From contig CAZUQX010000004.1 in the NCBI GenBank assembly GCA_964623205.1, positions 38,064 to 102,063 of the forward strand: DNA of 64,000 nt. Reading direction: 5' to 3'. A program made the position numbers and the translations under genes. Every line of letters starts with the position of its first letter. Position 1 is the first letter of the stretch. Source of the DNA: an uncultured Candidatus Bathyarchaeia archaeon (GTDB lineage Archaea > Thermoproteota > Bathyarchaeia > Bathyarchaeales > Bathyarchaeaceae). Positions 1 to 64,000 of the stretch are shown here, one piece after another. The notes beneath the pieces are model-generated. The model did not search any database. It was not told the DNA's origin and saw only the letters and a list, made by a program, of their open reading frames with translations.

Positions 1-2
1 GA

Positions 3-962
3 GCTCATGTTGTTCATCTGCACCATGGATGGTTATTGTATGGGGGTTTCGTCTCCTCCATGCTTTTTCCAATTTTATTATCTTTTTTTCGTTCAAGTCG
101 TAAACCATGTGTTGTCACCATGCACACTGTGATACGAAAAGATGCCCATATTTACCCCAACTCTTTGGTTAACTTCTTGGCTCGGATGGCTGTTCTGTTT
201 GTTTCAAGGTGTATCGTACAATTTTCAGATAAGGTGATTGTACATAATCGTTTGATGAAAAAAATTCTTCAAACAGAGTACAATGCAAAGGAAGAAAAGA
301 CCGTTATAATTCCACATGGAGTGAAGAAATCCTCTGAGAAACCTGAATCTTCGCAAGAGGGTAAGAGAATCCGCATTTTGTCTCTTGGGTTCTTAAGGAA
401 AGGTAAGGGAATGAACTGTTTGATCGAGGCGTTCGAAAAATTCCTTGAAAAGTATCCTGACGCAAAACTGGTAATCGTTGGAGGGAGTCACGCACATGAT
501 AACACAGGTTACTCTGAAGGCTTTAAGCACTTCCTGACACCGAACATTCAGAAACAAGTGGTATTCACTGGGTTTGTTGATGAAAAACGTTTGGAACAAC
601 TCATTTGGGAAAGTGACATAATTGTGCTACAATCTACAGAGCCATATTATGTCGAGGCAAGTGGGGCGTTGGCAGCAGTTGCCGACTACGGGAAACCGGT
701 TGTTTGCAGCAAAGTACCAAAATTTCAAAGCGAATTACAAAATGGAGAAAACTACATTGCTGTAGCACCATCCGATTCAACTGAGCTAGCTCAAACACTT
801 GCCTTATTAATGGAGAATAAGGAACTCAGAAACCGTCTTGGGAAAAACCTTCGAGAAGCGTTTAAGGGCAGACGCTGGAGCGCTGTGGCAGAAGAGCATA
901 TTAACCTCTATGGATGTCTTTTGAAAAACCTGAAAACGACTGGTTGCACAGAAAAGGGGTAG
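3..962 (+). CDS. Glycosyltransferase family 4 (GT-B fold), 5'-truncated by window edge
   Basis: The frame is open from nt 3 (AHVVHLHHGW...), so the TTG at 36 is not the real start. C-terminal GT1/GT4-type domain (FTGFVDEKRLEQLIWESDIIVLQSTEPYYVEASGALAAVADYGKPVV). Confidence 0.75.
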   Translation, partial: AHVVHLHHGWLLYGGFVSSMLFPILLSFFRSSRKPCVVTMHTVIRKDAHIYPNSLVNFLARMAVLFVSRCIVQFSDKVIVHNRLMKKILQTEYNAKEEKTVIIPHGVKKSSEKPESSQEGKRIRILSLGFLRKGKGMNCLIEAFEKFLEKYPDAKLVIVGGSHAHDNTGYSEGFKHFLTPNIQKQVVFTGFVDEKRLEQLIWESDIIVLQSTEPYYVEASGALAAVADYGKPVVCSKVPKFQSELQNGENYIAVAPSDSTELAQTLALLMENKELRNRLGKNLREAFKGRRWSAVAEEHINLYGCLLKNLKTTGCTEKG

Positions 963-966
963 AGTA

Positions 967-3207
967 TTACTGCTGTTCCCCAAATAGTTCGATCCACTTC
1001 TCAGCGATTTTCTTCGAGTCAAAAAGCGAGGCTCTCGTTATGCAGTTCTTCCTCATTTCTTGGGGATAACCATCCTTCCAAATCCTCGAAGCAAAGTCCA
1101 CCAGCTCTTTGTCGCTATTTACAAGCCAGCCTGTAACCTCATTTACAACGGATTCACTGGGTCCCTGCCTATTGTAGGTCAGCACTGGTGTTCCGCAAGC
1201 CATGCTTTCGATAGGTATGTATCCGAATGGTTCATGGGAGAACGTGAAAAGGACGTAGAGGGCGTTAGAGTAAAGATCCACTAGCTCTTCGTTAGAAATT
1301 GCGCCTAGGAACTGGATGTTGGGGTGTTTGGAAATGTAAGTTGGGATGCCCGATGCTTTGTAGCCAAAGGCTTTGACTGCTACGCCTGCGTCGGCTATCT
1401 GCTTGATGACTGCAAACTTGGTTTCCTTATTGTAGACCCCGAAGTAGGTCAGTACGTAGTCTTGTGACGGTTCAGAGGTTGTAGGTTTGAAGAGAGTGCG
1501 ATCTAAAGGAGGAGGAATCACGCCGTCAACTTTTACGTCTAGTTCCTCATACATGGACGCACAAAACCTTGAGTTAGCTATTACTGAATTTGATAAATAG
1601 ACGTGGTCTCTCACGTTTTTCTTCTCTAAATACCTCAATACTGGCGCACCCAAGTGGTATATGTACTTGTAACGTGTAGGCATCTCAAGAAGCATATCAT
1701 CAAGGGCTCTTGTCATGGGACCCTGAGCGTAATACAAATTGGACTTGACCTTAATACAGGATGAAGCATTAATCACTATCTCATTATCACCCAGAGCATC
1801 TAAGTGGAACATATTTCGCGATTTGAGCAGCGACTTCGCCCAAGCTTCAAGGAGTGGAGATGAACGTATAATGTTAAAATTCGAACCTAGGCTTTCAACG
1901 TGAATATTTTTTTCCTTCGCGGCTTTCCTAACTTCTTCGCTGACGCTTAGCGAAACAAGAGTAACGTCATATCCATTTTTCTGCAGTTCTGTAGCTAAAA
2001 GAAATGGTGGTCTTGTAGACCCTACGGTTGTCAGGAGGGGATCGGTGATGAAAGTTATTTTCATATTATTAACTCCTGCAAGCGCATTTAGGTTAGCACC
2101 TGGCTTTAGTGCCTCTACAATAGCTTTAGTTGACTTCTCTATAGTGAAGTCTTTTAGCGCCGTCTCTTTGGCTTTTGAACCCATCTCAGCGGTAAGTTGT
2201 TCATCCTCTATCAGGCGCATCATGTTCTTTGTAACATCTTCTGGATCATAGGGGTCAACTAGGAAGCCGTTCTCTCCATGTCTGATGAATTCTTTTGTTC
2301 CCCCCTGGTTTGAGACTATTGAGGGCTTCCCGAAAAGTGCGGCTTCTATAGGAACTAGACCGAAGGGTTCATGCAAAGCCAGATGAACTATGAACTTGCA
2401 GTTCCTGTAATAGCTTGCTAGTTCCTGTTCCTGTACATGAGATTGAAAGATTATATTTTTCAAGCCAAGCTCATGAGCTATAGAATGAATCTCATCCTCT
2501 AGAGGTCCCTCCCCTATTATAACAAGTTTCACTGTTGACCTGTGCTTTGGCGGGAGCTGATGATAAGCCTTCAATAAGTTGATGTGGTTCTTCATTGGAA
2601 TCATCGCTCCTATGGCTAGTATATAATTGTTCAAGCTGTGATTCTCGTTGTTCTGGGTTTGTTGTTGAATCTCTGTGCCTGGATATGCAACGGTTATCTG
2701 ATGCTTCAGGTCGTAAAGTGTTTTGATAACTTTTCTGGTGTAGTTGCTGTTGGCAACTATTTTCGTGTAACCTCTTGCAGTTTTTCTATCTATGGCGCGA
2801 AGAAAGTTAATCGAAGTGTTATACAGACTATCTGAAAGAAATAGGGAGGTCGAGGATTTGCCGTAGCATTCTATGCTGGTTGGTTTGACTGTGGACCTTA
2901 ACTCCGTGGATGGTATTCCAGACAATTGAGTTTCCCACAAGGCTCGGAGGGGTTCTCCACAGTACCAAACAAGTTTGGTTTTTAGAAATATGGTTAGAAA
3001 GTAGGCTAGAAAAGGGTCAATGTGATGGTGTATCAGCACTGCATCGAAGGATTTCAGGTGGTGTATCAGGTTTTTTATGTTTCGAAAAGCTTTGAATGAG
3101 GGGGGAAACCCGAAGGGTAGAGTGTTTAAAGCTATGTTTGATTGTGCCCGTTTCTTCCAATCAGGATGTAATGGACCGTTATAGAACAGTTCAACGTCGA
3201 AGCCCAT
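967..3207 (-). CDS. Tandem fusion of two GT4-type glycosyltransferase units (746 aa)
   Basis: Two complete GT-B units. aa ~1-380 carries HEPFGLVPIEAALFGKPSIVSNQGGTKEFIRHGENGFLV; aa ~385-746 carries HEPFGYIPIESMACGTPVLTYNRQGPSESVVNEVTGWLV. Confidence 0.8.
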   Translation of the reverse strand: MGFDVELFYNGPLHPDWKKRAQSNIALNTLPFGFPPSFKAFRNIKNLIHHLKSFDAVLIHHHIDPFLAYFLTIFLKTKLVWYCGEPLRALWETQLSGIPSTELRSTVKPTSIECYGKSSTSLFLSDSLYNTSINFLRAIDRKTARGYTKIVANSNYTRKVIKTLYDLKHQITVAYPGTEIQQQTQNNENHSLNNYILAIGAMIPMKNHINLLKAYHQLPPKHRSTVKLVIIGEGPLEDEIHSIAHELGLKNIIFQSHVQEQELASYYRNCKFIVHLALHEPFGLVPIEAALFGKPSIVSNQGGTKEFIRHGENGFLVDPYDPEDVTKNMMRLIEDEQLTAEMGSKAKETALKDFTIEKSTKAIVEALKPGANLNALAGVNNMKITFITDPLLTTVGSTRPPFLLATELQKNGYDVTLVSLSVSEEVRKAAKEKNIHVESLGSNFNIIRSSPLLEAWAKSLLKSRNMFHLDALGDNEIVINASSCIKVKSNLYYAQGPMTRALDDMLLEMPTRYKYIYHLGAPVLRYLEKKNVRDHVYLSNSVIANSRFCASMYEELDVKVDGVIPPPLDRTLFKPTTSEPSQDYVLTYFGVYNKETKFAVIKQIADAGVAVKAFGYKASGIPTYISKHPNIQFLGAISNEELVDLYSNALYVLFTFSHEPFGYIPIESMACGTPVLTYNRQGPSESVVNEVTGWLVNSDKELVDFASRIWKDGYPQEMRKNCITRASLFDSKKIAEKWIELFGEQQ

Positions 3208-3289
3208 TTTTTTCAGGTATATGCTATGGAGTATAGCCGTTTTTTCGGCTCCTCCGAATCTGCCTAGGGCGTGGTGGAGAATCGCTATC

Positions 3290-6200
3290 TTAATTATGAC
3301 TATCCTCCTTCTGTTTTGGATAAGCGAGAACTGCGTTTTCTTTATGTATTTTCTGTTTTATGTACTTCCCCCAATGTTTAAGCTTTTTAGATGGGATAAT
3401 TAGTATCATCACCACGATGATTAGAGTGATTATCGTGATTTTTATTCCAATGTCAGCGTAGGTTTGGCCTGTGAAGTATATTGTTATGTTGAGGCTGCCT
3501 GTCTTGTTTATGTAGAAACCGTTGACGATGGAATACACGGGGATCGGCGATATCTCCTCGTCGTCTATGTAAGCTTTCCACATTGGGTGATAGGATTCTG
3601 AGAATATTAGTAGAAACGGTTCATTGCTGTTTTCGACGTGAACTTCATACTTGCCTGAGTTTATCATTTCATAGCTTACGTTTGGGCCAGATTCTGCTTC
3701 GAACAAATTGTCCAAGAAACCGAAATCTCCTTCGTCGTTGAGTGTCATCGCCATTCCATCGAAATTCACTATGCCGGTGGAGCTAACGGTTACGGTTTGT
3801 TCGCCGGAGTGGAGATAAATTGGTTCAAGTTCAACACGTTTGATTTCATTTTCGGGGCTGTTGCAGGGAATAGTGATTGTTTCGTTGTTTATCTTCAGGT
3901 TTAGAGTCCCATATTCTGGGCCGAATGCAAGTCGAAAGCCAACCCTGTAATATCCATCCTGAGGAATGACCACTTCTCTGGAAAAAGATGACCTTGTGTA
4001 CACCTCAATCTCCCAGATGCTTACTAAATTGTACAACTCAGTGGCGGAGGTTACTAGTATCCTTAGCTTGTCGGTTTCTACGGTTTCTTCGAAAATGTGG
4101 GTGTGGTGGACTTCGGTGTTTCCTTCCACGCTAACTTGGTCTATCCAGTTTGTGCCGTTCCAAGTCTGTAGCGTGTAATCCTCTGCGTATGCTTCTTCAA
4201 ATAATATGCTTGCTCCAGTGAGTTCCTGTGGAGTCTCCCATTCAATTTGTAGCCACTGCGGCATTGGCTCATGAGGTTTAGAAGCCCACCTAGTGTAGGG
4301 GCTTATGTCGTTGACTTTATTGGCTTCTAAGGCATTACTGTCCCACACTCCAACCGAGCTGGCAGAGGCCTCACCGTTGGGCGCGATATTCCAGCCAAGT
4401 TCTGTCACGTGAATTTGAAAATCGTCTGGAGAAACGCTTTGCTCCTCGTCTTCAAGCGAGTAGATTATCATTTGGTCAAAGTCTATTTGTCCTGAGCCGC
4501 CGATTGTTATTAGGTGGTTGCTGGCGTTAAGATAGAGTGGTCCTGCTTCGTACCATTCTGCTTCTGGGCTGGAGCTTAGGTGTCGTAAGGAAACTGTTTT
4601 GTTGTCTACCTCCAGCTTTAGAGTCCCTTGGTTTGGGTCTTGGGTTAGGCGAATGGCGAGCATGTATTGGTCTTCGCGTACAATCGTGGCATTAGCTGCA
4701 AGAAATGTTGATGACGCGTTTGATTCTAAGACTTCGCCTTGGTATGGTACTGAGGTTAGGTACCATTCTGAAGGGATATTTTTTGAGAAGGTGTGTTGTG
4801 CAGTTAATATGTGAACTATTCTGCCGGGATAGTTCTGGAGATCGTTAAGCAATTGGTTGATTTGGTTTTCTAAGGTGGATGATTCTACAATTGCAATAGC
4901 GTCAACGTCGTTCCAGCCTGAGCCGTCGTTCGTGAGAATTATTTCGTGGTTTCCCTTTTCCAAATACAGAGAACCAAGATTTATCCATTTCAGCCCTGTT
5001 CGAACACTCGCGTAAGGGCGCACTTCTTTGATTGGTATACCATCAACATGTACGGCTAAACTACCTCTATCGCTGTGGAACCCAAGTCGTATCATTACTT
5101 CGTAGTTACCGTCATCAGCTACTTCAAAGGGGATGTTTACTCTGTTGTTTCCAGCTGTTGTCAAGGTGGTTCTGCCGAGAGCTAGTACGCCATAATCCTC
5201 CCATGGAACGGCTTTCCCCCAGTAAGCGGTATAATTTCGAGTTGGTAGTGCATACTGTTCTGCGCGTATCACATTCATGTCTTCTGAAGATAACATAACT
5301 AAGTCCATTAACTCGCTGTCGTCAAACAGAATTGTTCCAGTATCTTCAAGCACTTGTCCTTTCAGAAAGTTATTATCTTCAAGTTGGTCCGCAAAGATGA
5401 ATGTGTTTCCGCTAAAGTCTAACGAGTCGATCTTTGAGGTGGTGACAAAGCTCTTAACACCACCAACAACTAACGTGTATGAAGTTGTGCCGAAGATTCT
5501 TTCGTTGTGAAAACTGTTTTCTAATATTATTGAACCGTTTTGGTTGTAAACTACTTCTGCTCCTTCTTGGTTTATGAAGAAGGATCTAGTGCTTTCACTG
5601 GTATACTCGGGTAGGACAACATACTTGTAATCAAAGGTGCCGAGCAACTTCAATAATTGGTCACTTAAATAATTCCTACCTATACCAAAACGAAGATAGT
5701 TGACGAATTGACGGGATTCAACCATGTGACCGCCGTCTTGGAGAACAGGCTTGTCATGGATAAAGGCGCTATCAAAGCCGATGTCGTGTCCCCATCCGAT
5801 ATTAGTTAACATTCCGCCAGATCCAAAATCTGTTAGTGCGTTAGGAACTAACTCCCACTCGGTGGGACTAAGAGTTGTAGTGACAATTTTGAAATCCTGC
5901 GGTTGGTCTGCGATCCATTCGTAAGGTGTGAGGAAAGTTTCAGGAGGCTTGTAAACTTGGAGGCCGTTCTGCAAAAAGAACCAGCATGAAAAGAAACCGC
6001 TTAACAAAATTAGAATCAACAGCAATATAGAAGAATAGTGCAGACAAGTTTTGATCCGTTTTAGCGCTTTATTGAGAGATTTGAATGAGAAAATTTGTTT
6101 CGCAATGCCATTTTCTAGTGGCGAAGTTCTAACGTTTATTTCTGAGCGTGTTTCTTTTGTTTGCGAACTTCTTGTCTTTGAGAGGTGATTAGTGATTATG

Positions 6201-7393
6201 CTGACTAGTACGGAGATAAAGAATGCGTTACTGAAAGCGGTTATCATGGCAAATCTGCTTGCTGCTCTAAATACGGAAAAATGAGGGATGTTGAACCAAG
6301 CCCATACAAAGATGTTTCCATATGGAGAATTGGGACCTTTAGATAAAAATATTGAAATTATGCAGGCAGCAAGGAAAAAAAGTGTATACCTGTTTGTTTT
6401 GATCAGAACTGTTGAATATGCAATCAAAAAGATGATGAACAAAATTGCTGAGACTGGTAGAATTTGTAGACTAATTTCAGAAGTAACGTCAAGAAGATAA
6501 AAGTATCCCCATTGTTCAGTACCGCGCAAAACAAATGCATCAAACATGTTTCTGTGGCTTATGCCAGCAGTTTCCTCTAGGCCGTAGCTGAACTCTGTTG
6601 AATAGAATGAGGCGCGGGCATTATTCAGGAATGGTATGATATAGAAGGCTGATAAGCAAAGAAATATAGCTCCTGACAACACCAGCACCTTCAGAACTCG
6701 TTTAGTTCTGTTCCAGAAATGAAAACTGCTTTGTGGTGTTACAAGGTAGAAAACTGTGAATAGTGCCAAAAAAAGCATGTAAATGACAAATGACAACGGG
6801 TTGAAGCCTGTTAAACATATCGATAGTACCACTGCAAATAGTGTTAAATCTCTAAGTCGTCCATGCTTCAATGCTCGGGATAGCAACAAAAATAAAAAAG
6901 GAGCAAGAGCGTAGCCGAAAAGTATCCCAAGGTGACCCTCAGTATATTGTGTGAAAAACCAGTTGTTGAGACTATATATAAGGGAGGCTGAGAGGGCGGC
7001 CAAGTTGTTACGTGTGTAGTGAAAAGCAAAAGAGTACATTGAAAAACCGGCTAAAGGGAATGTAAGAAACATGAAAGCCTTCACCGTTACTGCACCGCTT
7101 TGATTCACTAAATTAATCAGCATAAGGAAGAAATCTATCGAGTTTATTCCTTCAACAAAACCAAAAGAAAAGGGTCGCCAAAGATTTAACCAACGAAAGT
7201 CGTGTCCATACAAGTATTCTCTAGCGACCCATCCTAGCGTATCTCCTCCTCCGGGCCAACCGCCTGAAAAAATAAAATTACGAAAAATTATGATCGCCAA
7301 GATGGTTATGATGCTAAAATCAATAATTATCCGCCCATACTTCGTGCAAACAATGTCTCTCCACCGCTTAACATTTTGCATTGTCGAATCCAC
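3290..7393 (-). CDS. Large GT-C-like polytopic membrane protein with extracytoplasmic discoidin (F5/8 type C) and repeated beta-sandwich modules, C-terminal TM anchor (AftD-like architecture)
   Basis: 1367-aa ORF. The N-terminal ~480 aa hold many hydrophobic helices. Discoidin-like segment NDISPYTRWASKPHEPMPQWLQIEWE...YTLQTWNGTNW (nt ~3990-4400). Three repeats of a G-x-Y-x-V-x-I/F-R-L...G-T/S-L-x-L/V module. C-terminal TM IGIKITIITLIIVVMILII. Confidence 0.6.
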   Translation of the reverse strand: MDSTMQNVKRWRDIVCTKYGRIIIDFSIITILAIIIFRNFIFSGGWPGGGDTLGWVAREYLYGHDFRWLNLWRPFSFGFVEGINSIDFFLMLINLVNQSGAVTVKAFMFLTFPLAGFSMYSFAFHYTRNNLAALSASLIYSLNNWFFTQYTEGHLGILFGYALAPFLFLLLSRALKHGRLRDLTLFAVVLSICLTGFNPLSFVIYMLFLALFTVFYLVTPQSSFHFWNRTKRVLKVLVLSGAIFLCLSAFYIIPFLNNARASFYSTEFSYGLEETAGISHRNMFDAFVLRGTEQWGYFYLLDVTSEISLQILPVSAILFIIFLIAYSTVLIKTNRYTLFFLAACIISIFLSKGPNSPYGNIFVWAWFNIPHFSVFRAASRFAMITAFSNAFFISVLVSIITNHLSKTRSSQTKETRSEINVRTSPLENGIAKQIFSFKSLNKALKRIKTCLHYSSILLLILILLSGFFSCWFFLQNGLQVYKPPETFLTPYEWIADQPQDFKIVTTTLSPTEWELVPNALTDFGSGGMLTNIGWGHDIGFDSAFIHDKPVLQDGGHMVESRQFVNYLRFGIGRNYLSDQLLKLLGTFDYKYVVLPEYTSESTRSFFINQEGAEVVYNQNGSIILENSFHNERIFGTTSYTLVVGGVKSFVTTSKIDSLDFSGNTFIFADQLEDNNFLKGQVLEDTGTILFDDSELMDLVMLSSEDMNVIRAEQYALPTRNYTAYWGKAVPWEDYGVLALGRTTLTTAGNNRVNIPFEVADDGNYEVMIRLGFHSDRGSLAVHVDGIPIKEVRPYASVRTGLKWINLGSLYLEKGNHEIILTNDGSGWNDVDAIAIVESSTLENQINQLLNDLQNYPGRIVHILTAQHTFSKNIPSEWYLTSVPYQGEVLESNASSTFLAANATIVREDQYMLAIRLTQDPNQGTLKLEVDNKTVSLRHLSSSPEAEWYEAGPLYLNASNHLITIGGSGQIDFDQMIIYSLEDEEQSVSPDDFQIHVTELGWNIAPNGEASASSVGVWDSNALEANKVNDISPYTRWASKPHEPMPQWLQIEWETPQELTGASILFEEAYAEDYTLQTWNGTNWIDQVSVEGNTEVHHTHIFEETVETDKLRILVTSATELYNLVSIWEIEVYTRSSFSREVVIPQDGYYRVGFRLAFGPEYGTLNLKINNETITIPCNSPENEIKRVELEPIYLHSGEQTVTVSSTGIVNFDGMAMTLNDEGDFGFLDNLFEAESGPNVSYEMINSGKYEVHVENSNEPFLLIFSESYHPMWKAYIDDEEISPIPVYSIVNGFYINKTGSLNITIYFTGQTYADIGIKITIITLIIVVMILIIPSKKLKHWGKYIKQKIHKENAVLAYPKQKEDSHN

Positions 7394-7551
7394 CTGGCTA
7401 ATTACGGTACTAAGACGTTAAAATCTTTATTTGCTTTAGCTCTTTGCATACTTAAACCTTCAATTTTGGCAACTACTTTCCATGTTTCGTCTATGAAATA
7501 ACACCAAAACACGGCTTGTGTAATGGCTTAATTTTTTCAATTAATTACATT

Positions 7552-8439
7552 TTATTGGTTGAATGGTTCCTTTTGAATAACCATTGTCAAGCCATGACCA
7601 AGCTGTTTCAACATTCTTGTATTTGTAAGCATGAAATAGCTTGTTTGGTAGATTTTTCGTATGATTCTTGACTTTTCTAGTTTTGTCAGAATAGTCGGAA
7701 CAAAACTCCACGTTCTTCTAGATGTCACACTGTATCCCCTTTTCTTGTATGTCAATTCTAGCTTTTTAGTGTCAAACCTGACTTCAGTTATCCCGCTTGC
7801 TTCTCCTACGTGTGGACGAGCTGAGAATATTCTTTTGAGCGCATGGAGCGCCAACTCAGGTATAAGCGTTCTAGCGGGTTCATCTCCGAGTATGAAGGAT
7901 CTAGAAACCCTGAGAGCTTCGTGGATGACAGCTTCGGGGGAAGGAAAATGGTGCAAGGATTGATAGGCAATTGAACAATCAAAAACGTTGTCTTTAAAAG
8001 GTAAGTGCTCTCCATCGGCGCATACAAAATCGGCTTCAAACTTTCTTTGCCGTGCTCTCATCTTTGAAATTTTGAGAAAAGTAAGAGATGAATCAATGCC
8101 AATGGGGAACCCGCCTTCCAGAGATACCCACTCATCGAGCCAACCACTCCCACAGCCAATGTCTAAAATCTTTTGCTTTTTTATACCGCCTAATAATTTT
8201 GCAATTGTCTTGAAATTCTGTCTGTAGAGGAATGTCCACAAGACGCCGTATGAGTAAGGTTTGTTCAATTCTTTCATAAACGTCTTATTGCTTGAAAGAA
8301 CGGCTTTCCAAGAATTTCTCTCTTTTTGTTTCCATCTAATGGCTGTCATTAAAGGACCTCTAGGATGTTTGTGGACTTTAGTTTTTTTATGATTTTTAGG
8401 AGTGTTAGAAAGCGGGTTCCGTGGCGGTATCTGTTCCAT
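7552..8439 (-). CDS. Class I SAM-dependent methyltransferase
   Basis: Motif I ILDIGCGSGW and a downstream Methyltransf_11-like core (FDCSIAYQSLHHF). Start uncertain; an alternative Met lies at 8349. Confidence 0.7.
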   Translation of the reverse strand: MEQIPPRNPLSNTPKNHKKTKVHKHPRGPLMTAIRWKQKERNSWKAVLSSNKTFMKELNKPYSYGVLWTFLYRQNFKTIAKLLGGIKKQKILDIGCGSGWLDEWVSLEGGFPIGIDSSLTFLKISKMRARQRKFEADFVCADGEHLPFKDNVFDCSIAYQSLHHFPSPEAVIHEALRVSRSFILGDEPARTLIPELALHALKRIFSARPHVGEASGITEVRFDTKKLELTYKKRGYSVTSRRTWSFVPTILTKLEKSRIIRKIYQTSYFMLTNTRMLKQLGHGLTMVIQKEPFNQ

Positions 8440-8811
8440 GCGTCACCAAAGTACATTTCTTCTTGGTGGTCAGGTAACAGTTGAGCCTCTTTCTCGTAAT
8501 ATCTCCTAACTTCCATCTTTCATTATCCACAAAATTTACTCTTCTTCACTTCTGCTGATTAATAGTTTCCCCCCTTCAAGTCGTCCTGACATCCCAGAAA
8601 TAACATGTTTTTTGGCGGATTCCCCGCCTCTTTAATTGACGTTTTTGTTTGAAAGATTTTACGTCTGTGTTTTGATTAGGTGATGTTTGTCGGCGTGGGG
8701 TTGTTGATAATTTGATGACTAACCTCTGCGTGTGCGCATTAAATGCGGGAAAATTGGAAAGACATGTTATGAATCTGGAATATAAATATAGAATACACCT
8801 ACACATAGCGT

Positions 8812-8823
8812 AAACTTTTTAAG
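8812..8823 (+). promoter_or_regulatory. TATA-like box upstream of the candidate S-layer gene
   Basis: aaaCTTTTTAAg about 60 nt upstream of the ATG at 8880, in an otherwise ORF-free 440-bp spacer. Confidence 0.25.
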
Positions 8824-8879
8824 CTTATCCCCATGAACCTTTAGAGTGCGAAAAAACTGTAAAAGAAGATGAGTAAGAA

Positions 8880-11849
8880 ATGAATCAAAAAAAGCTAATG
8901 ATGATTTTGGCGACTACAACAATTATGGTAATGCTATTAGTTCCTATGCTAGCTTCTCAGTTAGCAGTTGCTGCAACTTATGATTCGGAGTATATGACAG
9001 TCGATGGAGTGCTAGATACCGACACGTACGTGCTCTGGCCATTTGATGACTCAAAGAGTCTGAAGGTCGGCTTCTCCAAATATGGAGAGATGATTGACCG
9101 GAACACTAAGGTCGGGATAGAATACGGCGGCGCAAGTGGTACTGACCCCTTCGCTACTGATCCAGCTACCGTTGCAGAATACGAGTGGGTTGAAGGCTGG
9201 ATATGTGACATCACCTACGAAGCGGGCGGAGTATACAAGAACATATGGGCACTTGCTCTTCACAGCGACTACTACAACACCTCCAGTATTGGCGGGGATT
9301 GGGTTGAAGGCGTCACGGGTGGTCCCACTAATCTCGCCTTCTTAGGCGGCAGGAAGACCAACGGCGGTGCTGCAACTGACCCCATCACAGTGTTGTACGA
9401 CGGACCTAGGCGGTTTGTTGGCTTATGCCATACGATTATCTACGAGGATGTCGACCACCAGTATCCATTGGTTAGTGTAACCATCACTGTGGTCTTCAAC
9501 AAAGTCAAGAAGCAGGTAATACTGTACAAGGATATCAAACGGTTGGATAATAGGAAATCTGTAGGAAACATGCAGGTCGAGTTCAGTGAAAGGGGCGAAT
9601 ATGACCTTGGCGCAGGAGCTCCACCGAAATCGTATGCATCCATCACCCAAAATATGACGACAGTTTACGATGAACACTATCAAGGCTGGTACACTGGTAG
9701 CGGTATGGAAGGCAAATATGATTTGCTTCAAATTATCGACGATGACATGGAATATGTTGCGTGGGCAGCATGGTGGCCAAAGCCTATTACTACATATGTT
9801 GAGGCTATCCATCTGATTGGTAGAGACACCATTCTTAATACGCTGACCACCCACGAGGAAACATGGACCGGCGACGGTGAATCGACTGATTACCTAATAG
9901 ATGATCATGAGCCAGTGAAAGAACCGTTCGATAGTGAGGACGGACTCTGGAGCGAGGATCCGATGGTGTTCGTAAACAACCAATATCGAATACAAGGTAC
10001 ACATTATTCATACAATGATGCAACTAATACAATAACGTTCTACCCCGCGTACATACCAGCATCTGGAGCCACAGTTAAGGCTGTGTACAAGTATGATGCC
10101 GATAAGAACGACATGAGCGAGGAGGTAGGCGTACCCTTTGCAAGCGCTGGCTGGGCCTTTGTGATGGACGAAACTACCGACCAGTTCCGTGCGGTAACCG
10201 TTTATGGAGTCTGTGACTACAACGACGGAACCGACGCAGACATGGTTGGTGAATCCACTAACACTATTGATACTGAAGTATGCTATTACATGGATGAGAC
10301 CTTTAATCCCTACGACCTCAAGCAAGCAGTTCACAAGGATACTAGACGATGGGTGTACAAAACTTCAAGCTTTTCCGGAAGTTCAATCACACTAGCAAAT
10401 GCGCCGATGGACCCATATCCATACCCAGTCTGGGATGAATACTGCACTTTTGCTGAAAGAGTGCTAGTTAATGGCGTTCTACAGGTACCCCAGAGGGCAG
10501 GCAGATCCTCGTATGACTACACCTTAAGCGTTAGCGCCACAACCGGCAAAGGCACCATCAACTTTAAGACTTCGAAGTCTGGAGTAGCGTTGAAGGTGCT
10601 ATACTCCACTCTACCCGAATGGAGTGATAGCGACACTGTCGAGCTTACTGACTATACTAACAACATGGCAAATGACACATCGGCGACTACTGTAAGTACA
10701 ACAATGGCTGAGTCAGGCCTGTTAGCGCCTATGGACCCCTTGGGTCTAAGTATGCGCCACAACTACACAGGCATGGATCCAACAGTGGTGATTGGAGGTA
10801 CCCAGCTTAACTTCACCGAAACAGTTAGCTTCAGTTATGCAATTGAAGTCGACGACTTCAAGGTGCTATATGATCCTAACCTTGATCCAGACGACGACGT
10901 CGATGCTCAAATATACACCTACGACACCATGAATGAAACAAGCGCTAACTTCACAGCAGCAGTGGCCGCCAGCGGTTACCGTTGGTTCGAAATAGATGCA
11001 GATTACGAAAACACTGTTGTCGACGATCTGTATATCCGAGTGACTCTAGATGTTACTGTAACACGTTGGCTAAACGCAACACACTCTTGGACCAACGTTA
11101 CATGCTCTCCAGAAATCTACTACTCCTATAATGCACACCAAGAGGGTGCATACGAATGGATGGTCGTGGGTAAAGACGCTGCAACCATCGACTCTGCAGG
11201 CGCAGCCTACATGACTCAAGCCTTTGACTCCAAGAAACAAATCCATGTCCAAGTCACAGGCTTAGACATCAAGGATGAAACATGGGGTCCAGAGGTTCCA
11301 AACGTCATGGCAGGAGCAACAACAGGCACTAGGACAGACTACTACTATGACTACCCAACCGACATGAGATGTGGTCTACACGACGACTGGTGCACAACCT
11401 GGCCAGTAGCCAGCAGCAACATGCTCTTCTCAGGCGGACCACGCGCAAACCTGGGAACAGAATACTTCAACGAATTCACAATGGCATTCTACGCATCAAA
11501 CGAATATGTAGTCAACAACACTGGACACCAAGATGAAATCCTAGCACTATCCTGTTGGGACAAACACTCCTACGGCGCCGGATACGCAACAATATCCGTC
11601 TACAAAGACCTCAACGGAACCATAGGCTTCCTAATTTGGGGTGTTGACGGGCAAGACACATACTTTGCAACCAAATGGTTCTGGGAATCAGGAATCTACT
11701 ACCTACAACAAGAGAACGACGGCGTCACTGACATAATACTAAAAATAAACTACGCAGCACACCCACCAACAATCAGCATAGTTGAACGCTTAGGCACAAT
11801 CAGCCACAAAGAACAACACGACTGTCCACCAACAGAATTCATACCTTAA
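8880..11849 (+). CDS. Secreted large surface protein, candidate S-layer/surface glycoprotein
   Basis: N-terminal signal/TM KKLMMILATTTIMVMLLVPMLASQLAVAA. No enzymatic motifs seen. About eleven N-x-S/T sequons by manual reading, mostly in the C-terminal half. Sits within the glycosylation island and is followed by a C-run/T-tract. Confidence 0.5.
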   Translation: MNQKKLMMILATTTIMVMLLVPMLASQLAVAATYDSEYMTVDGVLDTDTYVLWPFDDSKSLKVGFSKYGEMIDRNTKVGIEYGGASGTDPFATDPATVAEYEWVEGWICDITYEAGGVYKNIWALALHSDYYNTSSIGGDWVEGVTGGPTNLAFLGGRKTNGGAATDPITVLYDGPRRFVGLCHTIIYEDVDHQYPLVSVTITVVFNKVKKQVILYKDIKRLDNRKSVGNMQVEFSERGEYDLGAGAPPKSYASITQNMTTVYDEHYQGWYTGSGMEGKYDLLQIIDDDMEYVAWAAWWPKPITTYVEAIHLIGRDTILNTLTTHEETWTGDGESTDYLIDDHEPVKEPFDSEDGLWSEDPMVFVNNQYRIQGTHYSYNDATNTITFYPAYIPASGATVKAVYKYDADKNDMSEEVGVPFASAGWAFVMDETTDQFRAVTVYGVCDYNDGTDADMVGESTNTIDTEVCYYMDETFNPYDLKQAVHKDTRRWVYKTSSFSGSSITLANAPMDPYPYPVWDEYCTFAERVLVNGVLQVPQRAGRSSYDYTLSVSATTGKGTINFKTSKSGVALKVLYSTLPEWSDSDTVELTDYTNNMANDTSATTVSTTMAESGLLAPMDPLGLSMRHNYTGMDPTVVIGGTQLNFTETVSFSYAIEVDDFKVLYDPNLDPDDDVDAQIYTYDTMNETSANFTAAVAASGYRWFEIDADYENTVVDDLYIRVTLDVTVTRWLNATHSWTNVTCSPEIYYSYNAHQEGAYEWMVVGKDAATIDSAGAAYMTQAFDSKKQIHVQVTGLDIKDETWGPEVPNVMAGATTGTRTDYYYDYPTDMRCGLHDDWCTTWPVASSNMLFSGGPRANLGTEYFNEFTMAFYASNEYVVNNTGHQDEILALSCWDKHSYGAGYATISVYKDLNGTIGFLIWGVDGQDTYFATKWFWESGIYYLQQENDGVTDIILKINYAAHPPTISIVERLGTISHKEQHDCPPTEFIP

Positions 11850-11875
11850 AAAAGCCAAACAAGTCGCAAAAAAAT

Positions 11876-11893
11876 CCCCCCTTTTCTTTTTTT
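11876..11893 (+). terminator. Oligo-T archaeal-type terminator after the surface protein gene
   Basis: ccccccttttctttttttt immediately downstream of the stop at 11849. Confidence 0.45.
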
Positions 11894-12089
11894 ATATATT
11901 AAATACCCTTTTTCTCACACAGAAATTATAGCATACCTTTTCAATCGCTCACAAAATATGAAAAATCCACCTCACTTGCAAGGGTGAATAAAACACAAAT
12001 TTATCCTATTTTATAAATAAACTACCTTTAGATAGTAGTACCAACGTGAATCTGGCAAAAGAAATCAGTAACGAAAGGTAGTTCACCAA

Positions 12090-13244
12090 ATGATCAACAT
12101 ACTGGTCCCCTCCGCATCCCACCTCCTAACAGACCACCTCCTATCCAGCGAAGGAATCACATGCTACAACCTCTTCCAAAAACTAGAAAAACTCAACTAC
12201 CACTTCGAAGCAATCAGCCCCCAAATTCACATAAAAAAACCCTTAAACAACACAACACTCCACCAAACAGGCTCCTTCAAAACATCACCAACCATGAATC
12301 CCATCAAAAAATATCTCAGCCACATAGAAACTCTAATCCGCACCTACCGAAAATCTCTAGAAATCCTGCAAAAACAAAAAATCGACATAATACACCACAT
12401 GCTACCCGCCATCTACAACCAAACCTTCAACCCTCTCGCAATCCTCAAAAAAACCAAACAACCATTCATCTTCGGTCCAATATCCGCCCACATCTACCCA
12501 AGACCCATAGACGAAAAAATTCTGTCACACATAACGTCCAAACTCCACAAAAAAACAATCCAAAAATGCCACAGACTAATAACAATCACAAATCACGTAA
12601 AAAAGCTCTACCAAAACTTCTTCGACGAAGAAAAAATAATCACCATCCCATTAGGAGTAGACACAGCCCTCTTCAAACCCCCAAAAACCCAATTCCAGAA
12701 AAAAAACCCTGAAATACTCTTCGCAGGCTACCTCTACAAACTAAAAGGAGCAGAATACCTACTAAAAGCCACACAACTAATAGCGAAAAAACACAAAAAC
12801 GTAAAACTCAGAATAGTCGGAAACGGCCCCGACAAACCGCGCCTCATGAAATTAACCGAAACCCTGAAAATAGAAGACAAAACAATCTTCGAAGGTGAGG
12901 TCCCACACACAGAAATACCCAAATATTACCAGCAATGCGACATCTTCTGCTTCCCAACGCTCGGAGAACCCTTCGGAAAAGCCATAATAGAAGCCATGGC
13001 ATGCGCAAAACCAGTCATCGCATCAAACATCGGAGGACCAACAGAAATAATACAAAACCAAAAAACAGGACTGCTTGTGCCTCCAGCACAACCCAAAATT
13101 CTCGCCACAAAAATCCTAGAACTACTGGACAACGAAACCAAAATGAAAAACATGGGAACAAACGCAAGAAAAACTGCCATAGAGAAATACTCTTGGGAAA
13201 AAATAAGTGAAAAGTACCATAGCCTCTACAAAACTCTCAACTAA
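12090..13244 (+). CDS. Glycosyltransferase family 4
   Basis: C-terminal GT4 core FCFPTLGEPFGKAIIEAMACAKPVIASNIGGPTEIIQNQKTGLLVPP. The coding strand is extremely A+C-rich (see findings). Confidence 0.8.
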   Translation: MINILVPSASHLLTDHLLSSEGITCYNLFQKLEKLNYHFEAISPQIHIKKPLNNTTLHQTGSFKTSPTMNPIKKYLSHIETLIRTYRKSLEILQKQKIDIIHHMLPAIYNQTFNPLAILKKTKQPFIFGPISAHIYPRPIDEKILSHITSKLHKKTIQKCHRLITITNHVKKLYQNFFDEEKIITIPLGVDTALFKPPKTQFQKKNPEILFAGYLYKLKGAEYLLKATQLIAKKHKNVKLRIVGNGPDKPRLMKLTETLKIEDKTIFEGEVPHTEIPKYYQQCDIFCFPTLGEPFGKAIIEAMACAKPVIASNIGGPTEIIQNQKTGLLVPPAQPKILATKILELLDNETKMKNMGTNARKTAIEKYSWEKISEKYHSLYKTLN

Positions 13245-13267
13245 ACACACTTTTCAAAGAACCGTTT

Positions 13268-14752
13268 TTATCCTTTTACCACTCCTATCGGAACCAACCG
13301 GACAACACGAGTCGCTATCCCAACCTTGTCGCTCACATCCACCACCATATCGACATTCTTATACGCTGGATCAGCCTCTTCAGCCAAAACAACCGAACTG
13401 GCAGCTCTAACAACAATCCCTCGACCCTCCAAACCCTCCTTCACGTCTCCCCCCCAGAACCTCCTCTTCGCAGCCGACCGACTCATCACGCGACCAGCGC
13501 CATGAGCCGTAGAACCAAAAGAAACCTCCATCGCCTTAGTCGTTCCCACCAAAAGCCATGAACTTGTACCCATACTTCCCGGAATAATAACCGGCTGCCC
13601 CACAGACCGATAATCAGCAGGAACATCCCTATGTCCAGGCGGAAAGCACCGCGTCGCCCCTTTTCTATGAATCCAAACTTTAGTTCGCTTTCCATTCACC
13701 TGATGTTCTTCGATCTTTGCAATATTGTGAGCAACATCATAGACCAAATCCAAACCAAAATCGTCTGACGGTCTCTTTAAAACCTCTTCAAAGCTCTGAC
13801 GAACCCAATGAGTAATGACTTGACGATTGACGAAAGCATAGTTGACAGCGCAGGCCATAGCTTGATAATAGTCTTGAGCCTCGTCGCTGGTGGCAGGCGC
13901 ACATGCAAGTTCTCGATCAGGTAACGAAATATTGTATTTCTGGACAGCCCGTTCCATGACACGGAGATAATCCGAGCACGTCTGATGCCCAAATCCGCGG
14001 GAACCACAGTGGATCAAGACGGTAACTTGCCCTTCATGAGTAACGCCGAAGGTTTTAGCCACTTTCTGATCGTAAATTTTGTCAACCTTCCCGATTTCTA
14101 GGAAATGATTTCCTGAACCGAGGGTACCGCTTTGAGGAAGCCCCCGTCCCTTAGCTCTGGATGAAACCTTATCCGGGTTGGCGCCTTCCATCTGCCCCCC
14201 TTCCTCGCAGTGCTTGGCGTCTTCGGGTCGCCCTAACCCTTTTTTCACCGCCCACGATATTCCTTCAGTAATCAGCTGTTCAAGCTCATGTATGTTCAGG
14301 CGGAAGTCTTTACGGCGACTACCGAGTCCGCTGGGAACGTTCCTGAATATGGTGGTGGTGAGAGCTGCAAGGTAGGGTCGAATATCACCCTCCGAAAGGT
14401 TGGTGGTTAACAGACGGACCCCACAGTTGATGTCGTAGCCCACTCCCCCCGGGCTTATAACCCCCTCCTCATAGTCTGTAGCCGCAACCCCGCCTATGGG
14501 AAAACCGTATCCTTCGTGACCGTCGGGCAATGTAACAGCATACTTGTAAATGCCTGGTAAGTGAGCGACGTTGGCGCACTGATCGAGGGTTCGATCCGTT
14601 TTTATCTTTTGTATGAGTTGTTCGTCGGCAAAGACCATGCCAGGAACGCGCATACCGGACTTGTAACTTGTGGGTATGCGCCAGCTGTAATCATTAATCT
14701 TCTCGAGGGGAACATCTGATGCCTGCCCTCGGAATCTTCTTTGCCCACTCAT
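13268..14752 (-). CDS. rtcB: RNA-splicing ligase RtcB
   Basis: 494 aa with GYDINCGVR, GSGNHFLE, HCGSRGFGHQ and AHGAGR motifs. Length is normal, so no intein. Confidence 0.93.
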   Translation of the reverse strand: MSGQRRFRGQASDVPLEKINDYSWRIPTSYKSGMRVPGMVFADEQLIQKIKTDRTLDQCANVAHLPGIYKYAVTLPDGHEGYGFPIGGVAATDYEEGVISPGGVGYDINCGVRLLTTNLSEGDIRPYLAALTTTIFRNVPSGLGSRRKDFRLNIHELEQLITEGISWAVKKGLGRPEDAKHCEEGGQMEGANPDKVSSRAKGRGLPQSGTLGSGNHFLEIGKVDKIYDQKVAKTFGVTHEGQVTVLIHCGSRGFGHQTCSDYLRVMERAVQKYNISLPDRELACAPATSDEAQDYYQAMACAVNYAFVNRQVITHWVRQSFEEVLKRPSDDFGLDLVYDVAHNIAKIEEHQVNGKRTKVWIHRKGATRCFPPGHRDVPADYRSVGQPVIIPGSMGTSSWLLVGTTKAMEVSFGSTAHGAGRVMSRSAAKRRFWGGDVKEGLEGRGIVVRAASSVVLAEEADPAYKNVDMVVDVSDKVGIATRVVRLVPIGVVKG

Positions 14753-14856
14753 AAAATCACCTTTAACTAAAGACTCGCGTAAGGAACTTATAAACTATGA
14801 GTGACACATCATATACCCTGAAAATTTTCACTCTCTCGTGCGCACACAAAATAATC

Positions 14857-15981
14857 TCAAGTATATACTGACACTAGAGTTTTCTGTTTATTTCGGTCTG
14901 ATTTGAAGTCGTCTAGCCAACCAGCTTTTGCATTTATCTTACGCTTGAATATTTTACCCAATTTTTTTCTGTTTTTGGCTTGATGGTATTTGAAGTAAAC
15001 CTCATTGTCAACAATGCCCAAGACCTCAATTTTACCAGTTTTGTGGGACATAATGTATCTGAAGCGTTTACTGGGTCCATTGCATCTTGCTTTCGCTTTC
15101 TCTATAATGTTGACGCCTTCGCATAGTGGAACTTGAAACTGCTTTTTAACTCTCTTGACAGGTCTGCACTGAAAAACGTAGTAAGGATTAACACCTATGC
15201 CGACCAGTTTGTTCATTAATTCTGCAAGTGTTTCCGCACTGTCGTTGACCCCTTTGAGTAGAATTGTTTGGTTGTTAACTACCACCCCTGATTTAATCAG
15301 GTTGTCTACAGCCTCGATTGACTGTTTAGTTATCTCTTTGGGATGATTGAATTGAGTAACAACCAATAGCCTTCTCTCTGGAGTAGAATATTTAGCCATT
15401 AATTCTAGCAGTTCATTGTCTCGGAATCTTGAAGGAAACGTGACTGGAGCCCTACTACCAAACCTAACGAAATCAAGATGAGAAATGTCAGATAGCATTG
15501 ATAAGAATCGTTCAATAATCTCATTAGGAAGCACAAGGGGGTCGCCCCCAGAGATCAACACATTATTAATCTCTGTATGGTGCCTTATGTAACGCACTGG
15601 GGCTTCGAAATCTTCAATTATCTCCCTAGTTTCTCGTCGTCCAACGAGTCGTTTTCTAAAGCAATGCCTACAATACATTGCGCATCTATTTGTGGCAAGT
15701 ATTAGTGCAGTTTCAGAGTATTTGTGTTGAAGCCCCCGCAGTTTTGTATTTTCCACTTCGCCACTAGTATCATAGGAACCTTGCAGATTCAACTCGTCTA
15801 GTGATGGAATAGCCATTTTTCTTATCGGATCAGCGGTATTGCTCCAATCAATAAGCGACATGTAGTAAGAAGTTACTTTAATTGGATGTCTTGCAGTAAC
15901 TCGTTTAAGTTTCTTCATTTTTTCCTGTGATATGTCAACATACTTGCTTAATTGTTCAATTGAACATATTGCCCCGCTCAT
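14857..15981 (-). CDS. KamA-family radical SAM protein (lysine 2,3-aminomutase-like)
   Basis: CxxxCxxC cluster CAMYCRHCFRKR, ISGGDPL, and the C-terminal KamA-like region PYYVFQCRP. Confidence 0.75.
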   Translation of the reverse strand: MSGAICSIEQLSKYVDISQEKMKKLKRVTARHPIKVTSYYMSLIDWSNTADPIRKMAIPSLDELNLQGSYDTSGEVENTKLRGLQHKYSETALILATNRCAMYCRHCFRKRLVGRRETREIIEDFEAPVRYIRHHTEINNVLISGGDPLVLPNEIIERFLSMLSDISHLDFVRFGSRAPVTFPSRFRDNELLELMAKYSTPERRLLVVTQFNHPKEITKQSIEAVDNLIKSGVVVNNQTILLKGVNDSAETLAELMNKLVGIGVNPYYVFQCRPVKRVKKQFQVPLCEGVNIIEKAKARCNGPSKRFRYIMSHKTGKIEVLGIVDNEVYFKYHQAKNRKKLGKIFKRKINAKAGWLDDFKSDRNKQKTLVSVYT

Positions 15982-16491
15982 TTAGTTCTCATCTCCTGAA
16001 TCATTCACAAGTCGATTAGTTACTGTGTTTGTTTTTGCTTGTAAAATCCGCCACGAAGCTCGACCAATATCATAAATGAAGATAAAGATTACTCCAACTG
16101 CAATCATTACTATCGCTGCTACCAGTCCAGTTCCAATATTAACAGAAATTTTCAAAAGAGGAATTATGGCAGCAGTTGCCAAGATTATAACTATAATAGC
16201 CACCAAATCTTTTACCACTCTATCTCTGGACCACTGTTCTTGTATGCCCAAACGCGTAATGAAAAGACCTATTGCTTTGTCGGCTATAACCAAAATATTG
16301 GACAATGCTCGTATCAGAAAAACTCCCGCAATAAGGACAAAAACTAGCCAAGACAAATAACCCACACCCTCAATCATCGTATCCAATAGGAGCGAAGAGA
16401 ATAAGCCTAATGCCCAAAAAACCAGAGCTAGAGCCGTGTTAGCTAATAAACTGGGAAGCTTATCCCTGAATTCTTGACGGAGAGAGTTCAC
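15982..16491 (-). CDS. Small polytopic membrane protein, unknown function
   Basis: 169 aa with about 4 hydrophobic helices. Its stop codon directly abuts the kamA-like start (TAAATG). Confidence 0.45.
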   Translation of the reverse strand: MNSLRQEFRDKLPSLLANTALALVFWALGLFSSLLLDTMIEGVGYLSWLVFVLIAGVFLIRALSNILVIADKAIGLFITRLGIQEQWSRDRVVKDLVAIIVIILATAAIIPLLKISVNIGTGLVAAIVMIAVGVIFIFIYDIGRASWRILQAKTNTVTNRLVNDSGDEN

Positions 16492-16797
16492 ACTTATCCA
16501 ATCCTAACCTCAATCTCTTTCTATTAGTGTCGAATTTCTGATATGCAACAGGTTACAAAGTAATTGCGTGCGTACCGTATCGACGACAACTACTGGAAAC
16601 GAGTTATATCTTCATGTTCTCGCGAGGGTTTATAACCTTTAACCCTGACAAGCCTCGCCGTTAATCAATATCTTAATGGGTTGTCTCTTACCCACTTAGC
16701 CGTGTTTTATTTTTCATGGAATTACGGCTTACGTATTAAACCACAATCTTTAAGAACCGCTTCTATTCAATGAGCATGTAAATCGGATGTAAATGAA

Positions 16798-17295
16798 ATG
16801 TCAGTTGAAGAATCATCTGAAAGTGAAGAATTGGTGAAGATAGAAACGCTGACCCCAAATTCGAGGGGTGTCAACACTATTGTGAAGGTAGTTTCTAAAG
16901 GTGAAGTCAGAAGCGTCACGGGAAGAGATTATTCTGTTCGCAGAGTTGCAGATGCCTTGGTGGGAGACGAAACCGCATGCGTATACATGACCCTTTGGGA
17001 TGATAAAATAGACGCGGTAAACGAAGAAGCCACCTTGCGAATCACCAACGGTTACATAAACCTCTTCAGAGGAAACATGCGCTTGAACATTGGGAAATAC
17101 GGTAGTTACGAGGTTCTAGAAGATTCACCGATCACGGAAGTCAACACTGAGAACAATCTGTCCGACAAACGCTACGAGCAAGAGAGACGATTCGGAAGAG
17201 GCGGCGGATACGGCGGAAGAGGCGGCGGAAGAGGCGGCGGAAGAAGCGGCGGATACGGCGGAAGAGACGGCGGATACCAGCGAAGAAGATACTAA
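16798..17295 (+). CDS. ssb: Single OB-fold ssDNA-binding protein, crenarchaeal type, with RGG/GYGG C-terminal tail
   Basis: ALVGDETACVYMTLWDDK...ITNGYINLFRGNMRLNIGKYG resembles the Sulfolobus SSB OB fold. Tail is GRGGGYGGRGGGRGGGRSGGYGGRDGGYQRRRY. Confidence 0.75.
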   Translation: MSVEESSESEELVKIETLTPNSRGVNTIVKVVSKGEVRSVTGRDYSVRRVADALVGDETACVYMTLWDDKIDAVNEEATLRITNGYINLFRGNMRLNIGKYGSYEVLEDSPITEVNTENNLSDKRYEQERRFGRGGGYGGRGGGRGGGRSGGYGGRDGGYQRRRY

Positions 17296-17389
17296 AAACT
17301 TTTTCCCCATTTTCTTTTTTTGTTGTTCGCGCCAGTTGTACTAAGCTAAAATAGCTGATGCTTTTCGGCTCAACAGGTCGTCAGATTGT

Positions 17390-18412
17390 TTATGTTTGTC
17401 TTGGGGTTTTTTTGAATAGTTGATAGATTTGTCCAGTGCAGAAGGAAAGGGTTCTGAAGATGTCAATGATGGGGAATATGATGATTCTAGAGAATTTTTT
17501 GTTTTTGAGTGCTCTGTATGCGTAGATTGACATTACCATAAGTAAAGGTAAGCCTGTGAATCCGAATAGTAGCCAGCGGAAAAGGCTGGAATTTGAGGTG
17601 AGAGTTAGAACGGTTAGGGATCCGGTTATTAGCAGCCAACTTATGAATCCCATTAGTCCTAGAAAGGACCATTTAGAGACGGCGTCTTTCAGTTTTTTCT
17701 GTTTAAGCACCATGCCGCTTCCTTTGCCGTACTGAAAGTTTTGTTTCAGAAATTCTTTAAGGGTTGATCTGTGTTTGTGCCAGACTAAAACATTGGGGTC
17801 CAGAACCATTTTGTAACCAGCCTTGCACACTCTGTCGGCGAACTCGACTTCGTCGAAGCCGTATTGAATGTTTTCGTCAAAGTATCCGACTTCTTCGGCT
17901 ACTTTTCGTCTAAAAGCCATGTTGCATCCTGCTGGATGGCGGAAGAAGGGTTTTACCTTTTCGAGTTCTTCTCGTTTCGTGAAGAAGGGCATCAGGCGTA
18001 CTATGCTGTTGTCGGCGTATTGGGAGATGAAGTCGTTGTCAAGGGCTTTTGCGCTTCCGCTCACGCAGCTGACTTTGGGGTCTTTGAAGTTCTCGACAAT
18101 TTTTGTTATCCAGTTGCTGGGCACTACACAGTCAGCGTCGGTGAAGGCTACGATTTCGCCGTTGCCGCACTTTATCCCCGTGTTTCTCGCGATGTTTAGT
18201 CCTTTTCTTCTTTCAACAATCAATTTCACGGGATATTTTTTGACTATTTCCCGGGTTTTGTCTGTTGAGTTTCCGTCGACTACAATCACTTCTACTTTTT
18301 TTCTGTCGTAGTCCAGCCTTTGAAGAGACTCTAGTAGAGGCTGGATGGTCAGTTCCCCGTTTCGTACAGGAACAACCACAGTGACTGAGGGGGGTGTTTT
18401 GTAGTCTTCCAT
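17390..18412 (-). CDS. Glycosyltransferase family 2 with C-terminal TM helices
   Basis: VTVVVPVRNGE...VIVVDGNSTDKT...AFTDADCVV (DxD) plus C-terminal hydrophobic helices. Confidence 0.8.
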   Translation of the reverse strand: MEDYKTPPSVTVVVPVRNGELTIQPLLESLQRLDYDRKKVEVIVVDGNSTDKTREIVKKYPVKLIVERRKGLNIARNTGIKCGNGEIVAFTDADCVVPSNWITKIVENFKDPKVSCVSGSAKALDNDFISQYADNSIVRLMPFFTKREELEKVKPFFRHPAGCNMAFRRKVAEEVGYFDENIQYGFDEVEFADRVCKAGYKMVLDPNVLVWHKHRSTLKEFLKQNFQYGKGSGMVLKQKKLKDAVSKWSFLGLMGFISWLLITGSLTVLTLTSNSSLFRWLLFGFTGLPLLMVMSIYAYRALKNKKFSRIIIFPIIDIFRTLSFCTGQIYQLFKKTPRQT

Positions 18413-18551
18413 TAAAATCGCTTCTCTTCCTACGTAGCGTAGAATCCACTCAAACCAATTTATTATTTACGCCAAAAAAGGCTTAAGTTAGCCTAATAAT
18501 CTTCTATGGAACGAGAAAACGTGCTGGAAAAGGTAAAACTTCGGTTCCACT

Positions 18552-19592
18552 ATGGTGGTACGTGTGTCTGAAAAGAGCGTGGGTTGTCCTTCTGTTTCAA
18601 TTGTGATAGTGAACTTTAATGGGAGAGAATTTTTGAGGCAGTGTTTGCTCACGCTTTTGGATACGGATTATCCTAATTATGAGATTGTTGTTGTTGATAA
18701 TGCTTCGACGGATGGGAGTGTCGAGGAGGTAGAGAGGTGTTTTGGTTCGGATCCTCGCATAAAGTTTGTTAGAAACCGTGAGAATGTGGGGCATGCTGAG
18801 GGCTGTAATATTGGGGTGCGGGTGACTGGGGGGCGTTATATTGTTTTTTTGGATAGTGACACGGAATTCAGGGCTGAGGATTGGCTTTGGGAATTGGTTA
18901 GGGTTATGGAGAGCGATGAGGGTGTGGGGTTGGCGCAGGCTAAACTGGTGTTGGCTGAGGATAATGGTTGTTTGGATTATGTCTGTGTGGCTGTTGATGC
19001 TTTGGGTACGTGGGCTGCGACTTATGGGTTAAAGGATGAGGGGTTCAAAGAGAATTTTGAGATTTTGGCGGCGTCTTCGGGTTGTTGTATTGTTCGGAGG
19101 GAGGTTTTTGATGAGGCTGGAGGCTTTGATTCTGATTATTTCATTTATGATGATGACACTGATCTTTCTCTTCGGGTGAGGTTGTTGGGTTATCGGGTGT
19201 TGTTGGTTCCTTCTGCTGTGGTGGTTCATCGTGGTGGTGTCTTGAGGGGCTTGAATAGTAGGACTCTTTTTCATTCTTCTAAGAATCGGGTGCGGACTGC
19301 GCTTAAGAATTATGAGTTGAGGAATGTTTGGTGGAGGTTTTCGGTTTTGTCCTTTTTCACGTTTATTGTTTCTGTTGGTTTTGCTTTTTTGGGAAAGAGT
19401 GATGAGGCTAAGGCTACCTTCAAGGGGTTGCTGAGTCCAGTGAAGGACTTTCGGAGTATATGGAGGAAGAGGCTTGTGCTTCAGTCTAAAAGGCGCGTGA
19501 GAGACTGTGAGCTTGTTCGCAAAGGCTTCGTAAGAAACGACTTTCGGTCTACACTGCAGGATTTCAGGATAAAACTGAAACACATGCAATAG
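18552..19592 (+). CDS. Glycosyltransferase family 2
   Basis: VSIVIVNFNG...IVVVDNASTDGS...VFLDSDTEF. The coding strand is extremely G+T-rich. Confidence 0.8.
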   Translation: MVVRVSEKSVGCPSVSIVIVNFNGREFLRQCLLTLLDTDYPNYEIVVVDNASTDGSVEEVERCFGSDPRIKFVRNRENVGHAEGCNIGVRVTGGRYIVFLDSDTEFRAEDWLWELVRVMESDEGVGLAQAKLVLAEDNGCLDYVCVAVDALGTWAATYGLKDEGFKENFEILAASSGCCIVRREVFDEAGGFDSDYFIYDDDTDLSLRVRLLGYRVLLVPSAVVVHRGGVLRGLNSRTLFHSSKNRVRTALKNYELRNVWWRFSVLSFFTFIVSVGFAFLGKSDEAKATFKGLLSPVKDFRSIWRKRLVLQSKRRVRDCELVRKGFVRNDFRSTLQDFRIKLKHMQ

Positions 19593-19801
19593 TCAGCTGT
19601 TTTCCAGAAAAAAGCTTGTTTTCAACATAGAAGTATTATTGGGCTTCAAATAGGTTGGAGGAGTTTTTCAATATCTAAAACTGATCAGCGCATGTGATAG
19701 TAGCATCGTATTTTTGTTCTAGGTGCTCACGTTTTATTGTAAGCGGGGAGAATAAGATTTATCGTGATTTGTTGATTAAGTATTATGTGTAGTGGTAAGG
19801 T

Positions 19802-20275
19802 ATGGTTACGAAAAGGAAGAGTTGGGTTGAGAAGCTGCATGACAGTAAGGGCTTGCCTAAGGTTGAGAAGATCACTGAGAAAATGAGTAAGCGATGGGGT
19901 ACTGGGACCGTTGTTATTCCAGCACCTTTAGAGGTGGATGCGTTGATGAGGAAGGTGCCTGAGGGAAAGCTTGTTACTATTAATGGGCTTCGTGAGGCTC
20001 TTGCTAAGAAGCATAAGGCGTCTATTGGCTGTCCCATGACAACAGGCATCTTTGCCTGGGTGGCTGCCCATGCTGCTGAAGAGCAGAGACAAAACGGAGT
20101 TGAGGATATTACACCTTACTGGCGTACGTTGAAGGCGGGCGGGGTTCTGAATCCGAAATATCCGGGTGGAGTGGAAGGGCTGAAGAAGCTTCTGGAAGCA
20201 GAAGGACACAAGGTCGTTCAAAAAGGTAAAAAACATGTAGTTACTGATTACGAGAAATCGCTAATAGAACTCTGA
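19802..20275 (+). CDS. MGMT-family-like protein (no PCHRV active site seen)
   Basis: KRWGTGTVVIPAPLEVDALMRKVPEGKLVTINGLREALAKKH...GCPMTTGIFAWVAAHAAEE, recalled as the MGMT family protein pattern. Confidence 0.4.
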   Translation: MVTKRKSWVEKLHDSKGLPKVEKITEKMSKRWGTGTVVIPAPLEVDALMRKVPEGKLVTINGLREALAKKHKASIGCPMTTGIFAWVAAHAAEEQRQNGVEDITPYWRTLKAGGVLNPKYPGGVEGLKKLLEAEGHKVVQKGKKHVVTDYEKSLIEL

Positions 20276-20445
20276 AAACCCGCTCTTTTAATGCCACATG
20301 TTGCTAAAGACCAAAAAATCAGTCAGAAGCCCTAACTATTTAATGGTGGACGGGAATAGATCAAAGCCCGTGTTTGAACCCTCGCTTTAATATCGAAAAT
20401 GGGCTGAAATTGTGGAATTCTTGGCAATGTACCAAGCTGCAATTG

Positions 20446-21366
20446 TCATGTGGGTTGCTCAGACTTGGAATTAATTAGTATAAGTCGTTTTTCTGTAACA
20501 GATTTTCTTCTTTTCCCTGATTTGATCATGAGTTCTTTAGCAACGGTTTCAGCAGAAGTCAATTTCCTTAATGCTGTTAACCAAGCCGCCGCTTTAATAT
20601 CAGCGTGGAATATCCATTCTCTGTTTGCATTTATGGCTTCTTTTGGACAGATTTCTTGGCATGCAAAGCAGAAGATGCAAAATTCAGGCAAGATAATGGG
20701 CTTGCCTTCTTTTATCTGAAGGGCGTGAGTAGGGCATATATCTACGCAAGCCATGCACCCTTTTGGGCATAGATCCGCATTCAACTCGATGGTTCCATGA
20801 AAGGGTTTTTTCACCTTTATTGCATTTTCAGGACAGAAATACTCACAACGTTTACAGTTGAAACAAAGAGACTCGTTGATTTGTACATCAGTTATTTCAA
20901 GTATTATTCCATTTTCTGAGCTTTTAGTTGAAACTTTAATGGCTTCTGTGGGACACTCCTCTTGGCATCTAAGTTCACAGTCTGGTTTACATTTCTCTTC
21001 AGTAACCTTGATTTCTCTTATAAAAACCGGAAAAGCCTCGTTTTTCACAATTGTAGAGATTTCCTTACCGTCAACCTTCATTACCAGGGCGCTTAGGGGG
21101 CACAATACCGCACACTCGCCACATAGGATACAAGAATCGATGTTGAAATCAATTTTTGGTTTTTTGGCCAGCCGTCCCTCAACTATTGATGCAGGAAGTT
21201 TCTCTATGGCTTCTTTTGGACAGATTTCAGCGCATAATCCACAGCCATTACATAATTTTTTGTTTAAATGTAAAGAATAGTTTCTAGTAAGAAAACTCCT
21301 TTCAATCTTAATTTCTCTTCGATTTTCTCGCTTAATTAGTTCTCCGCGCAAAACATCCGCCACCAA
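20446..21366 (-). CDS. Polyferredoxin-like protein with six [4Fe-4S] binding motifs
   Basis: Six CxxCxxCxxxCP-type motifs (CNGCGLCAEICP, CILCGECAVLCP, CFNCKRCEYFCP, CIFCFACQEICP and others). Confidence 0.8.
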   Translation of the reverse strand: MVADVLRGELIKRENRREIKIERSFLTRNYSLHLNKKLCNGCGLCAEICPKEAIEKLPASIVEGRLAKKPKIDFNIDSCILCGECAVLCPLSALVMKVDGKEISTIVKNEAFPVFIREIKVTEEKCKPDCELRCQEECPTEAIKVSTKSSENGIILEITDVQINESLCFNCKRCEYFCPENAIKVKKPFHGTIELNADLCPKGCMACVDICPTHALQIKEGKPIILPEFCIFCFACQEICPKEAINANREWIFHADIKAAAWLTALRKLTSAETVAKELMIKSGKRRKSVTEKRLILINSKSEQPT

Positions 21367-21412
21367 ATGGGTTTGAATTCTTTCTGTCTATGGTGATCAT
21401 ATCTTTCCAACC

Positions 21413-23854
21413 TTAGGCTGCTACCTGCACCTTTTTTGGAGTTAAAGTGGTAACCGTCTTTTCTATCTCTTCTCTGGTGACTCCCTCAACGATTTTTTGC
21501 ATCTCCTTAATTTTTGAGGCAAATCTCTCCCCTTCAGCTGCACTGATCCAAGCCAATTGAAGCCGATTCTTATCTAATCTCAACATATCCATTTTTTTCC
21601 ACAATCTTTCAACCCGTTTCTTGGTTTGATAATTGGCGTCTATGTAGTGGCAGTCATTCAAGTGACAGCCTGCAACCAACACTGCTGCAGCTCCTCGGGC
21701 AAAAGCTCGTTCAACAAACTTTGGAGATACCCTGCCTGAGCACATTGTTCTGATGATTCGCACGCTGGGAGGGTACTGCATCCTGCTAACTCCAGCAAAA
21801 TCCGCTCCCGCATAGGAGCACCAGTTACAACAGAAAGCTATGATTTTCTTGTCCGCATCCTTTTCAGTTGCCGCATCTATCTGCGCGTACAGTTGCTCGT
21901 CAGTGAAGTGCCTCATCTCGATGGCAGCGAATGGACACTCTGCACCACAAGTGCCACATCCAGCACATGCCGCTTCAACTACTTTCGATTCTTTTTTGTC
22001 CTTGTCGACAGTAATCGCGTTGTATGGACAGACTCTGGCACATAAGCCGCATCCTGTGCACTTTTCTTGGGACATCAGGGGTGTGATGGCTTCTACTGTA
22101 ACACATCCTTTCGCCATGAGAATACCCGCCCGGGCTGCTGCGGCACTTGCTTGTGTCACGCTGTCTTTGATGTCTTTTGGGGCTTCAGCACAACCAGCAA
22201 GAAAGACTCCTCCCGTTGGGGTATCTACGGGTTTTAATTTCGGGTGGGCTTCCATGAAGAAACCGTCTGATGTTTTAGATAGTGTTAGGAGACGCTGAAC
22301 CACACCGCTGTCATCTCTGGGTATAAGGCCTACAGATAAAACCACCATCTCTGTTTCCAAAACGTAAAACTTGTTCAAGGTCATGTCTTCTCCAATAAGG
22401 TGCAAATTGTTGGTGTCTTTATCTTCAACTATTTCCCCAGGTAATCCGCGGATAAAAATTACACCTTCGCGCTTTGCTCTCTTGTACAAATCCTCAAAAC
22501 CTTTACCATACGCCCTTATGTCCATGTAGAAGACATATAGTTTGGTTTCGGGCCAATGTTCCTTGATTAAGAGGCAATCTTTGATTGTATTCATGCAGCA
22601 CACGTTGCTGCAATATGAGTTTCCCCTTTTCTCAGAACGCGAACCTATGCACTGGATGAATGCGACAGCTTTTGGAATCTGCAAGTCACTTGGACGCAAA
22701 AGACGACCTCCAGTGGGCCCACCTGCATTTATAAGCCGTTCAAACTCCATGGAGGTTATTACATTCGGAAATTTCATGTATCCATATTCTGTCAAAGCAA
22801 CAGGATCAAAAACATCTAGGCCGGTGGCTACGATAATAGTTCCAACATCCAGCTCAACTTCTTCGGCTTTGTCATTGAAGTCAATGGCTTCAGGCCCGCA
22901 GACTTCTTTACACTTTGCACAAGTATTCGGGTCTAGGCCCAGACAGCTCTTTTCGTCGATAAGGTAAAGTGCTGGAACACTCTGGGCAAAAGGGATGTAG
23001 ATCGCTTTTCGCCAAGTAAGCCCTACCTCAAATTCATTGGGGACTTCTACTGGGCACACATCAACGCAATCACCACAGGTTGTGCATTCTTTTTTAACGT
23101 ATCTTGGCTTCTTCAGGACCTTAACTTTGAAGTTTCCGATATATCCACCAACCTCAGTAACCTCACTGTTTGCCAACAGTTCGATGTTCGGATGCTTACC
23201 TACATCAGACATTTTTGGCGCTAGAATACATATTGAACAATCCATTGTTGGGAAAGTCTTATCGATCTGAGCCATTTTCCCGCCGATGCTAGGGCTCTTC
23301 TCCACGAGGTAGACCTTGTAGCCCGTATCTGCCAAATCCAGAGCTGCTTGGATTCCCGCAACTCCTCCTCCTATTATTAACGCCTTTCTTGCTACTGGGA
23401 CCACAGCCTCTTCTTGGGGTTCTATTAGTGCCGCCCTCGCGACGGACATGCGAACTAGATCCTTGGCTTTCGCTGTAGCCTTTTCTGGTTCGTACAGGTG
23501 TACCCAACTGCAGTGTTCTCTGATGTTAGCCATCTCGAAAAGGTACTTGTTTAGTCCAGCCTCTTCACAGGTTCTTCTAAAGGTTGGTTCATGGAGGCGA
23601 GGGGTGCATGATGCAACTACAACTCTGTTGAGGCTATGTTCCATTATGTCTTTCTTGATTGTTTCCTGTCCTGGATCCGAACAGGTGTATAGATTATGCT
23701 TTGAAAGAACGACATGGGGAAGAGTGGAAGCATATTCTGCTACGTCCGCACAGTCCACTGACCCAGCTATGTTTTTTCCGCAGTGACAAACATAGACTCC
23801 TATCCGAATCTCATCTGATTCTTGCTTTACTCCTTTCGTCTGCTTTTCAGCCAT
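21413..23854 (-). CDS. hdrA: HdrA-like flavoprotein fused to a C-terminal MvhD/FlpD domain
   Basis: N-terminal Cys domain VYVCHCGKNIAG; FAD site IIGGGVAGIQAALDLA...DKTFPTMDCSICILAPKM; C-terminal FCCNWCSYAGADFAG...MCSGRV...GCHLNDCHY (MvhD). Confidence 0.85.
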   Translation of the reverse strand: MAEKQTKGVKQESDEIRIGVYVCHCGKNIAGSVDCADVAEYASTLPHVVLSKHNLYTCSDPGQETIKKDIMEHSLNRVVVASCTPRLHEPTFRRTCEEAGLNKYLFEMANIREHCSWVHLYEPEKATAKAKDLVRMSVARAALIEPQEEAVVPVARKALIIGGGVAGIQAALDLADTGYKVYLVEKSPSIGGKMAQIDKTFPTMDCSICILAPKMSDVGKHPNIELLANSEVTEVGGYIGNFKVKVLKKPRYVKKECTTCGDCVDVCPVEVPNEFEVGLTWRKAIYIPFAQSVPALYLIDEKSCLGLDPNTCAKCKEVCGPEAIDFNDKAEEVELDVGTIIVATGLDVFDPVALTEYGYMKFPNVITSMEFERLINAGGPTGGRLLRPSDLQIPKAVAFIQCIGSRSEKRGNSYCSNVCCMNTIKDCLLIKEHWPETKLYVFYMDIRAYGKGFEDLYKRAKREGVIFIRGLPGEIVEDKDTNNLHLIGEDMTLNKFYVLETEMVVLSVGLIPRDDSGVVQRLLTLSKTSDGFFMEAHPKLKPVDTPTGGVFLAGCAEAPKDIKDSVTQASAAAARAGILMAKGCVTVEAITPLMSQEKCTGCGLCARVCPYNAITVDKDKKESKVVEAACAGCGTCGAECPFAAIEMRHFTDEQLYAQIDAATEKDADKKIIAFCCNWCSYAGADFAGVSRMQYPPSVRIIRTMCSGRVSPKFVERAFARGAAAVLVAGCHLNDCHYIDANYQTKKRVERLWKKMDMLRLDKNRLQLAWISAAEGERFASKIKEMQKIVEGVTREEIEKTVTTLTPKKVQVAA

Positions 23855-23863
23855 TTCCCTTTG

Positions 23864-25468
23864 TCACCTTTCACCATTTTTTTGGTCCAATGCCTTCGCA
23901 AAGAGTACCGGCAGATCATAGATCTTCAGATTAACCTCTGATCGTTTGATGGGCAATTCACCATCAGTGGCACATTTTAGGTGAATCTGACATTTGGGAC
24001 AGGAAGTGATTAACCAGTCGGCTCCTGCTGCTTTAGCCTCTTTTAGTCTGTTAAGTTGGGTTTGTTTCGAGAGTTTCCCGCAATTTAGCCACGAGCTCAC
24101 TCCACAACAGAGGGAATTTTCTCTGTTTCTTTCCATTTCCAACAGTTCAATATCTGGAATACTGTTGATGACGGTTCGGGGGGGATCGTACACGCCCATG
24201 TGCCTGCCAAGTCGGCACGAGTCATGGTAAGTCACTTTCTTCTCCTTGAATGTTGAGGGAAGTTCTATCTTTTCGTTTTCGATTAATTCAGCCAAGAATT
24301 CTGAAATATGAAGGACCTCAAAGTCAAGGTCCCCAACTACTTCCGGATAGTCAAGCTTCAGGGTTCTATAGCACTCTGCACATGATGTTACCACCTTTTT
24401 TGCCTTTGACTTTCTTATGGCAGATACATTTATTCTTGCCAACTTCTCGAAGTTCACCTTGTCTCCTGTGAAGTGAAGATCATGACCACAGCACCTTTCG
24501 TTCTTTAGAAGTACTGGTTCTATTCCAGCTCTGTTGAGTATCCTAACTACACTCCTTGCTGTTTCGAGAGTTTTTACTTTGATGTCCCTAAACATCACAT
24601 CGAAGTAGGGAAGGCAACCCACAAAGTAGAGAACATCTCCGCTCTCAGAAAATTTGGCGCCTCTAGGAAGCCATTTCATTCGACTTTGATCTATTTTGGG
24701 ATTCGCCATTATCCTCTGTAAATCCAAAAGTATGTCCTTGTGAGCGCAACTCTGAGTCCTCCCCAACAGCCTCGCCTCTTCTCGGCAGGCTATCATGAAG
24801 TCAACATAACGAACATTTGATGGACATCTTTCTGTACAAAGGCCACATGTCAAACAGTTCCAGATGCCTTCATCAAGGAAGGGAGCCCCCTCAGTCCCTG
24901 TCAGAACCCTTCTAACAGTCATTCTTGGAGAAAAATCAGGATTCATCCTCGTTATTGGGCAGCTGCTGGAACATTTGGTACACTCTAGGCATAACCGTAT
25001 GTTTGTTTTTTCAACCACCTCTGAGAAATGCTCTCTTTCAGCAGGAACAGTCTCTTCGCCAATTTGCGGCTTCAATGGATTTGACCCGATTCTGTTGAGT
25101 GTTGCTGTGAAATCTTCTATTGTTTTAGCGAACTTTTGTCCTTCAGAAGCAGAAATCCATTCCAAGCGCAGTCTCTTGGAGCCTAACCCTAATAGTTTGA
25201 GAAGTTCTTTGGTGCTCTTCACCCGCTTCTCAGCCTTCAGATTTCCGCTAACATAATGGCAGTCACCTGGATGGCATCCGGAGACCAAGACGCCGTCTAT
25301 TCCCTCCTTGAAGGAGTTAATGATAAATGAGGGATCGACTCTTCCGCTGCACATAACTCGGATAGGCCGTACGTTTGCTGGGTAGTTGATTCTGCTTGTT
25401 CCCGCGAGGTCTGCCCCTGCGTAGCTACACCAATTGCATAGAAAGGCCAAGATCTCTGGCTTAGCCAT
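23864..25468 (-). CDS. MvhD-HdrC-HdrB triple-domain fusion protein
   Basis: N-terminal MvhD (FLCNWCSYAGADLAG...GCHPGDCHY), two ferredoxin motifs (CLECTKCSSSCP, CLTCGLCTERCP), and CCG domains (ERCCGHD, SLCCGVSS). Start placed at MAKPEIL (25468) to avoid overlapping the upstream stop. Confidence 0.75.
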   Translation of the reverse strand: MAKPEILAFLCNWCSYAGADLAGTSRINYPANVRPIRVMCSGRVDPSFIINSFKEGIDGVLVSGCHPGDCHYVSGNLKAEKRVKSTKELLKLLGLGSKRLRLEWISASEGQKFAKTIEDFTATLNRIGSNPLKPQIGEETVPAEREHFSEVVEKTNIRLCLECTKCSSSCPITRMNPDFSPRMTVRRVLTGTEGAPFLDEGIWNCLTCGLCTERCPSNVRYVDFMIACREEARLLGRTQSCAHKDILLDLQRIMANPKIDQSRMKWLPRGAKFSESGDVLYFVGCLPYFDVMFRDIKVKTLETARSVVRILNRAGIEPVLLKNERCCGHDLHFTGDKVNFEKLARINVSAIRKSKAKKVVTSCAECYRTLKLDYPEVVGDLDFEVLHISEFLAELIENEKIELPSTFKEKKVTYHDSCRLGRHMGVYDPPRTVINSIPDIELLEMERNRENSLCCGVSSWLNCGKLSKQTQLNRLKEAKAAGADWLITSCPKCQIHLKCATDGELPIKRSEVNLKIYDLPVLFAKALDQKNGER

Positions 25469-27224
25469 TGTGTGACAACCCTCCATAAGCCGCCTTTATC
25501 TGCGCCAGTATCTGTTTATCCGTGAAGTGCTTCATCGTGATCGCGCCTGTGGGACAAGCACTCGCGCAGGAGCCACAACCCTTGCACACAACCTCATTGA
25601 CTTTTGCAAGTATCATTGGCGCGAGGACAAAAGGTTCAACATCTAAGACCTTTCTGTCCAGATTGATGGCATTATATTCGCAAACCTCTTGGCATTTGCC
25701 GCAGCCTCTACAAAGTTCCTCGTTTACAGTAGCCGTGATGGCTTCGGATCGTACACGGCCCTTGGCCATGGGAATTACTGCTGAAGAGGCAGCGGCGTGA
25801 GCTTGGATTATGCTTTCATCCAAAGCTTTTGGACCGTGAGCTGTTCCACAAAGATAAATTCCATCGGTTGCGAAGTCCACTGGCCTTAGTTTGATATGGG
25901 CTTCAAGGAAGAATTCGTCAGAGCCCAAAGGCACCTTAAGTGAACGAGATAGGGACTTTGCTGATTCATGTTGAACCAGAGGCGTGGACAGCACAACTAG
26001 ATCACAGTCTAAGGTAATCTCTTTTCCAATAAGGGTATGAAAAACATTAACCGCCAGCCTATCATCTGATCTTGGCTTGACTGTGGGGCGTCTTTCCGGT
26101 AGGTAATTGATGAATTTTACGTTTTGTTCTTGGGCTCTGAGATAATACTTTTCATATTCCTTGCCGTAGGCCTGGAGGTCACGGTAGAGTATGTAGATTT
26201 CTGAGCTAGGCTTCACTTCTTTGATTAGGAGGGCGTTTTTCAAAGCGGTAGCACAACAGATTCTTGAACAGTACTCCCTTCCCTCTACTTCGTCCATAGC
26301 TCCAACACATTGGATCATAACAACTTTGTTCACTTTCTGGTGGAGCCCTCTTTTCAAAAGTCGCTCCAATTCGAGTTGTGTTATCACGTTCTCGAGTTCA
26401 CCGTAAAAGTACATGCCTATTGGTTTGAATTCTTCTGCACCGGTAGCCACAATTATGGTGCCGACATTAAATGTGATTCTCTCTTTTCCATCCTTTAGCG
26501 CAGTAACTTCATAGTTTCCTATGAAGCCTTTCACGTCCTCAACAACCGTTGATGTGTAGAGGTCAATCTTATTGTTGGCTTTCACCGCTTTGGCAGCTGA
26601 TTTCAAGATTTCTGAGGCATATTCTCCGGTAGGATACAGTATGTAAAGGTCCCGCAGCATTCCGCCAATGGCGGGTTCTTTTTCGATGAGGTAGACCTTA
26701 AAACCTTGATAAGCCAGACTTAGGGCAGCTTGAATGCCTGAGATACCCGCGCCAATGACTAAGCTAGAGGGCGTAACCTCCACCTCTGTCTCTTCTTGCG
26801 GTTTAAGGGACCAAGCCTTTGCTATTGCCATTCTCACTATTCCTTTGGCCTTCAGAGTGGCTTCTTCGGGTTCTTGCATGTGGACCCAACTGCAGTGTTC
26901 TCGAATGTTAGCCATCTCGAAGAGGTATTTGTTTAATCCAGCCTCTTCGCAGGTTTCTCTGAAGAGAGATTCATGGGTTCTGGGGGTGCATGATGCCACA
27001 ACAACTCTGTTAAGACCATACTTCTCTATCGCCTCTTTGATTCGCCTTATTCCATCGGAAGAACAAGTGTAGAGATTACTTTCAGCATAAACCACTCCAG
27101 GCAGAATCTTAGCGTAATTTACAATCTTTGGAATGTCAATTATTCCGCCAATGTTTATGCCGCAGTGGCAAATGAAAACACCTATCTTCGGTGTTTTATC
27201 CATGAGTCCCTTCTTGTTCTTCAT
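25461..27224 (-). CDS. hdrA: Divergent HdrA-like flavoprotein (second paralog)
   Basis: VFICHCGINIGG N-domain, VIGAGISGIQAALSLA FAD site, and a C-terminal 2x[4Fe-4S] region (CRGCGKCQEVCE, CKGCGSCASACP). Confidence 0.8.
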   Translation of the reverse strand: MKNKKGLMDKTPKIGVFICHCGINIGGIIDIPKIVNYAKILPGVVYAESNLYTCSSDGIRRIKEAIEKYGLNRVVVASCTPRTHESLFRETCEEAGLNKYLFEMANIREHCSWVHMQEPEEATLKAKGIVRMAIAKAWSLKPQEETEVEVTPSSLVIGAGISGIQAALSLAYQGFKVYLIEKEPAIGGMLRDLYILYPTGEYASEILKSAAKAVKANNKIDLYTSTVVEDVKGFIGNYEVTALKDGKERITFNVGTIIVATGAEEFKPIGMYFYGELENVITQLELERLLKRGLHQKVNKVVMIQCVGAMDEVEGREYCSRICCATALKNALLIKEVKPSSEIYILYRDLQAYGKEYEKYYLRAQEQNVKFINYLPERRPTVKPRSDDRLAVNVFHTLIGKEITLDCDLVVLSTPLVQHESAKSLSRSLKVPLGSDEFFLEAHIKLRPVDFATDGIYLCGTAHGPKALDESIIQAHAAASSAVIPMAKGRVRSEAITATVNEELCRGCGKCQEVCEYNAINLDRKVLDVEPFVLAPMILAKVNEVVCKGCGSCASACPTGAITMKHFTDKQILAQIKAAYGGLSHNG

Positions 27225-27236
27225 CTTTTTCTCCTC

Positions 27237-29939
27237 CTAGGAACGCATCCTAGCTAAAAATTCAGCAGCTCTAGATGCAGCGCCTTTCCCTTCAGCAACT
27301 GAGTCAGGAATATCTTGAGGCGTGTGGCAACAACCAGATAGGAAAATCCCTGGTTTTGTAGCGTTGAGGGGAGCAAGGAGGGGATGCCCGACTTGAAAGA
27401 AACCATATTCATCCACTCTAATCCCGAGGATCTCTGCCAACACTTTGTTATCAGGTGGCGGAACTAGGGCTGTACATAAGACAACAAGGTCCACCTGAAG
27501 ACTCCTCATTTCCCCAGTCAATGTGTCCTCGTATTTGATGGAGAGGTCAAGCGTCTTTGGGTCTTCTCTTATCTCTGATGGCTTGGCTCTGAAGTATTCG
27601 ATTCCCCATTCTTTTTTTGCTCTGTTTACGAATTCCCGGAATCCCTTTCCGAAGGCTCTAATATCGGTGTAAAAAATTGAGACCTCTGATTCCAGTTCAT
27701 GTTCTTTGATCAGTGCCGCCTCTTTTGTAGCGTACATGCAGCAAACGCTTGAGCAATATGGATAATAGTCTCTCAGGCTTCTGGAGCCCACACATTGTAT
27801 GAAAGCTATCTTATGGGGGATTTTGTTGTCTGAGGGTCTAACTAATTTGCCATCGGTGGGACCGGAGGCAGAGAGTAACCGCTCCAGCTCCATTGATGTT
27901 AAAACGTTTTTGTACTTTCCATAACCATACTCTTTGATGTTTGAAGGGTCGAAGGGGACAAAACCTGTGGCAACTATTATTGCTCCAACGTTAAGGTCAA
28001 TAATTTCTTGTTTTTGATTGTGCCTTATCGCTTCGGGTTCACAAACTTTTTCACATTCGAGGCATAGGGAGCAGCCTCCACAATTAAGGCATCTCTCGGC
28101 TTCTTGCAATGCCATCTCCTCGGTGAAACCGGTCTCAACTTCGTGGAAGCTTTCAACTCTTTTTTTCATTGAAAGGAGAGGCATAATCTGTCTCGCCTTT
28201 TTCTCTACACCCTCCTTTGACACCTCCTCTACAAGTTTGATCTCTTGCCTTTCGACTTTGAGGTCCTCATCCCTCAAATATTGATCAATTGAAATGGCAG
28301 CCCTTTTACCAGCGGCTATGGCATCAACAACTGTTGCTGGTCCTGACACTGCATCTCCGCCAGAGAAAATCCCCGGCAAAGCAGTCTCTAAGGTCACGGG
28401 TTCGCATTTGATGGTCATTCCTTTTGTAACTTCAACTTCTTCTGGGAGAATAGAATTATCCGGTGTTTCACCGATGGCTACTATTACAGCATCTGCATCT
28501 ACAATAAACTCTGAACCCTTGATGGGGAGGGGGCGCCTTCTTCCGCTCTCATCAGGTTCTCCCAGCTCCATTCGAATACATTCGAGAGCAGTAACTTTTC
28601 CTTTCTCTCCCAGAATCTTTTTCGGTGCCACCAAATATTGAAACTTCACTCCTTCATTCTCAGCTTCCTTGGCGTCCGAATGGTACGCTGGCATCTCCTT
28701 CTTAGACCTTCGATATAGAACTCTAACATCTTTGGATCCGAGGCGAAGGGCTGTTCTAGCGGCGTCAACTGCAACATTTCCTCCCCCAATTACAGCAACT
28801 CGATCTCCTAAGTCAACTCTCTTACTTAGGTTAACGTCCTTCAAGAATTCTATGGCAGATAATACTCCCTCGTATTTTTCTCCTTCAATGCCAAGTTTAC
28901 GGCTTTTTTGGGCTCCAATAGCGATTAAGATTGCTTTGTAGCCCTTTTGCTGAAGCTGGTCGATTGTTAAATCCAAACCTATAACCGTGCAAGGTTTGAT
29001 GTTCACTCCATAGTCTTTTAATCGTTTGATTTCGATATCAAGTAATCTTTTGGGTAAACGGTATTCAGGGATTCCTGTCCGTAGCATGCCACCGGGTTCA
29101 GGTGAAGATTCGAAAACTGTTACTGGATATCCCTTCTTTACCAGTTCAAAGGCTGCAGTTAAGCCAGTGGGACCGGAACCAACTATGGCAATTTCTTCTT
29201 CATGTGTCTTAGCTATGGGTTCAACTTTCTCTTCTATTCCATGTTCAAGTTCCCAATCAGTCACAAAACGCTTCAGAGAATTTATCGCCACCGGTTTGTC
29301 AAATGTGCCACGTTCACAATCGGTTTCGCATGGGTGAAAGCAGACTCGACCGCAGATTAGAGGGAGAGGGTTGTCCTTTCTTATGAGTTCAAGAGCTTCC
29401 TTATACTTTCTATCTCTGATAAGAGCTACGTACCCCTGAACGTGAACTCCTGCAGGACAGGACGCCTGACATTTCGGGGTTCCTTTCTTGTCAATTACAA
29501 AAACTTTGGGAACAGCCTGAGGAAAGAGTCGGTATATGGCTTTTCTCGTACCCAAAGCCATATCAAACTCGTTGGGCAATGCAACTGGGCAAGCTTCGGT
29601 GCAGTCGCCGCAACCCGTACACTTTTCTTCGTCAACAAACCGAGATTTCCTTAGTACTTTTACACTGAATTTTCCTGGTTCACCTCTTACATCTTTCACT
29701 ACAGAGTAGGTGAGCAAACTGATGTTCTGCCGGCGATTTACATCAATCATTTTTGGAGCAAGAATACAAATGGAACAATCCATTGTGGGGAAGGTTTTGT
29801 CAAGTTGGGCCATTCGCCCCCCTATACTAGGAGTCTTTTCCACGAGGTAGACATTGAAGCCTCGGTCAGCTAAGTCAAGGGCTGCCTGCATCCCCGCTAT
29901 GCCACCCCCAACAACTAGAACGCTATCATTTACTTTCAT
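27237..29939 (-). CDS. HdrA-like protein with inserted GltD/NfnB-type NAD(P)H-binding module (HdrL-like)
   Basis: HdrA N-part VVGGGIAGMQAALDLA...DKTFPTMDCSICILAPKM. Insert with CQASCPAGVHVQGY...CGRVCFHPCETDC and IVGSGPTGLTAAFEL...GGMLRTGIPEYRLPK. HdrA C-part IAFIQCVGSRS...CSSVCCMYA. Confidence 0.8.
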   Translation of the reverse strand: MKVNDSVLVVGGGIAGMQAALDLADRGFNVYLVEKTPSIGGRMAQLDKTFPTMDCSICILAPKMIDVNRRQNISLLTYSVVKDVRGEPGKFSVKVLRKSRFVDEEKCTGCGDCTEACPVALPNEFDMALGTRKAIYRLFPQAVPKVFVIDKKGTPKCQASCPAGVHVQGYVALIRDRKYKEALELIRKDNPLPLICGRVCFHPCETDCERGTFDKPVAINSLKRFVTDWELEHGIEEKVEPIAKTHEEEIAIVGSGPTGLTAAFELVKKGYPVTVFESSPEPGGMLRTGIPEYRLPKRLLDIEIKRLKDYGVNIKPCTVIGLDLTIDQLQQKGYKAILIAIGAQKSRKLGIEGEKYEGVLSAIEFLKDVNLSKRVDLGDRVAVIGGGNVAVDAARTALRLGSKDVRVLYRRSKKEMPAYHSDAKEAENEGVKFQYLVAPKKILGEKGKVTALECIRMELGEPDESGRRRPLPIKGSEFIVDADAVIVAIGETPDNSILPEEVEVTKGMTIKCEPVTLETALPGIFSGGDAVSGPATVVDAIAAGKRAAISIDQYLRDEDLKVERQEIKLVEEVSKEGVEKKARQIMPLLSMKKRVESFHEVETGFTEEMALQEAERCLNCGGCSLCLECEKVCEPEAIRHNQKQEIIDLNVGAIIVATGFVPFDPSNIKEYGYGKYKNVLTSMELERLLSASGPTDGKLVRPSDNKIPHKIAFIQCVGSRSLRDYYPYCSSVCCMYATKEAALIKEHELESEVSIFYTDIRAFGKGFREFVNRAKKEWGIEYFRAKPSEIREDPKTLDLSIKYEDTLTGEMRSLQVDLVVLCTALVPPPDNKVLAEILGIRVDEYGFFQVGHPLLAPLNATKPGIFLSGCCHTPQDIPDSVAEGKGAASRAAEFLARMRS

Positions 29940-29940
29940 G

Positions 29941-30819
29941 TTAGATTCTCCCCAATTTCTTCAATGTCTCACCGACTGGGCTTAAGTTTAGATTCAGCCC
30001 AAGTTCTTCAACCTTCATGCCCATGGCTAAACCGAGCACTTGAGTAATGTATAATACCGGCATGTTGAGGTCTTTCTGTCCGGTTGAAACCTTGATAGCG
30101 TTTTGTTTGGCGTCAAGCATTTTCGTGCAGAAAGGGCAGATTGTCACTAGGCCATCGAACTCGCGATCTTGTACGGCTCTTAATTTTAGTCCCGAAATTG
30201 TTAGAGCTGTTTTGCCAGTGGTTATGGCTAAGCCTTGGCCACAGCAATCTAAACGTTCTGGGTACTCTTCTGTTGTGGCTCCTAGAGCCTCTATAAGTTC
30301 TTCAATAGATTGAGGGTCTTCCGAGTCATCCGGCATTTCCAGTTTGCTGGGTCTTAAAGCGTGACAACCATAGTGGGCCGCCAACTTCAATCCTGCAAGT
30401 GGCATCTTTACTGCGGCCTGAATGTTATCTATACCAATTACTTCCCGTAAGATCTGTAAGATATGCACAGATTTCGTGTTTCCCGTATAGTTAAGTCCCT
30501 CCATTGAAAGTAGAGAATTTATATGCTCTTTGAGTGTTGGATCCTTCTTCAGATAGTGTTTCACTTCACAAAAAGAAAGGTTGCAGCCATTACATAGTGG
30601 GAAGATGTCCAAGCCGAGCTTCTCAGCGAGAGCTAGATTCCGCGCCGTTAGATAGAACCATGCCGAAACGCTGACGTTTTTTAAAGGATATCCACAACAA
30701 CTGAATCCTTCAACATCTACCAGTTGAATCCCCAATTTTGGAAAGATCCGTCTGGCGGAAATTTCATAAGCGTATTGCTCAGACTGGACTGTGCATCCTG
30801 GATAGAAGGCGAACTTCAT
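29941..30819 (-). CDS. hdrB: Heterodisulfide reductase subunit B-like (two CCG domains)
   Basis: FYPGC...FSCCGYP and AHYGCH...LDCCGQG motifs. Overlaps hdrC by 4 nt. Confidence 0.85.
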   Translation of the reverse strand: MKFAFYPGCTVQSEQYAYEISARRIFPKLGIQLVDVEGFSCCGYPLKNVSVSAWFYLTARNLALAEKLGLDIFPLCNGCNLSFCEVKHYLKKDPTLKEHINSLLSMEGLNYTGNTKSVHILQILREVIGIDNIQAAVKMPLAGLKLAAHYGCHALRPSKLEMPDDSEDPQSIEELIEALGATTEEYPERLDCCGQGLAITTGKTALTISGLKLRAVQDREFDGLVTICPFCTKMLDAKQNAIKVSTGQKDLNMPVLYITQVLGLAMGMKVEELGLNLNLSPVGETLKKLGRI

Positions 30820-31340
30820 TTTTCGTCTCCTTGGAGAGCCTTCTTAAGGGCAATGGCGAACTCTGCAATTTTGGTGGGTTTATTAGCTTCAGGCAAGCTC
30901 AAGGATGCGCGGTCACCAAATTCAAAGGCTCTCTTTGTTTTATCTTCTGGGAGTGGATGCTTACGAATCCTAACTCTTGTAGGCTTTTGAATTACGCCCT
31001 CCTTCAAAACGGAATTTATGAGCGCTGAATAATCTTTGGGGAAAACTAGATTGCGCTCAAAGGCCAAATTCTGTAGAGCTTGAATAACATCATAGGGAGC
31101 AACGTCCCTAGGGCACCTCTCTTTGCAAGCCAAACACTGGGCGCATTTCCAGATGTCCTCAGATTTTAAAAGCTCCTCAACAAAACCGAGCTGGACCATG
31201 GCAATAATTCTTCGAGGTCTGAAGTCGAAAAAGTTCGCGACAGGACAACCACTAGAACATTTTCCACATTGGTGACAATACTCTGGATGATAATCGCCAG
31301 GTACATGCCGCAAACTTGAGCTTAGGTCATTAATACGCAT
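30816..31340 (-). CDS. hdrC: Heterodisulfide reductase subunit C-like
   Basis: CHQCGKCSSGCP and CAQCLACKERCP motifs. First gene of the minus-strand operon. Confidence 0.8.
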   Translation of the reverse strand: MRINDLSSSLRHVPGDYHPEYCHQCGKCSSGCPVANFFDFRPRRIIAMVQLGFVEELLKSEDIWKCAQCLACKERCPRDVAPYDVIQALQNLAFERNLVFPKDYSALINSVLKEGVIQKPTRVRIRKHPLPEDKTKRAFEFGDRASLSLPEANKPTKIAEFAIALKKALQGDEK

Positions 31341-31547
31341 GCCTTTAAGATGGCACCCCCGAAGAAGAAAATGCTATTCGCCATAGGTATTTATTAATTC
31401 TGGTAGACGCAGTTCTGAACAGCTGAAAACACATAAAGGATGTTCCTAATGGGGCTTCGTCAAGTTTCGTTGAAAGTATTGCCATGATTCTTTTTCAGGG
31501 CGTTGTTGCTTCGCAAAAAGAGTGTGCACATGTAAGCAAATTCATAT

Positions 31548-31898
31548 TTGTCCTATGCGATATTTTATAAGTTGAGTGCAAAACATGATACTTCAACAAT
31601 TCATTCTAGTGGGGGGTTGAACATCTCCAAACTGGGTCGCCGGGAATTATTTTTTTTCAACATAACAGATAGGAACATTGAAAGTGTCATAGATGAAATC
31701 AAATCGACCATTACTTTACACAAATACACAATCGATGTTTATTCAGGGAAATATGGAGTGAATGTGATTATTGAGGTATCAGGACCTGATGAGGAAAGAA
31801 TAAGGCAGATCGACTTTGAATTATCTGCCAAAGTCATGGAAATCTGTGAGAAAAGAAACATTGGAGTCCATTTAATCGAACCTATTCAAATATTCTAA
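31548..31898 (+). CDS. Hypothetical protein
   Basis: 116-aa ORF upstream of, and co-oriented with, the RAM-domain gene. Start uncertain. Confidence 0.35.
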   Translation: MSYAIFYKLSAKHDTSTIHSSGGLNISKLGRRELFFFNITDRNIESVIDEIKSTITLHKYTIDVYSGKYGVNVIIEVSGPDEERIRQIDFELSAKVMEICEKRNIGVHLIEPIQIF

Positions 31899-31917
31899 AC
31901 ATAAAGGAGGTGAGAGT

Positions 31918-32178
31918 TTGGTCAATGCTTATATCTTGGCTAAGGTGGAAACCGGGGCAGATAGAGAGGTCTTAAGTGAAATCAGAAATTTTCCAGGAGT
32001 GAAGAAAGTGTGTATGACCTATGGTCCCTTTGACGTAGCTATTGAAGCAACTTTCGAAACTATAGATGATCTTGACGGCTTTATATTCGACAAACTCCGT
32101 AAAACTCCAAATATAAAAGAAACACTGACTGTAATATGCTCAAAAATCATTGCACTTGACAAAAAAAACGAAACATAA
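31918..32178 (+). CDS. Stand-alone Lrp/AsnC ligand-binding (RAM) domain protein
   Basis: AYILAKVETGADREVLSEIRNFPGVKKVCMTYGPFDVAIEATFETIDDLDGFIFDKLRKTPNIKETLT. SD GGAGGTGA upstream of the TTG start. Confidence 0.65.
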   Translation: MVNAYILAKVETGADREVLSEIRNFPGVKKVCMTYGPFDVAIEATFETIDDLDGFIFDKLRKTPNIKETLTVICSKIIALDKKNET

Positions 32179-32435
32179 CTTTGTTTTCCATTGGACGCGC
32201 CTAGAGGCTTGTTAAGTGTGTAAACAGATTTTTAATGCGCCCGCGCATGCATCATAATTCAGTGAATATTATCGCGCGCGCACTTAAAATTGTTAGCAAT
32301 GAATCAATACGAGTTTTCAAACCTTCACAAGAAATAGAGCACAGTTATATGAGCTCGTAAAACAGAAAAAGCTAAGATTAGACTTATTTTTTGGTAATAA
32401 GCCAATTTTCACTTCCTTTTTCAAAAAGAAGCTTT

Positions 32436-32480
32436 GTGGACGGGGCGGGATTTGAACCCGCGGCTTCAGCGATGCCAACG
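32436..32480. repeat. attL: orphan copy of the 3' half of tRNA-Ala
   Basis: gtggacggggcgggatttgaacccgcggcttcagcgatgccaacg, identical to 40038-40082. Confidence 0.9.
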
Positions 32481-33332
32481 ACGCAAAACTTCCGAAAAAA
32501 CAAGCTAAAAATCAGATTAACGGAAAAAATCTTGTCAGATTTTAGCGAATTTATGCGTGTTAATATGAGACTTGCTTCGTATACAGTAAAAACCTCAACT
32601 GAGATTGCAGCTAGGTTCCTGAAAAGTGCTGAATATGTTGTAAGTTATGAAACCATCTCTGACTATCTGAAAGGTTATCTCAGCAAGAGACCTAAAACCT
32701 ATAACAGCCAGATAACCGCTCTAAGAAGATTTGTGAGAGATTTTCTGGGATATGAGAAACTGATTATGCCTTTCCGAATGGCTCCTGTAGACCCAGCGGG
32801 GAACAATGTCAAGCTGCCCTCAAAGTCTCAATTGAGAAAAGGTTTTGAAGTTCAATGCGACAACAGAGCTAAAGCAATTTATCTTTTTACCGCTACTTCA
32901 GGCTTGAGAAAAGGCGAGATTTTAGGTCTAACAAGAGACAAGATTGATCTCAAACTGAGAGCTGCAATTCCACAGCATTTCACTAGGGTTAAGAGAAGCG
33001 GTATCACGTTCTACAATGTTGAGACTGAGAAATGGCTAGAAAAATATTTGGTTTCAAGGTCGGATAGTGATTCAAGACTTTTTGTAATTAGTGATCGGAA
33101 ATGGAAGAAGATTTGGAAGGATTCAAGCAAGGCTGCAAATGTAAAGATTACACCTCAAGTACTTAGAGCTTGGTTTGCAACGGAAATGGGAGAACTTGGC
33201 GTTCCTGATAGGTTTGTGGATGTTTTTCAAGGAAGAGCTCCACGAAGCGTCCTCGCAAAGCATTACACGGGCAAGGGATTGGAAAGGTTGAAGCGGATTT
33301 ATGACAAGGCGGATTTGAAGGTGTTCAGTTAA
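32436..33332 (+). CDS. int: Integrase C-terminal (catalytic) fragment, Int(C), SSV-type tyrosine recombinase
   Basis: The frame reads through att (VDGAGFEPAASAMPT) into ...ATSGLRKGEILGL...LRAWFATEM...FQGRAPRSVLAKHYTG (R...R...Y). There is no start of its own; the upstream TTG at 32391 lies in host flank. Confidence 0.75.
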   Translation: MDGAGFEPAASAMPTTQNFRKNKLKIRLTEKILSDFSEFMRVNMRLASYTVKTSTEIAARFLKSAEYVVSYETISDYLKGYLSKRPKTYNSQITALRRFVRDFLGYEKLIMPFRMAPVDPAGNNVKLPSKSQLRKGFEVQCDNRAKAIYLFTATSGLRKGEILGLTRDKIDLKLRAAIPQHFTRVKRSGITFYNVETEKWLEKYLVSRSDSDSRLFVISDRKWKKIWKDSSKAANVKITPQVLRAWFATEMGELGVPDRFVDVFQGRAPRSVLAKHYTGKGLERLKRIYDKADLKVFS

Positions 33333-33443
33333 AGTGTAGGGCGCGCAGAACCAAGTTAAGATTGTAAATGGGCGTGCATGTTAAATGTTTATTTCAAAAC
33401 TCTATGAAAGCAATAAAAAGAGATTTCAAATTAAAACCATGAT

Positions 33444-34172
33444 TTACCTGAATGTACCTTTGAGGAATTTTTGTTGCTCCTCTTCAAGTCTCTCTATTGG
33501 AGGTTCTAACCAGTTAAATCGATTTAATATCCAAATAGTGTGATTTAGTGCAATCTTATCTCCCTTTCCAAGTAACTCGTCAATAGTGATGTTCTTTTCT
33601 CGTTTGAGATCAGGAATATTGCAAGTATATCCATTAAAGAGAAACCTTCTAGAGTCAAAAAATGTCAATTTGCGATCTTTCATTCCATGCAAAGTAATAG
33701 ACATAAAACAAGTTCCGTTGAACAAGTTCTTTTGTGCAAGTCTTGTAGCAAACTCATAGATTTCTGTAAGACGATACAATGTCATAATCACACCCAAAAC
33801 TGATCCTGGTTTAATATGAGCATATTTAGAAGGTCCAAAAATAGGGCTAGATTCACCTAACCAATCCTCATGACACGCAAAAAGATGCACAAATTGTCCA
33901 CTTTGGTAGATGCGCCATATTTCTTTGTAATACTCAAAATCTGTTATTGACTCCCAATAATCCGTACCAGCAATATAAGGGGGATTCCTTCTACTTACGT
34001 GTGGATAATCCCAACCACGTAATGTTACCTTACTCTCTCGAATTTTTTTGAGACATTCTGGAAGATTAAAACGCTCCTCTTCAAACGCGGTCGGACGGAT
34101 AACAATTTTCCAATAACCGTGTGATTTGATTTTGGTAAGAACAGTTTCTGGAGTTATCTTTTCTTCTGTCAT
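33444..34172 (-). CDS. Hypothetical protein, partner of the AlbA_2 gene
   Basis: 242-aa ORF whose start overlaps the upstream stop (ATGA). No motif recognised. Confidence 0.55.
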   Translation of the reverse strand: MTEEKITPETVLTKIKSHGYWKIVIRPTAFEEERFNLPECLKKIRESKVTLRGWDYPHVSRRNPPYIAGTDYWESITDFEYYKEIWRIYQSGQFVHLFACHEDWLGESSPIFGPSKYAHIKPGSVLGVIMTLYRLTEIYEFATRLAQKNLFNGTCFMSITLHGMKDRKLTFFDSRRFLFNGYTCNIPDLKREKNITIDELLGKGDKIALNHTIWILNRFNWLEPPIERLEEEQQKFLKGTFR

Positions 34173-34783
34173 ATTATATCCTCAATTTGATTGTCGAATG
34201 ATTCCTCGTCCCTTGTATCGCTAGTGGCAGCTATAATGCGTATTAATCCCAAATCAGAATAGCGTTTGATGTCTTGTCTCAATTTTTTATCTACGGCCAT
34301 GTCGATTATCTCTCGCATTTCGGTCTCAGATGGTACTTCAATAGTTTCTGGTTTCCCTCTGGATCGAGTATAGATTTTTCCTCGATGCATTAGACTACCA
34401 TAATCCTTTTTGCAGATAATTGGTGAGTTATTAAATTCCATTACTCGGATCACAACAAACTTCCGTTCATTATGTTCAGGTTTTAATACTTCAAGATCAA
34501 CATAAGGATCTGCGTAGTCTTTTACGAAGTCTTTTATGGAATCCAAATCGTAAGAATCATAATCAGCCTCATTCATGCCCACTGCCTTATAAGTGCCATC
34601 AGTTTGTTCTTCTTCTTTCCCAACAACAATATACCCGCCATCCTTTATATTCGCCATTGCCAATATTGATTTAGTAATCATTGCTTTGAATTTCTTCTCT
34701 TTCCAAGGATTTGAACTCTTAAATTCAATATGCCTTTCTTCAAATGGATGAGTAATCACTTCATTGACAAGTACACTCATCAA
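34169..34783 (-). CDS. AlbA_2 (Schlafen-like, divergent AAA_4) domain protein
   Basis: HIEFKSS...KSILAMANIKDGGYIVVGKEE...FVVIRV...GKIYTRSRGKPETIEVPSETEMREI fits the AlbA_2 pattern (E-F-K, AfaN-GG-iGv, yiR-g). Confidence 0.6.
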   Translation of the reverse strand: MMSVLVNEVITHPFEERHIEFKSSNPWKEKKFKAMITKSILAMANIKDGGYIVVGKEEEQTDGTYKAVGMNEADYDSYDLDSIKDFVKDYADPYVDLEVLKPEHNERKFVVIRVMEFNNSPIICKKDYGSLMHRGKIYTRSRGKPETIEVPSETEMREIIDMAVDKKLRQDIKRYSDLGLIRIIAATSDTRDEESFDNQIEDII

Positions 34784-34935
34784 ACTTCATCTTCTATTGG
34801 CGGTGAGGAATAACAATAATTATGATGTTAGATATAATATCAATATTTTGTAGCTAACTAATATGCGCGCATGTTTCTCTGATAGCTTGACCGAGGTTGT
34901 AAATAACAGTTTAATCTTACAAGGGAGTACATCGG

Positions 34936-34976
34936 TCAATTTATCAATCAATTTATAAATTTATCAATAAATTTAC
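34936..34976. repeat. Iteron-like AT-rich short repeats (AATTTAT x4) in the divergent intergenic region of the element
   Basis: tcaatttat at 34936 and 34948, aatttat at 34958, aatttac at 34970. Confidence 0.5.
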
Positions 34977-35069
34977 TATATATTTAAAAACTACATCATT
35001 TTTTTGTCACATGGTTTACGTTGTCCATTGGTGGAGACAAATCCAAGTGCTTAAGAGGTGTAAAATAAA

Positions 35070-35348
35070 ATGGTTGAGCTTGTTGGAACAGTTAAAACCG
35101 TTAACCCTAAACTTGTCACTTTGATTTCTGGGTACACAACTGTTCATCTACCTGTAAAAGATCCCGATGTTTACTTGACGCTGGTAAAGATGAGTGAAGT
35201 TGCGTCACAACAAGGAGTGAGAATCCGCAACATTAAATTTGTGACAGACGACGACAAGGGCTACGTTACGGACATTCAATGGAAAAATAAAGAAGGAAAG
35301 TGGATTTCGCTCTTGGAGCGCTTCAAAGATGGCAAATATAAAGCGTAA
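35070..35348 (+). CDS. Hypothetical small protein
   Basis: 92-aa ORF with an AGAGGTG SD-like sequence upstream. Overlaps the primase gene start by 20 nt. Confidence 0.45.
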   Translation: MVELVGTVKTVNPKLVTLISGYTTVHLPVKDPDVYLTLVKMSEVASQQGVRIRNIKFVTDDDKGYVTDIQWKNKEGKWISLLERFKDGKYKA

Positions 35349-37614
35349 GTATCCTAGAAATATTACTAGAAGAATAAGCGCTTTGAGAATAAAGCGTCTT
35401 GCAGCCATTGGCTCACCAATCAAAATACCTGAAGTGTTGGTTAAACGATTAAAGCCGTTCGGACCCCATTTTCTAAAAGTATCAAAACCTATTCCAGGTA
35501 ATAGCAAGTCAGGTAAAAGAGCTGTTGAACATGCTTGGCAAGAACGGCCATACGAAGCTGACAGCGAAGAGTTACAGCAATGGGTTAGAGAAGGAAACAA
35601 TTACGGCGTTATGGCTGGTCAAGGGATTATAATCATTGATTTGGACAGAAAAAATTTAGCGGAGAAGCTTGAAGCGGAAATTGACACCTTCACAGTCCAA
35701 ACTGGCAGAGTCGGCGGCGAGGGAAGACATTATTATTTGCGAAGTGACGCCTCAGAAAACGGTTTGTTATTTGAGGACGGTGAAAACGTCGGCAACATTC
35801 AAGTTTTTAACAAGTTCGTGGTTGGTCCTAGATGTCACCATAATTCAGGAGGGGTATATCGAATAATAAAGGATGTTCCTTTAGCGTGGATATCAAAGCA
35901 ACAGTTAAAACAGATTTTCGGCGACAGCCTTAAATGGACTGGTGAAGTTCGAGAGCGAAACAGGGAAGAAGCTGAAGATGAGAAAATCCGAACAAATCTA
36001 GAAATACCAATGGCGTTGCTTGTGGATTTATCTGAAATGGAGTGTAAGGGAGATGAATACCAAGGCAGTCATCCGCTTCACGGCTCAACTACAGGGCAGA
36101 ATTTTTGCGTAAACATCAAGGAGAACGTGTGGCATTGTTTCCGATGCAACAGTGGGGGAGGTGGACTTATGTGGATAGCTGTTAAGCATGGGGTATTGGA
36201 GTGCCACGAAGCGCAGAAAGGGGCGTTGAGAGGGTTAAAATTTATTGAAGCCGTCAAATTTGCGCAAGAAGAAGGTTTCCAAATCAAGGTTCCAGACGAA
36301 GAGATCAGCCCAGACGTAGAACGGTTTTTTGAAGGAAAACCACCGAAGTTTGTAAGCGCCTACGTTGCTAAAGAGATAATGCAAGAAACCAATTTTCTAA
36401 CAGAAGGAGAAAGAGGCTTAATTTTCAGATACAACTCAAAGAAAGGCATCTACGAACCCGACGGCGAAGACTACATTATGGCACAGACAGCAAAGAAGCT
36501 GGGGAAACATTACAGCATAAGAAGAAAAGCGGAGATACAAAATTTCATCAGAGCATCCACCATCAGAGAGATACCTGAAACAAGCAAGTATCTATTAGCC
36601 GTCAAGAACGGCGTAATGGACGTCAGAACATTAGAATTAAAGCCTTTCAGCCCCGAATATTACATATTCAACGCTTTACCTGTAGTTTATGATCCTAAGG
36701 CGGAATGCCCACAATTCAACAAGTTTTTGCCTGAAGTTGTGCCTTCAGAAAAAGACAGGCTTGTATTACAGGAGCATGGTGGATATTGCCTATTGAAGGA
36801 CAACAGATTTCAAAAGGCTTTAATGTTAACTGGAAAGAAACAGAACGGCAAAAGCACGTTTCTTAATACGCTAACAGCGATGTTAGGAAAAGAAAACGTA
36901 AGTGCAATTCCGTTACAGATTCTCAGCGATAGCCGCTTCAGATTTTACGTTTCTCAACTACACAACAAAATGGCTAACATCTGCGCAGATTTGCCCGCTG
37001 AGAGATTGAAGGAAACAGACATGTTCAAGAAAATAGTTGCAGGCGACATGGTCACAGGAGAATTCAAGTTTCATCCCCCATTTGACTTTAAGCCCTACAC
37101 CAAACTGCTTTACTCAGCCAATCAGCTACCTGAATTGCCGAAGGACGTAGAAGCGTTTCTTGTAAGATGGAGCATGGTAGAGTTTCCAAACACCTTTCTG
37201 CCAGGCGATCCAAAAAGAGACCCGCAGTTAATAGAGAGATTGACTACGCCAGAAGAGTTAAGCGGCGTCCTCAACTGGTGCCTAGAAGGATTACAGAGGC
37301 TGCTAAAACAAAAAGGGTTCACGGTAGGCGACACATTAGAAGAACAGGAAGACCGCTGGATTGTGGAAGGAGACAGCGTCAAAGCCTTTTACGAGCGGTG
37401 TATCCAAGAGCACATAGGTGAACACGCAGAAAAAAGCAGAGTTTACGACGCTTACATCAAATTTTGCGAAAAGCACAAAGTAACGCCACTAACGCGCCGA
37501 AGGTTCACAAGAGAGTTCAGAGAGACAAGCAAAGCAGACAGCGGCAGCACATCCGACAAAGACGGAAAAACCATAAGAGTCTGGTGGCACATTCAGGTCA
37601 AGGATGAAGATTAG
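35329..37614 (+). CDS. Replication protein: N-terminal primase-polymerase, Zn-finger, D5_N/SF3 (P4-type) helicase
   Basis: NYGVMAGQGIIIIDLD...GRHYYL...VVGPRCHHNSGGVYRI (prim-pol); WHCFRCNSGG (Zn); Walker A GKKQNGKST with a D5-like context. Confidence 0.85.
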   Translation: MANIKRKYPRNITRRISALRIKRLAAIGSPIKIPEVLVKRLKPFGPHFLKVSKPIPGNSKSGKRAVEHAWQERPYEADSEELQQWVREGNNYGVMAGQGIIIIDLDRKNLAEKLEAEIDTFTVQTGRVGGEGRHYYLRSDASENGLLFEDGENVGNIQVFNKFVVGPRCHHNSGGVYRIIKDVPLAWISKQQLKQIFGDSLKWTGEVRERNREEAEDEKIRTNLEIPMALLVDLSEMECKGDEYQGSHPLHGSTTGQNFCVNIKENVWHCFRCNSGGGGLMWIAVKHGVLECHEAQKGALRGLKFIEAVKFAQEEGFQIKVPDEEISPDVERFFEGKPPKFVSAYVAKEIMQETNFLTEGERGLIFRYNSKKGIYEPDGEDYIMAQTAKKLGKHYSIRRKAEIQNFIRASTIREIPETSKYLLAVKNGVMDVRTLELKPFSPEYYIFNALPVVYDPKAECPQFNKFLPEVVPSEKDRLVLQEHGGYCLLKDNRFQKALMLTGKKQNGKSTFLNTLTAMLGKENVSAIPLQILSDSRFRFYVSQLHNKMANICADLPAERLKETDMFKKIVAGDMVTGEFKFHPPFDFKPYTKLLYSANQLPELPKDVEAFLVRWSMVEFPNTFLPGDPKRDPQLIERLTTPEELSGVLNWCLEGLQRLLKQKGFTVGDTLEEQEDRWIVEGDSVKAFYERCIQEHIGEHAEKSRVYDAYIKFCEKHKVTPLTRRRFTREFRETSKADSGSTSDKDGKTIRVWWHIQVKDED

Positions 37615-37837
37615 AAAGAGAAATTAGACAACGAAGAGACAACTTCCATATTTGCGCTTGTTACGTTTGTTACAGTTTCACTGTACTTCTTTCCTGTATT
37701 TTATAATCTCCCAATTTTTTTCGGGAAACAGATATAGAAAAACGTGTAACGTTTGCTTGGGATATGTATGGAGTAGCCCATCCAAGAGCTCAAAAATTCC
37801 TCCTTGACTTTCTCAATAACGGCGGCCTGAAAGACAT

Positions 37838-38869
37838 ATGATAAAACGACCTTTTCTGTGGTTTGCTCAAGTAATAAATGGAAAACCGCAACCATGGAAA
37901 CAATTTCCCTTGGAAGGACTAATGGTTAACGCCTATGAAATCCTGAAAAAAACAAAGGCAGATAGTGAAGTAAGAAGCCAAGGAATCCACAAATACATGG
38001 GATTTGATGGCCCAATAATGATGGATTCTGGAGGCTTTCAATTTATGAAAAAACAGGAACTAAATGTTGATCCAAAGGAGATTTTAAGATTATACCAAGT
38101 AAGCAAACCGGATTTTGGGATTGTTTTAGACCATCCTTTGGGTCCTAATCTCGACCATAAAGAAAAATTGGATAGGTGGTTAAGGACCCTGGCAAACACG
38201 CGGATAATGCTGGCTAATCATAACACGGATTCCACAGAATTGGTGCCAGTAATTCACGGTCATGAACTATCTAAAATTGAATGGTTCATAGAAGAGTTAG
38301 AAAAAATATCATCCTTCAATTATTTGGGAATAGGGAGTCTGGTTCCTTCAGTTTTTTCAACAAAAGGGGCTGGCGGTATTACAAATGTGGTTGAGATTGT
38401 AAATTTTGTGAAAAAGAAATTAGGGAACAGGAAAATTCACGTTTTTGGAGTTGGTAGTACTCTAACCATGCACCTTATGTTTTATGCAGGGGCGGATAGT
38501 GTTGATTCATCGGGGTGGAGAACAAAAGCCGCTTATGGTGCCATTCAACTTCCAGGAATAGGAGATAGATACGTCACATCAAGAACTAGGCACAAAAAGT
38601 ATCGAGATGTCTCGGAAGAAGATAAAGAAATTCTAGCTTCTTGCAGATGTCCAATATGTGAAAGTGAGGGTCTTGAGAAACTAAGAATTAGCTTTACCTC
38701 GAGAGCGATGCATAATGCTTGGGTTTACAATGAAGAAGTAAAGAAAGCCAGGGAATTGATTAGATTAGGAAAATATGAAGATTATGTGGAAGGCATAATT
38801 ACAAAAACGCCTTTCTCTTACGTTTTCAAGTTCGCCAAAGAACTTAATGAAAATCAGCCTTCCTCTTGA
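37838..38869 (+). CDS. dpdA: TGT-family TIM-barrel protein, DpdA-like (putative DNA 7-deazaguanine transglycosylase)
   Basis: MMDSGGFQF, GIGSLVP, HVFGVGS, VDSSGW, Zn motif CRCPIC...H. Only 343 aa, with no PUA or C-terminal tRNA-binding domains. Mobile-element context. Confidence 0.6.
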   Translation: MIKRPFLWFAQVINGKPQPWKQFPLEGLMVNAYEILKKTKADSEVRSQGIHKYMGFDGPIMMDSGGFQFMKKQELNVDPKEILRLYQVSKPDFGIVLDHPLGPNLDHKEKLDRWLRTLANTRIMLANHNTDSTELVPVIHGHELSKIEWFIEELEKISSFNYLGIGSLVPSVFSTKGAGGITNVVEIVNFVKKKLGNRKIHVFGVGSTLTMHLMFYAGADSVDSSGWRTKAAYGAIQLPGIGDRYVTSRTRHKKYRDVSEEDKEILASCRCPICESEGLEKLRISFTSRAMHNAWVYNEEVKKARELIRLGKYEDYVEGIITKTPFSYVFKFAKELNENQPSS

Positions 38870-38944
38870 GCATACATTTTTTTGTTTGCATTTAGCATGT
38901 TCAAAAGCTTTTTGAACCAAATGGGAGAATATGCTAAAAGCACT

Positions 38945-39003
38945 GGCGGGTAGGTGGTGCCTCCCACCCGTTCCGCCATATAAACCCCGGTGTAGGGAGG
39001 TGA
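38945..39003 (+). promoter_or_regulatory. Structured 5' leader of queT with potential SD-sequestering pseudoknot (riboswitch-like)
   Basis: Nested stems ggcgg/ccgcc (38945-49 / 38973-77) and ggtgg/ccacc (38953-57 / 38964-68). Loop-side cctccc (38960-65) is complementary to the SD gggagg (38995-39000). Confidence 0.35.
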
Positions 39004-39008
39004 AATGA

Positions 39009-39536
39009 TTGAAAACTAGTGAACTAAGTTTAGCAGTAGTCTTTTCTAGTTTGTATGCGGTTCTTCTCGTTGCTTTGGCTCCGATATCTTTTGGTCCTGT
39101 TCAACTGCGTGTTGCTGATTGCCTGATTCCATTAGCAGCTTTGTTTGGTTGGCCAGTTATTGCCGGTGTAACAGTTGGTTGCTTCTTGGGCAATGCATAC
39201 TTCTGGCTAGGTCCTCAGGATGTGGTCTTGGGAACAATCGCTAATCTAATTGCAGCAACCATCATTTTTGTGCTTAGAAACCGGCAATTCTTGGCTTGCG
39301 TCTTAGGTTCTCTTCCAATCGGAATCATCGTAGGAGGCTACCTTTGGATTTTCTTTCCCCCACCAGACATCTTCGGATTACAGTTGCCAATGTGGAGCGC
39401 CATGATCGTAAGCATCACAATTAGTACTTTGATAGCGGTTGCGGGAATAGGCTACGCGCTACTTAAAGCATTAAGCCAACAAAATTTGGTCAATACCTTC
39501 AAAACATTTGGACTAAAAATATACTCTCAGGACTGA
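39009..39536 (+). CDS. queT: QueT-family queuosine-precursor transporter
   Basis: TTG start 5 nt after GGAGGTGA. LYAVLLVALAPISFGPVQLRVADCLIPL and five or six TM helices fit the QueT pattern. Confidence 0.65.
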   Translation: MKTSELSLAVVFSSLYAVLLVALAPISFGPVQLRVADCLIPLAALFGWPVIAGVTVGCFLGNAYFWLGPQDVVLGTIANLIAATIIFVLRNRQFLACVLGSLPIGIIVGGYLWIFFPPPDIFGLQLPMWSAMIVSITISTLIAVAGIGYALLKALSQQNLVNTFKTFGLKIYSQD

Positions 39537-39842
39537 GCATGCGTGTATAAGGAGTTTACTCGCATCCACAAACTTCCCAGATTTTTTTCTTGTTTTATTA
39601 ACACCGTGCATTCTTTTTGAAAATGCGTGTAGGCTTTCTTTGATGACATTAGTTCTCTACTAAAATCTTCCCACTGAGGGGCACAGCAGTTACATGCCAG
39701 TCCTTTGTTAGCAATGGTGGCGGTTCTTCTTCTATGATATGGTAAAATATTGTTTATTGCCTCAAGCGATCCGACAGTACTTACAGCAATGCAAACTATT
39801 CAGAAGTCCTATACGGTTGGTTCTAAATAGAATTATTTAGAG

Positions 39843-40082
39843 TTGAATGGAATGGCCAAAAAGACCTATACAACAATTTACTTGGACAAACACGTAATCC
39901 GAAAATCCAAAGATTTAGGCTTGAACATCTCAAAGACTTGTGAAAACGCCTTAAAAGAAGCTATAAGACGCCTAGAAGGATCAAATCCTAAAACAACCTC
40001 TGGAAACTCGCACGCTGGCACTCCTGAACAAATAGTGGTGGACGGGGCGGGATTTGAACCCGCGGCTTCAGCGATGCCAACG
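39843..40082 (+). CDS. int: Integrase N-terminal fragment, Int(N), with RHH-like segment
   Basis: 80 codons ending exactly at the att end (…VDGAGFEPAASAMPT). KKTYTTIYLDKHVIRKSKDLGLNISKTCENALKEAIRRL is ribbon-helix-helix-like. Beyond att the frame runs into tRNA sequence. Confidence 0.7.
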
Positions 40083-40113
40083 CTGCGATCGTTCCAGGCT
40101 GATCTACCCGCCC
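40036..40113 (-). tRNA. tRNA-Ala (anticodon GGC), CCA encoded
   Basis: Manual cloverleaf: GGGCGGG-TA-GATC-AGCCTGGAAC-GATC-G-CAGCG-TTGGCAT-CGCTG-AAGCC-GCGGG-TTCAAAT-CCCGC-CCCGTCC-A-CCA. The G3:U70 alanine identity pair is present. Confidence 0.9.
40038..40082. repeat. attR: copy forming the 3' half of the intact tRNA-Ala
   Basis: 45/45 identity with 32436-32480. Flanks diverge immediately on both sides. Confidence 0.9.
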
Positions 40114-40137
40114 ACGACACTAACCCGACAAGAAACC

Positions 40138-40149
40138 ATTTAAGCATTA
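40138..40149 (-). promoter_or_regulatory. TATA-like box for tRNA-Ala
   Basis: The minus strand reads taatgCTTAAAT, about 25-35 nt upstream of the tRNA 5' end at 40113. Confidence 0.35.
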
Positions 40150-40175
40150 TGGGAAAACAAAAACCACCACTGAAA

Positions 40176-40188
40176 CTTAAATAAGAGA
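40176..40188 (+). promoter_or_regulatory. TATA-like box for tRNA-Val
   Basis: aCTTAAATAAgag, about 30 nt upstream of 40212. Same CTTAAAT core as the divergent tRNA-Ala promoter. Confidence 0.35.
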
Positions 40189-40211
40189 AAACCATCCTAA
40201 AAGAAACTGAA

Positions 40212-40288
40212 GGGCCGGTCGTCTAGTTGGTTAGGACATCTGCTTGACGTGCAGAAGGTCGCCGGTTCAAATCCGGTCCGGCCCACCA
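40212..40288 (+). tRNA. tRNA-Val (anticodon GAC), CCA encoded
   Basis: Manual cloverleaf: GGGCCGG-TC-GTCT-AGTTGGTTA-GGAC-A-TCTGC-TTGACGT-GCAGA-AGGTC-GCCGG-TTCAAAT-CCGGT-CCGGCCC-A-CCA. Confidence 0.9.
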
Positions 40289-40350
40289 CACAATTCTTAT
40301 GGAAAATCATTTACTCTCAAACCTCCAAATGTATAGCCTGTGATCCTGCG

Positions 40351-40557
40351 ATGTCGGGCATTGAAACCTCAAAAACACCAAAACAGGTGCATGCATGTGC
40401 ATCCTGCGTGAATACCGTTGTACAAACTTTTAGCCATTTTCAGGAACAGATTAGGACTTTGAAAAGCGAGAATGCAAATCTTCAGCAAGAAATCAGGGCT
40501 TTGGAAAAAGAGAATTCTAAACTAAAGAAAGAATCAACATCCCGAAAGAGTCGATAG
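40351..40557 (+). CDS. Hypothetical small coiled-coil protein
   Basis: Internal ATG of the 40249 ORF, chosen because the upstream part overlaps tRNA-Val. Heptad-like LKSENANLQQEIRALEKENSKLKKE. Confidence 0.25.
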   Translation: MSGIETSKTPKQVHACASCVNTVVQTFSHFQEQIRTLKSENANLQQEIRALEKENSKLKKESTSRKSR

Positions 40558-40608
40558 GCAACTTCCCAAGGTTGCGTTCTTCTTCTATACCAACATGTTA
40601 ATGCATAA

Positions 40609-41286
40609 TTAACGGTTCTTAGGCTTCAAGGAAGCCTCTTTGATTTTAATGAATAAACGATTGCCCTCTTTTTCTTTACTGAATTTCCAAATCTCAATAG
40701 CTTCTTTGAAGATTGGCCCATCGATGACCATGCTATGATATTCTCCCCTCTCACCACAAGGATCTATACCAAATTCTTTTGCTAATGCCTCCACCTCTTT
40801 GGCAGAAGTCGCATTAAGTTCCCGCCCCAGCCAATCTTCATTGAACCACGGTTCCTTCACGCAAGTGAAGATCGACCTGAACCCCGCTGACATTTCTTCA
40901 TTTAGAACTTTAAACGAGTCCTCACCCCAATAAGGCATGATCACAGAAATGTCTAACCCCTCGCATACTTTGTCCATCCAACGCCCAATAGCTTCATCAT
41001 AAACATAGAGGTCCCCAGTCACAATGCCCTCAACCGCTTCTTTCTCGATTAAACGGGAAATAGCTTCTCTGTAACTTTCTTTGTACGGCTCTTTAACCCT
41101 GACTTTCAGAAGAGGGATTCCCAATGCCTTAGACTGGAGATGCATAATGGAAAGGGGATGACAGAAAAGAGGCCATTTGTCCGAAACAAAAGCAACGAGA
41201 AAAGCGACATCATGACCTTCTGCTAACATCTTATGACATGTCAAAGATGATTCCATGCCCCCGCTCCAAGAAATGGCAACTTTCAT
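40609..41286 (-). CDS. PP-loop ATP pyrophosphatase, ATP_bind_4 / Dph6 (MJ0570)-like
   Basis: MKVAISWSGGMES (an SGGxDS-like PP-loop) and overall MJ0570-like layout. Start set at MKVAISW. Confidence 0.55.
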   Translation of the reverse strand: MKVAISWSGGMESSLTCHKMLAEGHDVAFLVAFVSDKWPLFCHPLSIMHLQSKALGIPLLKVRVKEPYKESYREAISRLIEKEAVEGIVTGDLYVYDEAIGRWMDKVCEGLDISVIMPYWGEDSFKVLNEEMSAGFRSIFTCVKEPWFNEDWLGRELNATSAKEVEALAKEFGIDPCGERGEYHSMVIDGPIFKEAIEIWKFSKEKEGNRLFIKIKEASLKPKNR

Positions 41287-41563
41287 ATCCAGAACTCCCA
41301 AACTTCGATTCAAACATTATTTAACGTTCTTGTTCAATTAGCACCCAATTAATGGACAATTCATATATAAACATTCCCATAATCGTGGGATTTTACTCAT
41401 GAAAAAAGGAAAAAAATGAATAAACATTCATGAACGTGCTGTAGGATAACAAACGGCATTAGAATACCACACTGACTATAAATGTTCACGCATACCCATC
41501 AACATTGATAGTTCAGAGGCGAAAATCATATTTTCCGCTTAATTAAATATACTTCGATTATAT

Positions 41564-41974
41564 TTGTCGGATATTAATGGCTCTCTCAAAGCGCTCAACG
41601 AAAAATTGGACTGGATAATTAATCGCCTCAACTATCTAGAGGCGGTCCTCACAGAGAGCCAACAGTACCCTGAAGTTGTCAGCTTTCTCCAAAGCCTAAA
41701 ACTGGGAACAGCCCTATACGGAGAACCACTAAAAACTCTCAATCGCATAGTATCCGCAAGCCATCTCATAAAATCCACTTCCCAAAGAGACGAAATAACC
41801 AAAATAATCCTCAACTACATAGCACTGAAAGGCCCCAAGAACATAAGCGAACTTACCCGAGAAATCAAACGTCAACGCGGAAAAGCGTCACGCACCACGA
41901 TCAGGAAAAGAGTTAAACAACTTGTCCAATCAAAAGCATTGGTGAAAGAAGGAAATCATTATCGTCTACCTTAA
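41564..41974 (+). CDS. Putative winged-helix DNA-binding protein
   Basis: C-terminal ILNYIALKGPKNISELTREIKRQRGKASRTTIRKRVKQLVQSKALVKEG resembles a wHTH. Confidence 0.4.
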   Translation: MSDINGSLKALNEKLDWIINRLNYLEAVLTESQQYPEVVSFLQSLKLGTALYGEPLKTLNRIVSASHLIKSTSQRDEITKIILNYIALKGPKNISELTREIKRQRGKASRTTIRKRVKQLVQSKALVKEGNHYRLP

Positions 41975-42049
41975 CCACCTAACTGGTCAGAATTGTCCAA
42001 TAGACCTAAACATGCTATCCAGTGTATAATCTATTTGAGGTGAAGAATA

Positions 42050-42334
42050 ATGAGTGAACATAAACATGACATGCCGAAACCAGAAGAAATCGCAGGTATC
42101 CTTGCAGCTGTATCAAAAGAAGTTCCAGGCCTTGTAAGAGGAATATTGGATGCTCTCTTCAGTCCCCAAGCCGCAGCGGACATGGGCAAAGCCGTTGCAA
42201 CCTTCTATAAAAGCCTCAAAGACGGCGGTATCCCAGAAGAACAGGCTCTATCGATGACCAAAGATTATCTTGGAACCCTGACAAAGTGGAGTGAAACCCT
42301 GAAAGGAATGAAAATTGGCAGTCACGAGGGCTAA
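42050..42334 (+). CDS. Hypothetical protein
   Basis: 94-aa ORF with a GAGGTGA SD upstream. Confidence 0.4.
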   Translation: MSEHKHDMPKPEEIAGILAAVSKEVPGLVRGILDALFSPQAAADMGKAVATFYKSLKDGGIPEEQALSMTKDYLGTLTKWSETLKGMKIGSHEG

Positions 42335-42337
42335 GCC

Positions 42338-42556
42338 ATGGGTGTAAAAGCCCTCATCATCGACATCCTCTATTTCTCCAGACTATGCGTTCAATCTTTA
42401 GGTTTAGTTACGCAAGCTATTGTGAAAAGGCGAAGAGCAAAATCCACCTTCAAAAAAACCCTGATGCGCCAAGGAATTCCTCCAAAAACCGCTCAAGAAC
42501 TCGCTGAAGCGTACCCCAATCCCATTAGTGAGATTCTAAGTCTTGTGAAAAAATAG
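42338..42556 (+). CDS. Hypothetical small protein
   Basis: 72-aa ORF starting 3 nt after the previous stop. Confidence 0.35.
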   Translation: MGVKALIIDILYFSRLCVQSLGLVTQAIVKRRRAKSTFKKTLMRQGIPPKTAQELAEAYPNPISEILSLVKK

Positions 42557-42615
42557 TACATATTCTCTATTGAGAACCTTTATCTTCCGATTCTTGATAA
42601 CAGATGTGACTTAAA

Positions 42616-43548
42616 ATGAGCAAAGAAGTTGTAATCGACGTTAATTCCCTAGTGAAAAAGTACGGTGACTTAGCAGCCGTTAACGGCGTCTCCTTCACGG
42701 TTAACCGAGGAGAAATCTTCTCTTTTGTAGGTCCAAACGGCGCAGGCAAAACAACAACTGTTGAGATACTTGTTTGTTTACGAGATTTGACATCGGGTAA
42801 CGCAAAAGTTTTAGGTTTTGATGTTTCTGACAGAAAGGGGCAACAGCAAATCAGAAAAAGAGTCGGCGTTTTGCCCCAAGATTTTAACACCTTTGACCTC
42901 TTAACGGTCAAAGAAAATCTCAATTATTACAAGAAAATGTACGATAGCGGAAGTGATATTGACGAGCTGATCAGGCTTGTTGACTTAGAGGACAAAGCCA
43001 AAACTTTATACAAGAACCTGTCTGGCGGCTTGAAGAAAAGATTGGCTATCGCAATAGCTTTAGTTAATGACCCAGAAGTTATTTTCCTTGACGAGCCAAC
43101 CACCGGCTTAGACCCAAAAGCAAGAAGAGATGTTTGGGATCTCGTTGAAGGGCTGCGGGAGCAAGAGAAAACAATCTTTTTGACGACCCATTACATGGAT
43201 GAAGCTGAGGTGCTTTCTGACAGGGTAGTTATAATCAGTTATGGAAAAATAATTGCTGATGGAACCCCCAGTGAACTGATCCTGCAGCATGGCGGAAAGA
43301 CCACTTTAATTGTTGAAGAAGGTGGAACAGAGGCTCATCAAGTTCTCAAAAGCAAGTTTCCTAAAGCAAAACTAGATAATGGTGACGTTTTAGTGCCACT
43401 CAACGGCAAGTCTGACCTGCCCGAAGCCGTAATGATGTTGAATGAGAAAAAAGCTGAGTATTCAGAGTTGATCGTGCGCAGACCAAATTTGGAAGATGTT
43501 TTCCTTAATCTTACAGGTAAGAAGATTGTGGATGGTGAGTTGCATTGA
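42616..43548 (+). CDS. ABC transporter ATP-binding protein (ABC-2/DrrA-like)
   Basis: Walker A GPNGAGKTT, signature LSGGLKKRL, Walker B IFLDEPTTGLD. Confidence 0.9.
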   Translation: MSKEVVIDVNSLVKKYGDLAAVNGVSFTVNRGEIFSFVGPNGAGKTTTVEILVCLRDLTSGNAKVLGFDVSDRKGQQQIRKRVGVLPQDFNTFDLLTVKENLNYYKKMYDSGSDIDELIRLVDLEDKAKTLYKNLSGGLKKRLAIAIALVNDPEVIFLDEPTTGLDPKARRDVWDLVEGLREQEKTIFLTTHYMDEAEVLSDRVVIISYGKIIADGTPSELILQHGGKTTLIVEEGGTEAHQVLKSKFPKAKLDNGDVLVPLNGKSDLPEAVMMLNEKKAEYSELIVRRPNLEDVFLNLTGKKIVDGELH

Positions 43549-44654
43549 AGAGGATATTAGCAATTATGGGTGGCGCCCTCAGAGTTTGGTTCAGGAGTAA
43601 ATCCACCTTATTTTGGACTTTTGCCTTTCCAATTCTCCTAATGTTACTCTTCGGTGCAATCTTCAGTTATACTGAAAACCCAAGTTTTGATCTTTATGTA
43701 CAGAACCAAGACATCATCAACGGTGAAGCCACGCCGTTCTCTGCCACTTTTATTGCTATGCTGAATGAGACAGGTGTTCTGAACCTCAAGATGGTTGACG
43801 CCACTGAGAACACAGCAGAATACATTGACGAGAAAGGTGTTGAAAGGCTTCTTTTAATTCCTGAGGGTTTCCACCAGTCTTGTCTTAACAATAGTGCAAC
43901 CGTTGTTCTGAAGGCGGTTCCCCCGGAGGTTGACGCTTCGTCGGCAACAGTAAGAGGACTGGTTGAACAGATTGTAGAATACTTCAATACCGTTACAACG
44001 GGAGAGAACCCACCACAAGTAGTTACAGTTCAACTGGAAAGCTTGGTCTCCGAAAATTACCGGTTCATCGATTTTTTTGTTCCAGGCTTAATTGGAATGA
44101 CCTTGATGACCACGGGTGTGTTCGGAGCTATTGGATGGAATACCCGAAATAGAGAGCTTGGGATATTAAAGAAGTTAGCCACAACTCCCCTCTCAAAGTT
44201 CGAATGGATTATTGGGGTGGTTCTCTTCGAACTGGTCATGTGTGCACTCTCAACAGCAGTCATTTTAACCCTTGGAGTTTTGGTATTCAATTTGAGGGTT
44301 CTACCGAACGTTTACTCCATAATTCTAATCGTTGCAGGTGCAATAACCTTCCCGGGAATGGGCATGGTAATCGCAAGATTCGTGAAAGAAACCGATTCAG
44401 CTGATGCCGCCGCAAACGCGATAACATTTCCGATGATGTTTCTGTCAGGCAGCTTCTTCCCTTTAGAGATGATGCCCCCTTTCCTTCGAGAGATCGCGAA
44501 CGTTTTGCCTCTAACCTATCTCAATAATGGATTAAGAGATTCCATGGTTTATGGCAATGCATCAAGCGCATTATACAACACAGCAATAATCTTGGCGGTT
44601 GGCATATTTTTCATAATATTGGGTTCCCTAATAACAAACTGGAGAGAAGACTAA
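43545..44654 (+). CDS. ABC-2 type transporter permease
   Basis: 4-nt overlap with the ATPase gene. N-terminal TM, a large loop, then five C-terminal TM helices. Confidence 0.8.
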   Translation: MKRILAIMGGALRVWFRSKSTLFWTFAFPILLMLLFGAIFSYTENPSFDLYVQNQDIINGEATPFSATFIAMLNETGVLNLKMVDATENTAEYIDEKGVERLLLIPEGFHQSCLNNSATVVLKAVPPEVDASSATVRGLVEQIVEYFNTVTTGENPPQVVTVQLESLVSENYRFIDFFVPGLIGMTLMTTGVFGAIGWNTRNRELGILKKLATTPLSKFEWIIGVVLFELVMCALSTAVILTLGVLVFNLRVLPNVYSIILIVAGAITFPGMGMVIARFVKETDSADAAANAITFPMMFLSGSFFPLEMMPPFLREIANVLPLTYLNNGLRDSMVYGNASSALYNTAIILAVGIFFIILGSLITNWRED

Positions 44655-44874
44655 ACACACAGGAATATCGCCTGAACGAAGCGACTGCTCACACCATTCA
44701 AAGGTCACCGGTTCCACCACAGCCTCAAAATCCAGCCTTCATATTAGGCGCCTAATCACAGCAGTATGTTGAAAACAGTACTTTTTTGAAAATTCTTGAG
44801 AGCCAATTCTTTTGCAGCAATCTTTGAAGAAATGAAATTTCGTATCTCTCTTGTATATTTTTTATGTGGAGCAG

Positions 44875-45063
44875 TTACTCTCGGTTAAGTCGTGCAGTTA
44901 GTAGGAGCACCAGTCCAGCCGTGAAGAATATTGCTTCAAAGAACTCATGGTGAAAGATATCCCCTATATCAAAGAATCTTCCGCTAATCATGAAATGATG
45001 GAGAACACCTAACAAACCTAACAGAACGAAGCCGAAACCTAAGACCCTGAATGTTTTCTCCAT
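44875..45063 (-). CDS. Hypothetical two-TM small membrane protein
   Basis: 62 aa with two hydrophobic helices. Confidence 0.3.
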   Translation of the reverse strand: MEKTFRVLGFGFVLLGLLGVLHHFMISGRFFDIGDIFHHEFFEAIFFTAGLVLLLTARLNRE

Positions 45064-45181
45064 ATTCCATCGAAAACAAATCGCGGAACTCGTTTATAAA
45101 AACCATGTTTCCAAAAAACCATGCAAAGATTTATTTTTTGCCTTGTTTCAACTTAAATCCGAGAAACAAGGGTGTGCCTAA

Positions 45182-45784
45182 TTGAGGGAACCTTTTGCCG
45201 AATTTGTTGAAGCTGAGTTAAGCCCAACCATTCTATTAATTACCTGTGGTCTTCCAGGAACTTGGAAAACCGAGACATCCCAGGAAATCTCTAAAATCAA
45301 GGGATACCCAATTCTTCGAACCGATTTGATTCGACTGGAAGTTCTTGAAAATGAGGATATCTTTGACGCGAAAGTTGCGGGAAACATGTCCAAACGAGAG
45401 CTTGTCTATGATGAGATGTTTCGGCGAGCAGAGGATTTTGCACAGAAAGGAAAAGGTGTGGTTTTAGATGCTACTTTTGTAACTCAGAAACTGCGGAGAC
45501 GTGCCGCTGAGGTTGCCGCAAAAAACGGAATACCTTTTGTTATACTTCAGACTAGTTGCTCTGAAGAAGCGTCCATTGCAAGAATCTTGCGGAGAACCAA
45601 AGAGAAGTATGAATCGAACGCCTTGACTAGGCAAGCCTATCTTAATAACAAGAAACGGTTTGAACCTGTTGACTTGGATGACCTGAAACAGAGACATCCG
45701 CATCTTGAGATAATGCACTTGATAGTTGACACCGAATATGACAATCCTGAAGATTGGTATATAATCGGGAAAGAAGTTAGATAA
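45182..45784 (+). CDS. P-loop kinase-like ATPase (AAA_33 / polynucleotide-kinase-like)
   Basis: LLITCGLPGTWKTETS P-loop. Size and layout resemble AAA_33 kinases. Confidence 0.6.
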   Translation: MREPFAEFVEAELSPTILLITCGLPGTWKTETSQEISKIKGYPILRTDLIRLEVLENEDIFDAKVAGNMSKRELVYDEMFRRAEDFAQKGKGVVLDATFVTQKLRRRAAEVAAKNGIPFVILQTSCSEEASIARILRRTKEKYESNALTRQAYLNNKKRFEPVDLDDLKQRHPHLEIMHLIVDTEYDNPEDWYIIGKEVR

Positions 45785-45801
45785 TTGGGCTCAGTTGTAT
45801 C

Positions 45802-46674
45802 ATGATAATAGATTTGCATATTCACTCAAAGAATTGCTCCGATGGAAATTTGTTTATTGAAGAGATTGTCGAAGAAGCTAAAGCCAGAAACATCGGGTTA
45901 ATGTCGATTACCGACCACGACTCGATTGGCTGCCAAAAGAAAGCTGAGGCTCTGGCAAAGAAAAACAGAATCCAATACGTGTATGGGGTTGAATTGAGTG
46001 TGTCCTTTTCTCACCCCAAATTAACCAATGGTAAACTAATACCCTTAGACTTCTTGGGATATCAATATGACATAAACAACAAAGAACTGAAGAAAAAGCT
46101 TCAACAACTACGCAAATATCGAGAAGAACGAGCAGCAAAAATCTTGGAAAAGATTAACGCAGAATTCGAAAAAGAAGGAATCCAAAACTTAACAAAAAAT
46201 GATTGGAACGCGATTCGAGGCTCCGCTGATGGAGCAGTAGGACGACCTCACATAGCAGATTATCTGGTGAAAAAGCGAATTGTCAGAAATAGGCAAGAAG
46301 CCTTTGACAAGTATCTCGTGAAATGCAACGTTCCCAAGTATCCTCTTCACGTTGAAGAAGCATCAAGGCTGCTGAGAAATGCTGGGGGAATAGTGGTGTT
46401 AGCCCACCCCAACGACCCATACGGAATCTCACTCGTGAAGTTGACCAAATCACTACAAAAACAGGCAGATATTATCAAGGATTCGTTACTAAAGCACATT
46501 GACGGCATAGAATGTTGGCACTCCAGAAACGACGCCGAAACAACGAAACATTACGTGAACTTTTCAAAAAAACACGGACTAATCATGACTGGAGGAAGCG
46601 ATTGCCACCAGAAGCCTATCATCATGGGAACGGTTAAAATCCCAGATTTTGTGGCTCAGCAATTCATTAGCTAG
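45802..46674 (+). CDS. PHP-domain metal-dependent phosphoesterase (TrpH/YciV-like)
   Basis: IDLHIHSKNCSDG, SITDHDS, VLAHPNDPY, GGSDCH motifs. Confidence 0.8.
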   Translation: MIIDLHIHSKNCSDGNLFIEEIVEEAKARNIGLMSITDHDSIGCQKKAEALAKKNRIQYVYGVELSVSFSHPKLTNGKLIPLDFLGYQYDINNKELKKKLQQLRKYREERAAKILEKINAEFEKEGIQNLTKNDWNAIRGSADGAVGRPHIADYLVKKRIVRNRQEAFDKYLVKCNVPKYPLHVEEASRLLRNAGGIVVLAHPNDPYGISLVKLTKSLQKQADIIKDSLLKHIDGIECWHSRNDAETTKHYVNFSKKHGLIMTGGSDCHQKPIIMGTVKIPDFVAQQFIS

Positions 46675-46687
46675 AAAGATTTTCTGA

Positions 46688-47788
46688 TTAAAGCTGTCTT
46701 GCATAGTTGGCGGCTAACTCGAAATATGCCTTCGCCTCTTTCTTTGCTTCACTCTTCTCCTCACTGTCCACACTGGGGTCTTTTAGTTTAAAACTGATAA
46801 CTTTTCCTCGTACGTAAGCGCGATAGCACTTGTAGAAGTGAAGAAGTTTCCTCAACTTTTGGTCTCCCGAATACTTCACATAGCTTTCAACGAAGAAACT
46901 AGACAGGTCACTTCGTTCCTTAAAGTCCAAGTCCATGGCTAAGAAAGCGATTTCGGAGGCAACATCACAATACCTGAATCTTTCGTTAAATTCTATCGCG
47001 TCAAAAATATAGATCTTGTCTGCAATGAAGATGTTACCCGAATGAATGTCTCCATGGCAATCTCTGATTCGATTCTCACTCACTCTCTCAGCAAACAAAG
47101 ACGCATTTCTCTTCATGAAATCATCTGTTCTTTCACGGATTAATCTGTAACTTTCCAAGGATATCGTTTTGCCGATGAATCCCTGACTTTGCTCGAAATT
47201 CTCCCTCCAATTTGTTTCTATCATCGGCAAGGACCCGAACTCACCTATTCTCTTATTCGTTTTCGCTTTTGAATGGAACTCAGCAATGATCCTCGCCATT
47301 CTGTCAATTAGTTTTCTATCAACCTTATTATCTTCAAGAAGCTTAGTCATCATCGTTTCTTCAGGCATTCTCTTCATCTTTAAGGCATATTCAACGGTTA
47401 CTCCTTCGCCTTTCATTTTGATAACATCTGATCTGTTGACAGGAACAACCTCAAGGTACATGTCTCCACATAATCGTCTATTGAGGTCCAACTCTTTTTC
47501 ACAGAAGAACCGTCTCTTTTCGAGGGTTGTGAAATCTAAGAATCCGAAGTCTACAGCCTTTTTGACCTTGTAAACAAAATTTCTAGTTAAGAAGATGAAG
47601 GATATGTGGGTTTGTTTTAGTTCAATTCGACCCGGTTCTTCGTCATAGGCTTCAGGCTTCCTCAAAGCTTCTACCACCTGCTTCTGAACCGTCAGGTTAT
47701 CTCCAAGCTTGTCAGATTCAAACTCGGCTATTCTATTAGGCGACATAACTATCCCACATTGATATATCATTGCTGAAGCTATATTCAA
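46688..47788 (-). CDS. APH-like (aminoglycoside phosphotransferase fold) kinase family protein
   Basis: Catalytic loop CHGDIHSGNIF followed by IFDAIEFNERFRYCDVASEIAFLAMDL. Confidence 0.65.
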   Translation of the reverse strand: MNIASAMIYQCGIVMSPNRIAEFESDKLGDNLTVQKQVVEALRKPEAYDEEPGRIELKQTHISFIFLTRNFVYKVKKAVDFGFLDFTTLEKRRFFCEKELDLNRRLCGDMYLEVVPVNRSDVIKMKGEGVTVEYALKMKRMPEETMMTKLLEDNKVDRKLIDRMARIIAEFHSKAKTNKRIGEFGSLPMIETNWRENFEQSQGFIGKTISLESYRLIRERTDDFMKRNASLFAERVSENRIRDCHGDIHSGNIFIADKIYIFDAIEFNERFRYCDVASEIAFLAMDLDFKERSDLSSFFVESYVKYSGDQKLRKLLHFYKCYRAYVRGKVISFKLKDPSVDSEEKSEAKKEAKAYFELAANYARQL

Positions 47789-48657
47789 TGAAGAGCTAGA
47801 TCTTCATAAAACATTTCCGTGACAAATTATGTGGCGAATCCAAAATCGAAGTCGGTGATCCATCTCGGGATTTTTTCTAGGCTATTTGTTAGTTTTGATT
47901 CGGATTTCGAATATGGACTGTTATTCGTGATTCATACTCAAGCTTCATACAAGTTAAATCTGATAACGAAGAAAGGCTTTTTTGGCGCGTGGGGACCGGC
48001 AATTATGCAGAGGACAAAGCTGGAAACGCATATTAACTTCGATAGAAACGCGGACAACAAAAACGCGTTAACAGAAACTCCTATTGCGAATAAAGACAAC
48101 TTCGTAAACCAGAAAGTTCTGAAACAATTGGAAGTTTTTGCTCAAAACCGCCTCGGTAAGCACCTGCCCTGCAGAACAATGGATAATTCCATTACTGAAA
48201 AAAGAGTTCACACGGCATTCACATGCCTCGGGAAACCAAGTTATCCTTTAAACAGGCACCCTACGCGCCCATCTGAAATTATGGGGGTATAGCGTATGGA
48301 TTTGCGAGTTAACATCGACAATGAGCTCCGCAGGATACGAAGAAAAATAGATAAAGAAAAGAGCTCGGCTAAGAAGCTTCGTTTAATTGAGGCATACGAA
48401 GACCTTGTATATACCTTAAAAGGTCATTAACTAAAGTTAAGCTGATGTGAAAGATTCCGCCATCTTTCTAAGCTTTCATGGCAAGGTCGCGCCATGATGT
48501 TTGGGAGAGTAGCCTTTATAGAGATGGATGGCGTATCTGGATAACCAAGCTTCCTAGACTGGGTTCTTGAAAAGATAGTGATAGTTTCTGAGTATCCGTC
48601 TTTTTCTTTCGCCATAAACCCTTAAATATCCTGCTTGTTACTGACTTGACGATAGAA

Positions 48658-49128
48658 ATGCCAAAATGGGGATACTCAATAACCGACATGGATCCTGACA
48701 AAACGGTCAAAGCCAGCGGACGCGAATTGAGAATATCCCCCAAACACGCACGAGAAGTGTGCAAAACAATAAAAGGAATGAAGCTCGACCAAGCCAAAGA
48801 ATACCTTCAACAGGTTATCCTAAAGAAAAAACCCGTTCCCTTCCGAAGACATAACAAAAAAGTAGGCCACCGCCACGGTCTAGAAAACGCCTTCGCCGGC
48901 AGATATCCCGTTAAGGCTGCACAACAAATTTTGAAGGTTATTGAGGGCGCAGAGGCAAACGCAGAATTCAAAGGCCTTGACATGGAGCGGCTTCGAATAA
49001 TTCATGCCTCAGCCTACCCGGGAATGAAGATAAAACGATCTATTCCCCGAGCCTTCGGGCGATCATCACCCCGCGTTAACACCGTTTCTCACGTAGAGCT
49101 TGTTCTGGAAGAGATGGAGGGAACCTAA
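48658..49128 (+). CDS. rpl22: 50S ribosomal protein uL22
   Basis: MPKWGYS...ASGRELRISPKHAREVC...KKVGHRHG...SHVELVLEE. Confidence 0.92.
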   Translation: MPKWGYSITDMDPDKTVKASGRELRISPKHAREVCKTIKGMKLDQAKEYLQQVILKKKPVPFRRHNKKVGHRHGLENAFAGRYPVKAAQQILKVIEGAEANAEFKGLDMERLRIIHASAYPGMKIKRSIPRAFGRSSPRVNTVSHVELVLEEMEGT

Positions 49129-50339
49129 TGTCAGTGGTTAAGCATTTTATCGAAGATTCAATAAAGAAGGCAGAGATTGACGAATTTTTGCGGAATGAAT
49201 TTGAAAGAGCAGGATACGGTGGCGTAAGCATCACAAAAACCCCCCTAGGAACCCACCTAGTGGTATATACCATGCGCCCCGGTCTGGTCATCGGAAGAGG
49301 CGGAGAAACCATAAGAGAACTTGCAACAGTCCTCGAAGAGAAGTTCCAGCTCCCCAGCCCCCAGATTTCAGTAGCCGAAATCGAAATTCCTGAACTTAAC
49401 GCCCATGTTGTGGCGTCACGAATTGCTTCAGCATTGAAACGGGGCGTTCACTATCGAAGAGCTGGTTTCTGGGGCTTAAACCAAATTATGGAAGCGGGTG
49501 CCCTAGGTGCAGAGGTTATTATAAGCGGAAAGTTAAGGACGGACAGGGCTCGATACGAAAAATTTCGAACAGGATACTTGCCTAAGAGTGGGGAACCTCC
49601 GAGGAAATACATGAGAGCAGCGGAGTTACACGTCCAGCTGAAACCTGGAATTTTGGGAGTAAAAGTGCGGATAATACCCCCTGATGCACAATTTCCAGAT
49701 CAAGTAAAAATACAAATAATTGAGGAAGAAGTTGAGAGCGAAACAGAAGGAGAGATCGTGGAGGAAAAGGTGGCAGCAGAGGAGAAAGTAGCTAAACCAG
49801 AAGTTCTCCCAACTGAAGAAAAGGTGGTAGTGGAAGAGAAGAAAGCTGAACCAACAGCTCCTACTGCTGAAAAGAAAGCGGAAGTGAAAAAGAAAGTAGC
49901 TAAACCCAAGGTTCCTTCTGCCAAAGAAAAGAAGAAGGTAGAGAAAAAGAAGAAACCTAAATCAAAGGTTCCTCCTGCTAAAGAAAAGGCTGTGGAAAAG
50001 AAGGTAGCTGGACCAGCGGTTCCTGTTGAAGAAAAAATGGTGACGAAGAAGAAAGCAGCCGGAAAAAAGGTTTCTAAGCCTAAAGAAAAGGCGAAAACAG
50101 AAGAGAAGAAAGCTGAACCCGAGGCTCCCCCTGTTAAAAAGAAAAGGGTAACGAAGAAGAAAATATCTAAACCTGAGGTTTCGACTGCTGAAAAAAAGAA
50201 GGTAAAGAAGAAGAAAGCGACTAAACAGAAAGCAGCTAAGTCAAAGTCTCCTACTGCTGAAGAAAAAGCTGTGACTAAAAAGAAAAAGGCTAAACCCAAG
50301 GTTCCTCCGACCAAAAAAACAAAAAAGGCAGGAAAATAA
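49128..50339 (+). CDS. rps3: 30S ribosomal protein uS3 with a ~200-aa lysine-rich repeat C-terminal extension
   Basis: KH-domain core GYGGVSITKTPLGTHLVVYTMRPGLVIGRGGETIREL. From about nt 49715 onward the sequence is K/E/P/V/A repeats. Confidence 0.9.
   Translation: MSVVKHFIEDSIKKAEIDEFLRNEFERAGYGGVSITKTPLGTHLVVYTMRPGLVIGRGGETIRELATVLEEKFQLPSPQISVAEIEIPELNAHVVASRIASALKRGVHYRRAGFWGLNQIMEAGALGAEVIISGKLRTDRARYEKFRTGYLPKSGEPPRKYMRAAELHVQLKPGILGVKVRIIPPDAQFPDQVKIQIIEEEVESETEGEIVEEKVAAEEKVAKPEVLPTEEKVVVEEKKAEPTAPTAEKKAEVKKKVAKPKVPSAKEKKKVEKKKKPKSKVPPAKEKAVEKKVAGPAVPVEEKMVTKKKAAGKKVSKPKEKAKTEEKKAEPEAPPVKKKRVTKKKISKPEVSTAEKKKVKKKKATKQKAAKSKSPTAEEKAVTKKKKAKPKVPPTKKTKKAGK
49715..50336 (+). repeat. Coding low-complexity lysine-rich repeat region (uS3 tail)
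   Basis: Recurrent KKKVAKPKVP(S/P)-type units. DNA-level repeats include aaagtagctaaacccaaggttcct (49893) / aaggctaaacccaaggttcct (50285) and gaagagaagaaagctgaacc at 49833 and 50101. Confidence 0.85.
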
Positions 50340-50340
50340 G

Positions 50341-50556
50341 ATGGCAATTTTACGATTAAAAGACATTCGAGACATGTCTTCTGAGGAACGAAGCGAGAAA
50401 GTAACCGAATTCCGAACAGAACTAGCAAGACTGAAAACCATGGTTGAAGCAGGCGGATCCATCGACAATCCCACCCGAATCCGGGAACTCCGCAAAACCA
50501 TCGCACGCCTTCTCACAATAGAAGCCGAAGAAACACAAGGAAAGGAAAAGAAATGA
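50341..50556 (+). CDS. rpl29: 50S ribosomal protein uL29
   Basis: MAILRLKDIRDMSSEERSEKVTEFRTELARLK. Confidence 0.9.
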   Translation: MAILRLKDIRDMSSEERSEKVTEFRTELARLKTMVEAGGSIDNPTRIRELRKTIARLLTIEAEETQGKEKK

Positions 50557-50837
50557 TGAAGGTAACAGCAAGCATAGTTCAGCATGAATTTATCGGCCTC
50601 GAAACCACGGTTGTTAGAAGTTCAAACCCCCACGTAGTGGGAATCGCGGGCAGAGTAGTTGACGAAACCCGCAACACCATTACAATATTACATAAGGGTA
50701 AAAGAAGGGTTATTATCAAGGATACTGCCATTTTTGATTTTTTTATGCCGGACGGAACAGTTGTAGAAATAGATGGCAAGGTTATCGTGGGACGACCTGA
50801 AGATCGACTTAAGAAGCGACCTAGGAGGTTATGGTAG
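50553..50837 (+). CDS. rnp1: RNase P protein component 1 (Rpp29/Pop4)
   Basis: HEFIGLETTVVRSSNPHVVGIAGRVVDETRNTITI. Canonical archaeal position between uL29 and uS17. Confidence 0.85.
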   Translation: MMKVTASIVQHEFIGLETTVVRSSNPHVVGIAGRVVDETRNTITILHKGKRRVIIKDTAIFDFFMPDGTVVEIDGKVIVGRPEDRLKKRPRRLW

Positions 50838-51155
50838 ATGGCAGCCCTCACTTCCAAAAGACCAAAGAAAACATGTGATGATGTTAACTGTCCGTTTCAC
50901 GGAACGCTCTCCCTGAGGGGACACGCTCTAGAAGGAGATGTCGTCAGCAGCAAGATGGATAAAACTATCATCGTCCGCCGCGACTACCTGAACTACGTGC
51001 CAAAATACAGAAGGTATGAACGAAGACGCAGCAACACACCTGCCCACAGCCCTCCCTGCCTAAACGTCAAAGTAGGAGACCGAGTGAGATTAGCCGAGTG
51101 TCGCCCAATAAGTAAAAACGTCTCGTTCGTTGTCATCGAGAAACTGGAGGAATAA
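50838..51155 (+). CDS. rps17: 30S ribosomal protein uS17
   Basis: [11 protein letters not shown]...[12 protein letters not shown]...[15 protein letters not shown]. Confidence 0.92.
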
Positions 51156-51159
51156 CCTA

Positions 51160-51600
51160 ATGTCGTCAAGAGCAAAGTCGCGGGCATTCATGGCAAAGGG
51201 CGTCGTCGGTCAGAGACCAAAGGTTTCTCGAGGATTACCCGCCGGATCAGTAGTGAAGTGCTCAGACAACTCGGGTGCTCGAGAGTTGCGAATAATCCAA
51301 GTTATCGGGTACAAAGGACGTTTAAGAAGAGTTCCGACAGCTGCTGTTGGAGATTTGGTTGCCGTCTCGGTTAGAAAGGGAACTCCAGACATGCGAAAAA
51401 AAATCTTTCACGCCGTTGTGGTTAGACAGAGAAAACCCTATCGGCGTGCTGAAGGAATCTGGATTCAATTCGAGGACAACGCTGTTGTCATCATGACTCC
51501 AGAGGGGGAAATGCGGGGCTCAGAAATCCGAGGACCCATTGCGAAGGAGGCAGCGGAGAGATGGCCTAGAATCGCCAGCGCCGCCAGCATCATTGTATAG
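51160..51600 (+). CDS. rpl14: 50S ribosomal protein uL14
   Basis: [15 protein letters not shown]...[12 protein letters not shown]. Start set at the ATG after the GGAGG SD (alternative 51190). Confidence 0.9.
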
Positions 51601-51612
51601 GAGATGTGAGAG

Positions 51613-52071
51613 ATGAAGACAACAAAACCTGGAAAACAGAGAAAGAAACTGTATCAAGCTCCTCTGAAAGAACGATACAGAAGATTCTCTGCGCCCCTCT
51701 CGTCTAAGCTGAAAGAGTCTCACAGCACAAGCTCAGTTCCTGTGAGAAGCGGTGACACTGTCATGATCATGAGGGGAGACCGCAAGGGCTCCGAAGGAAA
51801 GGTCACTCGGGTTGACCGGAAAAATTACAGAATATTCGTTGAGGGAGTGGACCGAGAAAAGGTGGACGGAACCAAGACATTCATTCCTATTCATCCCTCA
51901 AAGGTTATGATAACACGCCTAAATCTTGATGACAAATGGCGCAAAAAGATTCTGAAGAGAAAAGGTGTACCTGAGAAAGCTGAAATCATCGAAGAAGAGG
52001 AGCCACCGAAGAAAGCGGCAGAAAAGAAGAGAAAGCCAAGTAAACGAACCAAAAAATCTGGAGGAACATGA
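51613..52071 (+). CDS. rpl24: 50S ribosomal protein uL24 (KOW) with charged C-terminal tail
   Basis: VRSGDTVMIMRGDRKGSEGKVTRVD. Tail is EEEEPPKKAAEKKRKPSKRTKK. Confidence 0.9.
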   Translation: MKTTKPGKQRKKLYQAPLKERYRRFSAPLSSKLKESHSTSSVPVRSGDTVMIMRGDRKGSEGKVTRVDRKNYRIFVEGVDREKVDGTKTFIPIHPSKVMITRLNLDDKWRKKILKRKGVPEKAEIIEEEEPPKKAAEKKRKPSKRTKKSGGT

Positions 52072-52072
52072 G

Positions 52073-52810
52073 TTGGGAAGAAAAGGCGAAAGCGGACATT
52101 TGAAGAGGAAACCGGCGCCAAAGATGTGGCCTATTCACCGAAAGGAAGCTGTTTGGACCGTTAAACCCAAACCCGGTCCTCATTCCCTTTCAAGTTCCTT
52201 ACCGCTTGGACTTATCGTCCGAGATATACTTAAATTCGCTAAAACAGGTAAGGAATCAAAAAATATAATTTCTCAAGAAAAGATAACGATTGACAGAAAA
52301 GTCAGACGGGACGAGCATTTTCTTGTCGGTTTGATGGATGTCATCTCGATACTTGACACTAAAAAATCTTATCGAGTCCTACCTTCTAGGAAAGGACTCT
52401 TTCTTCATCCAATCAAATCCGGTGAAGACGCTTTCAAACTCTGTCGAATAGAAGACAAAACAACTGCAAAGGGTGGGCATGTTCAACTCGATCTTCATGA
52501 CGGAACAAGCTACCTGCTCCCAGAAAAGGATGTCTATCAAACGCTAGACGTCCTGAAACTCAGTATCCCTGATCGAGAACTTCTTGGACACACGAAACTA
52601 ACTACCGGAGCTCCTGCAATAGTCACTAGAGGAAAAAACATAGGTAAGTATGGCAAGATCACCACCATCGAAAAGAAACCAAACCAAAAACGGAGAGACC
52701 TTATCGTCACACTCGAAGACAAAAATGGAGAACAATTCCAGACAATCCTCGATTTTGTCTTCATCCTAGGCGATACTGAACCTTTCATATCCCTACCGGA
52801 GGCTGATTAA
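52073..52810 (+). CDS. rps4e: 30S ribosomal protein eS4
   Basis: TTG start giving MGRKGESGHLKRKPAPKMWPIHRKE, the canonical eS4 N-terminus. The longer ORF from 51965 overlaps uL24. Confidence 0.9.
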   Translation: MGRKGESGHLKRKPAPKMWPIHRKEAVWTVKPKPGPHSLSSSLPLGLIVRDILKFAKTGKESKNIISQEKITIDRKVRRDEHFLVGLMDVISILDTKKSYRVLPSRKGLFLHPIKSGEDAFKLCRIEDKTTAKGGHVQLDLHDGTSYLLPEKDVYQTLDVLKLSIPDRELLGHTKLTTGAPAIVTRGKNIGKYGKITTIEKKPNQKRRDLIVTLEDKNGEQFQTILDFVFILGDTEPFISLPEAD

Positions 52811-52811
52811 C

Positions 52812-53588
52812 TTGGCAGAAGAAAAAGCAGCTACTCCTGTAGCGAAAAAGGTGGTAAGTAAAGAGAAAGTTGCCAAATCAAAAGTTCCACCTTTACCGAA
52901 AAAATCGGTAGCAGAAAAGAAAGCATCGAAGGTAACTGAACCCGAGGTTATTCCTGTTAAAGAAAAGAAGGCAGCAAAAAAGAAAGTAGCCGAAGCAAAG
53001 GTTCCATCTGTAGCGAAAAAGTCGGTAGCCGTGGAGAAAGTAGAGCCTAAAGTAGCTAAACTATCACGCGGAGAATCAACTGAAAACCCTATGCTTAAAC
53101 CACGAATAGAAAAGGTAACTGTCAACATGTCTGTTGGAAAGTCCGGAGAACCCTTGGACCAGGCGGTGACGGTTCTCCAGCAACTGACGAATCAACAGCC
53201 CTCCAAGAGAAAAGCCAAAAAAACCATACGCGACTTCGGCATCAGAAAGGGAGAATCCATGGCATGCCTTGTGACTCTTCGAAAGGAAAAAGCAGAAGAG
53301 TTTCTCAGGAAGGCTTTACAAGCTGTCGAAAATAAGCTTTCGAAGTACAGTTTTGATCGTCAAGGTAACTTTTCCTTTGGAATCAAGGAACACATCGATA
53401 TTCCCGGCACCAAATACATGCCTGAACTCGGTATTCAGGGCATGGATGTCTCAGTTGCCCTCGGCAGACCCGGATATCGCGTTAAACGTAGACATCGCAC
53501 CAAGTCCAAAATAGGGAAAGACCATCTGCTGACCGCAGACGAAGCGATACTCTTTATTAAAGACGAATTTGATGTTGAAATAATATAA
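52812..53588 (+). CDS. rpl5: 50S ribosomal protein uL5 with a ~88-aa lysine-rich N-terminal extension
   Basis: Core NPMLKPRIEKVTVNMSVGKSGE...DFGIRKGESMA. TTG start at 52812; the extension may be shorter if an internal start is used. Confidence 0.85.
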   Translation: MAEEKAATPVAKKVVSKEKVAKSKVPPLPKKSVAEKKASKVTEPEVIPVKEKKAAKKKVAEAKVPSVAKKSVAVEKVEPKVAKLSRGESTENPMLKPRIEKVTVNMSVGKSGEPLDQAVTVLQQLTNQQPSKRKAKKTIRDFGIRKGESMACLVTLRKEKAEEFLRKALQAVENKLSKYSFDRQGNFSFGIKEHIDIPGTKYMPELGIQGMDVSVALGRPGYRVKRRHRTKSKIGKDHLLTADEAILFIKDEFDVEII

Positions 53589-53603
53589 AAATGAGGAAAT
53601 CCA

Positions 53604-53768
53604 ATGGTGAAACAGCAATCTAAGTCAGAGCGAAAGTTCGGTAAGGGCAGTCGACCCTGTAGGCGATGCGGTTCCTACGGTTCCGTTATCCGCAGGTACG
53701 GGTTAGACTTGTGTCGTCAATGCTTTAGGGAGATTGCTGAGGACTTAGGTTTCAGGAAGTATGAGTAA
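53604..53768 (+). CDS. rps14: 30S ribosomal protein uS14 (Zn-ribbon type)
   Basis: Manually translated 54 aa ([54 protein letters not shown]). Below the ORF-track length cut-off. Confidence 0.9.
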
Positions 53769-54177
53769 AGGAGATGTTACAGATTTGCCTATGATGGACA
53801 CGCTCGCAAACGGCTTGACAACAATCATTAATAATGAGATGCGGCGAAAACGCGAATGCGTGATCAACAAAGCCTCCAAACTTCTAGGGCGTGTCTTGAG
53901 AGTCATGCAGCTGAACGGTTACATCGGAGAATTCGAATTCATTGATGATGGGCGCTCCGGAAAATTCAGAGTACAACTCCTCGGTCGAGTCAACAAATGT
54001 GGCGCCATAAAGCCCCGAATCCCAGTCAGTTCTAAAGAAATAGAAAACTGGGAAAAACAGTTTCTCCCCTCCCGAGACATAGGGGTACTGATCTGTTCTA
54101 CTTCTCAAGGCGTTCTGTCCCATCGAGAGGTTAAAGCGAAAAAGATCGGTGGGCGTCTTTTGGCATTTGTCTATTAG
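53761..54177 (+). CDS. rps8: 30S ribosomal protein uS8
   Basis: [14 protein letters not shown]...[17 protein letters not shown]...GGRLLAFVY. Confidence 0.92.
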
Positions 54178-54189
54178 GAGAAGCAGAAG

Positions 54190-54738
54190 ATGCGTGCAAT
54201 CGAAACCGTGACAACTGTTGAAATCCCTGAAGGAGTAGAGGGTATGCTTGAGGGTAGAATCGTCACGATAAAGGGTGAAAAAGGAGAATTGACCCGAGAC
54301 TTTTCTCATGTACCAATAAAGATTCGGCTGGAAGGGAAGACAGTAACAGTTCAGGCGAGTTGGCCCCGCAAAAAGGAAGCTGCCCTTGTGGGAACGATCA
54401 GTTCTCACATTCAAAATATGATAAAGGGAGTGACGAAGGGATTCACCTACAAATTGAAAATCGTTTTCTCTCACTTCCCAATAACCGTTAAAATTAAGGA
54501 AAAAACATTGACCATCGAGAACTTCACTGGAGAGCGAAGTCCGCGTGCAGCCAAGATAATGGGCGATACCAAGGTTACGATCAAGGGGGATGACATTGTC
54601 GTTCAGGGAATCAACCTTGAAGATGTCAGTCAAACTGCCGCAAACATCCAAAATGCAACCAGGATTAGAAGAAAGGATCCGCGAGTGTTCCTAGATGGCA
54701 TCTACGTTTATGAGAAGCATGAGGGAATCCAAGAATGA
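54190..54738 (+). CDS. rpl6: 50S ribosomal protein uL6
   Basis: [14 protein letters not shown]...[14 protein letters not shown]...[11 protein letters not shown]. Confidence 0.92.
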
Positions 54739-55229
54739 CAAAGGAAGAGCCGGAGACAACCGCAGAAAAGCAATTCCCCAAGAAAGATCATAGTAGGCAC
54801 AAGAAACCCAAGTTTAGGCGCCAAGAAAGCTGGCGATACAAGCGGGTCAAAGATACTTGGAGAAAACCGCATGGAATAGACAGTAAAATGCGGAAAAAGG
54901 TTAAGGGATGGCCTCCCTCTCCCACCACAGGTTACCGAAGCCCCAAGAAAACAAGAGGGCTCCATCCGTCTGGATTCGTAGAGACTCGGGTTCAATCTGT
55001 GGAGGATTTGGGTGGAATAGACCCTGAATTGCAGGCTATAAGAATAGCTCGCACTGTCGGGGGTAGAAAAAGAGTTGAGATTCTAGCCTTAGCTGGTGAA
55101 AGAGGAATTCATGTTTTAAATCCAAGAACGGTAGGGGAGCCTGAAGAGTTCGAGGAAAGTGGGGAAGAAGAGATAGAGAAGGAAAAGGAAGAGACCGAAA
55201 GCCTGTCAGATGGAGAGACTGAAAGTTGA
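54735..55229 (+). CDS. rpl32e: 50S ribosomal protein eL32 with acidic C-terminal tail
   Basis: [30 protein letters not shown]...[15 protein letters not shown]. Tail is [22 protein letters not shown]. Confidence 0.9.
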
Positions 55230-55678
55230 GTCTGAAAAGCCAGCGTCGATTAGCTGCCGAGATCATGAAGGTAGGTGAAGGCCGAGTTTGGATAGACCCG
55301 GAAAGAATAGATTACGTTGAAACAGCAATCACCCGAGAAGAGATCAGAAAGTTGATCCATGAAGGCGTAGTCAAACCCATTCCTGAGAAAGGAATCAGTC
55401 GTGCTCGAGCCAGAGTTCTAACGGAAAAGAGAAAGAAAGGATTGAGAAGAGGACCCGGCGGAAAGAGCGGTTCAGCTCGGGCAAAAATCTCTAAGAAGCA
55501 GGCTTGGATGAACAGGATCAGACCTTTAAGAAAGAGAATGCGCGAATTAAAGGACAGCCGCGCTATCACAGAAAGTGTTTACCGTAAACTATATGACATG
55601 TCAGAAAGCGGTGTCTTCGAGTCAAAGGCTGATCTAGAACGCTACATCAAAACCCATGATTTGTGGAGGAGACGATAA
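55226..55678 (+). CDS. rpl19e: 50S ribosomal protein eL19
   Basis: [23 protein letters not shown]...[16 protein letters not shown] start. Confidence 0.9.
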
Positions 55679-56298
55679 TGGCAACTGGCCCAAGCTACCG
55701 AGTTCCTTTCCGCAGACGGAGAGAAGGAAAAACAAATTACCGATCCCGTAGGGCTCTCGTTCTGTCAAAGTCGCCTCGCCTAGTAGTTCGACTCACTCTG
55801 AAACACACAACCCTGCAAATAGTCGAAGCCGAAGCCATAGGGGACAAGGTTATTGTTTCAGCCCACTCCCGTGAATTGACGAAGACCTACGGTTGGCTGA
55901 GCAGCGGCGGAAACGTTCCAGCCGCTTATCTTACTGGCCTCCTGTGCGGTTTCAAGGCAATGGCTAAGGGAGTGGAAAAAATTTTCTTGGACATTGGTCT
56001 GCATATTCCCTCCAAGGGAGCACGAATTTTTGCTGCTCTAAAGGGTGTTCTTGATGCTGGTGTTGAAGTTCCCCACAGTGAAGATATACTTCCTGATGGA
56101 AGTAGAATAAGCGGAAAACACATCGTGGACTACGGGAGTCAGTTGTCTTCAGACGCCGAGGTCTATAAGCAGAAGTTTTCCAAGTATCTTTCAAGAGGGT
56201 CAAGACCAGAAGAGCTGTCTGAACACTTTTCTGCAGTAAAAGACAAGATTATGTCTTCGTTTAAGAAAAAGGTGAAAGAAGAGAAGGAAGAAACATGA
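55678..56298 (+). CDS. rpl18: 50S ribosomal protein uL18
   Basis: [25 protein letters not shown]. The ATG overlaps the eL19 stop (TAATG). Confidence 0.9.
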   Translation: MATGPSYRVPFRRRREGKTNYRSRRALVLSKSPRLVVRLTLKHTTLQIVEAEAIGDKVIVSAHSRELTKTYGWLSSGGNVPAAYLTGLLCGFKAMAKGVEKIFLDIGLHIPSKGARIFAALKGVLDAGVEVPHSEDILPDGSRISGKHIVDYGSQLSSDAEVYKQKFSKYLSRGSRPEELSEHFSAVKDKIMSSFKKKVKEEKEET

Positions 56299-56927
56299 GG
56301 TCCAGCAACGAGAAGTTTGATACTTGGATGCCCCGTACAAAGCTGGGAAGAATGGTTCTTGAGGGGCAAATCTCCTCCATAGAAGAGTTGTTTATGGAAG
56401 GATTAAAGATAAGGGAGCCCGAGATAGTGAATGTTCTTCTTCCCGACCTACAGGAAGAAGTTATAAACATAGGGTTAGTGCAGAAGCAAACGGACGCTGG
56501 AGAGAAATCTCAGTTTAGGGCTATCGTAGTTGTGGGAAACCGCGACGGTTATGTCGGTTTGGGTTCAGGAAAGGCAAGGCAGGTGCGCTCCGCCATCGAG
56601 AAAGCTGCTGTGGACGCACGCCTTAACATTACTCCTGTCCGTCGAGGCTGTGGATGCTGGGAATGTGGGTGCGGAAAACCCCACTCTTTACCTTTCCAAG
56701 TTAGCGGCAGTTGCGGCGGGGTTGAAGTTGTTCTGATTCCGGGACCTAGAGGTTTAGGTGTTGTTGCTAGTGGGGCAGCTAAGATCATTCTAGGACTAGC
56801 TGGTGTAAAGGATTGCTGGACGAACAGCTATGGCTCCACGAGAACTGTTCCCTCTTTCGCCTGTGCCGTCTTTGATGCTCTTAAAAGAACCTACAGGTTA
56901 GTCACACCGAAGGACTGGGTGAGTTAA
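56295..56927 (+). CDS. rps5: 30S ribosomal protein uS5
   Basis: VVVGNRDGYVGLGSGKARQVRSAIEKA...IPGPRGLGVVASG. Confidence 0.92.
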   Translation: MRSSNEKFDTWMPRTKLGRMVLEGQISSIEELFMEGLKIREPEIVNVLLPDLQEEVINIGLVQKQTDAGEKSQFRAIVVVGNRDGYVGLGSGKARQVRSAIEKAAVDARLNITPVRRGCGCWECGCGKPHSLPFQVSGSCGGVEVVLIPGPRGLGVVASGAAKIILGLAGVKDCWTNSYGSTRTVPSFACAVFDALKRTYRLVTPKDWVS

Positions 56928-56928
56928 A

Positions 56929-57408
56929 GTGGCGGAAAAAAACAAGTGTTTGGTGGCGGTTCGGATTCGTGGTGTGAGTGACATTTCTCAGGAAATCAAA
57001 GACACATTAAATATGCTTCGGTTAACCCGAAACTGCCATGCCACACTGCTTGACGACCGCCCCTCATACAAGGGCATGTTGCGAAAAAGTAAAGATTACC
57101 TGACTTGGGGCGAGGTCTCCCAAGAAAATATAGCGCTCCTTTTGAAGAAGAGGGGAAGACTAGTAGGTGACAAAAAATTGACAGATGAGTACGCCAAAGA
57201 GTTGGGCTACAAATCGTTGGACGACTTGGCTGAGGCCATGTTTAAGGTGGAAGTTGAGTGCAGCAGTCTTCCCAAAGTGAAACCTGTGTTTCGTCTTCGT
57301 CCACCGAAAAAAGGCTTCAAAGGAAAACTAAAACGAAGTTATGCCGCTGGCGGAGAGCTTGGGTATAGAGGAGACGCAATTAATGATCTCCTGAAACGAA
57401 TGGTGTAG
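56929..57408 (+). CDS. rpl30: 50S ribosomal protein uL30
   Basis: VAVRIRGVSDISQEIKDTLNMLRLTR. GTG start. Confidence 0.88.
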   Translation: MAEKNKCLVAVRIRGVSDISQEIKDTLNMLRLTRNCHATLLDDRPSYKGMLRKSKDYLTWGEVSQENIALLLKKRGRLVGDKKLTDEYAKELGYKSLDDLAEAMFKVEVECSSLPKVKPVFRLRPPKKGFKGKLKRSYAAGGELGYRGDAINDLLKRMV

Positions 57409-57473
57409 TCAAAGTCAGCGATAATCTTTATACTTATCATGCCAGCACAATCTCAGTTGAGGAAGGGGTTGCC

Positions 57474-58007
57474 TTGAGCGAACCGTGGTGGAGAAGAAGA
57501 AAGAAGAAAGGTCCCTGGTTCAACGATATCTCTGAAGAACTTGAAAGACTCGGGGACCTGATAGATGAAACTATCCAGAAAGCCTTTGAAACCGCCTCAG
57601 AGAAGACACCAGTTCACCGCACTCGTGTCCAAGGTTTCTCCATAATAACTGGTCCTGACGGAAAACCGAGGATTCACGAGTTCAATAACCGTAAACCACA
57701 ACAGGAGGAACCGGAAATTAGCGAGGACACGGAGCCCCTAGTCGATCTAATCGAGGATGCTGAGACCCTAGTTGTTTTGGCTAGCCTCCCGGGAGTTAAG
57801 AGAGATGCTATTGACCTTCGCACAACTGTGAATCGCCTAACGATTTCTGTTGATACCCCTAACTTGGAATGCTATAAGGAATTGAAACTTCCAGCTAAAG
57901 TGGACCCAAAGTCGGCGCATGCGTCGTACAAGAACGGCGTTTTGGAAGTAAAAATAAAAAAATTAAAGAAGCTATTTAGAGATGGTAGAATATCTGTGAA
58001 AAAGTGA
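57474..58007 (+). CDS. hsp20: Small heat-shock protein, Hsp20/alpha-crystallin family
   Basis: ACD: EPLVDLIEDAETLVVLASLPGVKRDAIDL...YKELKLPAKVDPKSAHASYKNGVLEVKIKK. TTG start. A TATA-like ctttatac sits in the 65-bp spacer. Confidence 0.8.
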   Translation: MSEPWWRRRKKKGPWFNDISEELERLGDLIDETIQKAFETASEKTPVHRTRVQGFSIITGPDGKPRIHEFNNRKPQQEEPEISEDTEPLVDLIEDAETLVVLASLPGVKRDAIDLRTTVNRLTISVDTPNLECYKELKLPAKVDPKSAHASYKNGVLEVKIKKLKKLFRDGRISVKK

Positions 58008-58017
58008 GGTTTGACGT

Positions 58018-58461
58018 TTGCCAACTAAAGACAGAAAAGTAAGAAAATATCGTGGATCCAGAACCCATGGATGGGGTCAAGTAGGCCAGCACAGAGCCAG
58101 AGGTGGTCGAGGAGGAACTGGAAAAGCTGGACTCGACAAACACAAATGGACGTACGTGCTAACACATGACCCCACATATTGGGAAAAGAAAGGCTTCGTG
58201 TCCACCAGAAACTTGGGCAGAAAAGTAACTATCATTAATGTGGGAAAACTGGATGATCTCGTTGCCAAACTGGAATCCGAGAAAAAGCTGGAAAGAAGAG
58301 AGAAGAAAATCTTTTTGGATTTGGAAAGCCTTGGCTACGACAAGCTTTTGGGAATGGGAGAAATAAGCAAGCCTATGCTTGTTAAGGTTGCATCCTATTC
58401 AGAAGCTGCCTCTAGGAAATTGGAAGAGGCAGGAGGGCAAATCCTCAAAGAAAAAGAGTGA
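58018..58461 (+). CDS. rpl15: 50S ribosomal protein uL15
   Basis: RKYRGSRTHGWGQVGQHRARGGRGGTGKAG. TTG start. Confidence 0.9.
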   Translation: MPTKDRKVRKYRGSRTHGWGQVGQHRARGGRGGTGKAGLDKHKWTYVLTHDPTYWEKKGFVSTRNLGRKVTIINVGKLDDLVAKLESEKKLERREKKIFLDLESLGYDKLLGMGEISKPMLVKVASYSEAASRKLEEAGGQILKEKE

Positions 58462-58593
58462 ACGCTGATTTTTCTCTGAGTTTAGCTGATGTCACTGATA
58501 GGAAGTCAAAGTGTTTATATTCATGTTTCACATACGCAATTTGGCTAAGCAACTTATGCCGTAACAAAGTATTGATTAAAGGCGAAGGAGATC

Positions 58594-59997
58594 ATGGCTG
58601 GCAGATTCCTTTCATTGTTCGGGCCTTTGTCAAGGTTCCTGCCCGAAGTAAGTTCACCAACTCGAAAAGTGAGTTTTAACGAGAAGCTCTTCTGGACAGC
58701 CATGGCACTGATACTGTATCTAATCATGAGTAGGATTTCTCTCTACGGCATCGGAACGGAGGGAGGATTGGAACTCGAATATCTTAGAGTCATCTTCGCT
58801 TCTAACCGAGGAACTCTCATGGAGCTTGGAATAGGTCCCATAGTAACTGGTGGTCTCATTCTGCAGTTGCTTATAGGCTCCAATATTATAGGTGCTGATT
58901 TAGGCAATACAGAGGATCGAGCCCTCTTCACAGCAGCCAACAAGGTCTTTACCATAGGTCTAACCGGAGTCCAAGCCGTGGCATACCTCATAGGTGGAGT
59001 GTATGGTTCTCTAAACATAACCACAGCCATCATAATATTTATTCAACTTCTATCCGCTGGTGTAATACTAATGCTGTTGGACGAAATGATCCAGAAAGGT
59101 TGGGGAATGGGAAGCGGAATAAGCCTCTTCATTCTAGCTGGAGTAGCGCAAAACATTATGTGGTCCAGCTTTGGCTTATCAGTTGCTGCGTCTGACGGAA
59201 AACAATATGGCGTCTTCCTCGCCCTTGGCCAGACGATTCTTGGAGGAGAACCTTTGACAAATGCCTTTTTCAGAGAAGGGAATCTTCCAAGCATATTAGG
59301 GTTAATAACAACAATCATCGTCTTCATCATCGTAATATACATGGAAGGCGTTAGAGTTGAGCTTCCCATCTCCCACGCCAATTACAGAGGATTCCGAGGC
59401 AAATACCCAATTAAACTCCTCTATGTCTCTAATCTACCGGTAATTTTTGCCTCCGCCCTCTTTGCCAACGTATATGTCTTCGCTCAAATCCTATCTAACC
59501 AACCTTGGGGTCAGAACAACTTCTGGGTCAGCCTTTTAGGCACTTTCGAAGGCCAAAATCTCACAGGAGGTCTCGCATATTACGTAACTGCACCACAAAG
59601 CATAGGACAGGTCGTTGCCGATCCAGTGAGGGCCTTAGTCTTCGTAGGCATCATGGTTACTTTTTCTGTAATCTTCTCGATTACATGGCTAGAAGTAGGA
59701 GGGCTAGGACCCAGAACCGTTGCAAAACAGCTTGTAGACTCAGGCATGCACATTCCAGGATTCCGGAGGTCAGGCAAATCCATAGAACTGATTCTCAAAC
59801 GTTACATTCCCGTAGTCACAATCCTTGGAGGAGCAATAATTGGGTTGATAGCTGCTGTCGCGGGGTTTTTCGGGGTTTTCGGAACAGGTACGGGCATACT
59901 GTTAGCAGTAGGTATCTTATATCAGTATTACCAAATCCTTGTACAGGAGCAAGCTGCGGAGATGTATCCAGCATTAGGTCGTGTATTAGGAGAATAA
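58594..59997 (+). CDS. secY: Preprotein translocase subunit SecY
   Basis: 467 aa with 10 TM helices. LMELGIGPIVTGGLILQLL and canonical position after uL15. Confidence 0.93.
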   Translation: MAGRFLSLFGPLSRFLPEVSSPTRKVSFNEKLFWTAMALILYLIMSRISLYGIGTEGGLELEYLRVIFASNRGTLMELGIGPIVTGGLILQLLIGSNIIGADLGNTEDRALFTAANKVFTIGLTGVQAVAYLIGGVYGSLNITTAIIIFIQLLSAGVILMLLDEMIQKGWGMGSGISLFILAGVAQNIMWSSFGLSVAASDGKQYGVFLALGQTILGGEPLTNAFFREGNLPSILGLITTIIVFIIVIYMEGVRVELPISHANYRGFRGKYPIKLLYVSNLPVIFASALFANVYVFAQILSNQPWGQNNFWVSLLGTFEGQNLTGGLAYYVTAPQSIGQVVADPVRALVFVGIMVTFSVIFSITWLEVGGLGPRTVAKQLVDSGMHIPGFRRSGKSIELILKRYIPVVTILGGAIIGLIAAVAGFFGVFGTGTGILLAVGILYQYYQILVQEQAAEMYPALGRVLGE

Positions 59998-60059
59998 AAG
60001 TTGAGTAGAATCATCGCAATCATGAACTTCGTTAAGCAAGCTGGGAGGAGTAACTAAAG

Positions 60060-60587
60060 TTGAGTTCCTTCCTGGCACAACCTCCAGTTGTTACAATCGT
60101 GGTCCTTTTTGTTTCAATCGCTATGTCCTTAGCCTCATCACTTATCAATAGTCGTTTCATGCCTAAGGAGCACCGCCAAAAAGTGAAATCTCTACAACGT
60201 AAGATTGCCGCTTTAAAGAACGAAAAAAGCGAAAATATGAAGCAGGCGAAAAGTACAGGTGACAAAAAACTGCTCAGGAAGGCTCAGAAACAAGAAAAGC
60301 AACTTCTTCAGCTTCAATCTCAAGCCCTTTCCTTATCCTCTAAACAGTTTAGAGTGTTACCAATAACCATGACAGTTTTCTTCATCGTCTGGCTCTTGCT
60401 AACTGGCAGCATTCTTGGAATTAAACTGTTTGATAGCCCATTTTATGAGCCCGCAATTCCTGTAGCTTACCTTCCCTGGTTGGGAGGCGTGTTACCACTG
60501 AACCTTTTCTATTGGTATCTCATCTGCTCATTCCTCTTCGGAACCCTATTCTCGCGTTTCTTCGGATTGACGGGGGGGACCGATTAA
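60060..60587 (+). CDS. DUF106 / EMC3-TMCO1-like membrane protein (archaeal YidC/Oxa1-like insertase candidate)
   Basis: TM1, then a basic coiled-coil (KVKSLQRKIAALKNE...KKLLRKAQKQEKQLLQLQ), then two TM helices. Conserved archaeal position after secY. Confidence 0.6.
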   Translation: MSSFLAQPPVVTIVVLFVSIAMSLASSLINSRFMPKEHRQKVKSLQRKIAALKNEKSENMKQAKSTGDKKLLRKAQKQEKQLLQLQSQALSLSSKQFRVLPITMTVFFIVWLLLTGSILGIKLFDSPFYEPAIPVAYLPWLGGVLPLNLFYWYLICSFLFGTLFSRFFGLTGGTD

Positions 60588-60857
60588 ATGCCAAAACCTT
60601 CTAGACGAACTCGAAGCAAGAAACGCCGCCAAATCAAATCCTCTGGAGGACAAACAATTACCCGCTATGGAAAAGAGAAGACCAGTGTTCCTCACTGCTC
60701 CAACTGTGGTCAGGTACTAGCCGGGCTTCCACGACCAGAACCATCTAACATCAGCAAGCTTCCTGGAAATCAGAGAAGAGTTGAACGTATGTATAGCGGT
60801 AATCTATGCCACAGTTGCCTCCGTGATTCTCTCAGAGAGGCAACAAGGAATCTTTGA
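60588..60857 (+). CDS. rpl34e: 50S ribosomal protein eL34
   Basis: PSRRTRSKKRRQIKSSGG...CSNCGQVLAGLPR. Confidence 0.88.
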   Translation: MPKPSRRTRSKKRRQIKSSGGQTITRYGKEKTSVPHCSNCGQVLAGLPRPEPSNISKLPGNQRRVERMYSGNLCHSCLRDSLREATRNL

Positions 60858-61480
60858 GACGCAAGGACGGCTGTCAGAACGTGAAAAACCGTGGGGGAGA
60901 ACGGAAGAAAAAAGTTGTTTTATGTATTAGCGGAATGACGGGCTCCGGAAAGAGCACAGTGGCTAAAAGATTAGCCGCCAAATATGGACTTGGTTACTTT
61001 TCTGGCGGAAACGCTTTGAAAACCTTAGCCCAAGAAGAGGGATACGACCCTGACATAAGAGGATGGTGGGAAACTCCTCAAGGGCGTAAGTTTCTTCAAC
61101 AGCGGATGGGAGACCCGGCTTTTGACAAAAAAATTGATAAGAAGTTGTTGGAGCTGGCGGAACAAGGGAACGTTGTTTTTGATAGCTGGACTATGCCTTG
61201 GCTGTTGGATGAAGGGTTTAAAATTTGGTTGGAGGCTTCGCCACAGGTTAGAGCCAGGAGGGTGGTGAAGAGAGACGGAATCAGCATTGAAGAGGCGGTA
61301 ACGGCTTTGAGAGAGAAAGATGAAAAAACGAGGGAGATATACAAGAGCCTTTATGGGTTCGATTTGGGACACGACCTTTCCCCATTCGATTTGGTTCTTG
61401 CCACGGACGAGCTGGGTCCCGACGAAGTTTTTCATGCCGTTAGTTTAGTTACCGATCGCCTAGTTTTTGGAGAAGCTTAG
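60854..61480 (+). CDS. cmk: Cytidylate kinase, archaeal type
   Basis: P-loop ISGMTGSGKSTVAKRLA. Position after eL34. Start uncertain (alternative GTG ~60881). Confidence 0.8.
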   Translation: MRRKDGCQNVKNRGGERKKKVVLCISGMTGSGKSTVAKRLAAKYGLGYFSGGNALKTLAQEEGYDPDIRGWWETPQGRKFLQQRMGDPAFDKKIDKKLLELAEQGNVVFDSWTMPWLLDEGFKIWLEASPQVRARRVVKRDGISIEEAVTALREKDEKTREIYKSLYGFDLGHDLSPFDLVLATDELGPDEVFHAVSLVTDRLVFGEA

Positions 61481-61522
61481 TTCCTTTCAATTTAGACAGC
61501 TCTAGATCATTCCTTTTGGTTG

Positions 61523-62020
61523 TTACCAGTGAAAAAGAAGTTGGTCTAGGAGTGAAAAGATAGCTGGTTGTGACTGCAACAGGTAATAGGCTATGAGTAT
61601 TAGTAGTATGGCGTGTCTGAGGGGAAGTATTGCATGTTTTCTGTAGTGGTAGCTTAACAAGGCTAAGCCCATGTTGAGTATGGTGAATAGAATGAAGATG
61701 CGACTTAAAGCAAGGGAGATCAGTGCTTCGCTGACCCGATCAACTGCAACATCCACCATCCAACCATCTTCAGAGGAAGTTTCGCCCTTGGCTCTGGCTA
61801 CGATTCCGTCAAGGGCGTCCAGCAGCATAACAAGAAAGAGAGCGATTATGGAAGCGAGAATGGCTCTCTCGGAGATTAACAGGTAAGCTATTGGACTGCA
61901 GACTAAACTTAGTCCCGAAATCATGTTTGCGTTCACACGTTTTAGGAGTGGGAATCGTGTTAGCATTGGTTTCAGAGTCATCCTAAATGCTGATAATGCC
62001 TTGGCCATATAGACCCGCAA
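61523..62020 (-). CDS. CDP-alcohol phosphatidyltransferase family protein
   Basis: D-x2-DG-x2-AR...G-x3-D-x3-D motif: DALDGIVARAKGETSSEDGWMVDVAVD. A likely shorter start at 61981 would avoid overlapping the upstream gene. Confidence 0.75.
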   Translation of the reverse strand: MRVYMAKALSAFRMTLKPMLTRFPLLKRVNANMISGLSLVCSPIAYLLISERAILASIIALFLVMLLDALDGIVARAKGETSSEDGWMVDVAVDRVSEALISLALSRIFILFTILNMGLALLSYHYRKHAILPLRHAILLILIAYYLLQSQPAIFSLLDQLLFHW

Positions 62021-62453
62021 TCAGAATCACTCCCATAACTACTGTTATGATGGTGTCATAGGCGGTCAGTTTTTTCAGGTTTCTCGGCGCTAACCCCAGA
62101 AATACCACTTTTTCACTTAGGGGATAGAATGGTCTTGTAGGTCGTGTTAGGATGTCTAGGAAATAATGGCTCACGAAGCCTATGAGGAACAATCTGCCAA
62201 CAGTATCAGAGAAGAACATGATTGTGAGGGAGATTGACATAGCTAGTAACAGGCCAGGTAGTTCGTGCCACCGGGTTCTGGTTTCGGATTTGAATCTTCG
62301 TGTCTTCAGTGCTACTCGTAGGTGGGAGATGTGGTCTAGGTCTGTGATTACTGATGCTATGCTTGCTATAAGTAGGGCTGTTGGAGAGACGGCTGATGGA
62401 AAACCAAAGACCAGTAATAGATTAGCGAAAAATACGTGACCGACCGTATTCAA
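61983..62453 (-). CDS. Membrane-bound metal-dependent hydrolase-like (DUF457/YdjM family)
   Basis: GHVFFANLLL...ITDLDHI...SHYFLDILT pattern with multiple TM helices. Confidence 0.45.
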   Translation of the reverse strand: MNTVGHVFFANLLLVFGFPSAVSPTALLIASIASVITDLDHISHLRVALKTRRFKSETRTRWHELPGLLLAMSISLTIMFFSDTVGRLFLIGFVSHYFLDILTRPTRPFYPLSEKVVFLGLAPRNLKKLTAYDTIITVVMGVILIAGLYGQGIISI

Positions 62454-62600
62454 AAGTTCACCTTTCCATTTTTGTTATGAACCTACGTTTACGGCATAAG
62501 CTGTTTTATGTTTTTTCCGTCGATAGAATTTTAGAAAGCTTGAAATTAGAAGCTTTTTGGGATGCAGGTCAGACTGGAGATATGAATTCTCATGTTATTC

Positions 62601-63368
62601 CTAAAGTCGGCATTTCTCTAGAATTTTTTCGAAGTTTTCTCTTGTCCGTTCCCCTTTGTAAGCTCGTAACGCCTCTATCAGTTCTTTTTCGTCAATTTTG
62701 CCCAGTTTCATCTTCACTTTCTCTGCAACTTGGCTTCTGAAGAAGAGGTATTGGCAGATTGAGGTGACATTTGAAACTCTTCTGTTGATGCTGGCTGTCT
62801 CAAAATCCACCAGAAACGGATGATCATAGGCGCCAACGAGTATGTGTTTCGGCGCATTGCTCAGCTCTCCATGATCCAAACCAGCCTCATCAAGCCTGTA
62901 ACACTGCTCTAGTACATCATGCAAAACCCTGCGAATACGCAACTGCACATCATTTCCCTTCAAGGATTCGATCCATTGAGGAAAGTGGATTCCTTCAATA
63001 AACTCCATGAGAAGAAAATTCTCGCTAACCTTGAGCAATTGCGGTCCAACCTTGACTGCATTTGCTCTATTCAGCATCTCTCCTTCATGGAACATTCCTT
63101 TCCGGTCGGCATCGACTCTGCGAATTTTCAAGGCGGCTCTCCCCAAGCTCGTGTAGGCTACAACAACGATGCCCACGCAACCTTTACCCAAAACTGGCGT
63201 CTCGAAGACTCTCTTCTCTCCAGTGAATTCCACGGCTCTAACGTTTAGTGTCTCTAACTCTTTGAGGCGTCTCCCCAATTCTTCTTGTTCACATCTTGGA
63301 TAACACAGAACCTGACCGTGTTTCGTTTCACAGAGTTCTTTCAGGGAGACCACTTCACCTGTCTGCAA
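62601..63368 (-). CDS. RIO-like / COG2112-type predicted Ser/Thr protein kinase
   Basis: LGKGCVGIVVVA...ALKIRR (VAIK-like), LDHGELSNAPKHILV (catalytic loop-like), VDFETAS (DFG-like). TTG start. Confidence 0.6.
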   Translation of the reverse strand: MQTGEVVSLKELCETKHGQVLCYPRCEQEELGRRLKELETLNVRAVEFTGEKRVFETPVLGKGCVGIVVVAYTSLGRAALKIRRVDADRKGMFHEGEMLNRANAVKVGPQLLKVSENFLLMEFIEGIHFPQWIESLKGNDVQLRIRRVLHDVLEQCYRLDEAGLDHGELSNAPKHILVGAYDHPFLVDFETASINRRVSNVTSICQYLFFRSQVAEKVKMKLGKIDEKELIEALRAYKGERTRENFEKILEKCRL

Positions 63369-63448
63369 GCCTTCTCACTCAGTAACTAGTTTCTGAGAAC
63401 AGTTATTAAATACTGCAATTTTCATCATTGAATTCAAGGGCAGGCTCT

Positions 63449-64000
63449 ATGACAGTAATTACTTTGCTCTCGGATTTCGGATTAAAGGACCCTTACGTGG
63501 CAGAAATGAAAGCCGTGATTCTCTCCATTAACCCAGAAGCCCGCATCGTAGACATAACTCATGAAGTTGACAAGTTTAACATCCGCATGGGCGCCTTTGT
63601 CCTAGCCTCAGCAGCTCCCTACTTTCCCCATAACACAGTTCATGTAGCAGTCGTTGACCCGGGTGTAGGAACAAAGAGGCGCCCTATAATCGCGGAAACC
63701 AAACGGGGCTTTTATGTGGGTCCAGACAACGGTCTCCTCATGCTGGCTGCCCACAAAGAAGGCATAATCAAGGTTTACCACATCGATAACCCAAAATACA
63801 TGCTATCCAGAGTGTCAAGAACTTTTCATGGAAGGGACATCTTCGCCCCAGCAGCAGCGCATCTAGCAGCTGGAACAAGCCCCTCTGAGTTTGGACCAGC
63901 AATCCAAAACTACGTTCTTCCTGAATTCGCGAAGCCACAAGCGAGAAAGGACGAAGTGGCTGGAGAGGTTCTCCACATAGACGGCTTCGGTAACATCGTC
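63449..64000 (+). CDS. SAM hydroxide adenosyltransferase family (DUF62), 3'-truncated by window edge
   Basis: ITLLSDFGLKDPYVAEMKAVIL...VAVVDPGVGTKRRPI...GPDNGLL...FHGRDIFAPAAAHLA. Confidence 0.8.
   Translation, partial: MTVITLLSDFGLKDPYVAEMKAVILSINPEARIVDITHEVDKFNIRMGAFVLASAAPYFPHNTVHVAVVDPGVGTKRRPIIAETKRGFYVGPDNGLLMLAAHKEGIIKVYHIDNPKYMLSRVSRTFHGRDIFAPAAAHLAAGTSPSEFGPAIQNYVLPEFAKPQARKDEVAGEVLHIDGFGNIV

What the first reader, a model, noticed from the sequence alone, without database searches (positions are those of the whole stretch)
11700..13800. Block of extreme A+C richness on the plus strand that ignores gene boundaries and orientation
Seen (hand counts per 60-nt line): A+C is 48/60 at 12241-12300, 45/60 at 12421-12480 and 46/60 at 13381-13440. 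Neighbouring lines give 30/60 at 11641-11700 and 32/60 at 13921-13980. The block covers the 3' end of the plus-strand surface-protein gene, the terminator/promoter spacer, the whole plus-strand GT4 gene and the 3' third of the minus-strand core gene rtcB. In rtcB the coding strand is therefore G+T-rich, and V/G/R codons dominate while the HGAGR motif is retained. T/G depletion is strong enough to open a 183-codon alternative frame (12161-12712). It also skews the GT4 protein toward K/P/T/H/Q/N. Inference: a regional strand-asymmetric mutational process, not selection on one gene or simple horizontal transfer of one gene. C-to-T plus A-to-G deamination on the minus strand, as seen on strands that spend time single-stranded, would give exactly this pattern.
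Basis: seen in the sequence. Interest (0 to 1): 0.62.

Follow-up and report, generated by a model that had tools for sequence, protein, structure and literature searches.

The report
Strand-skew block at a recombination junction
In this uncultured archaeon one DNA strand has lost most of its G and T over about 2.5 kb, whichever way the genes point; such blocks sit at the ends of conserved DNA segments next to variable DNA, with the polarity expected of DNA ends processed during recombination, and I found no published description of this pattern.

Summary
Window 11.25-13.8 kb is 64-75% A+C on the plus strand, against a genome mean of 50% (sd 4.7%). At third codon positions the figure is 85-95% across GT4, the last ~120 codons of the surface-protein gene and the last ~120 codons of the opposite-strand rtcB.

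It is the strongest of about 30 such blocks, of both signs, in this Candidatus Bathyarchaeum genome. Two sister species share it and more distant genus members lack it, so it is real and heritable.

Polarised substitutions show that it arose in place on vertically inherited genes, by plus-strand G>A and T>C changes. The transversions T>A and G>C are biased the same way.

The overall synonymous rate is not raised. Forward changes run at about 2.4 times the control rate and reverse changes at about 0.26 times.

New here: block polarity follows homology boundaries. Across 334 ends of segments collinear with a sister genome, the strand entering the segment 5'>3' is A+C-enriched for about 2.5 kb (p=4e-13). 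This is the polarity of bidirectional 5'>3' resection at a DNA break.

This block flanks the hypervariable middle of the surface-protein gene. A recombination-end-linked process is the best reading; the chemistry is unresolved.

The scan has noted similar mosaics in other archaea, but not this boundary link.

The parts
8880..11849 (+). Surface-protein gene (989 aa, no Pfam match). Its middle (~9000-11100) is hypervariable and has no DNA match to the two sister species. Its last ~120 codons belong to the A+C block.
   Evidence: no family; 44-56% aa identity among the three sister species; no blastn coverage 9250-11000; p3 A+C 0.88/0.85/0.80 in the last three bins
11000..11250 (.). Left homology boundary of the segment conserved among G000, G012 and G020. 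The collinear chain with G020 starts at window ~11150.
   Evidence: chain C4:49213-54705 = window 11150-16642
11250..13800 (.). The A+C-rich (plus strand) block, with its core at 12100-12800. It has a ramp on the left and falls to baseline within ~300 nt at 13550-13850.
11850..12089 (.). Intergenic spacer inside the block, 61% A+C
12090..13244 (+). GT4 glycosyltransferase gene. The coding strand is A+C-rich (p1 0.68, p2 0.61, p3 0.88) and the protein is shifted towards T, N, K, P, Q and H.
   Evidence: The orthologue in G001 (74% aa identity, 83 kb from that genome's rtcB) is unskewed, p3 0.56.
12161..12712 (+). 183-codon alternative open frame inside GT4. It is a by-product of T/G depletion removing stop codons. 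There is no evidence that it is a gene.
   Evidence: inference
13268..14752 (-). rtcB (tRNA-splicing ligase). Only its 3' ~120 codons (13268-~13650) lie in the block, so there the coding strand is G+T-rich.
   Evidence: Outgroups show 0.50-0.60 in the same codons.
14857..16491 (-). Radical-SAM gene plus a small membrane-protein gene. They are present only in the three sister species and form the unskewed centre of the conserved segment.
17300..19600 (.). Mirror block, G+T-rich on the plus strand, across two divergent GT2 genes (17390-18412 minus strand, 18552-19592 plus strand). It ends at the right homology boundary.
19600..19750 (.). Right homology boundary. Beyond it G000, G012 and G020 each carry different genes.

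Best explanation
What is shown:
- The block is a zone of strongly directional substitution on vertically inherited DNA.
- On the plus strand G>A, T>C, T>A and G>C are each 4-7 times more frequent than their strand-complementary reverses.
- It lies at the left end of an 8.5-kb segment (window ~11.1-19.6 kb) that is conserved among three sister species and flanked on both sides by non-homologous, variable DNA. The left flank is the hypervariable middle of the surface-protein gene.
- The mirror G+T block lies at the right end of the same segment.
- The rule holds genome-wide. At the ends of conserved segments, the strand whose 3' end faces the junction is G+T-rich and the strand entering the segment 5'>3' is A+C-rich, over about 2-2.5 kb.

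What is inferred:
- The asymmetry comes from repeated processing of DNA ends at these junctions during recombination, such as allele replacement of the variable gene or break repair.
- 5'>3' resection always leaves the same strand, so the two strands have fixed and unequal roles there.

Which step creates the bias is open. One candidate is lesions fixed on the retained single strand (deamination of C and A, abasic sites). The other is biased handling of mismatches in the heteroduplex or fill-in tract. NucS/EndoMS cuts only G/T, G/G and T/T mismatches and ignores A/C, A/A and C/C, which is exactly the keto/amino split seen here. Purifying selection then leaves the effect strongest at synonymous sites.
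For: Real and heritable. The block is shared by G000, G012 and G020 and is absent or weak in about 20 other members of the genus.

Arose in place:
- GT2, rtcB and ssb orthologues follow the species tree.
- On the stem of the three sister species rtcB has 24 plus-strand changes towards A/C and 2 towards G/T. The trend continues in G020 (37 vs 6).
- Transversion rates are alike in the skewed and unskewed parts of rtcB.

At the DNA level, not the gene level:
- Coding-strand p3 of opposite-strand neighbours is negatively correlated (r = -0.24 and -0.15), against +0.33 for tandem neighbours.
- Intergenic composition tracks the flanking p3 (r = 0.27).

Pooled spectrum at 1084 polarised synonymous sites in 10 block genes:
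- Forward transitions 0.604 per site, reverse 0.095; controls 0.31 and 0.33.
- Forward transversions 0.092, reverse 0.022; controls 0.047 and 0.051; Fisher p = 1e-6.

Geometry:
- Homology among the three sister species runs only from ~11.1 to 19.6 kb, with one block at each end.
- Across 334 ends of segments collinear with G020, A+C on the inward-reading strand is 0.517-0.523 at 250-2000 nt and 0.503 by 3 kb.
- 216 of 334 ends exceed 0.5 (Wilcoxon p = 4e-13).
- The result holds for left and right ends separately, without the 30 most extreme ends, without every region I had inspected by hand (n = 307, p = 4e-12), and in G020 itself.
- It holds for genes of either orientation relative to the boundary.
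- Of 16 strong peaks that lie inside a G020-homologous segment, 14 obey the nearest-end rule (p = 0.004).

Polarity and length scale match yeast single-switch clusters from bidirectional 5'>3' resection, and the 2-4 kb of resection normally expected for allelic gene conversion (PMC6786661).

NucS is present and MutS was not found. The NucS mismatch specificity is taken from PMC6159521.
Against: - The average boundary effect is small (+0.02 over all sites, +0.02 to +0.06 at p3). Only a minority of ends carry strong blocks.
- Some segment ends show no skew or the wrong sign, for example window 16.0-16.5 kb and short segments where one end dominates.
- Boundaries were defined against one sister genome, of which 19% could not be fetched.
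- No rise in synonymous divergence is seen in the blocks or near boundaries, and reverse changes are suppressed. Simple break-associated hypermutation would not predict either.
- NurA, the usual archaeal resection nuclease, was not found in G000, G001 or G003 with PF09376.
- No break, recombination event or single-stranded intermediate has been observed directly.
- Cause and effect could run the other way, with skewed DNA being prone to rearrangement.
Confidence: 0.55

Rival explanations
1. Transcription-linked asymmetry. A dominant transcript, such as read-through or antisense RNA, possibly forming R-loops, keeps one strand exposed over the block, and that strand is deaminated.
For: - It acts at kb scale, is strand-specific, and can be switched on or off by promoter changes.
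- Several block edges coincide with gene ends.
- Co-oriented genes near boundaries show a somewhat larger shift than anti-oriented ones.
Against: - The same DNA-strand sign runs through convergent (GT4 / rtcB) and divergent (GT2/GT2, purF/metK, UGDH/galU) pairs.
- 12 of 17 extreme genes have A+C-rich coding strands, which is the opposite of non-template deamination. The other 5 are G+T-rich.
- In rtcB only the 3' third is affected.
- Reverse changes are suppressed and transversions are biased.
Confidence: 0.1
2. Replication polarity. An origin or initiation zone lies between the two blocks of the window (13.8-17.3 kb), so that the leading strands running outwards become G+T-rich.
For: - The order A+C block then G+T block has the classical origin sign.
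- An ssb gene lies in between.
Against: - The two Orc1/Cdc6 genes are on other contigs.
- Across the Orc1/Cdc6 gene on contig C1, p3 skew changes only from about 0.51 to 0.46, against +-0.4 in the blocks.
- The blocks are only 1-3 kb long.
- The 3.5 kb between them is flat, not a ramp.
- Three other block pairs have the opposite order, G+T then A+C.
Confidence: 0.07
3. Selection on codon usage or mRNA properties of the individual genes, for example unstructured A+C-rich mRNA or tuning of translation speed.
For: - The effect is strongest at third codon positions.
- Forward and reverse rates fit a single fixation-bias parameter S of about 2.2 (derived).
- Coding strands are slightly A+C-rich genome-wide (p3 0.53).
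Against: - Adjacent genes on opposite strands get opposite codon preferences, so that the DNA strand stays uniform.
- Only the 3' third of rtcB is affected.
- The spacers are skewed as well.
- The sign reverses between sister species for the same gene: the GT2 genes in G012 and OFOR in G020.
Confidence: 0.05
4. Import of pre-skewed foreign DNA. The GT4 cassette and the adjoining end of rtcB would have come from a donor with this composition.
For: - The surface-protein and GT4 genes replace two other genes found at this position in the outgroups.
- The G001 orthologue of GT4 lies elsewhere in its genome.
- Gene order is heavily shuffled in this genus.
Against: - The closest GT4 orthologues are unskewed (p3 0.56 and 0.54) or only mildly skewed (0.72).
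- The 3' part of rtcB shows directional transitions, not general extra divergence.
- The GT2, purF, metK and OFOR blocks grew on syntenic, vertically inherited genes.
- Skew kept increasing after the three sister species split.
Confidence: 0.04
5. Assembly, binning or sequencing artefact.
For: The genome is a metagenome-assembled genome in 31 contigs, and some blocks lie near contig ends.
Against: - The same block, with intact reading frames and conserved motifs, is present in three independently assembled species genomes.
- The codon-position structure (p3 much greater than p1 and p2) is biological.
Confidence: 0.01

Closest known systems
Strand-coordinated 'single-switch' mutation clusters flanking resected double-strand breaks in yeast (PMC6786661; base damage in single-stranded DNA, PMC3521656)
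   Same: - Polarity: changes at C (and here also A) of the top strand to the left of the junction, and at G (and T) to its right.
- Kilobase scale.
- Dependence on which strand survives 5'>3' resection.
   Different: - The yeast clusters are single events, made with an added deaminase or mutagen, and they raise mutation density.
- Here the pattern is an evolutionary near-equilibrium at synonymous sites (up to 95% A/C).
- It includes A>G and transversions.
- It shows no excess divergence, and reverse changes are suppressed.
Heavy-strand / light-strand asymmetry of vertebrate mitochondrial DNA (from my own knowledge)
   Same: C>T and A>G accumulate together on the strand that spends time single-stranded, which gives strong keto/amino skew at synonymous sites whichever way the genes point.
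   Different: The mitochondrial case covers the whole genome and is tied to the mode of replication. Here the blocks are 1-3 kb islands in an otherwise symmetric chromosome and are tied to homology boundaries.
Replication-associated strand compositional asymmetry of prokaryotes (reviews PMC3269016, PMC3269012)
   Same: Keto excess on one strand, independent of gene orientation, with a change of sign at defined points.
   Different: - The scale differs: chromosome arms there, kilobases here.
- The amplitude at the Orc1/Cdc6 gene on contig C1 of this genome is about a tenth of that in the blocks.
- The sign changes here are at synteny junctions, not origins.
NucS/EndoMS non-canonical mismatch repair (PMC6159521, PMC4838380)
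   Same: The enzyme's split between mismatches it cuts (G/T, G/G, T/T) and those it ignores (A/C, A/A, C/C) is the same keto/amino split that governs all four biased substitution types here. The gene is present and MutS was not found.
   Different: NucS is described as correcting replication errors genome-wide. No local or strand-fixed footprint, and no role in heteroduplex processing that produces compositional skew, appears in the papers I read.
Keto/amino skew mosaics noted earlier in this scan in other archaea (e1-3749667, e1-4794011, e1-4715779, e1-3148452, e1-2590903)
   Same: Patches at kb scale in which synonymous sites are nearly all A/C or all G/T on one strand, whichever way the genes point. 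They are heritable, and those reports named no known cause.
   Different: - Two of those reports anchor the switches on GGCC sites. Here GGCC gives a step of only 0.014.
- None of the reports reported a link to homology or synteny boundaries.

Membership tests
Replication-associated strand asymmetry | The skew changes sign at a replication origin, which in archaea is usually linked to Orc1/Cdc6, and extends over a chromosome arm. | tested here: not met
   The Orc1/Cdc6 genes are on contigs C1 and C10, not on the window's contig. The p3 skew step at the C1 gene is about 0.05. The blocks are 1-3 kb long.
Transcription-associated mutational asymmetry | The sign of the skew follows the transcribed strand of each gene. 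| tested here: not met
   The same DNA-strand sign runs across convergent and divergent gene pairs. Coding-strand p3 is negatively correlated between opposite-strand neighbours.
Strand-coordinated mutagenesis at resected DNA ends | Polarity: the 3'-ended strand at the break carries the C (and A) changes, and the affected strand switches across the break. | tested here: met
   334 boundaries, p = 4e-13. 14 of 16 strong peaks obey the rule. The G+T then A+C pairs flank variable DNA at C3 and C14. The window's surface-protein gene is flanked by G+T on its left (8.25-8.75 kb) and the A+C block on its right; G020 is strongly G+T-rich to the left of its own copy.
Strand-coordinated mutagenesis at resected DNA ends | Length scale of resection tracts (2-4 kb for ordinary gene conversion). 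| tested here: met
   The boundary-linked skew decays to baseline by 2.5-3 kb. The 2-4 kb figure is from PMC6786661.
Strand-coordinated mutagenesis at resected DNA ends | Locally raised mutation density. | tested here: not met
   Synonymous divergence in the blocks is 0.19-0.29, against 0.17-0.32 in neighbouring genes. It is flat with distance from boundaries. Reverse changes run at about 0.26 of the control rate.
Strand-coordinated mutagenesis at resected DNA ends | Dependence on the end-resection machinery. | not testable with these tools
   NurA (PF09376) was not found in G000, G001 or G003. Mre11, Rad50 and HerA were not searched.
Single-strand deamination signature (mtDNA-like) | C>T and A>G on the same strand, with no other directional change. 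| tested here: inconclusive
   Both transitions are present (per-site 0.54 and 0.69). However, T>A and G>C are also directional, at 4-5 times their reverses.
NucS/EndoMS-shaped spectrum | NucS present, MutS/MutL absent. | tested here: met
   NucS_C scores 94.9 bits at C7:26396-26734. MutS_V was not found in a genome that is 96% complete. MutL was not searched.
NucS/EndoMS-shaped spectrum | The asymmetry follows the mismatch classes: changes that make A/C-only mismatches persist, and those that make G/T-only mismatches are removed. This includes transversions, and A<>C and G<>T changes are unaffected. | tested here: met
   All four class-changing types are 4-7 fold asymmetric. Class-neutral transversions run at control rates: A<>C 0.125 vs 0.107 and G<>T 0.047 vs 0.066. 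This shows consistency with the enzyme's specificity, not its involvement.
GGCC-anchored skew sawtooth (earlier scan notes) | Switches from A/C-rich to G/T-rich sit on GGCC. | tested here: not met
   The mean step across 1244 GGCC sites is 0.014. It is the largest among the 16 four-base palindromes, but negligible.
GC-biased gene conversion | G+C content rises in the affected tract. | tested here: not met
   G+C in the block is 0.38-0.46, against about 0.43 for the contig.

The most novel reading that the evidence does not exclude
The blocks are the footprint of a strand-asymmetric biased gene conversion. In homology arms next to variable DNA, heteroduplex always forms with the same strand polarity. 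A keto-specific mismatch nuclease (NucS/EndoMS) processes G/T-type mismatches but not A/C-type ones. Alleles then fix with a directional bias (S of about 2) and no rise in mutation rate. This would be a previously unrecognised evolutionary force that writes recombination hotspots and their polarity into archaeal genomes.
Probability: 0.2. Interest if true: 0.85.

Novelty: new variant of a known kind. Interest (0 to 1): 0.72.

Why it matters
If the link to homology boundaries holds, kb-scale keto/amino skew would be a readable record of where DNA ends are repeatedly processed in uncultured archaea, and of their polarity. No experimental recombination maps exist for these organisms.

It would also explain a pattern that this scan keeps meeting in several archaeal phyla, for which I found no published account.

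It separates three things that are usually confounded: mutation rate, mutation direction and fixation bias. Here the direction changes about nine-fold while the rate does not rise. That points to repair or conversion bias rather than damage, and it gives a concrete hypothesis that can be tested by knocking out nucS.

In practice, such blocks distort codon-usage, horizontal-transfer and binning statistics, and they open spurious reading frames.

Tried and rejected
- **GGCC anchoring** (lead from earlier notes): step of 0.014 only.
- **Sharp versus gradual edges as a clue to direction:** no consistent asymmetry over 34 blocks, so I dropped arguments based on block shape.
- **Neighbour-base context of the changes:** none for T>C. 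The apparent 5' effect for G>A is confounded by ATG and TGG codons, which I did not exclude.
- **Codon selection, import of skewed DNA, an origin between the blocks, and transcription:** see the rival explanations.
- **Literature searches:** 'Bathyarchaeota + strand asymmetry' gave 0 papers. 'keto skew + archaea' gave only papers on replication skew. 'synteny breakpoints + strand asymmetry' gave nothing relevant.
- **Complete sister genome:** I therefore counted only boundaries that lie at least 1.5 kb from the ends of held sequence.
- **Blocks on C9 (44-52 kb, virus-like) and C20 (sugar genes):** too variable among relatives to polarise.

Full report
**Observation**

The plus strand of window 11.25-13.8 kb is 64-75% A+C in 500-nt windows, with a peak of 0.748 at 12251-12750. 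The genome mean is 0.500 with sd 0.047 over 7394 windows, and only one window reaches 0.74 or more.

At third codon positions (p3), in 40-codon bins, plus-strand A+C is 0.80-0.95 throughout GT4. It is 0.80-0.88 in the last 120 codons of the surface-protein gene. It is 0.78-0.85 in the last 120 codons of the minus-strand rtcB, and then drops to about 0.5. The spacer is 0.61.

Pfam confirms GT4, RtcB, two GT2 genes, an Ssb-like gene and a radical-SAM gene. The 183-codon alternative frame, the retained HGAGR motif and the shift of the GT4 protein towards T, N, K, P, Q and H are all real. A mirror block, G+T-rich on the plus strand, lies at 17.3-19.6 kb.

**Not unique**

The window lies on contig C4 of a 1.86-Mb genome in 31 contigs. 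The genome belongs to the genus of Candidatus Bathyarchaeum tardum.

About 30 blocks of at least 500 nt with A+C >=0.64 or <=0.36 occur. The skew is strongest at p3, as extreme as 0.89 or 0.10, and weaker at p1 and p2.

The affected genes are varied core genes, named by my reading of the translations. They include amidophosphoribosyltransferase (purF), S-adenosylmethionine synthetase (metK), NAD kinase, the small subunit of replication factor C (RFC), UMP kinase (pyrH) and a 2-oxoacid:ferredoxin oxidoreductase (OFOR). Both polarities relative to the coding strand occur.

Coding-strand p3 is positively correlated between tandem neighbours (r = 0.33). It is negatively correlated between divergent (-0.24) and convergent (-0.15) neighbours. 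Intergenic composition follows the flanking p3. The unit is therefore the DNA strand, not the gene.

**Real, heritable and made in place**

- The same block is present in the two closest species, G012 and G020 (rtcB 94% aa identity). It is absent or weak in about 20 other members of the genus.
- GT2, rtcB and ssb orthologues follow the species tree.
- On the stem of the three sister species, rtcB shows 24 plus-strand changes towards A/C (G>A 9, T>C 15) against 2 the other way.
- G020 continues the trend (37 vs 6).
- The GT2 block shows the mirror bias on the stem (25 vs 8). In G012 it has since reversed (2 vs 28).
- Transversion rates are alike in the skewed and unskewed parts of rtcB.
- The nearest GT4 orthologues are unskewed (p3 0.56, 0.54) or mildly skewed (0.72).
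- Other blocks have other ages. The OFOR block is shared only by G000 and G012. The purF/metK block is weak in the outgroups and strong in the three sister species.

**Direction changes, rate does not**

Synonymous p3 divergence among the three sister species is 0.19-0.29 in GT4 and GT2 and 0.17-0.32 in unskewed neighbours.

I pooled 1084 polarised synonymous sites from 10 block genes and expressed the changes on the A+C-rich strand.

| Change class | Block genes, per site | Control genes, per site |
|---|---|---|
| Forward transitions (G>A, T>C) | 0.604 | 0.310 |
| Reverse transitions (A>G, C>T) | 0.095 | 0.332 |
| Forward transversions (T>A, G>C) | 0.092 | 0.047 |
| Reverse transversions (A>T, C>G) | 0.022 | 0.051 |

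The forward/reverse difference for transversions in the block genes has Fisher p = 1e-6. Class-neutral transversions (A<>C, G<>T) run at control rates.

After a simple correction for multiple hits, forward changes run at about 2.4 times the control rate and reverse changes at about 0.26 times. One fixation-bias parameter (S of about 2.2) reproduces both numbers. So does a model in which about 90% of events are allotted to one strand. Damage that merely adds mutations predicts an unchanged reverse rate and does not fit.

**Geometry**

DNA homology among the three sister species runs only from about 11.1 to 19.6 kb in window coordinates. To the left, the middle of the surface-protein gene has no DNA match, and the proteins are 44-56% identical. 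To the right, each genome carries different genes.

The A+C block is at the left end of this segment and the G+T block at its right end. The centre is flat.

The same arrangement holds at blocks on contigs C3, C14, C8, C9 and C2.

For an unbiased test I fetched 81% of G020. I aligned it to G000 and chained the matches into 333 collinear segments with a median length of 1.9 kb. I kept the 334 segment ends that lie at least 1.5 kb from the ends of a contig or of held sequence.

- The strand read 5'>3' from the boundary into the segment has A+C 0.517-0.523 at 250-2000 nt and 0.503 by 3 kb.
- 216 of 334 ends exceed 0.5 (Wilcoxon p = 4e-13).
- Left and right ends each give 0.519.
- The effect survives removal of the 30 most extreme ends (p = 1e-9) and of every region I had inspected by hand (n = 307, p = 4e-12).
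- It is seen in G020 itself.
- It is present at p3 in genes of either orientation relative to the boundary: +0.04 to +0.06 and +0.02 to +0.04.
- Of the 34 strong peaks defined earlier, 16 lie in a G020-homologous segment. Fourteen obey the nearest-end rule (p = 0.004). The two exceptions fit when boundaries with G012 are used.

**Interpretation**

The polarity is that of bidirectional 5'>3' resection at a break: top-strand C changes on the left, G changes on the right. The length scale matches ordinary gene-conversion tracts of 2-4 kb (PMC6786661).

The window's surface-protein gene is flanked by G+T skew on its left, mild in G000 at 8.25-8.75 kb and strong in G020. The A+C block lies on its right. 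I therefore read the block as the footprint of repeated end processing at the junction between a frequently replaced variable gene and conserved DNA.

It does not account for the suppressed reverse rate, the biased transversions, or the lack of extra divergence. p3 divergence is flat with distance from boundaries, at 0.20 transitions per site.

NucS/EndoMS is present and MutS was not found. NucS cuts G/T, G/G and T/T mismatches only (PMC6159521). That is exactly the class split seen in the spectrum, so a mismatch-processing or conversion bias is a serious candidate. It remains an inference.

NurA was not found.

**Rivals**

- Transcription fails on gene orientation.
- A local origin fails on three counts. 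The Orc1/Cdc6 genes are elsewhere, the skew step at the Orc1/Cdc6 gene on contig C1 is tiny, and other block pairs have the opposite order.
- Codon selection fails on the opposite-strand neighbours and on the reversals between lineages.
- Import of skewed DNA fails on the unskewed orthologues and on the changes that arose in place.
- An artefact is excluded by three independent assemblies.

**Limits**

- The genomes are metagenome-assembled.
- Only one sister genome was used for boundaries, and it is incomplete.
- The mean effect is small.
- No direct evidence of breaks exists.

The scan had found similar mosaics in other archaea, but none of those notes report the boundary link.

Noticed in passing
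window 8880-11849; orthologues in G012 and G020: The 989-aa surface-protein gene has no Pfam match. Among three species whose rtcB is 92-94% identical, it is only 44-56% identical in protein, and its middle has no DNA similarity. It looks like a diversifying or frequently replaced surface gene.
   Followed up: partly
window 14857-16491: A radical-SAM gene and a 169-aa membrane-protein gene lie between rtcB and ssb only in the three sister species. In the outgroups rtcB and ssb are adjacent and divergent.
   Followed up: partly
whole genome G000 vs G020: Gene order is very heavily shuffled for about 84% DNA identity. The median collinear segment is 1.9 kb, and neighbouring cassettes of G000 map to different contigs of G012 and G020.
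   Followed up: partly
G000 C9:44000-52000 (L071): A virus-like region that includes a portal-like 400-aa protein. All its genes have A+C-rich coding strands (p3 0.73-0.90) whatever their orientation, in every genome that carries it. It is absent from G020 and G003. This is a coding-strand rule, unlike the DNA-strand blocks.
   Followed up: no
whole genome G000: GGCC is the rarest four-base palindrome, with 1244 sites against 2583 for CCGG. This may reflect avoidance of a restriction-modification system.
   Followed up: no
whole genome G000, G001, G003: The NurA nuclease family (PF09376) gives no match in three genomes of the genus that are 92-96% complete. The same search finds it in all four archaeal control genomes (and in three bacterial ones).
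   Followed up: no
window 19802-20275: A 157-aa ORF just beyond the G+T block has a weak, sub-threshold match to the DNA-binding domain of O6-methylguanine methyltransferase (E = 5.6e-4). It is present only in G000 at this position.
   Followed up: no
window 17170-17295 (3' end of ssb): The last 40 codons of ssb have p3 A+C 0.93 (0.72-0.82 in the sister species), immediately before the plus strand flips to G+T-rich at 17.3 kb. The change of sign takes less than 150 nt.
   Followed up: partly
G012 GT2 genes (window-equivalent 17.4-19.6 kb); G020 OFOR genes (orthologues of G000 C14:40187-42399): In single sister lineages the direction of substitution has reversed more sharply than relaxation of the composition would predict (2 vs 28 and 0 vs 18 transitions). 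In those genomes the flanking DNA differs.
   Followed up: partly

Follow-up and report, generated by a model that had tools for sequence, protein, structure and literature searches.

A TGT-family gene and a QueT gene captured from a chromosomal defence-like island by an SSV-type integrative element of a Bathyarchaeia archaeon

Introduction

7-Deazaguanine marks on DNA are known from the bacterial Dpd systems, from many phages and from a few archaeal viruses. In the bacterial systems (DpdA, DpdB and DpdC with DpdD-K), a TGT paralogue, DpdA, inserts preQ0, a second enzyme, DpdC, converts the inserted base, and ATPases and nucleases restrict unmarked DNA. DpdA needs DpdB for this reaction. In type IV CBASS, the TGT-like Cap10 and the QueC-like Cap9 have been proposed to modify a protein or a small molecule with a 7-deazaguanine. 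To our knowledge, no 7-deazaguanine self-marking system has been characterised in archaeal cells. We also know of no archaeosine in bacterial tRNA and of no preQ-type riboswitch described in archaea.

Among archaeal mobile genomes, those of STSV1, STSV2 and STSV4 (Bicaudaviridae) encode a short stand-alone TGT-fold enzyme beside a stand-alone DUF5591 protein (the ArcS core), and the DNA of STSV-2 carries a 7-deazaguanine (PMC10516641). In phage nt-1, a stand-alone ArcS2 together with DpdA2 gives dG+ in DNA, and a further subfamily, DpdA4, belongs to archaeal viruses (PMC10516641). Phages with DpdA alone, or with DpdA and the preQ0 transporter YhhQ, also exist (PMC6884629). A TGT homologue has in addition been proposed as the self-DNA marker of the BREX-related capture (BRC) systems (PMC12839542). 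For the membrane protein QueT, an S component of ECF-type transporters, the substrate was a prediction only as of a 2016 review (PMC5699537).

The window analysed here is a stretch of 64,000 nucleotides from contig CAZUQX010000004.1 of an uncultured Candidatus Bathyarchaeia archaeon, and all positions below refer to it. It contains an integrative element with a TGT-family gene and a QueT gene.

Results

The integrative element

The element is of the SSV type, is about 7.6 kb long with ends at 32436 and 40095, and lies in a tRNA-Ala(GGC) gene of a Bathyarchaeia-like chromosome. Its features are as follows.

32436..32493 (no strand): attL, left end of the element; incomplete copy of the tRNA-Ala 3' part, direct repeat with 40038-40095
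32391..33332 (+): split tyrosine integrase (SSV-type), C-terminal part; Pfam Phage_integr_3 43 bits, Phage_integrase 40 bits
33444..34172 (-): element gene of unknown function, 242 aa; no significant match in Pfam, NCBIfam, PHROGs or PADLOC
34169..34783 (-): Schlafen/AlbA_2-domain protein gene, 204 aa; Pfam SLFN_AlbA_2 49.8 bits
35070..35348 (+): small gene upstream of the primase gene, 92 aa; no family match in Pfam, NCBIfam, PHROGs or PADLOC
35329..37614 (+): primase-helicase gene (replication), 761 aa; PrimPol, Zn-ribbon, D5_N and DUF5906 (P4/D5-type)
37742..37841 (+): remnant of a DUF5591 (ArcS2-like) gene, last ~31 codons; left boundary of the captured DNA
37838..38869 (+): stand-alone TGT catalytic domain, 343 aa; ATG start; Pfam TGT PF01702 99.3 bits, E 3e-28
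38946..39003 (+): conserved QueT leader, ending in the Shine-Dalgarno-like GGGAGGTGA; candidate regulatory RNA
39009..39536 (+): QueT-family membrane protein, 175 aa; TTG start; Pfam PF06177 92.6 bits, E 3.7e-26
39843..40095 (+): split integrase, N-terminal part, entering the att core; ribbon-helix-helix/CcdA-like start, Pfam CcdA 32 bits (residues 7-45)
40036..40113 (-): tRNA-Ala(GGC), integration target, with attR (40038-40095) inside; ARAGORN, Rfam tRNA 57.5 bits

The direct repeats 32436-32493 and 40038-40095 (58 nt) are 90% identical, with an identical core of 45 nt. On circularisation the N- and C-terminal parts of the integrase rejoin in frame to a continuous 363-aa ORF. The att site within the integrase gene, the split gene and the tRNA target are those of SSV-type (type I) integrases, and the first-pass annotation was correct in assigning the element to this type. 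The SLFN_AlbA_2 gene overlaps the 242-aa gene by 4 nt. The primase-helicase gave 194.6 bits with NCBIfam primase_Cterm and 298 bits with the PHROG DNA primase model, besides its Pfam matches. No joints of an excised or circular form were found among the assembled contigs, and the sequencing depth of the element was 25 versus 20-22 in the flanks. Scans with Pfam, NCBIfam and PADLOC, among others, found no queC, queD, queE, dpdB or dpdC on the element; the absence of queCDE and dpdB had already been stated at first pass.

Relatives of the element were sought through its primase. None were found among viral contigs, and three were found in metagenome contigs, of which one alone (L046) was informative. 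The L046 element, the sole related element found, has a primase 48% identical to that of the window and carries neither TGT nor QueT. No other element with TGT and QueT as cargo was found in any collection searched, and the exact TGT protein was present solely in the single metagenome that holds the element.

The captured fragment

Positions 37742-39546 are collinear over 1.8 kb, at 83% nucleotide identity, with chromosomal sequences of related Bathyarchaeia (L033 and L031); with L001, the fragment aligns in two blocks of 83-86% identity. At the left edge, DNA collinearity begins at 37742, within the remnant of the DUF5591 gene. This stub matched residues 221-256 of the L001 DUF5591 protein in tblastn (78% identity), and the frame upstream of it contains stops and shows no homology. 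The stop codon of DUF5591 overlaps the start codon of TGT (ATGA), and this overlap is kept in the element copy. At the right edge, collinearity ends at 39545/39546, about 10 nt past the QueT stop codon. The intact stand-alone DUF5591 gene that adjoins TGT in the parent islands is absent from the window, where only the stub is present. The pair of TGT and QueT, which had been taken at first pass for a candidate DNA-modification module on the element, is a captured chromosomal fragment and was not assembled by the element.

Both captured genes are intact. The element TGT differs from the nearest island copies by 11-13% at the protein level, and dN/dS against the island copies was 0.07-0.13 for TGT and 0.23 for QueT. 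This divergence and a dN/dS near 0.1 speak against the element TGT having been copied very recently from any of the donors sampled; the low dN/dS reflects mostly the history that preceded the capture. No parent island at >=80% nucleotide identity was found in the metagenome that holds the element, where contigs show presence and not absence, and there is therefore no obvious cognate restriction to evade there.

The parent islands

In the chromosomal islands from which the fragment derives, the conserved gene order is NurA-like, HerA-like, a STAND-like protein of about 1400 aa, DUF5591 (ArcS2-like) and TGT, followed in some lineages by QueT in the same operon. Linkage of TGT with NurA, HerA and the protein of about 1400 aa was found in 16 distinct loci (L001-L003, L007-L009, L011-L016, L019, L021, L034 and L035); three partial contigs (L031-L033) belong to one further island locus. 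The hosts are archaea (Bathyarchaeia, Thermoproteota, Korarchaeota, Nitrosopumilus, Thermoplasmata, Archaeoglobales and Hydrothermarchaeum) and bacteria (Chloroflexota, Bacillota and Crocinitomicaceae). DUF5591 adjoins TGT also in Gemmataceae and Pyrinomonadaceae, and in a Heimdallarchaeon TGT is grouped with UvrD, a PD-(D/E)XK nuclease and a DNA methylase.

The HerA-like protein matched the defence HerA models of PADLOC at 122 bits. The protein of about 1400 aa has a P-loop and weak Pfam matches to nSTAND, AAA_22 and wHTH; a search against the PDB returned coiled-coil noise only. The DUF5591 protein of L001 gave 54.7 bits with PF17884 and contains the motif PCSTIKPYSESRSY, and the island DUF5591 proteins are 30-39% identical to STSV2 ArcS2. 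Short QueC-like genes (165-170 aa) lie near TGT in four loci (L002, L034, L010 and L013). Neither CD-NTase nor CBASS genes were found in the islands. Linkage to dpdB, dpdC or dpdD-K was found neither on the element nor in the parent islands, the sole Dpd-type trace being a weak DpdK/DrmC-like PLD match in L001. A literature search returned no description of a NurA/HerA/STAND/DUF5591/TGT island.

The TGT protein

The 343-aa ORF and the QueT ORF, together with the motifs reported for them at first pass, were all found as given. The TGT gene begins 223 nt after the primase-helicase gene and ends 139 nt before QueT. The motifs of its product are MMDSGGFQF (61-69), HVFGVGS (201-207), VDSSGW (222-227), CRCPIC (269-274) and H292. 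Its alignment with the 582-aa ArcTGT of Pyrococcus horikoshii (1iq8) is confined to residues 47-333, that is, to the catalytic domain alone, and the C1, C2 and C3/PUA domains are all absent, as the annotation had observed of the C-terminal part. Structure prediction gave, with confidence (pLDDT 89.6), a TIM barrel that bears a Zn subdomain. The catalytic and base-binding set (D63, D98, D223 and H140) and the Zn site (C269/C271/C274/H292) are complete; compared with Salmonella DpdA, D223 aligns with the nucleophile Asp, D63 with the general acid/base Asp, D98 with the substrate Asp and H140 with His181. Besides the CxCxxC...H Zn site of ArcTGT, the protein has a pocket of the preQ0 type, its GSLVP standing for GGVVP in ArcTGT; 'LVP' resembles the 'VVP', 'MVP' and 'IVP' of preQ0-using enzymes. 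His140 is shared by the TGT family, Salmonella DpdA (His181), STSV DpdA and phage DpdAs, and is replaced by Gln in ArcTGT and bTGT. This signature is not universal, since the NCBI-annotated DpdA proteins of Nostoc and Paenibacillus have Gln.

A profile search against the PDB gave 108 bits for 1iq8 and 36 bits for the DpdA structure 7ui4. With Foldseek, the best matches of the model were the ArcTGT structures 1iq8 and 1j2b (TMq 0.81), and 7ui4 was outside the top 50. Every TGT matched at TMq 0.75-0.82, ArcTGT highest, and such a comparison does not separate DNA from tRNA specificity. It is worth noting, as a point against a DNA target, that the best-matching characterised protein is a tRNA enzyme both in sequence and in fold.

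The protein falls below the equivalog cut-offs of both curated families, with 53 bits (residues 41-226 only) against 200 for NCBIfam DpdA NF041059 and 111.7 bits against 350 for ArcTGT/TgtA TIGR00432; the PADLOC DpdA model gave 46 bits. It is therefore not a member of curated DpdA; its nearest solved relative in sequence and fold is the catalytic domain of ArcTGT. DpdA4 (DUF6610, PF20314) was rejected as its identity, because the Pfam scan returned PF01702 alone.

A neighbour-joining tree was built from 57 sequences and 337 columns with 200 bootstraps, ArcS being left out. The split between [ArcTGT + E. coli Tgt] and [all DpdA-like proteins + the TGT family] received 94.5% bootstrap support, and the grouping of the TGT family with STSV DpdA and the Aulosira plasmid TGT 79%. 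Long-branch attraction is possible because the branches of the tree are long. Nesting within ArcTGT, which the first annotation had named as the outcome that would speak against it, was rejected: the family grouped with ArcTGT in 0 of 200 bootstraps, and ArcTGT by itself formed a clade in 98.5%. The label DpdA-like given at first pass therefore stands in part. It agrees with the tree, with STSV DpdA as the closest viral protein and with a conflict-type context that includes DUF5591; it does not agree with the low NF041059 score or with the lack of PF20314.

The family to which the protein belongs is populous (a profile search limited to E <= 1e-30 gave 219 clusters at 50% identity, and a word-indexed search gave 597 at 90% identity) and is spread over many archaeal phyla and several bacterial ones. 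Long members were considered as possible PUA or ArcS2 fusions. None of those tested has a PUA domain and no such fusion was found; one is fused to DUF6884.

QueT and its leader

QueT scored 92.6 bits over residues 9-156 against a Pfam gathering cut-off of 33.7 and contains the motif ISFGPVQLRVADCLIPL. It is predicted from its family to be a 7-deazaguanine-precursor importer. No ECF A or T genes were found beside it within the window. In Bathyarchaeia, QueT is a common housekeeping gene with a conserved synteny of its own and no TGT nearby. The window QueT is 87% identical at the protein level (88.7% at the nucleotide level) to a housekeeping copy and 78-81% at the protein level to island-linked copies. 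Since QueT is common as a housekeeping gene, its association with TGT may in part reflect gene position. For the same reason, the earlier suggestion that dependence on salvage explains the transporter is weaker than proposed, because QueT may merely accompany the fragment.

The leader was found upstream of every QueT examined, island-linked and housekeeping alike. It matched no Rfam family, even when the motif by itself was searched with E values of up to 10 allowed, and showed no covariation; its folding energy was not unusual (z-score -0.95). It was accordingly rejected as a known riboswitch. A pattern scan of viral contigs returned chance matches only, and no description of an archaeal QueT leader was found in the literature.

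Comparison with described systems

The closest described arrangement is that of the STSV viruses. STSV DpdA is the best viral match of the window TGT (29-31% identity, E 1e-15 to 8e-17) and, with the Aulosira plasmid TGT, its nearest named relative in the tree. The arrangements differ in that the two enzymes share only ~28% identity, STSV DpdA lacks the CxCxxC Zn motif present in the window TGT, the STSV gene order is reversed (DpdA, then ArcS2), STSV has no QueT, and the window element has only an ArcS2-like stub where STSV has an intact ArcS2.

With bacterial Dpd the islands would share the logic of insertion, conversion and restriction, and the window TGT has the two catalytic Asp residues, the substrate Asp and the equivalent of His181 in common with bacterial DpdA (PMC10164549). 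The components are different: neither DpdB nor DpdC was found, the converting enzyme would be ArcS2-like instead of DpdC, and NurA-like, HerA-like and STAND-like proteins take the place of DpdD-K. The TGT may need an ArcS2-like or STAND partner, which the element does not carry; this counts against an orphan DNA-modifying role on the element.

The islands resemble the BRC systems (HerA/FtsK, STAND NTPase, GNAT and TGT) in combining a HerA-type translocase, a STAND NTPase and a TGT homologue and in occurring in both archaea and bacteria. However, BRC is defined by PglZ, DUF6079 and DUF4007 with HerA, none of which three was found in the islands by Pfam labels and scans of the island genes; the islands have NurA-like and DUF5591 proteins instead. 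The haloarchaeal plasmid TGTs beside a BREX-type ATPase (L039) fall elsewhere in the tree.

Like the DpdA phages and orphan methyltransferases, the window element carries a modifying enzyme only, for which the precursor would be made by the host or imported. A pairing of DpdA with QueT on an SSV-type-integrase element was not known to the first-pass annotation; mobile elements with DpdA and a transporter have precedents in the YhhQ phages (PMC6884629) and in a Paenibacillus plasmid with a VUT/YhhQ-family gene directly upstream of dpdA. What differs here is that the transporter is QueT and not YhhQ, that the pair is carried by an integrative element of an archaeon, 7.6 kb long, and not by a virus, and that the module is a torn-off piece of a chromosomal island.

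Discussion

We favour the reading that the element TGT is the orphan modification half of a Dpd-like system and places preQ0 into DNA, and we put the probability of this reading at roughly 0.55. The protein is predicted to be a preQ0:guanine transglycosylase of DNA, with the DpdA-like label drawn from its context; that it would act on DNA rather than tRNA is inferred from gene context only. The cargo (37742-39546) was copied from a related archaeon, out of a defence-like island in its chromosome, and the element retained an intact TGT, an intact QueT with its leader and only a stub of the ArcS2-like gene. Judged by gene context and tree position, the TGT would exchange guanine in double-stranded DNA for preQ0 in the manner of DpdA. 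Its ArcS2-like partner in the parent island may convert dPreQ0 onward, for example to dG+, and HerA, NurA and STAND would attack unmarked DNA. On the element, the orphan TGT would mark the DNA of the element and its host with dPreQ0 and thereby blunt restriction, a role like that of the orphan methyltransferases found on plasmids and phages. QueT may supply the base to TGT, or it may be present only as the neighbour of TGT in the donor chromosome.

It is less probable, but deserves some weight, that the fragment is a neutral passenger, brought in by recent illegitimate recombination and without a selected role on the element. Its genes would then look intact because they have had too little time to decay, or because the enzyme has no activity in the absence of the other island proteins. 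The upstream DUF5591 gene was severed by the capture and persists as a dead stub, the sole related element and all collections searched offered no second cargo-bearing element, the exact TGT protein is confined to one metagenome, and QueT would be redundant if the host has a housekeeping copy of its own. Yet both ORFs are full length, with the catalytic residues and the QueT leader intact, the fragment ends neatly just past the QueT stop codon, and the divergence and dN/dS given above do not fit a very recent copy of the sampled donors.

It is unlikely that the protein is a tRNA enzyme, that is, a minimal ArcTGT which inserts preQ0 at G15 of tRNA and which, with its importer, forms a module that boosts archaeosine formation in the host. 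The top sequence and structure match is the catalytic domain of ArcTGT, the Zn site, active-site residues and preQ0-type pocket are of the ArcTGT type, and the housekeeping QueT of Bathyarchaeia presumably serves tRNA modification. PUA-truncated ArcTGT is reportedly still active, so that the absence of PUA alone is not decisive. However, all three C-terminal domains are missing, His stands in place of the Gln of tRNA-TGTs, the TgtA score is far below its cut-off, and the family and ArcTGT never grouped together in the tree. The family also occurs in bacteria, and both its phyletic spread and its gene context are those of a mobile conflict system: its genes almost always lie with HerA/NurA/STAND or with UvrD/nuclease/methylase genes, which is no tRNA-modification context.

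That the island TGT puts a 7-deazaguanine on a protein or a small molecule and not on DNA is very improbable: Cap10 (PDB 9ntn) is among the weak sequence matches (18-23 bits) and the QueC-like genes lie near some island TGTs, but the similarity to Cap10 is marginal, over a stretch of only ~55 residues, the full active site and Zn subdomain of a nucleic-acid TGT are kept in the family, the ArcS2-like partner is of a kind whose action on preQ0 in nucleic acid is known (PMC10516641), and the islands lack CD-NTase and CBASS genes.

The reading of the TGT as an orphan DNA-modifying enzyme may be extended to the islands themselves. The NurA/HerA/STAND/ArcS2-like/TGT cluster might be an undescribed, horizontally spread 7-deazaguanine restriction-modification-like system, of which the element stole the modification half as an anti-restriction device, and the QueT leader could be a 7-deazaguanine riboswitch. 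We offer this extension tentatively and consider it rather doubtful as a whole.

If the TGT acts on tRNA, the finding would be a mobile minimal copy of ArcTGT and of modest interest. If it acts on DNA as we favour, the window would point to a 7-deazaguanine self-marking system in archaeal cells, in which a populous TGT family is tied to ArcS2-like, HerA, NurA and STAND proteins. A torn-off modifying half on an integrative element would be the pattern expected where modification-dependent defence and mobile DNA are engaged in an arms race.

A chromosomal origin of the TGT-QueT pair

The two genes that the first-pass annotation had paired as a candidate 7-deazaguanine DNA-modification module lie exactly where it had placed them, with all of the quoted motifs:

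37838-38869, + strand: TGT, 343 aa (Pfam PF01702, 99.3 bits, E 3e-28)
39009-39536, + strand: QueT, 175 aa (Pfam PF06177, 92.6 bits, E 3.7e-26)

As had also been claimed, the TGT is a stand-alone catalytic domain: it aligns only to residues 47-333 of the 582 residues of P. horikoshii ArcTGT, the catalytic domain, and AlphaFold models it with confidence (pLDDT 89.6, pTM 0.89) as a TIM barrel carrying a Zn subdomain.

The genomic surroundings of relatives were looked up or fetched, and all loci were searched with one common set of reference proteins. Wherever the TGT is at least 46% identical to that of the window and the locus is not truncated, a DUF5591 gene of about 257 aa directly precedes it. 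In the same loci, except L010, the TGT lies beside genes for a NurA-like protein (about 371 aa), a HerA/DUF87 protein (about 547 aa) and a protein of about 1400 aa. The last has no strong family match; it carries a Walker A/B P-loop (GEWGEGKT, DEFEE), a long coiled-coil tail and weak novel-STAND and winged-helix matches. We refer to this conserved cluster as the parent island, for which a literature search of limited coverage found no published description. In several islands, QueC-like genes (Pfam QueC) that fall short of canonical QueC, at 165-170 aa, also lie no more than a few kb from the TGT:

L002 12385-12882
L034 11749-12261
L010 about 8909-9211
L013 about 1452-1991

In the closest relatives (chromosomal loci L033, L031 and L032; TGT 89% identical), the TGT has QueT as its immediate downstream neighbour, the arrangement of the window; the two are separated by three accessory genes in L001. 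Window 37742-39545 is collinear with L033 1183-2987 at 83% DNA identity, and the homology begins about 100 nt 5' of the TGT start codon. The last 31 or so DUF5591 residues (TFAWDMYGVAHPRAQKFLLDFLNNGGLKD) are still encoded there, with the ATGA stop/start overlap kept, and the sequence upstream of this remnant is unrelated and contains stop codons. The collinearity and the truncated remnant, both read from the sequence, indicate that the TGT-QueT pair is a 3' piece torn from a chromosomal DUF5591-TGT-QueT unit. At a threshold of 80% nucleotide identity, the NurA, HerA, STAND and DUF5591 genes of island locus L005 had no match in the element-bearing metagenome, and we see no close copy of the parent system alongside the element.

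Both reading frames are intact. Compared with the island copies, TGT has a dN/dS of 0.07-0.13 and QueT one of 0.23, values that may mostly reflect divergence antedating the capture. Given the intact frames, and with this reservation about the ratios, it is rather unlikely that the captured fragment is a neutral passenger.

The integrative element

The carrier is a 7,602-bp element with the following features:

32436-32493 and 40038-40095: 58-nt direct repeat, identical core 45 nt
40036-40113, - strand: tRNA-Ala(GGC), containing the right repeat copy
from 39843, and to 33332: N and C parts of a split integrase
35329-37614: PrimPol/D5-type primase-helicase
opposite strand of the element: Schlafen/AlbA_2 gene and 242-aa gene
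further element gene, 92 aa

Restoration of one open reading frame from an att-split integrase gene is a hallmark of SSV-type integration. Joined across the att core, the two parts give one continuous 363-aa frame, which, together with the tRNA-Ala target, bears out the earlier assignment to this type. The element has a G+C content of 0.40 (flanks 0.44) and, in its metagenome, a read depth of 25 (flanks 20-22). The captured piece has the primase gene on one side and the integrase N part on the other; in L046, the sole informative element relative (primase 48% identical), this slot holds a different small gene, and neither TGT nor QueT is present. Curated family models and a reference-protein search found no queC/D/E, dpdB or dpdC on the element, in agreement with the first-pass annotation.

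The Schlafen/AlbA_2 protein (204 aa) and the 242-aa protein, which has no family match, are encoded by an overlapping pair (33444-34783, - strand) that could be a second conflict-type cargo. The start of the integrase N part (39843-39980) contains a ribbon-helix-helix segment matching the CcdA antitoxin family (32 bits). Elsewhere, window 11000-14000 shows strong strand asymmetry (at 12-13 kb, GC skew falls to -0.47 and AT skew rises to +0.40) and has no Rfam match.

Placement of the TGT family

The TGT has 597 relatives in the database; among the matches listed, nearly all stand alone and are 340-350 aa long. When 1.84 billion representatives were searched with a profile, 219 clusters scored at E up to 1e-30, again nearly all short and stand-alone. 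Members occur in Bathyarchaeia, other Thermoproteota, Korarchaeota, Nitrosopumilus, Thermoplasmata, Archaeoglobales, Hydrothermarchaeum, Heimdallarchaeota, Aenigmatarchaeota and Methanomethylicia, and in the bacterial Chloroflexota, Bacillota, Bacteroidota, Planctomycetota and Acidobacteriota; this scattered spread points to horizontal transfer. One uncultured archaeon (L020 9926-12340) has two tandem paralogues of 389 and 392 aa.

The window TGT falls below the cut-offs of all three curated models, TgtA TIGR00432 (111.7 bits against 350), DpdA NF041059 (53 against 200) and ArcS NF040592 (31.6 against 440). Searched against PDB, its profile scored 108 bits with ArcTGT 1iq8, 36 with Salmonella DpdA 7ui4 and about 34 with bacterial TGT; in Foldseek, ArcTGT was top (TMq 0.81) with all TGTs close behind. 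In a neighbour-joining tree (57 sequences, 200 bootstraps), a simple method applied to long branches, ArcTGT alone was supported at 98.5%, the split of ArcTGT and E. coli Tgt from all DpdA-like enzymes and the family at 94.5%, and the family with Sulfolobus virus STSV DpdA and an Aulosira plasmid TGT at 79%. The nesting in ArcTGT that the first-pass annotation had raised as its counter-case received 0% in this tree. Its term DpdA-like thus holds for the grouping in the tree, but not for the DpdA model. We read the family, from sequence comparison, as a lineage of its own, about equally far from ArcTGT and STSV-type DpdA (25-28% identity).

Invariant across the family are the catalytic D63 and D223, the substrate residue D98 and the Zn ligands C269, C271, C274 and H292. 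The pocket motif is GSLVP, compared with GGVVP, GGMVP and GGIVP in the preQ0 users ArcTGT, Salmonella DpdA and STSV DpdA, and GGLA in the preQ1-using bacterial TGT (PMC5699537). His181 of Salmonella DpdA contacts the base (PMC10164549). Its equivalent is His140 in the family and also His in STSV DpdA, phage DpdAs and one haloarchaeal plasmid TGT; it is Gln in ArcTGT and bacterial TGT. Since two NCBI-annotated DpdAs, cyanobacterial and Paenibacillus, also have Gln, the signature is a suggestive rather than diagnostic hint of a DNA-type enzyme.

QueT and its leader

QueT has 1110 matches, the best 120 of which are all at least 75% identical. In typical Bathyarchaeia it belongs to a conserved gene neighbourhood of housekeeping type (QueT, HD-domain gene, ..., DUF2153, DUF1385), and no TGT was found near it at the examined loci. 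The window QueT is nearer to the housekeeping copy of L073 (87% aa, 88.7% nt) than to island-linked copies (78-81% aa). QueT lies within 3 kb of the TGT in at least three island arrangements (L001, L033, L034), and L035, whose contig ends inside the QueT leader, is probably a fourth. The proposed pairing is therefore real, on the element and in islands, but loose. The element QueT may be a functional supply, or may merely have been adjacent in the donor.

A leader of about 58 nt (GCGGGTAGGTGGAGCCTCCCACCCGTTCCGCAATAAAAAYCCCGGAGTAGGGAGGTGA) precedes every bathyarchaeal QueT examined, island-linked or housekeeping:

window 38946-39003
L001 13850-13914
L033 2378-2447
L034 13038-13094
L035 11930-11974
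L073, L074, L080: about 7937-8000

A TATA-like box lies about 30 nt 5' of it, and its loop CCTCCC could pair with an SD-like GGGAGG. The leader has no Rfam match and a folding z-score of -0.95, and the aligned sequences are too alike to show covariation. We regard it as a candidate regulatory RNA that might be a 7-deazaguanine riboswitch.

Substrate and relation to known systems

We infer that DNA is the likely substrate of the TGT. The DUF5591 partner is 30-39% identical to STSV2 ArcS2 and contains the ArcS core motif, which in L001 reads PCSTIKPYSESRSY. Stand-alone ArcS2 and DpdA2 of phage nt-1 produce dG+ in DNA in E. coli, and the DNA of STSV-2, which has DpdA and ArcS2 genes, contains a 7-deazaguanine (PMC10516641). 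The genes linked to the TGT are those that conflict systems typically carry; the island HerA-like protein scores 122 bits with defence-type HerA models, and NurA is a nuclease family. More distant members have other partners that are still DNA enzymes: in Ca. Heimdallarchaeum endolithica (L017 6545-11988; 37% identical), a UvrD helicase and a PD-(D/E)XK nuclease are followed by the TGT and an N6/N4 DNA methylase.

A minimal tRNA-modifying ArcTGT would fit the first rank of ArcTGT in the profile and structure searches. A PUA domain was found in none of the 10 long family members examined, and DUF5591 still adjoins the TGT in two bacteria. Archaeosine is not known to occur in bacterial tRNA, so a role at G15 of tRNA cannot explain the bacterial members; we consider this alternative improbable. 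A substrate other than nucleic acid, of the kind suggested for Cap10, seems very improbable.

A DpdA-type enzyme on a mobile element, sometimes with a preQ0 transporter, is already known from phages (PMC6884629). Bacteria offer a precedent for such a pair of DpdA and precursor transporter: on plasmid pART37 of Paenibacillus sp. 37 (L040 1-3702), a VUT/YhhQ-family gene stands immediately 5' of a 689-aa dpdA. That transporter gene is annotated with a queuosine-salvage GO term, and another TGT gene lies two genes after dpdA. The nearest published system, BRC, shares HerA, STAND and TGT with the parent island but is defined by PglZ, DUF6079 and DUF4007 (PMC12839542), all three absent from the islands. 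A Natronosalvus rutilus plasmid (L039 4147-10842) has two TGT-like genes (734 and 344 aa), outside the family in the tree, beside an annotated BREX ATP-binding domain gene, and is possibly the published BRC system. New here are the enzyme lineage, the small SSV-type integrative element as carrier, and the visible capture scar with its parent island.

Proposed mechanism

Covalent-Asp guanine exchange is established chemistry for TGT and DpdA. Acting on duplex DNA, the TGT would form a covalent intermediate at Asp223, release guanine and put in preQ0, which would come from the host or through import by QueT. In the parent island, the ArcS2-like enzyme would convert dPreQ0 further, and HerA, NurA and STAND would act on unmarked DNA. 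7-Deazaguanines shield phage DNA from many restriction enzymes (PMC6884629). We give a probability of about 0.55 to the whole reading, an orphan DNA-marking TGT derived from the parent island: on the element, the TGT alone would mark element and host DNA and blunt restriction, in the manner of plasmid and phage orphan methyltransferases.
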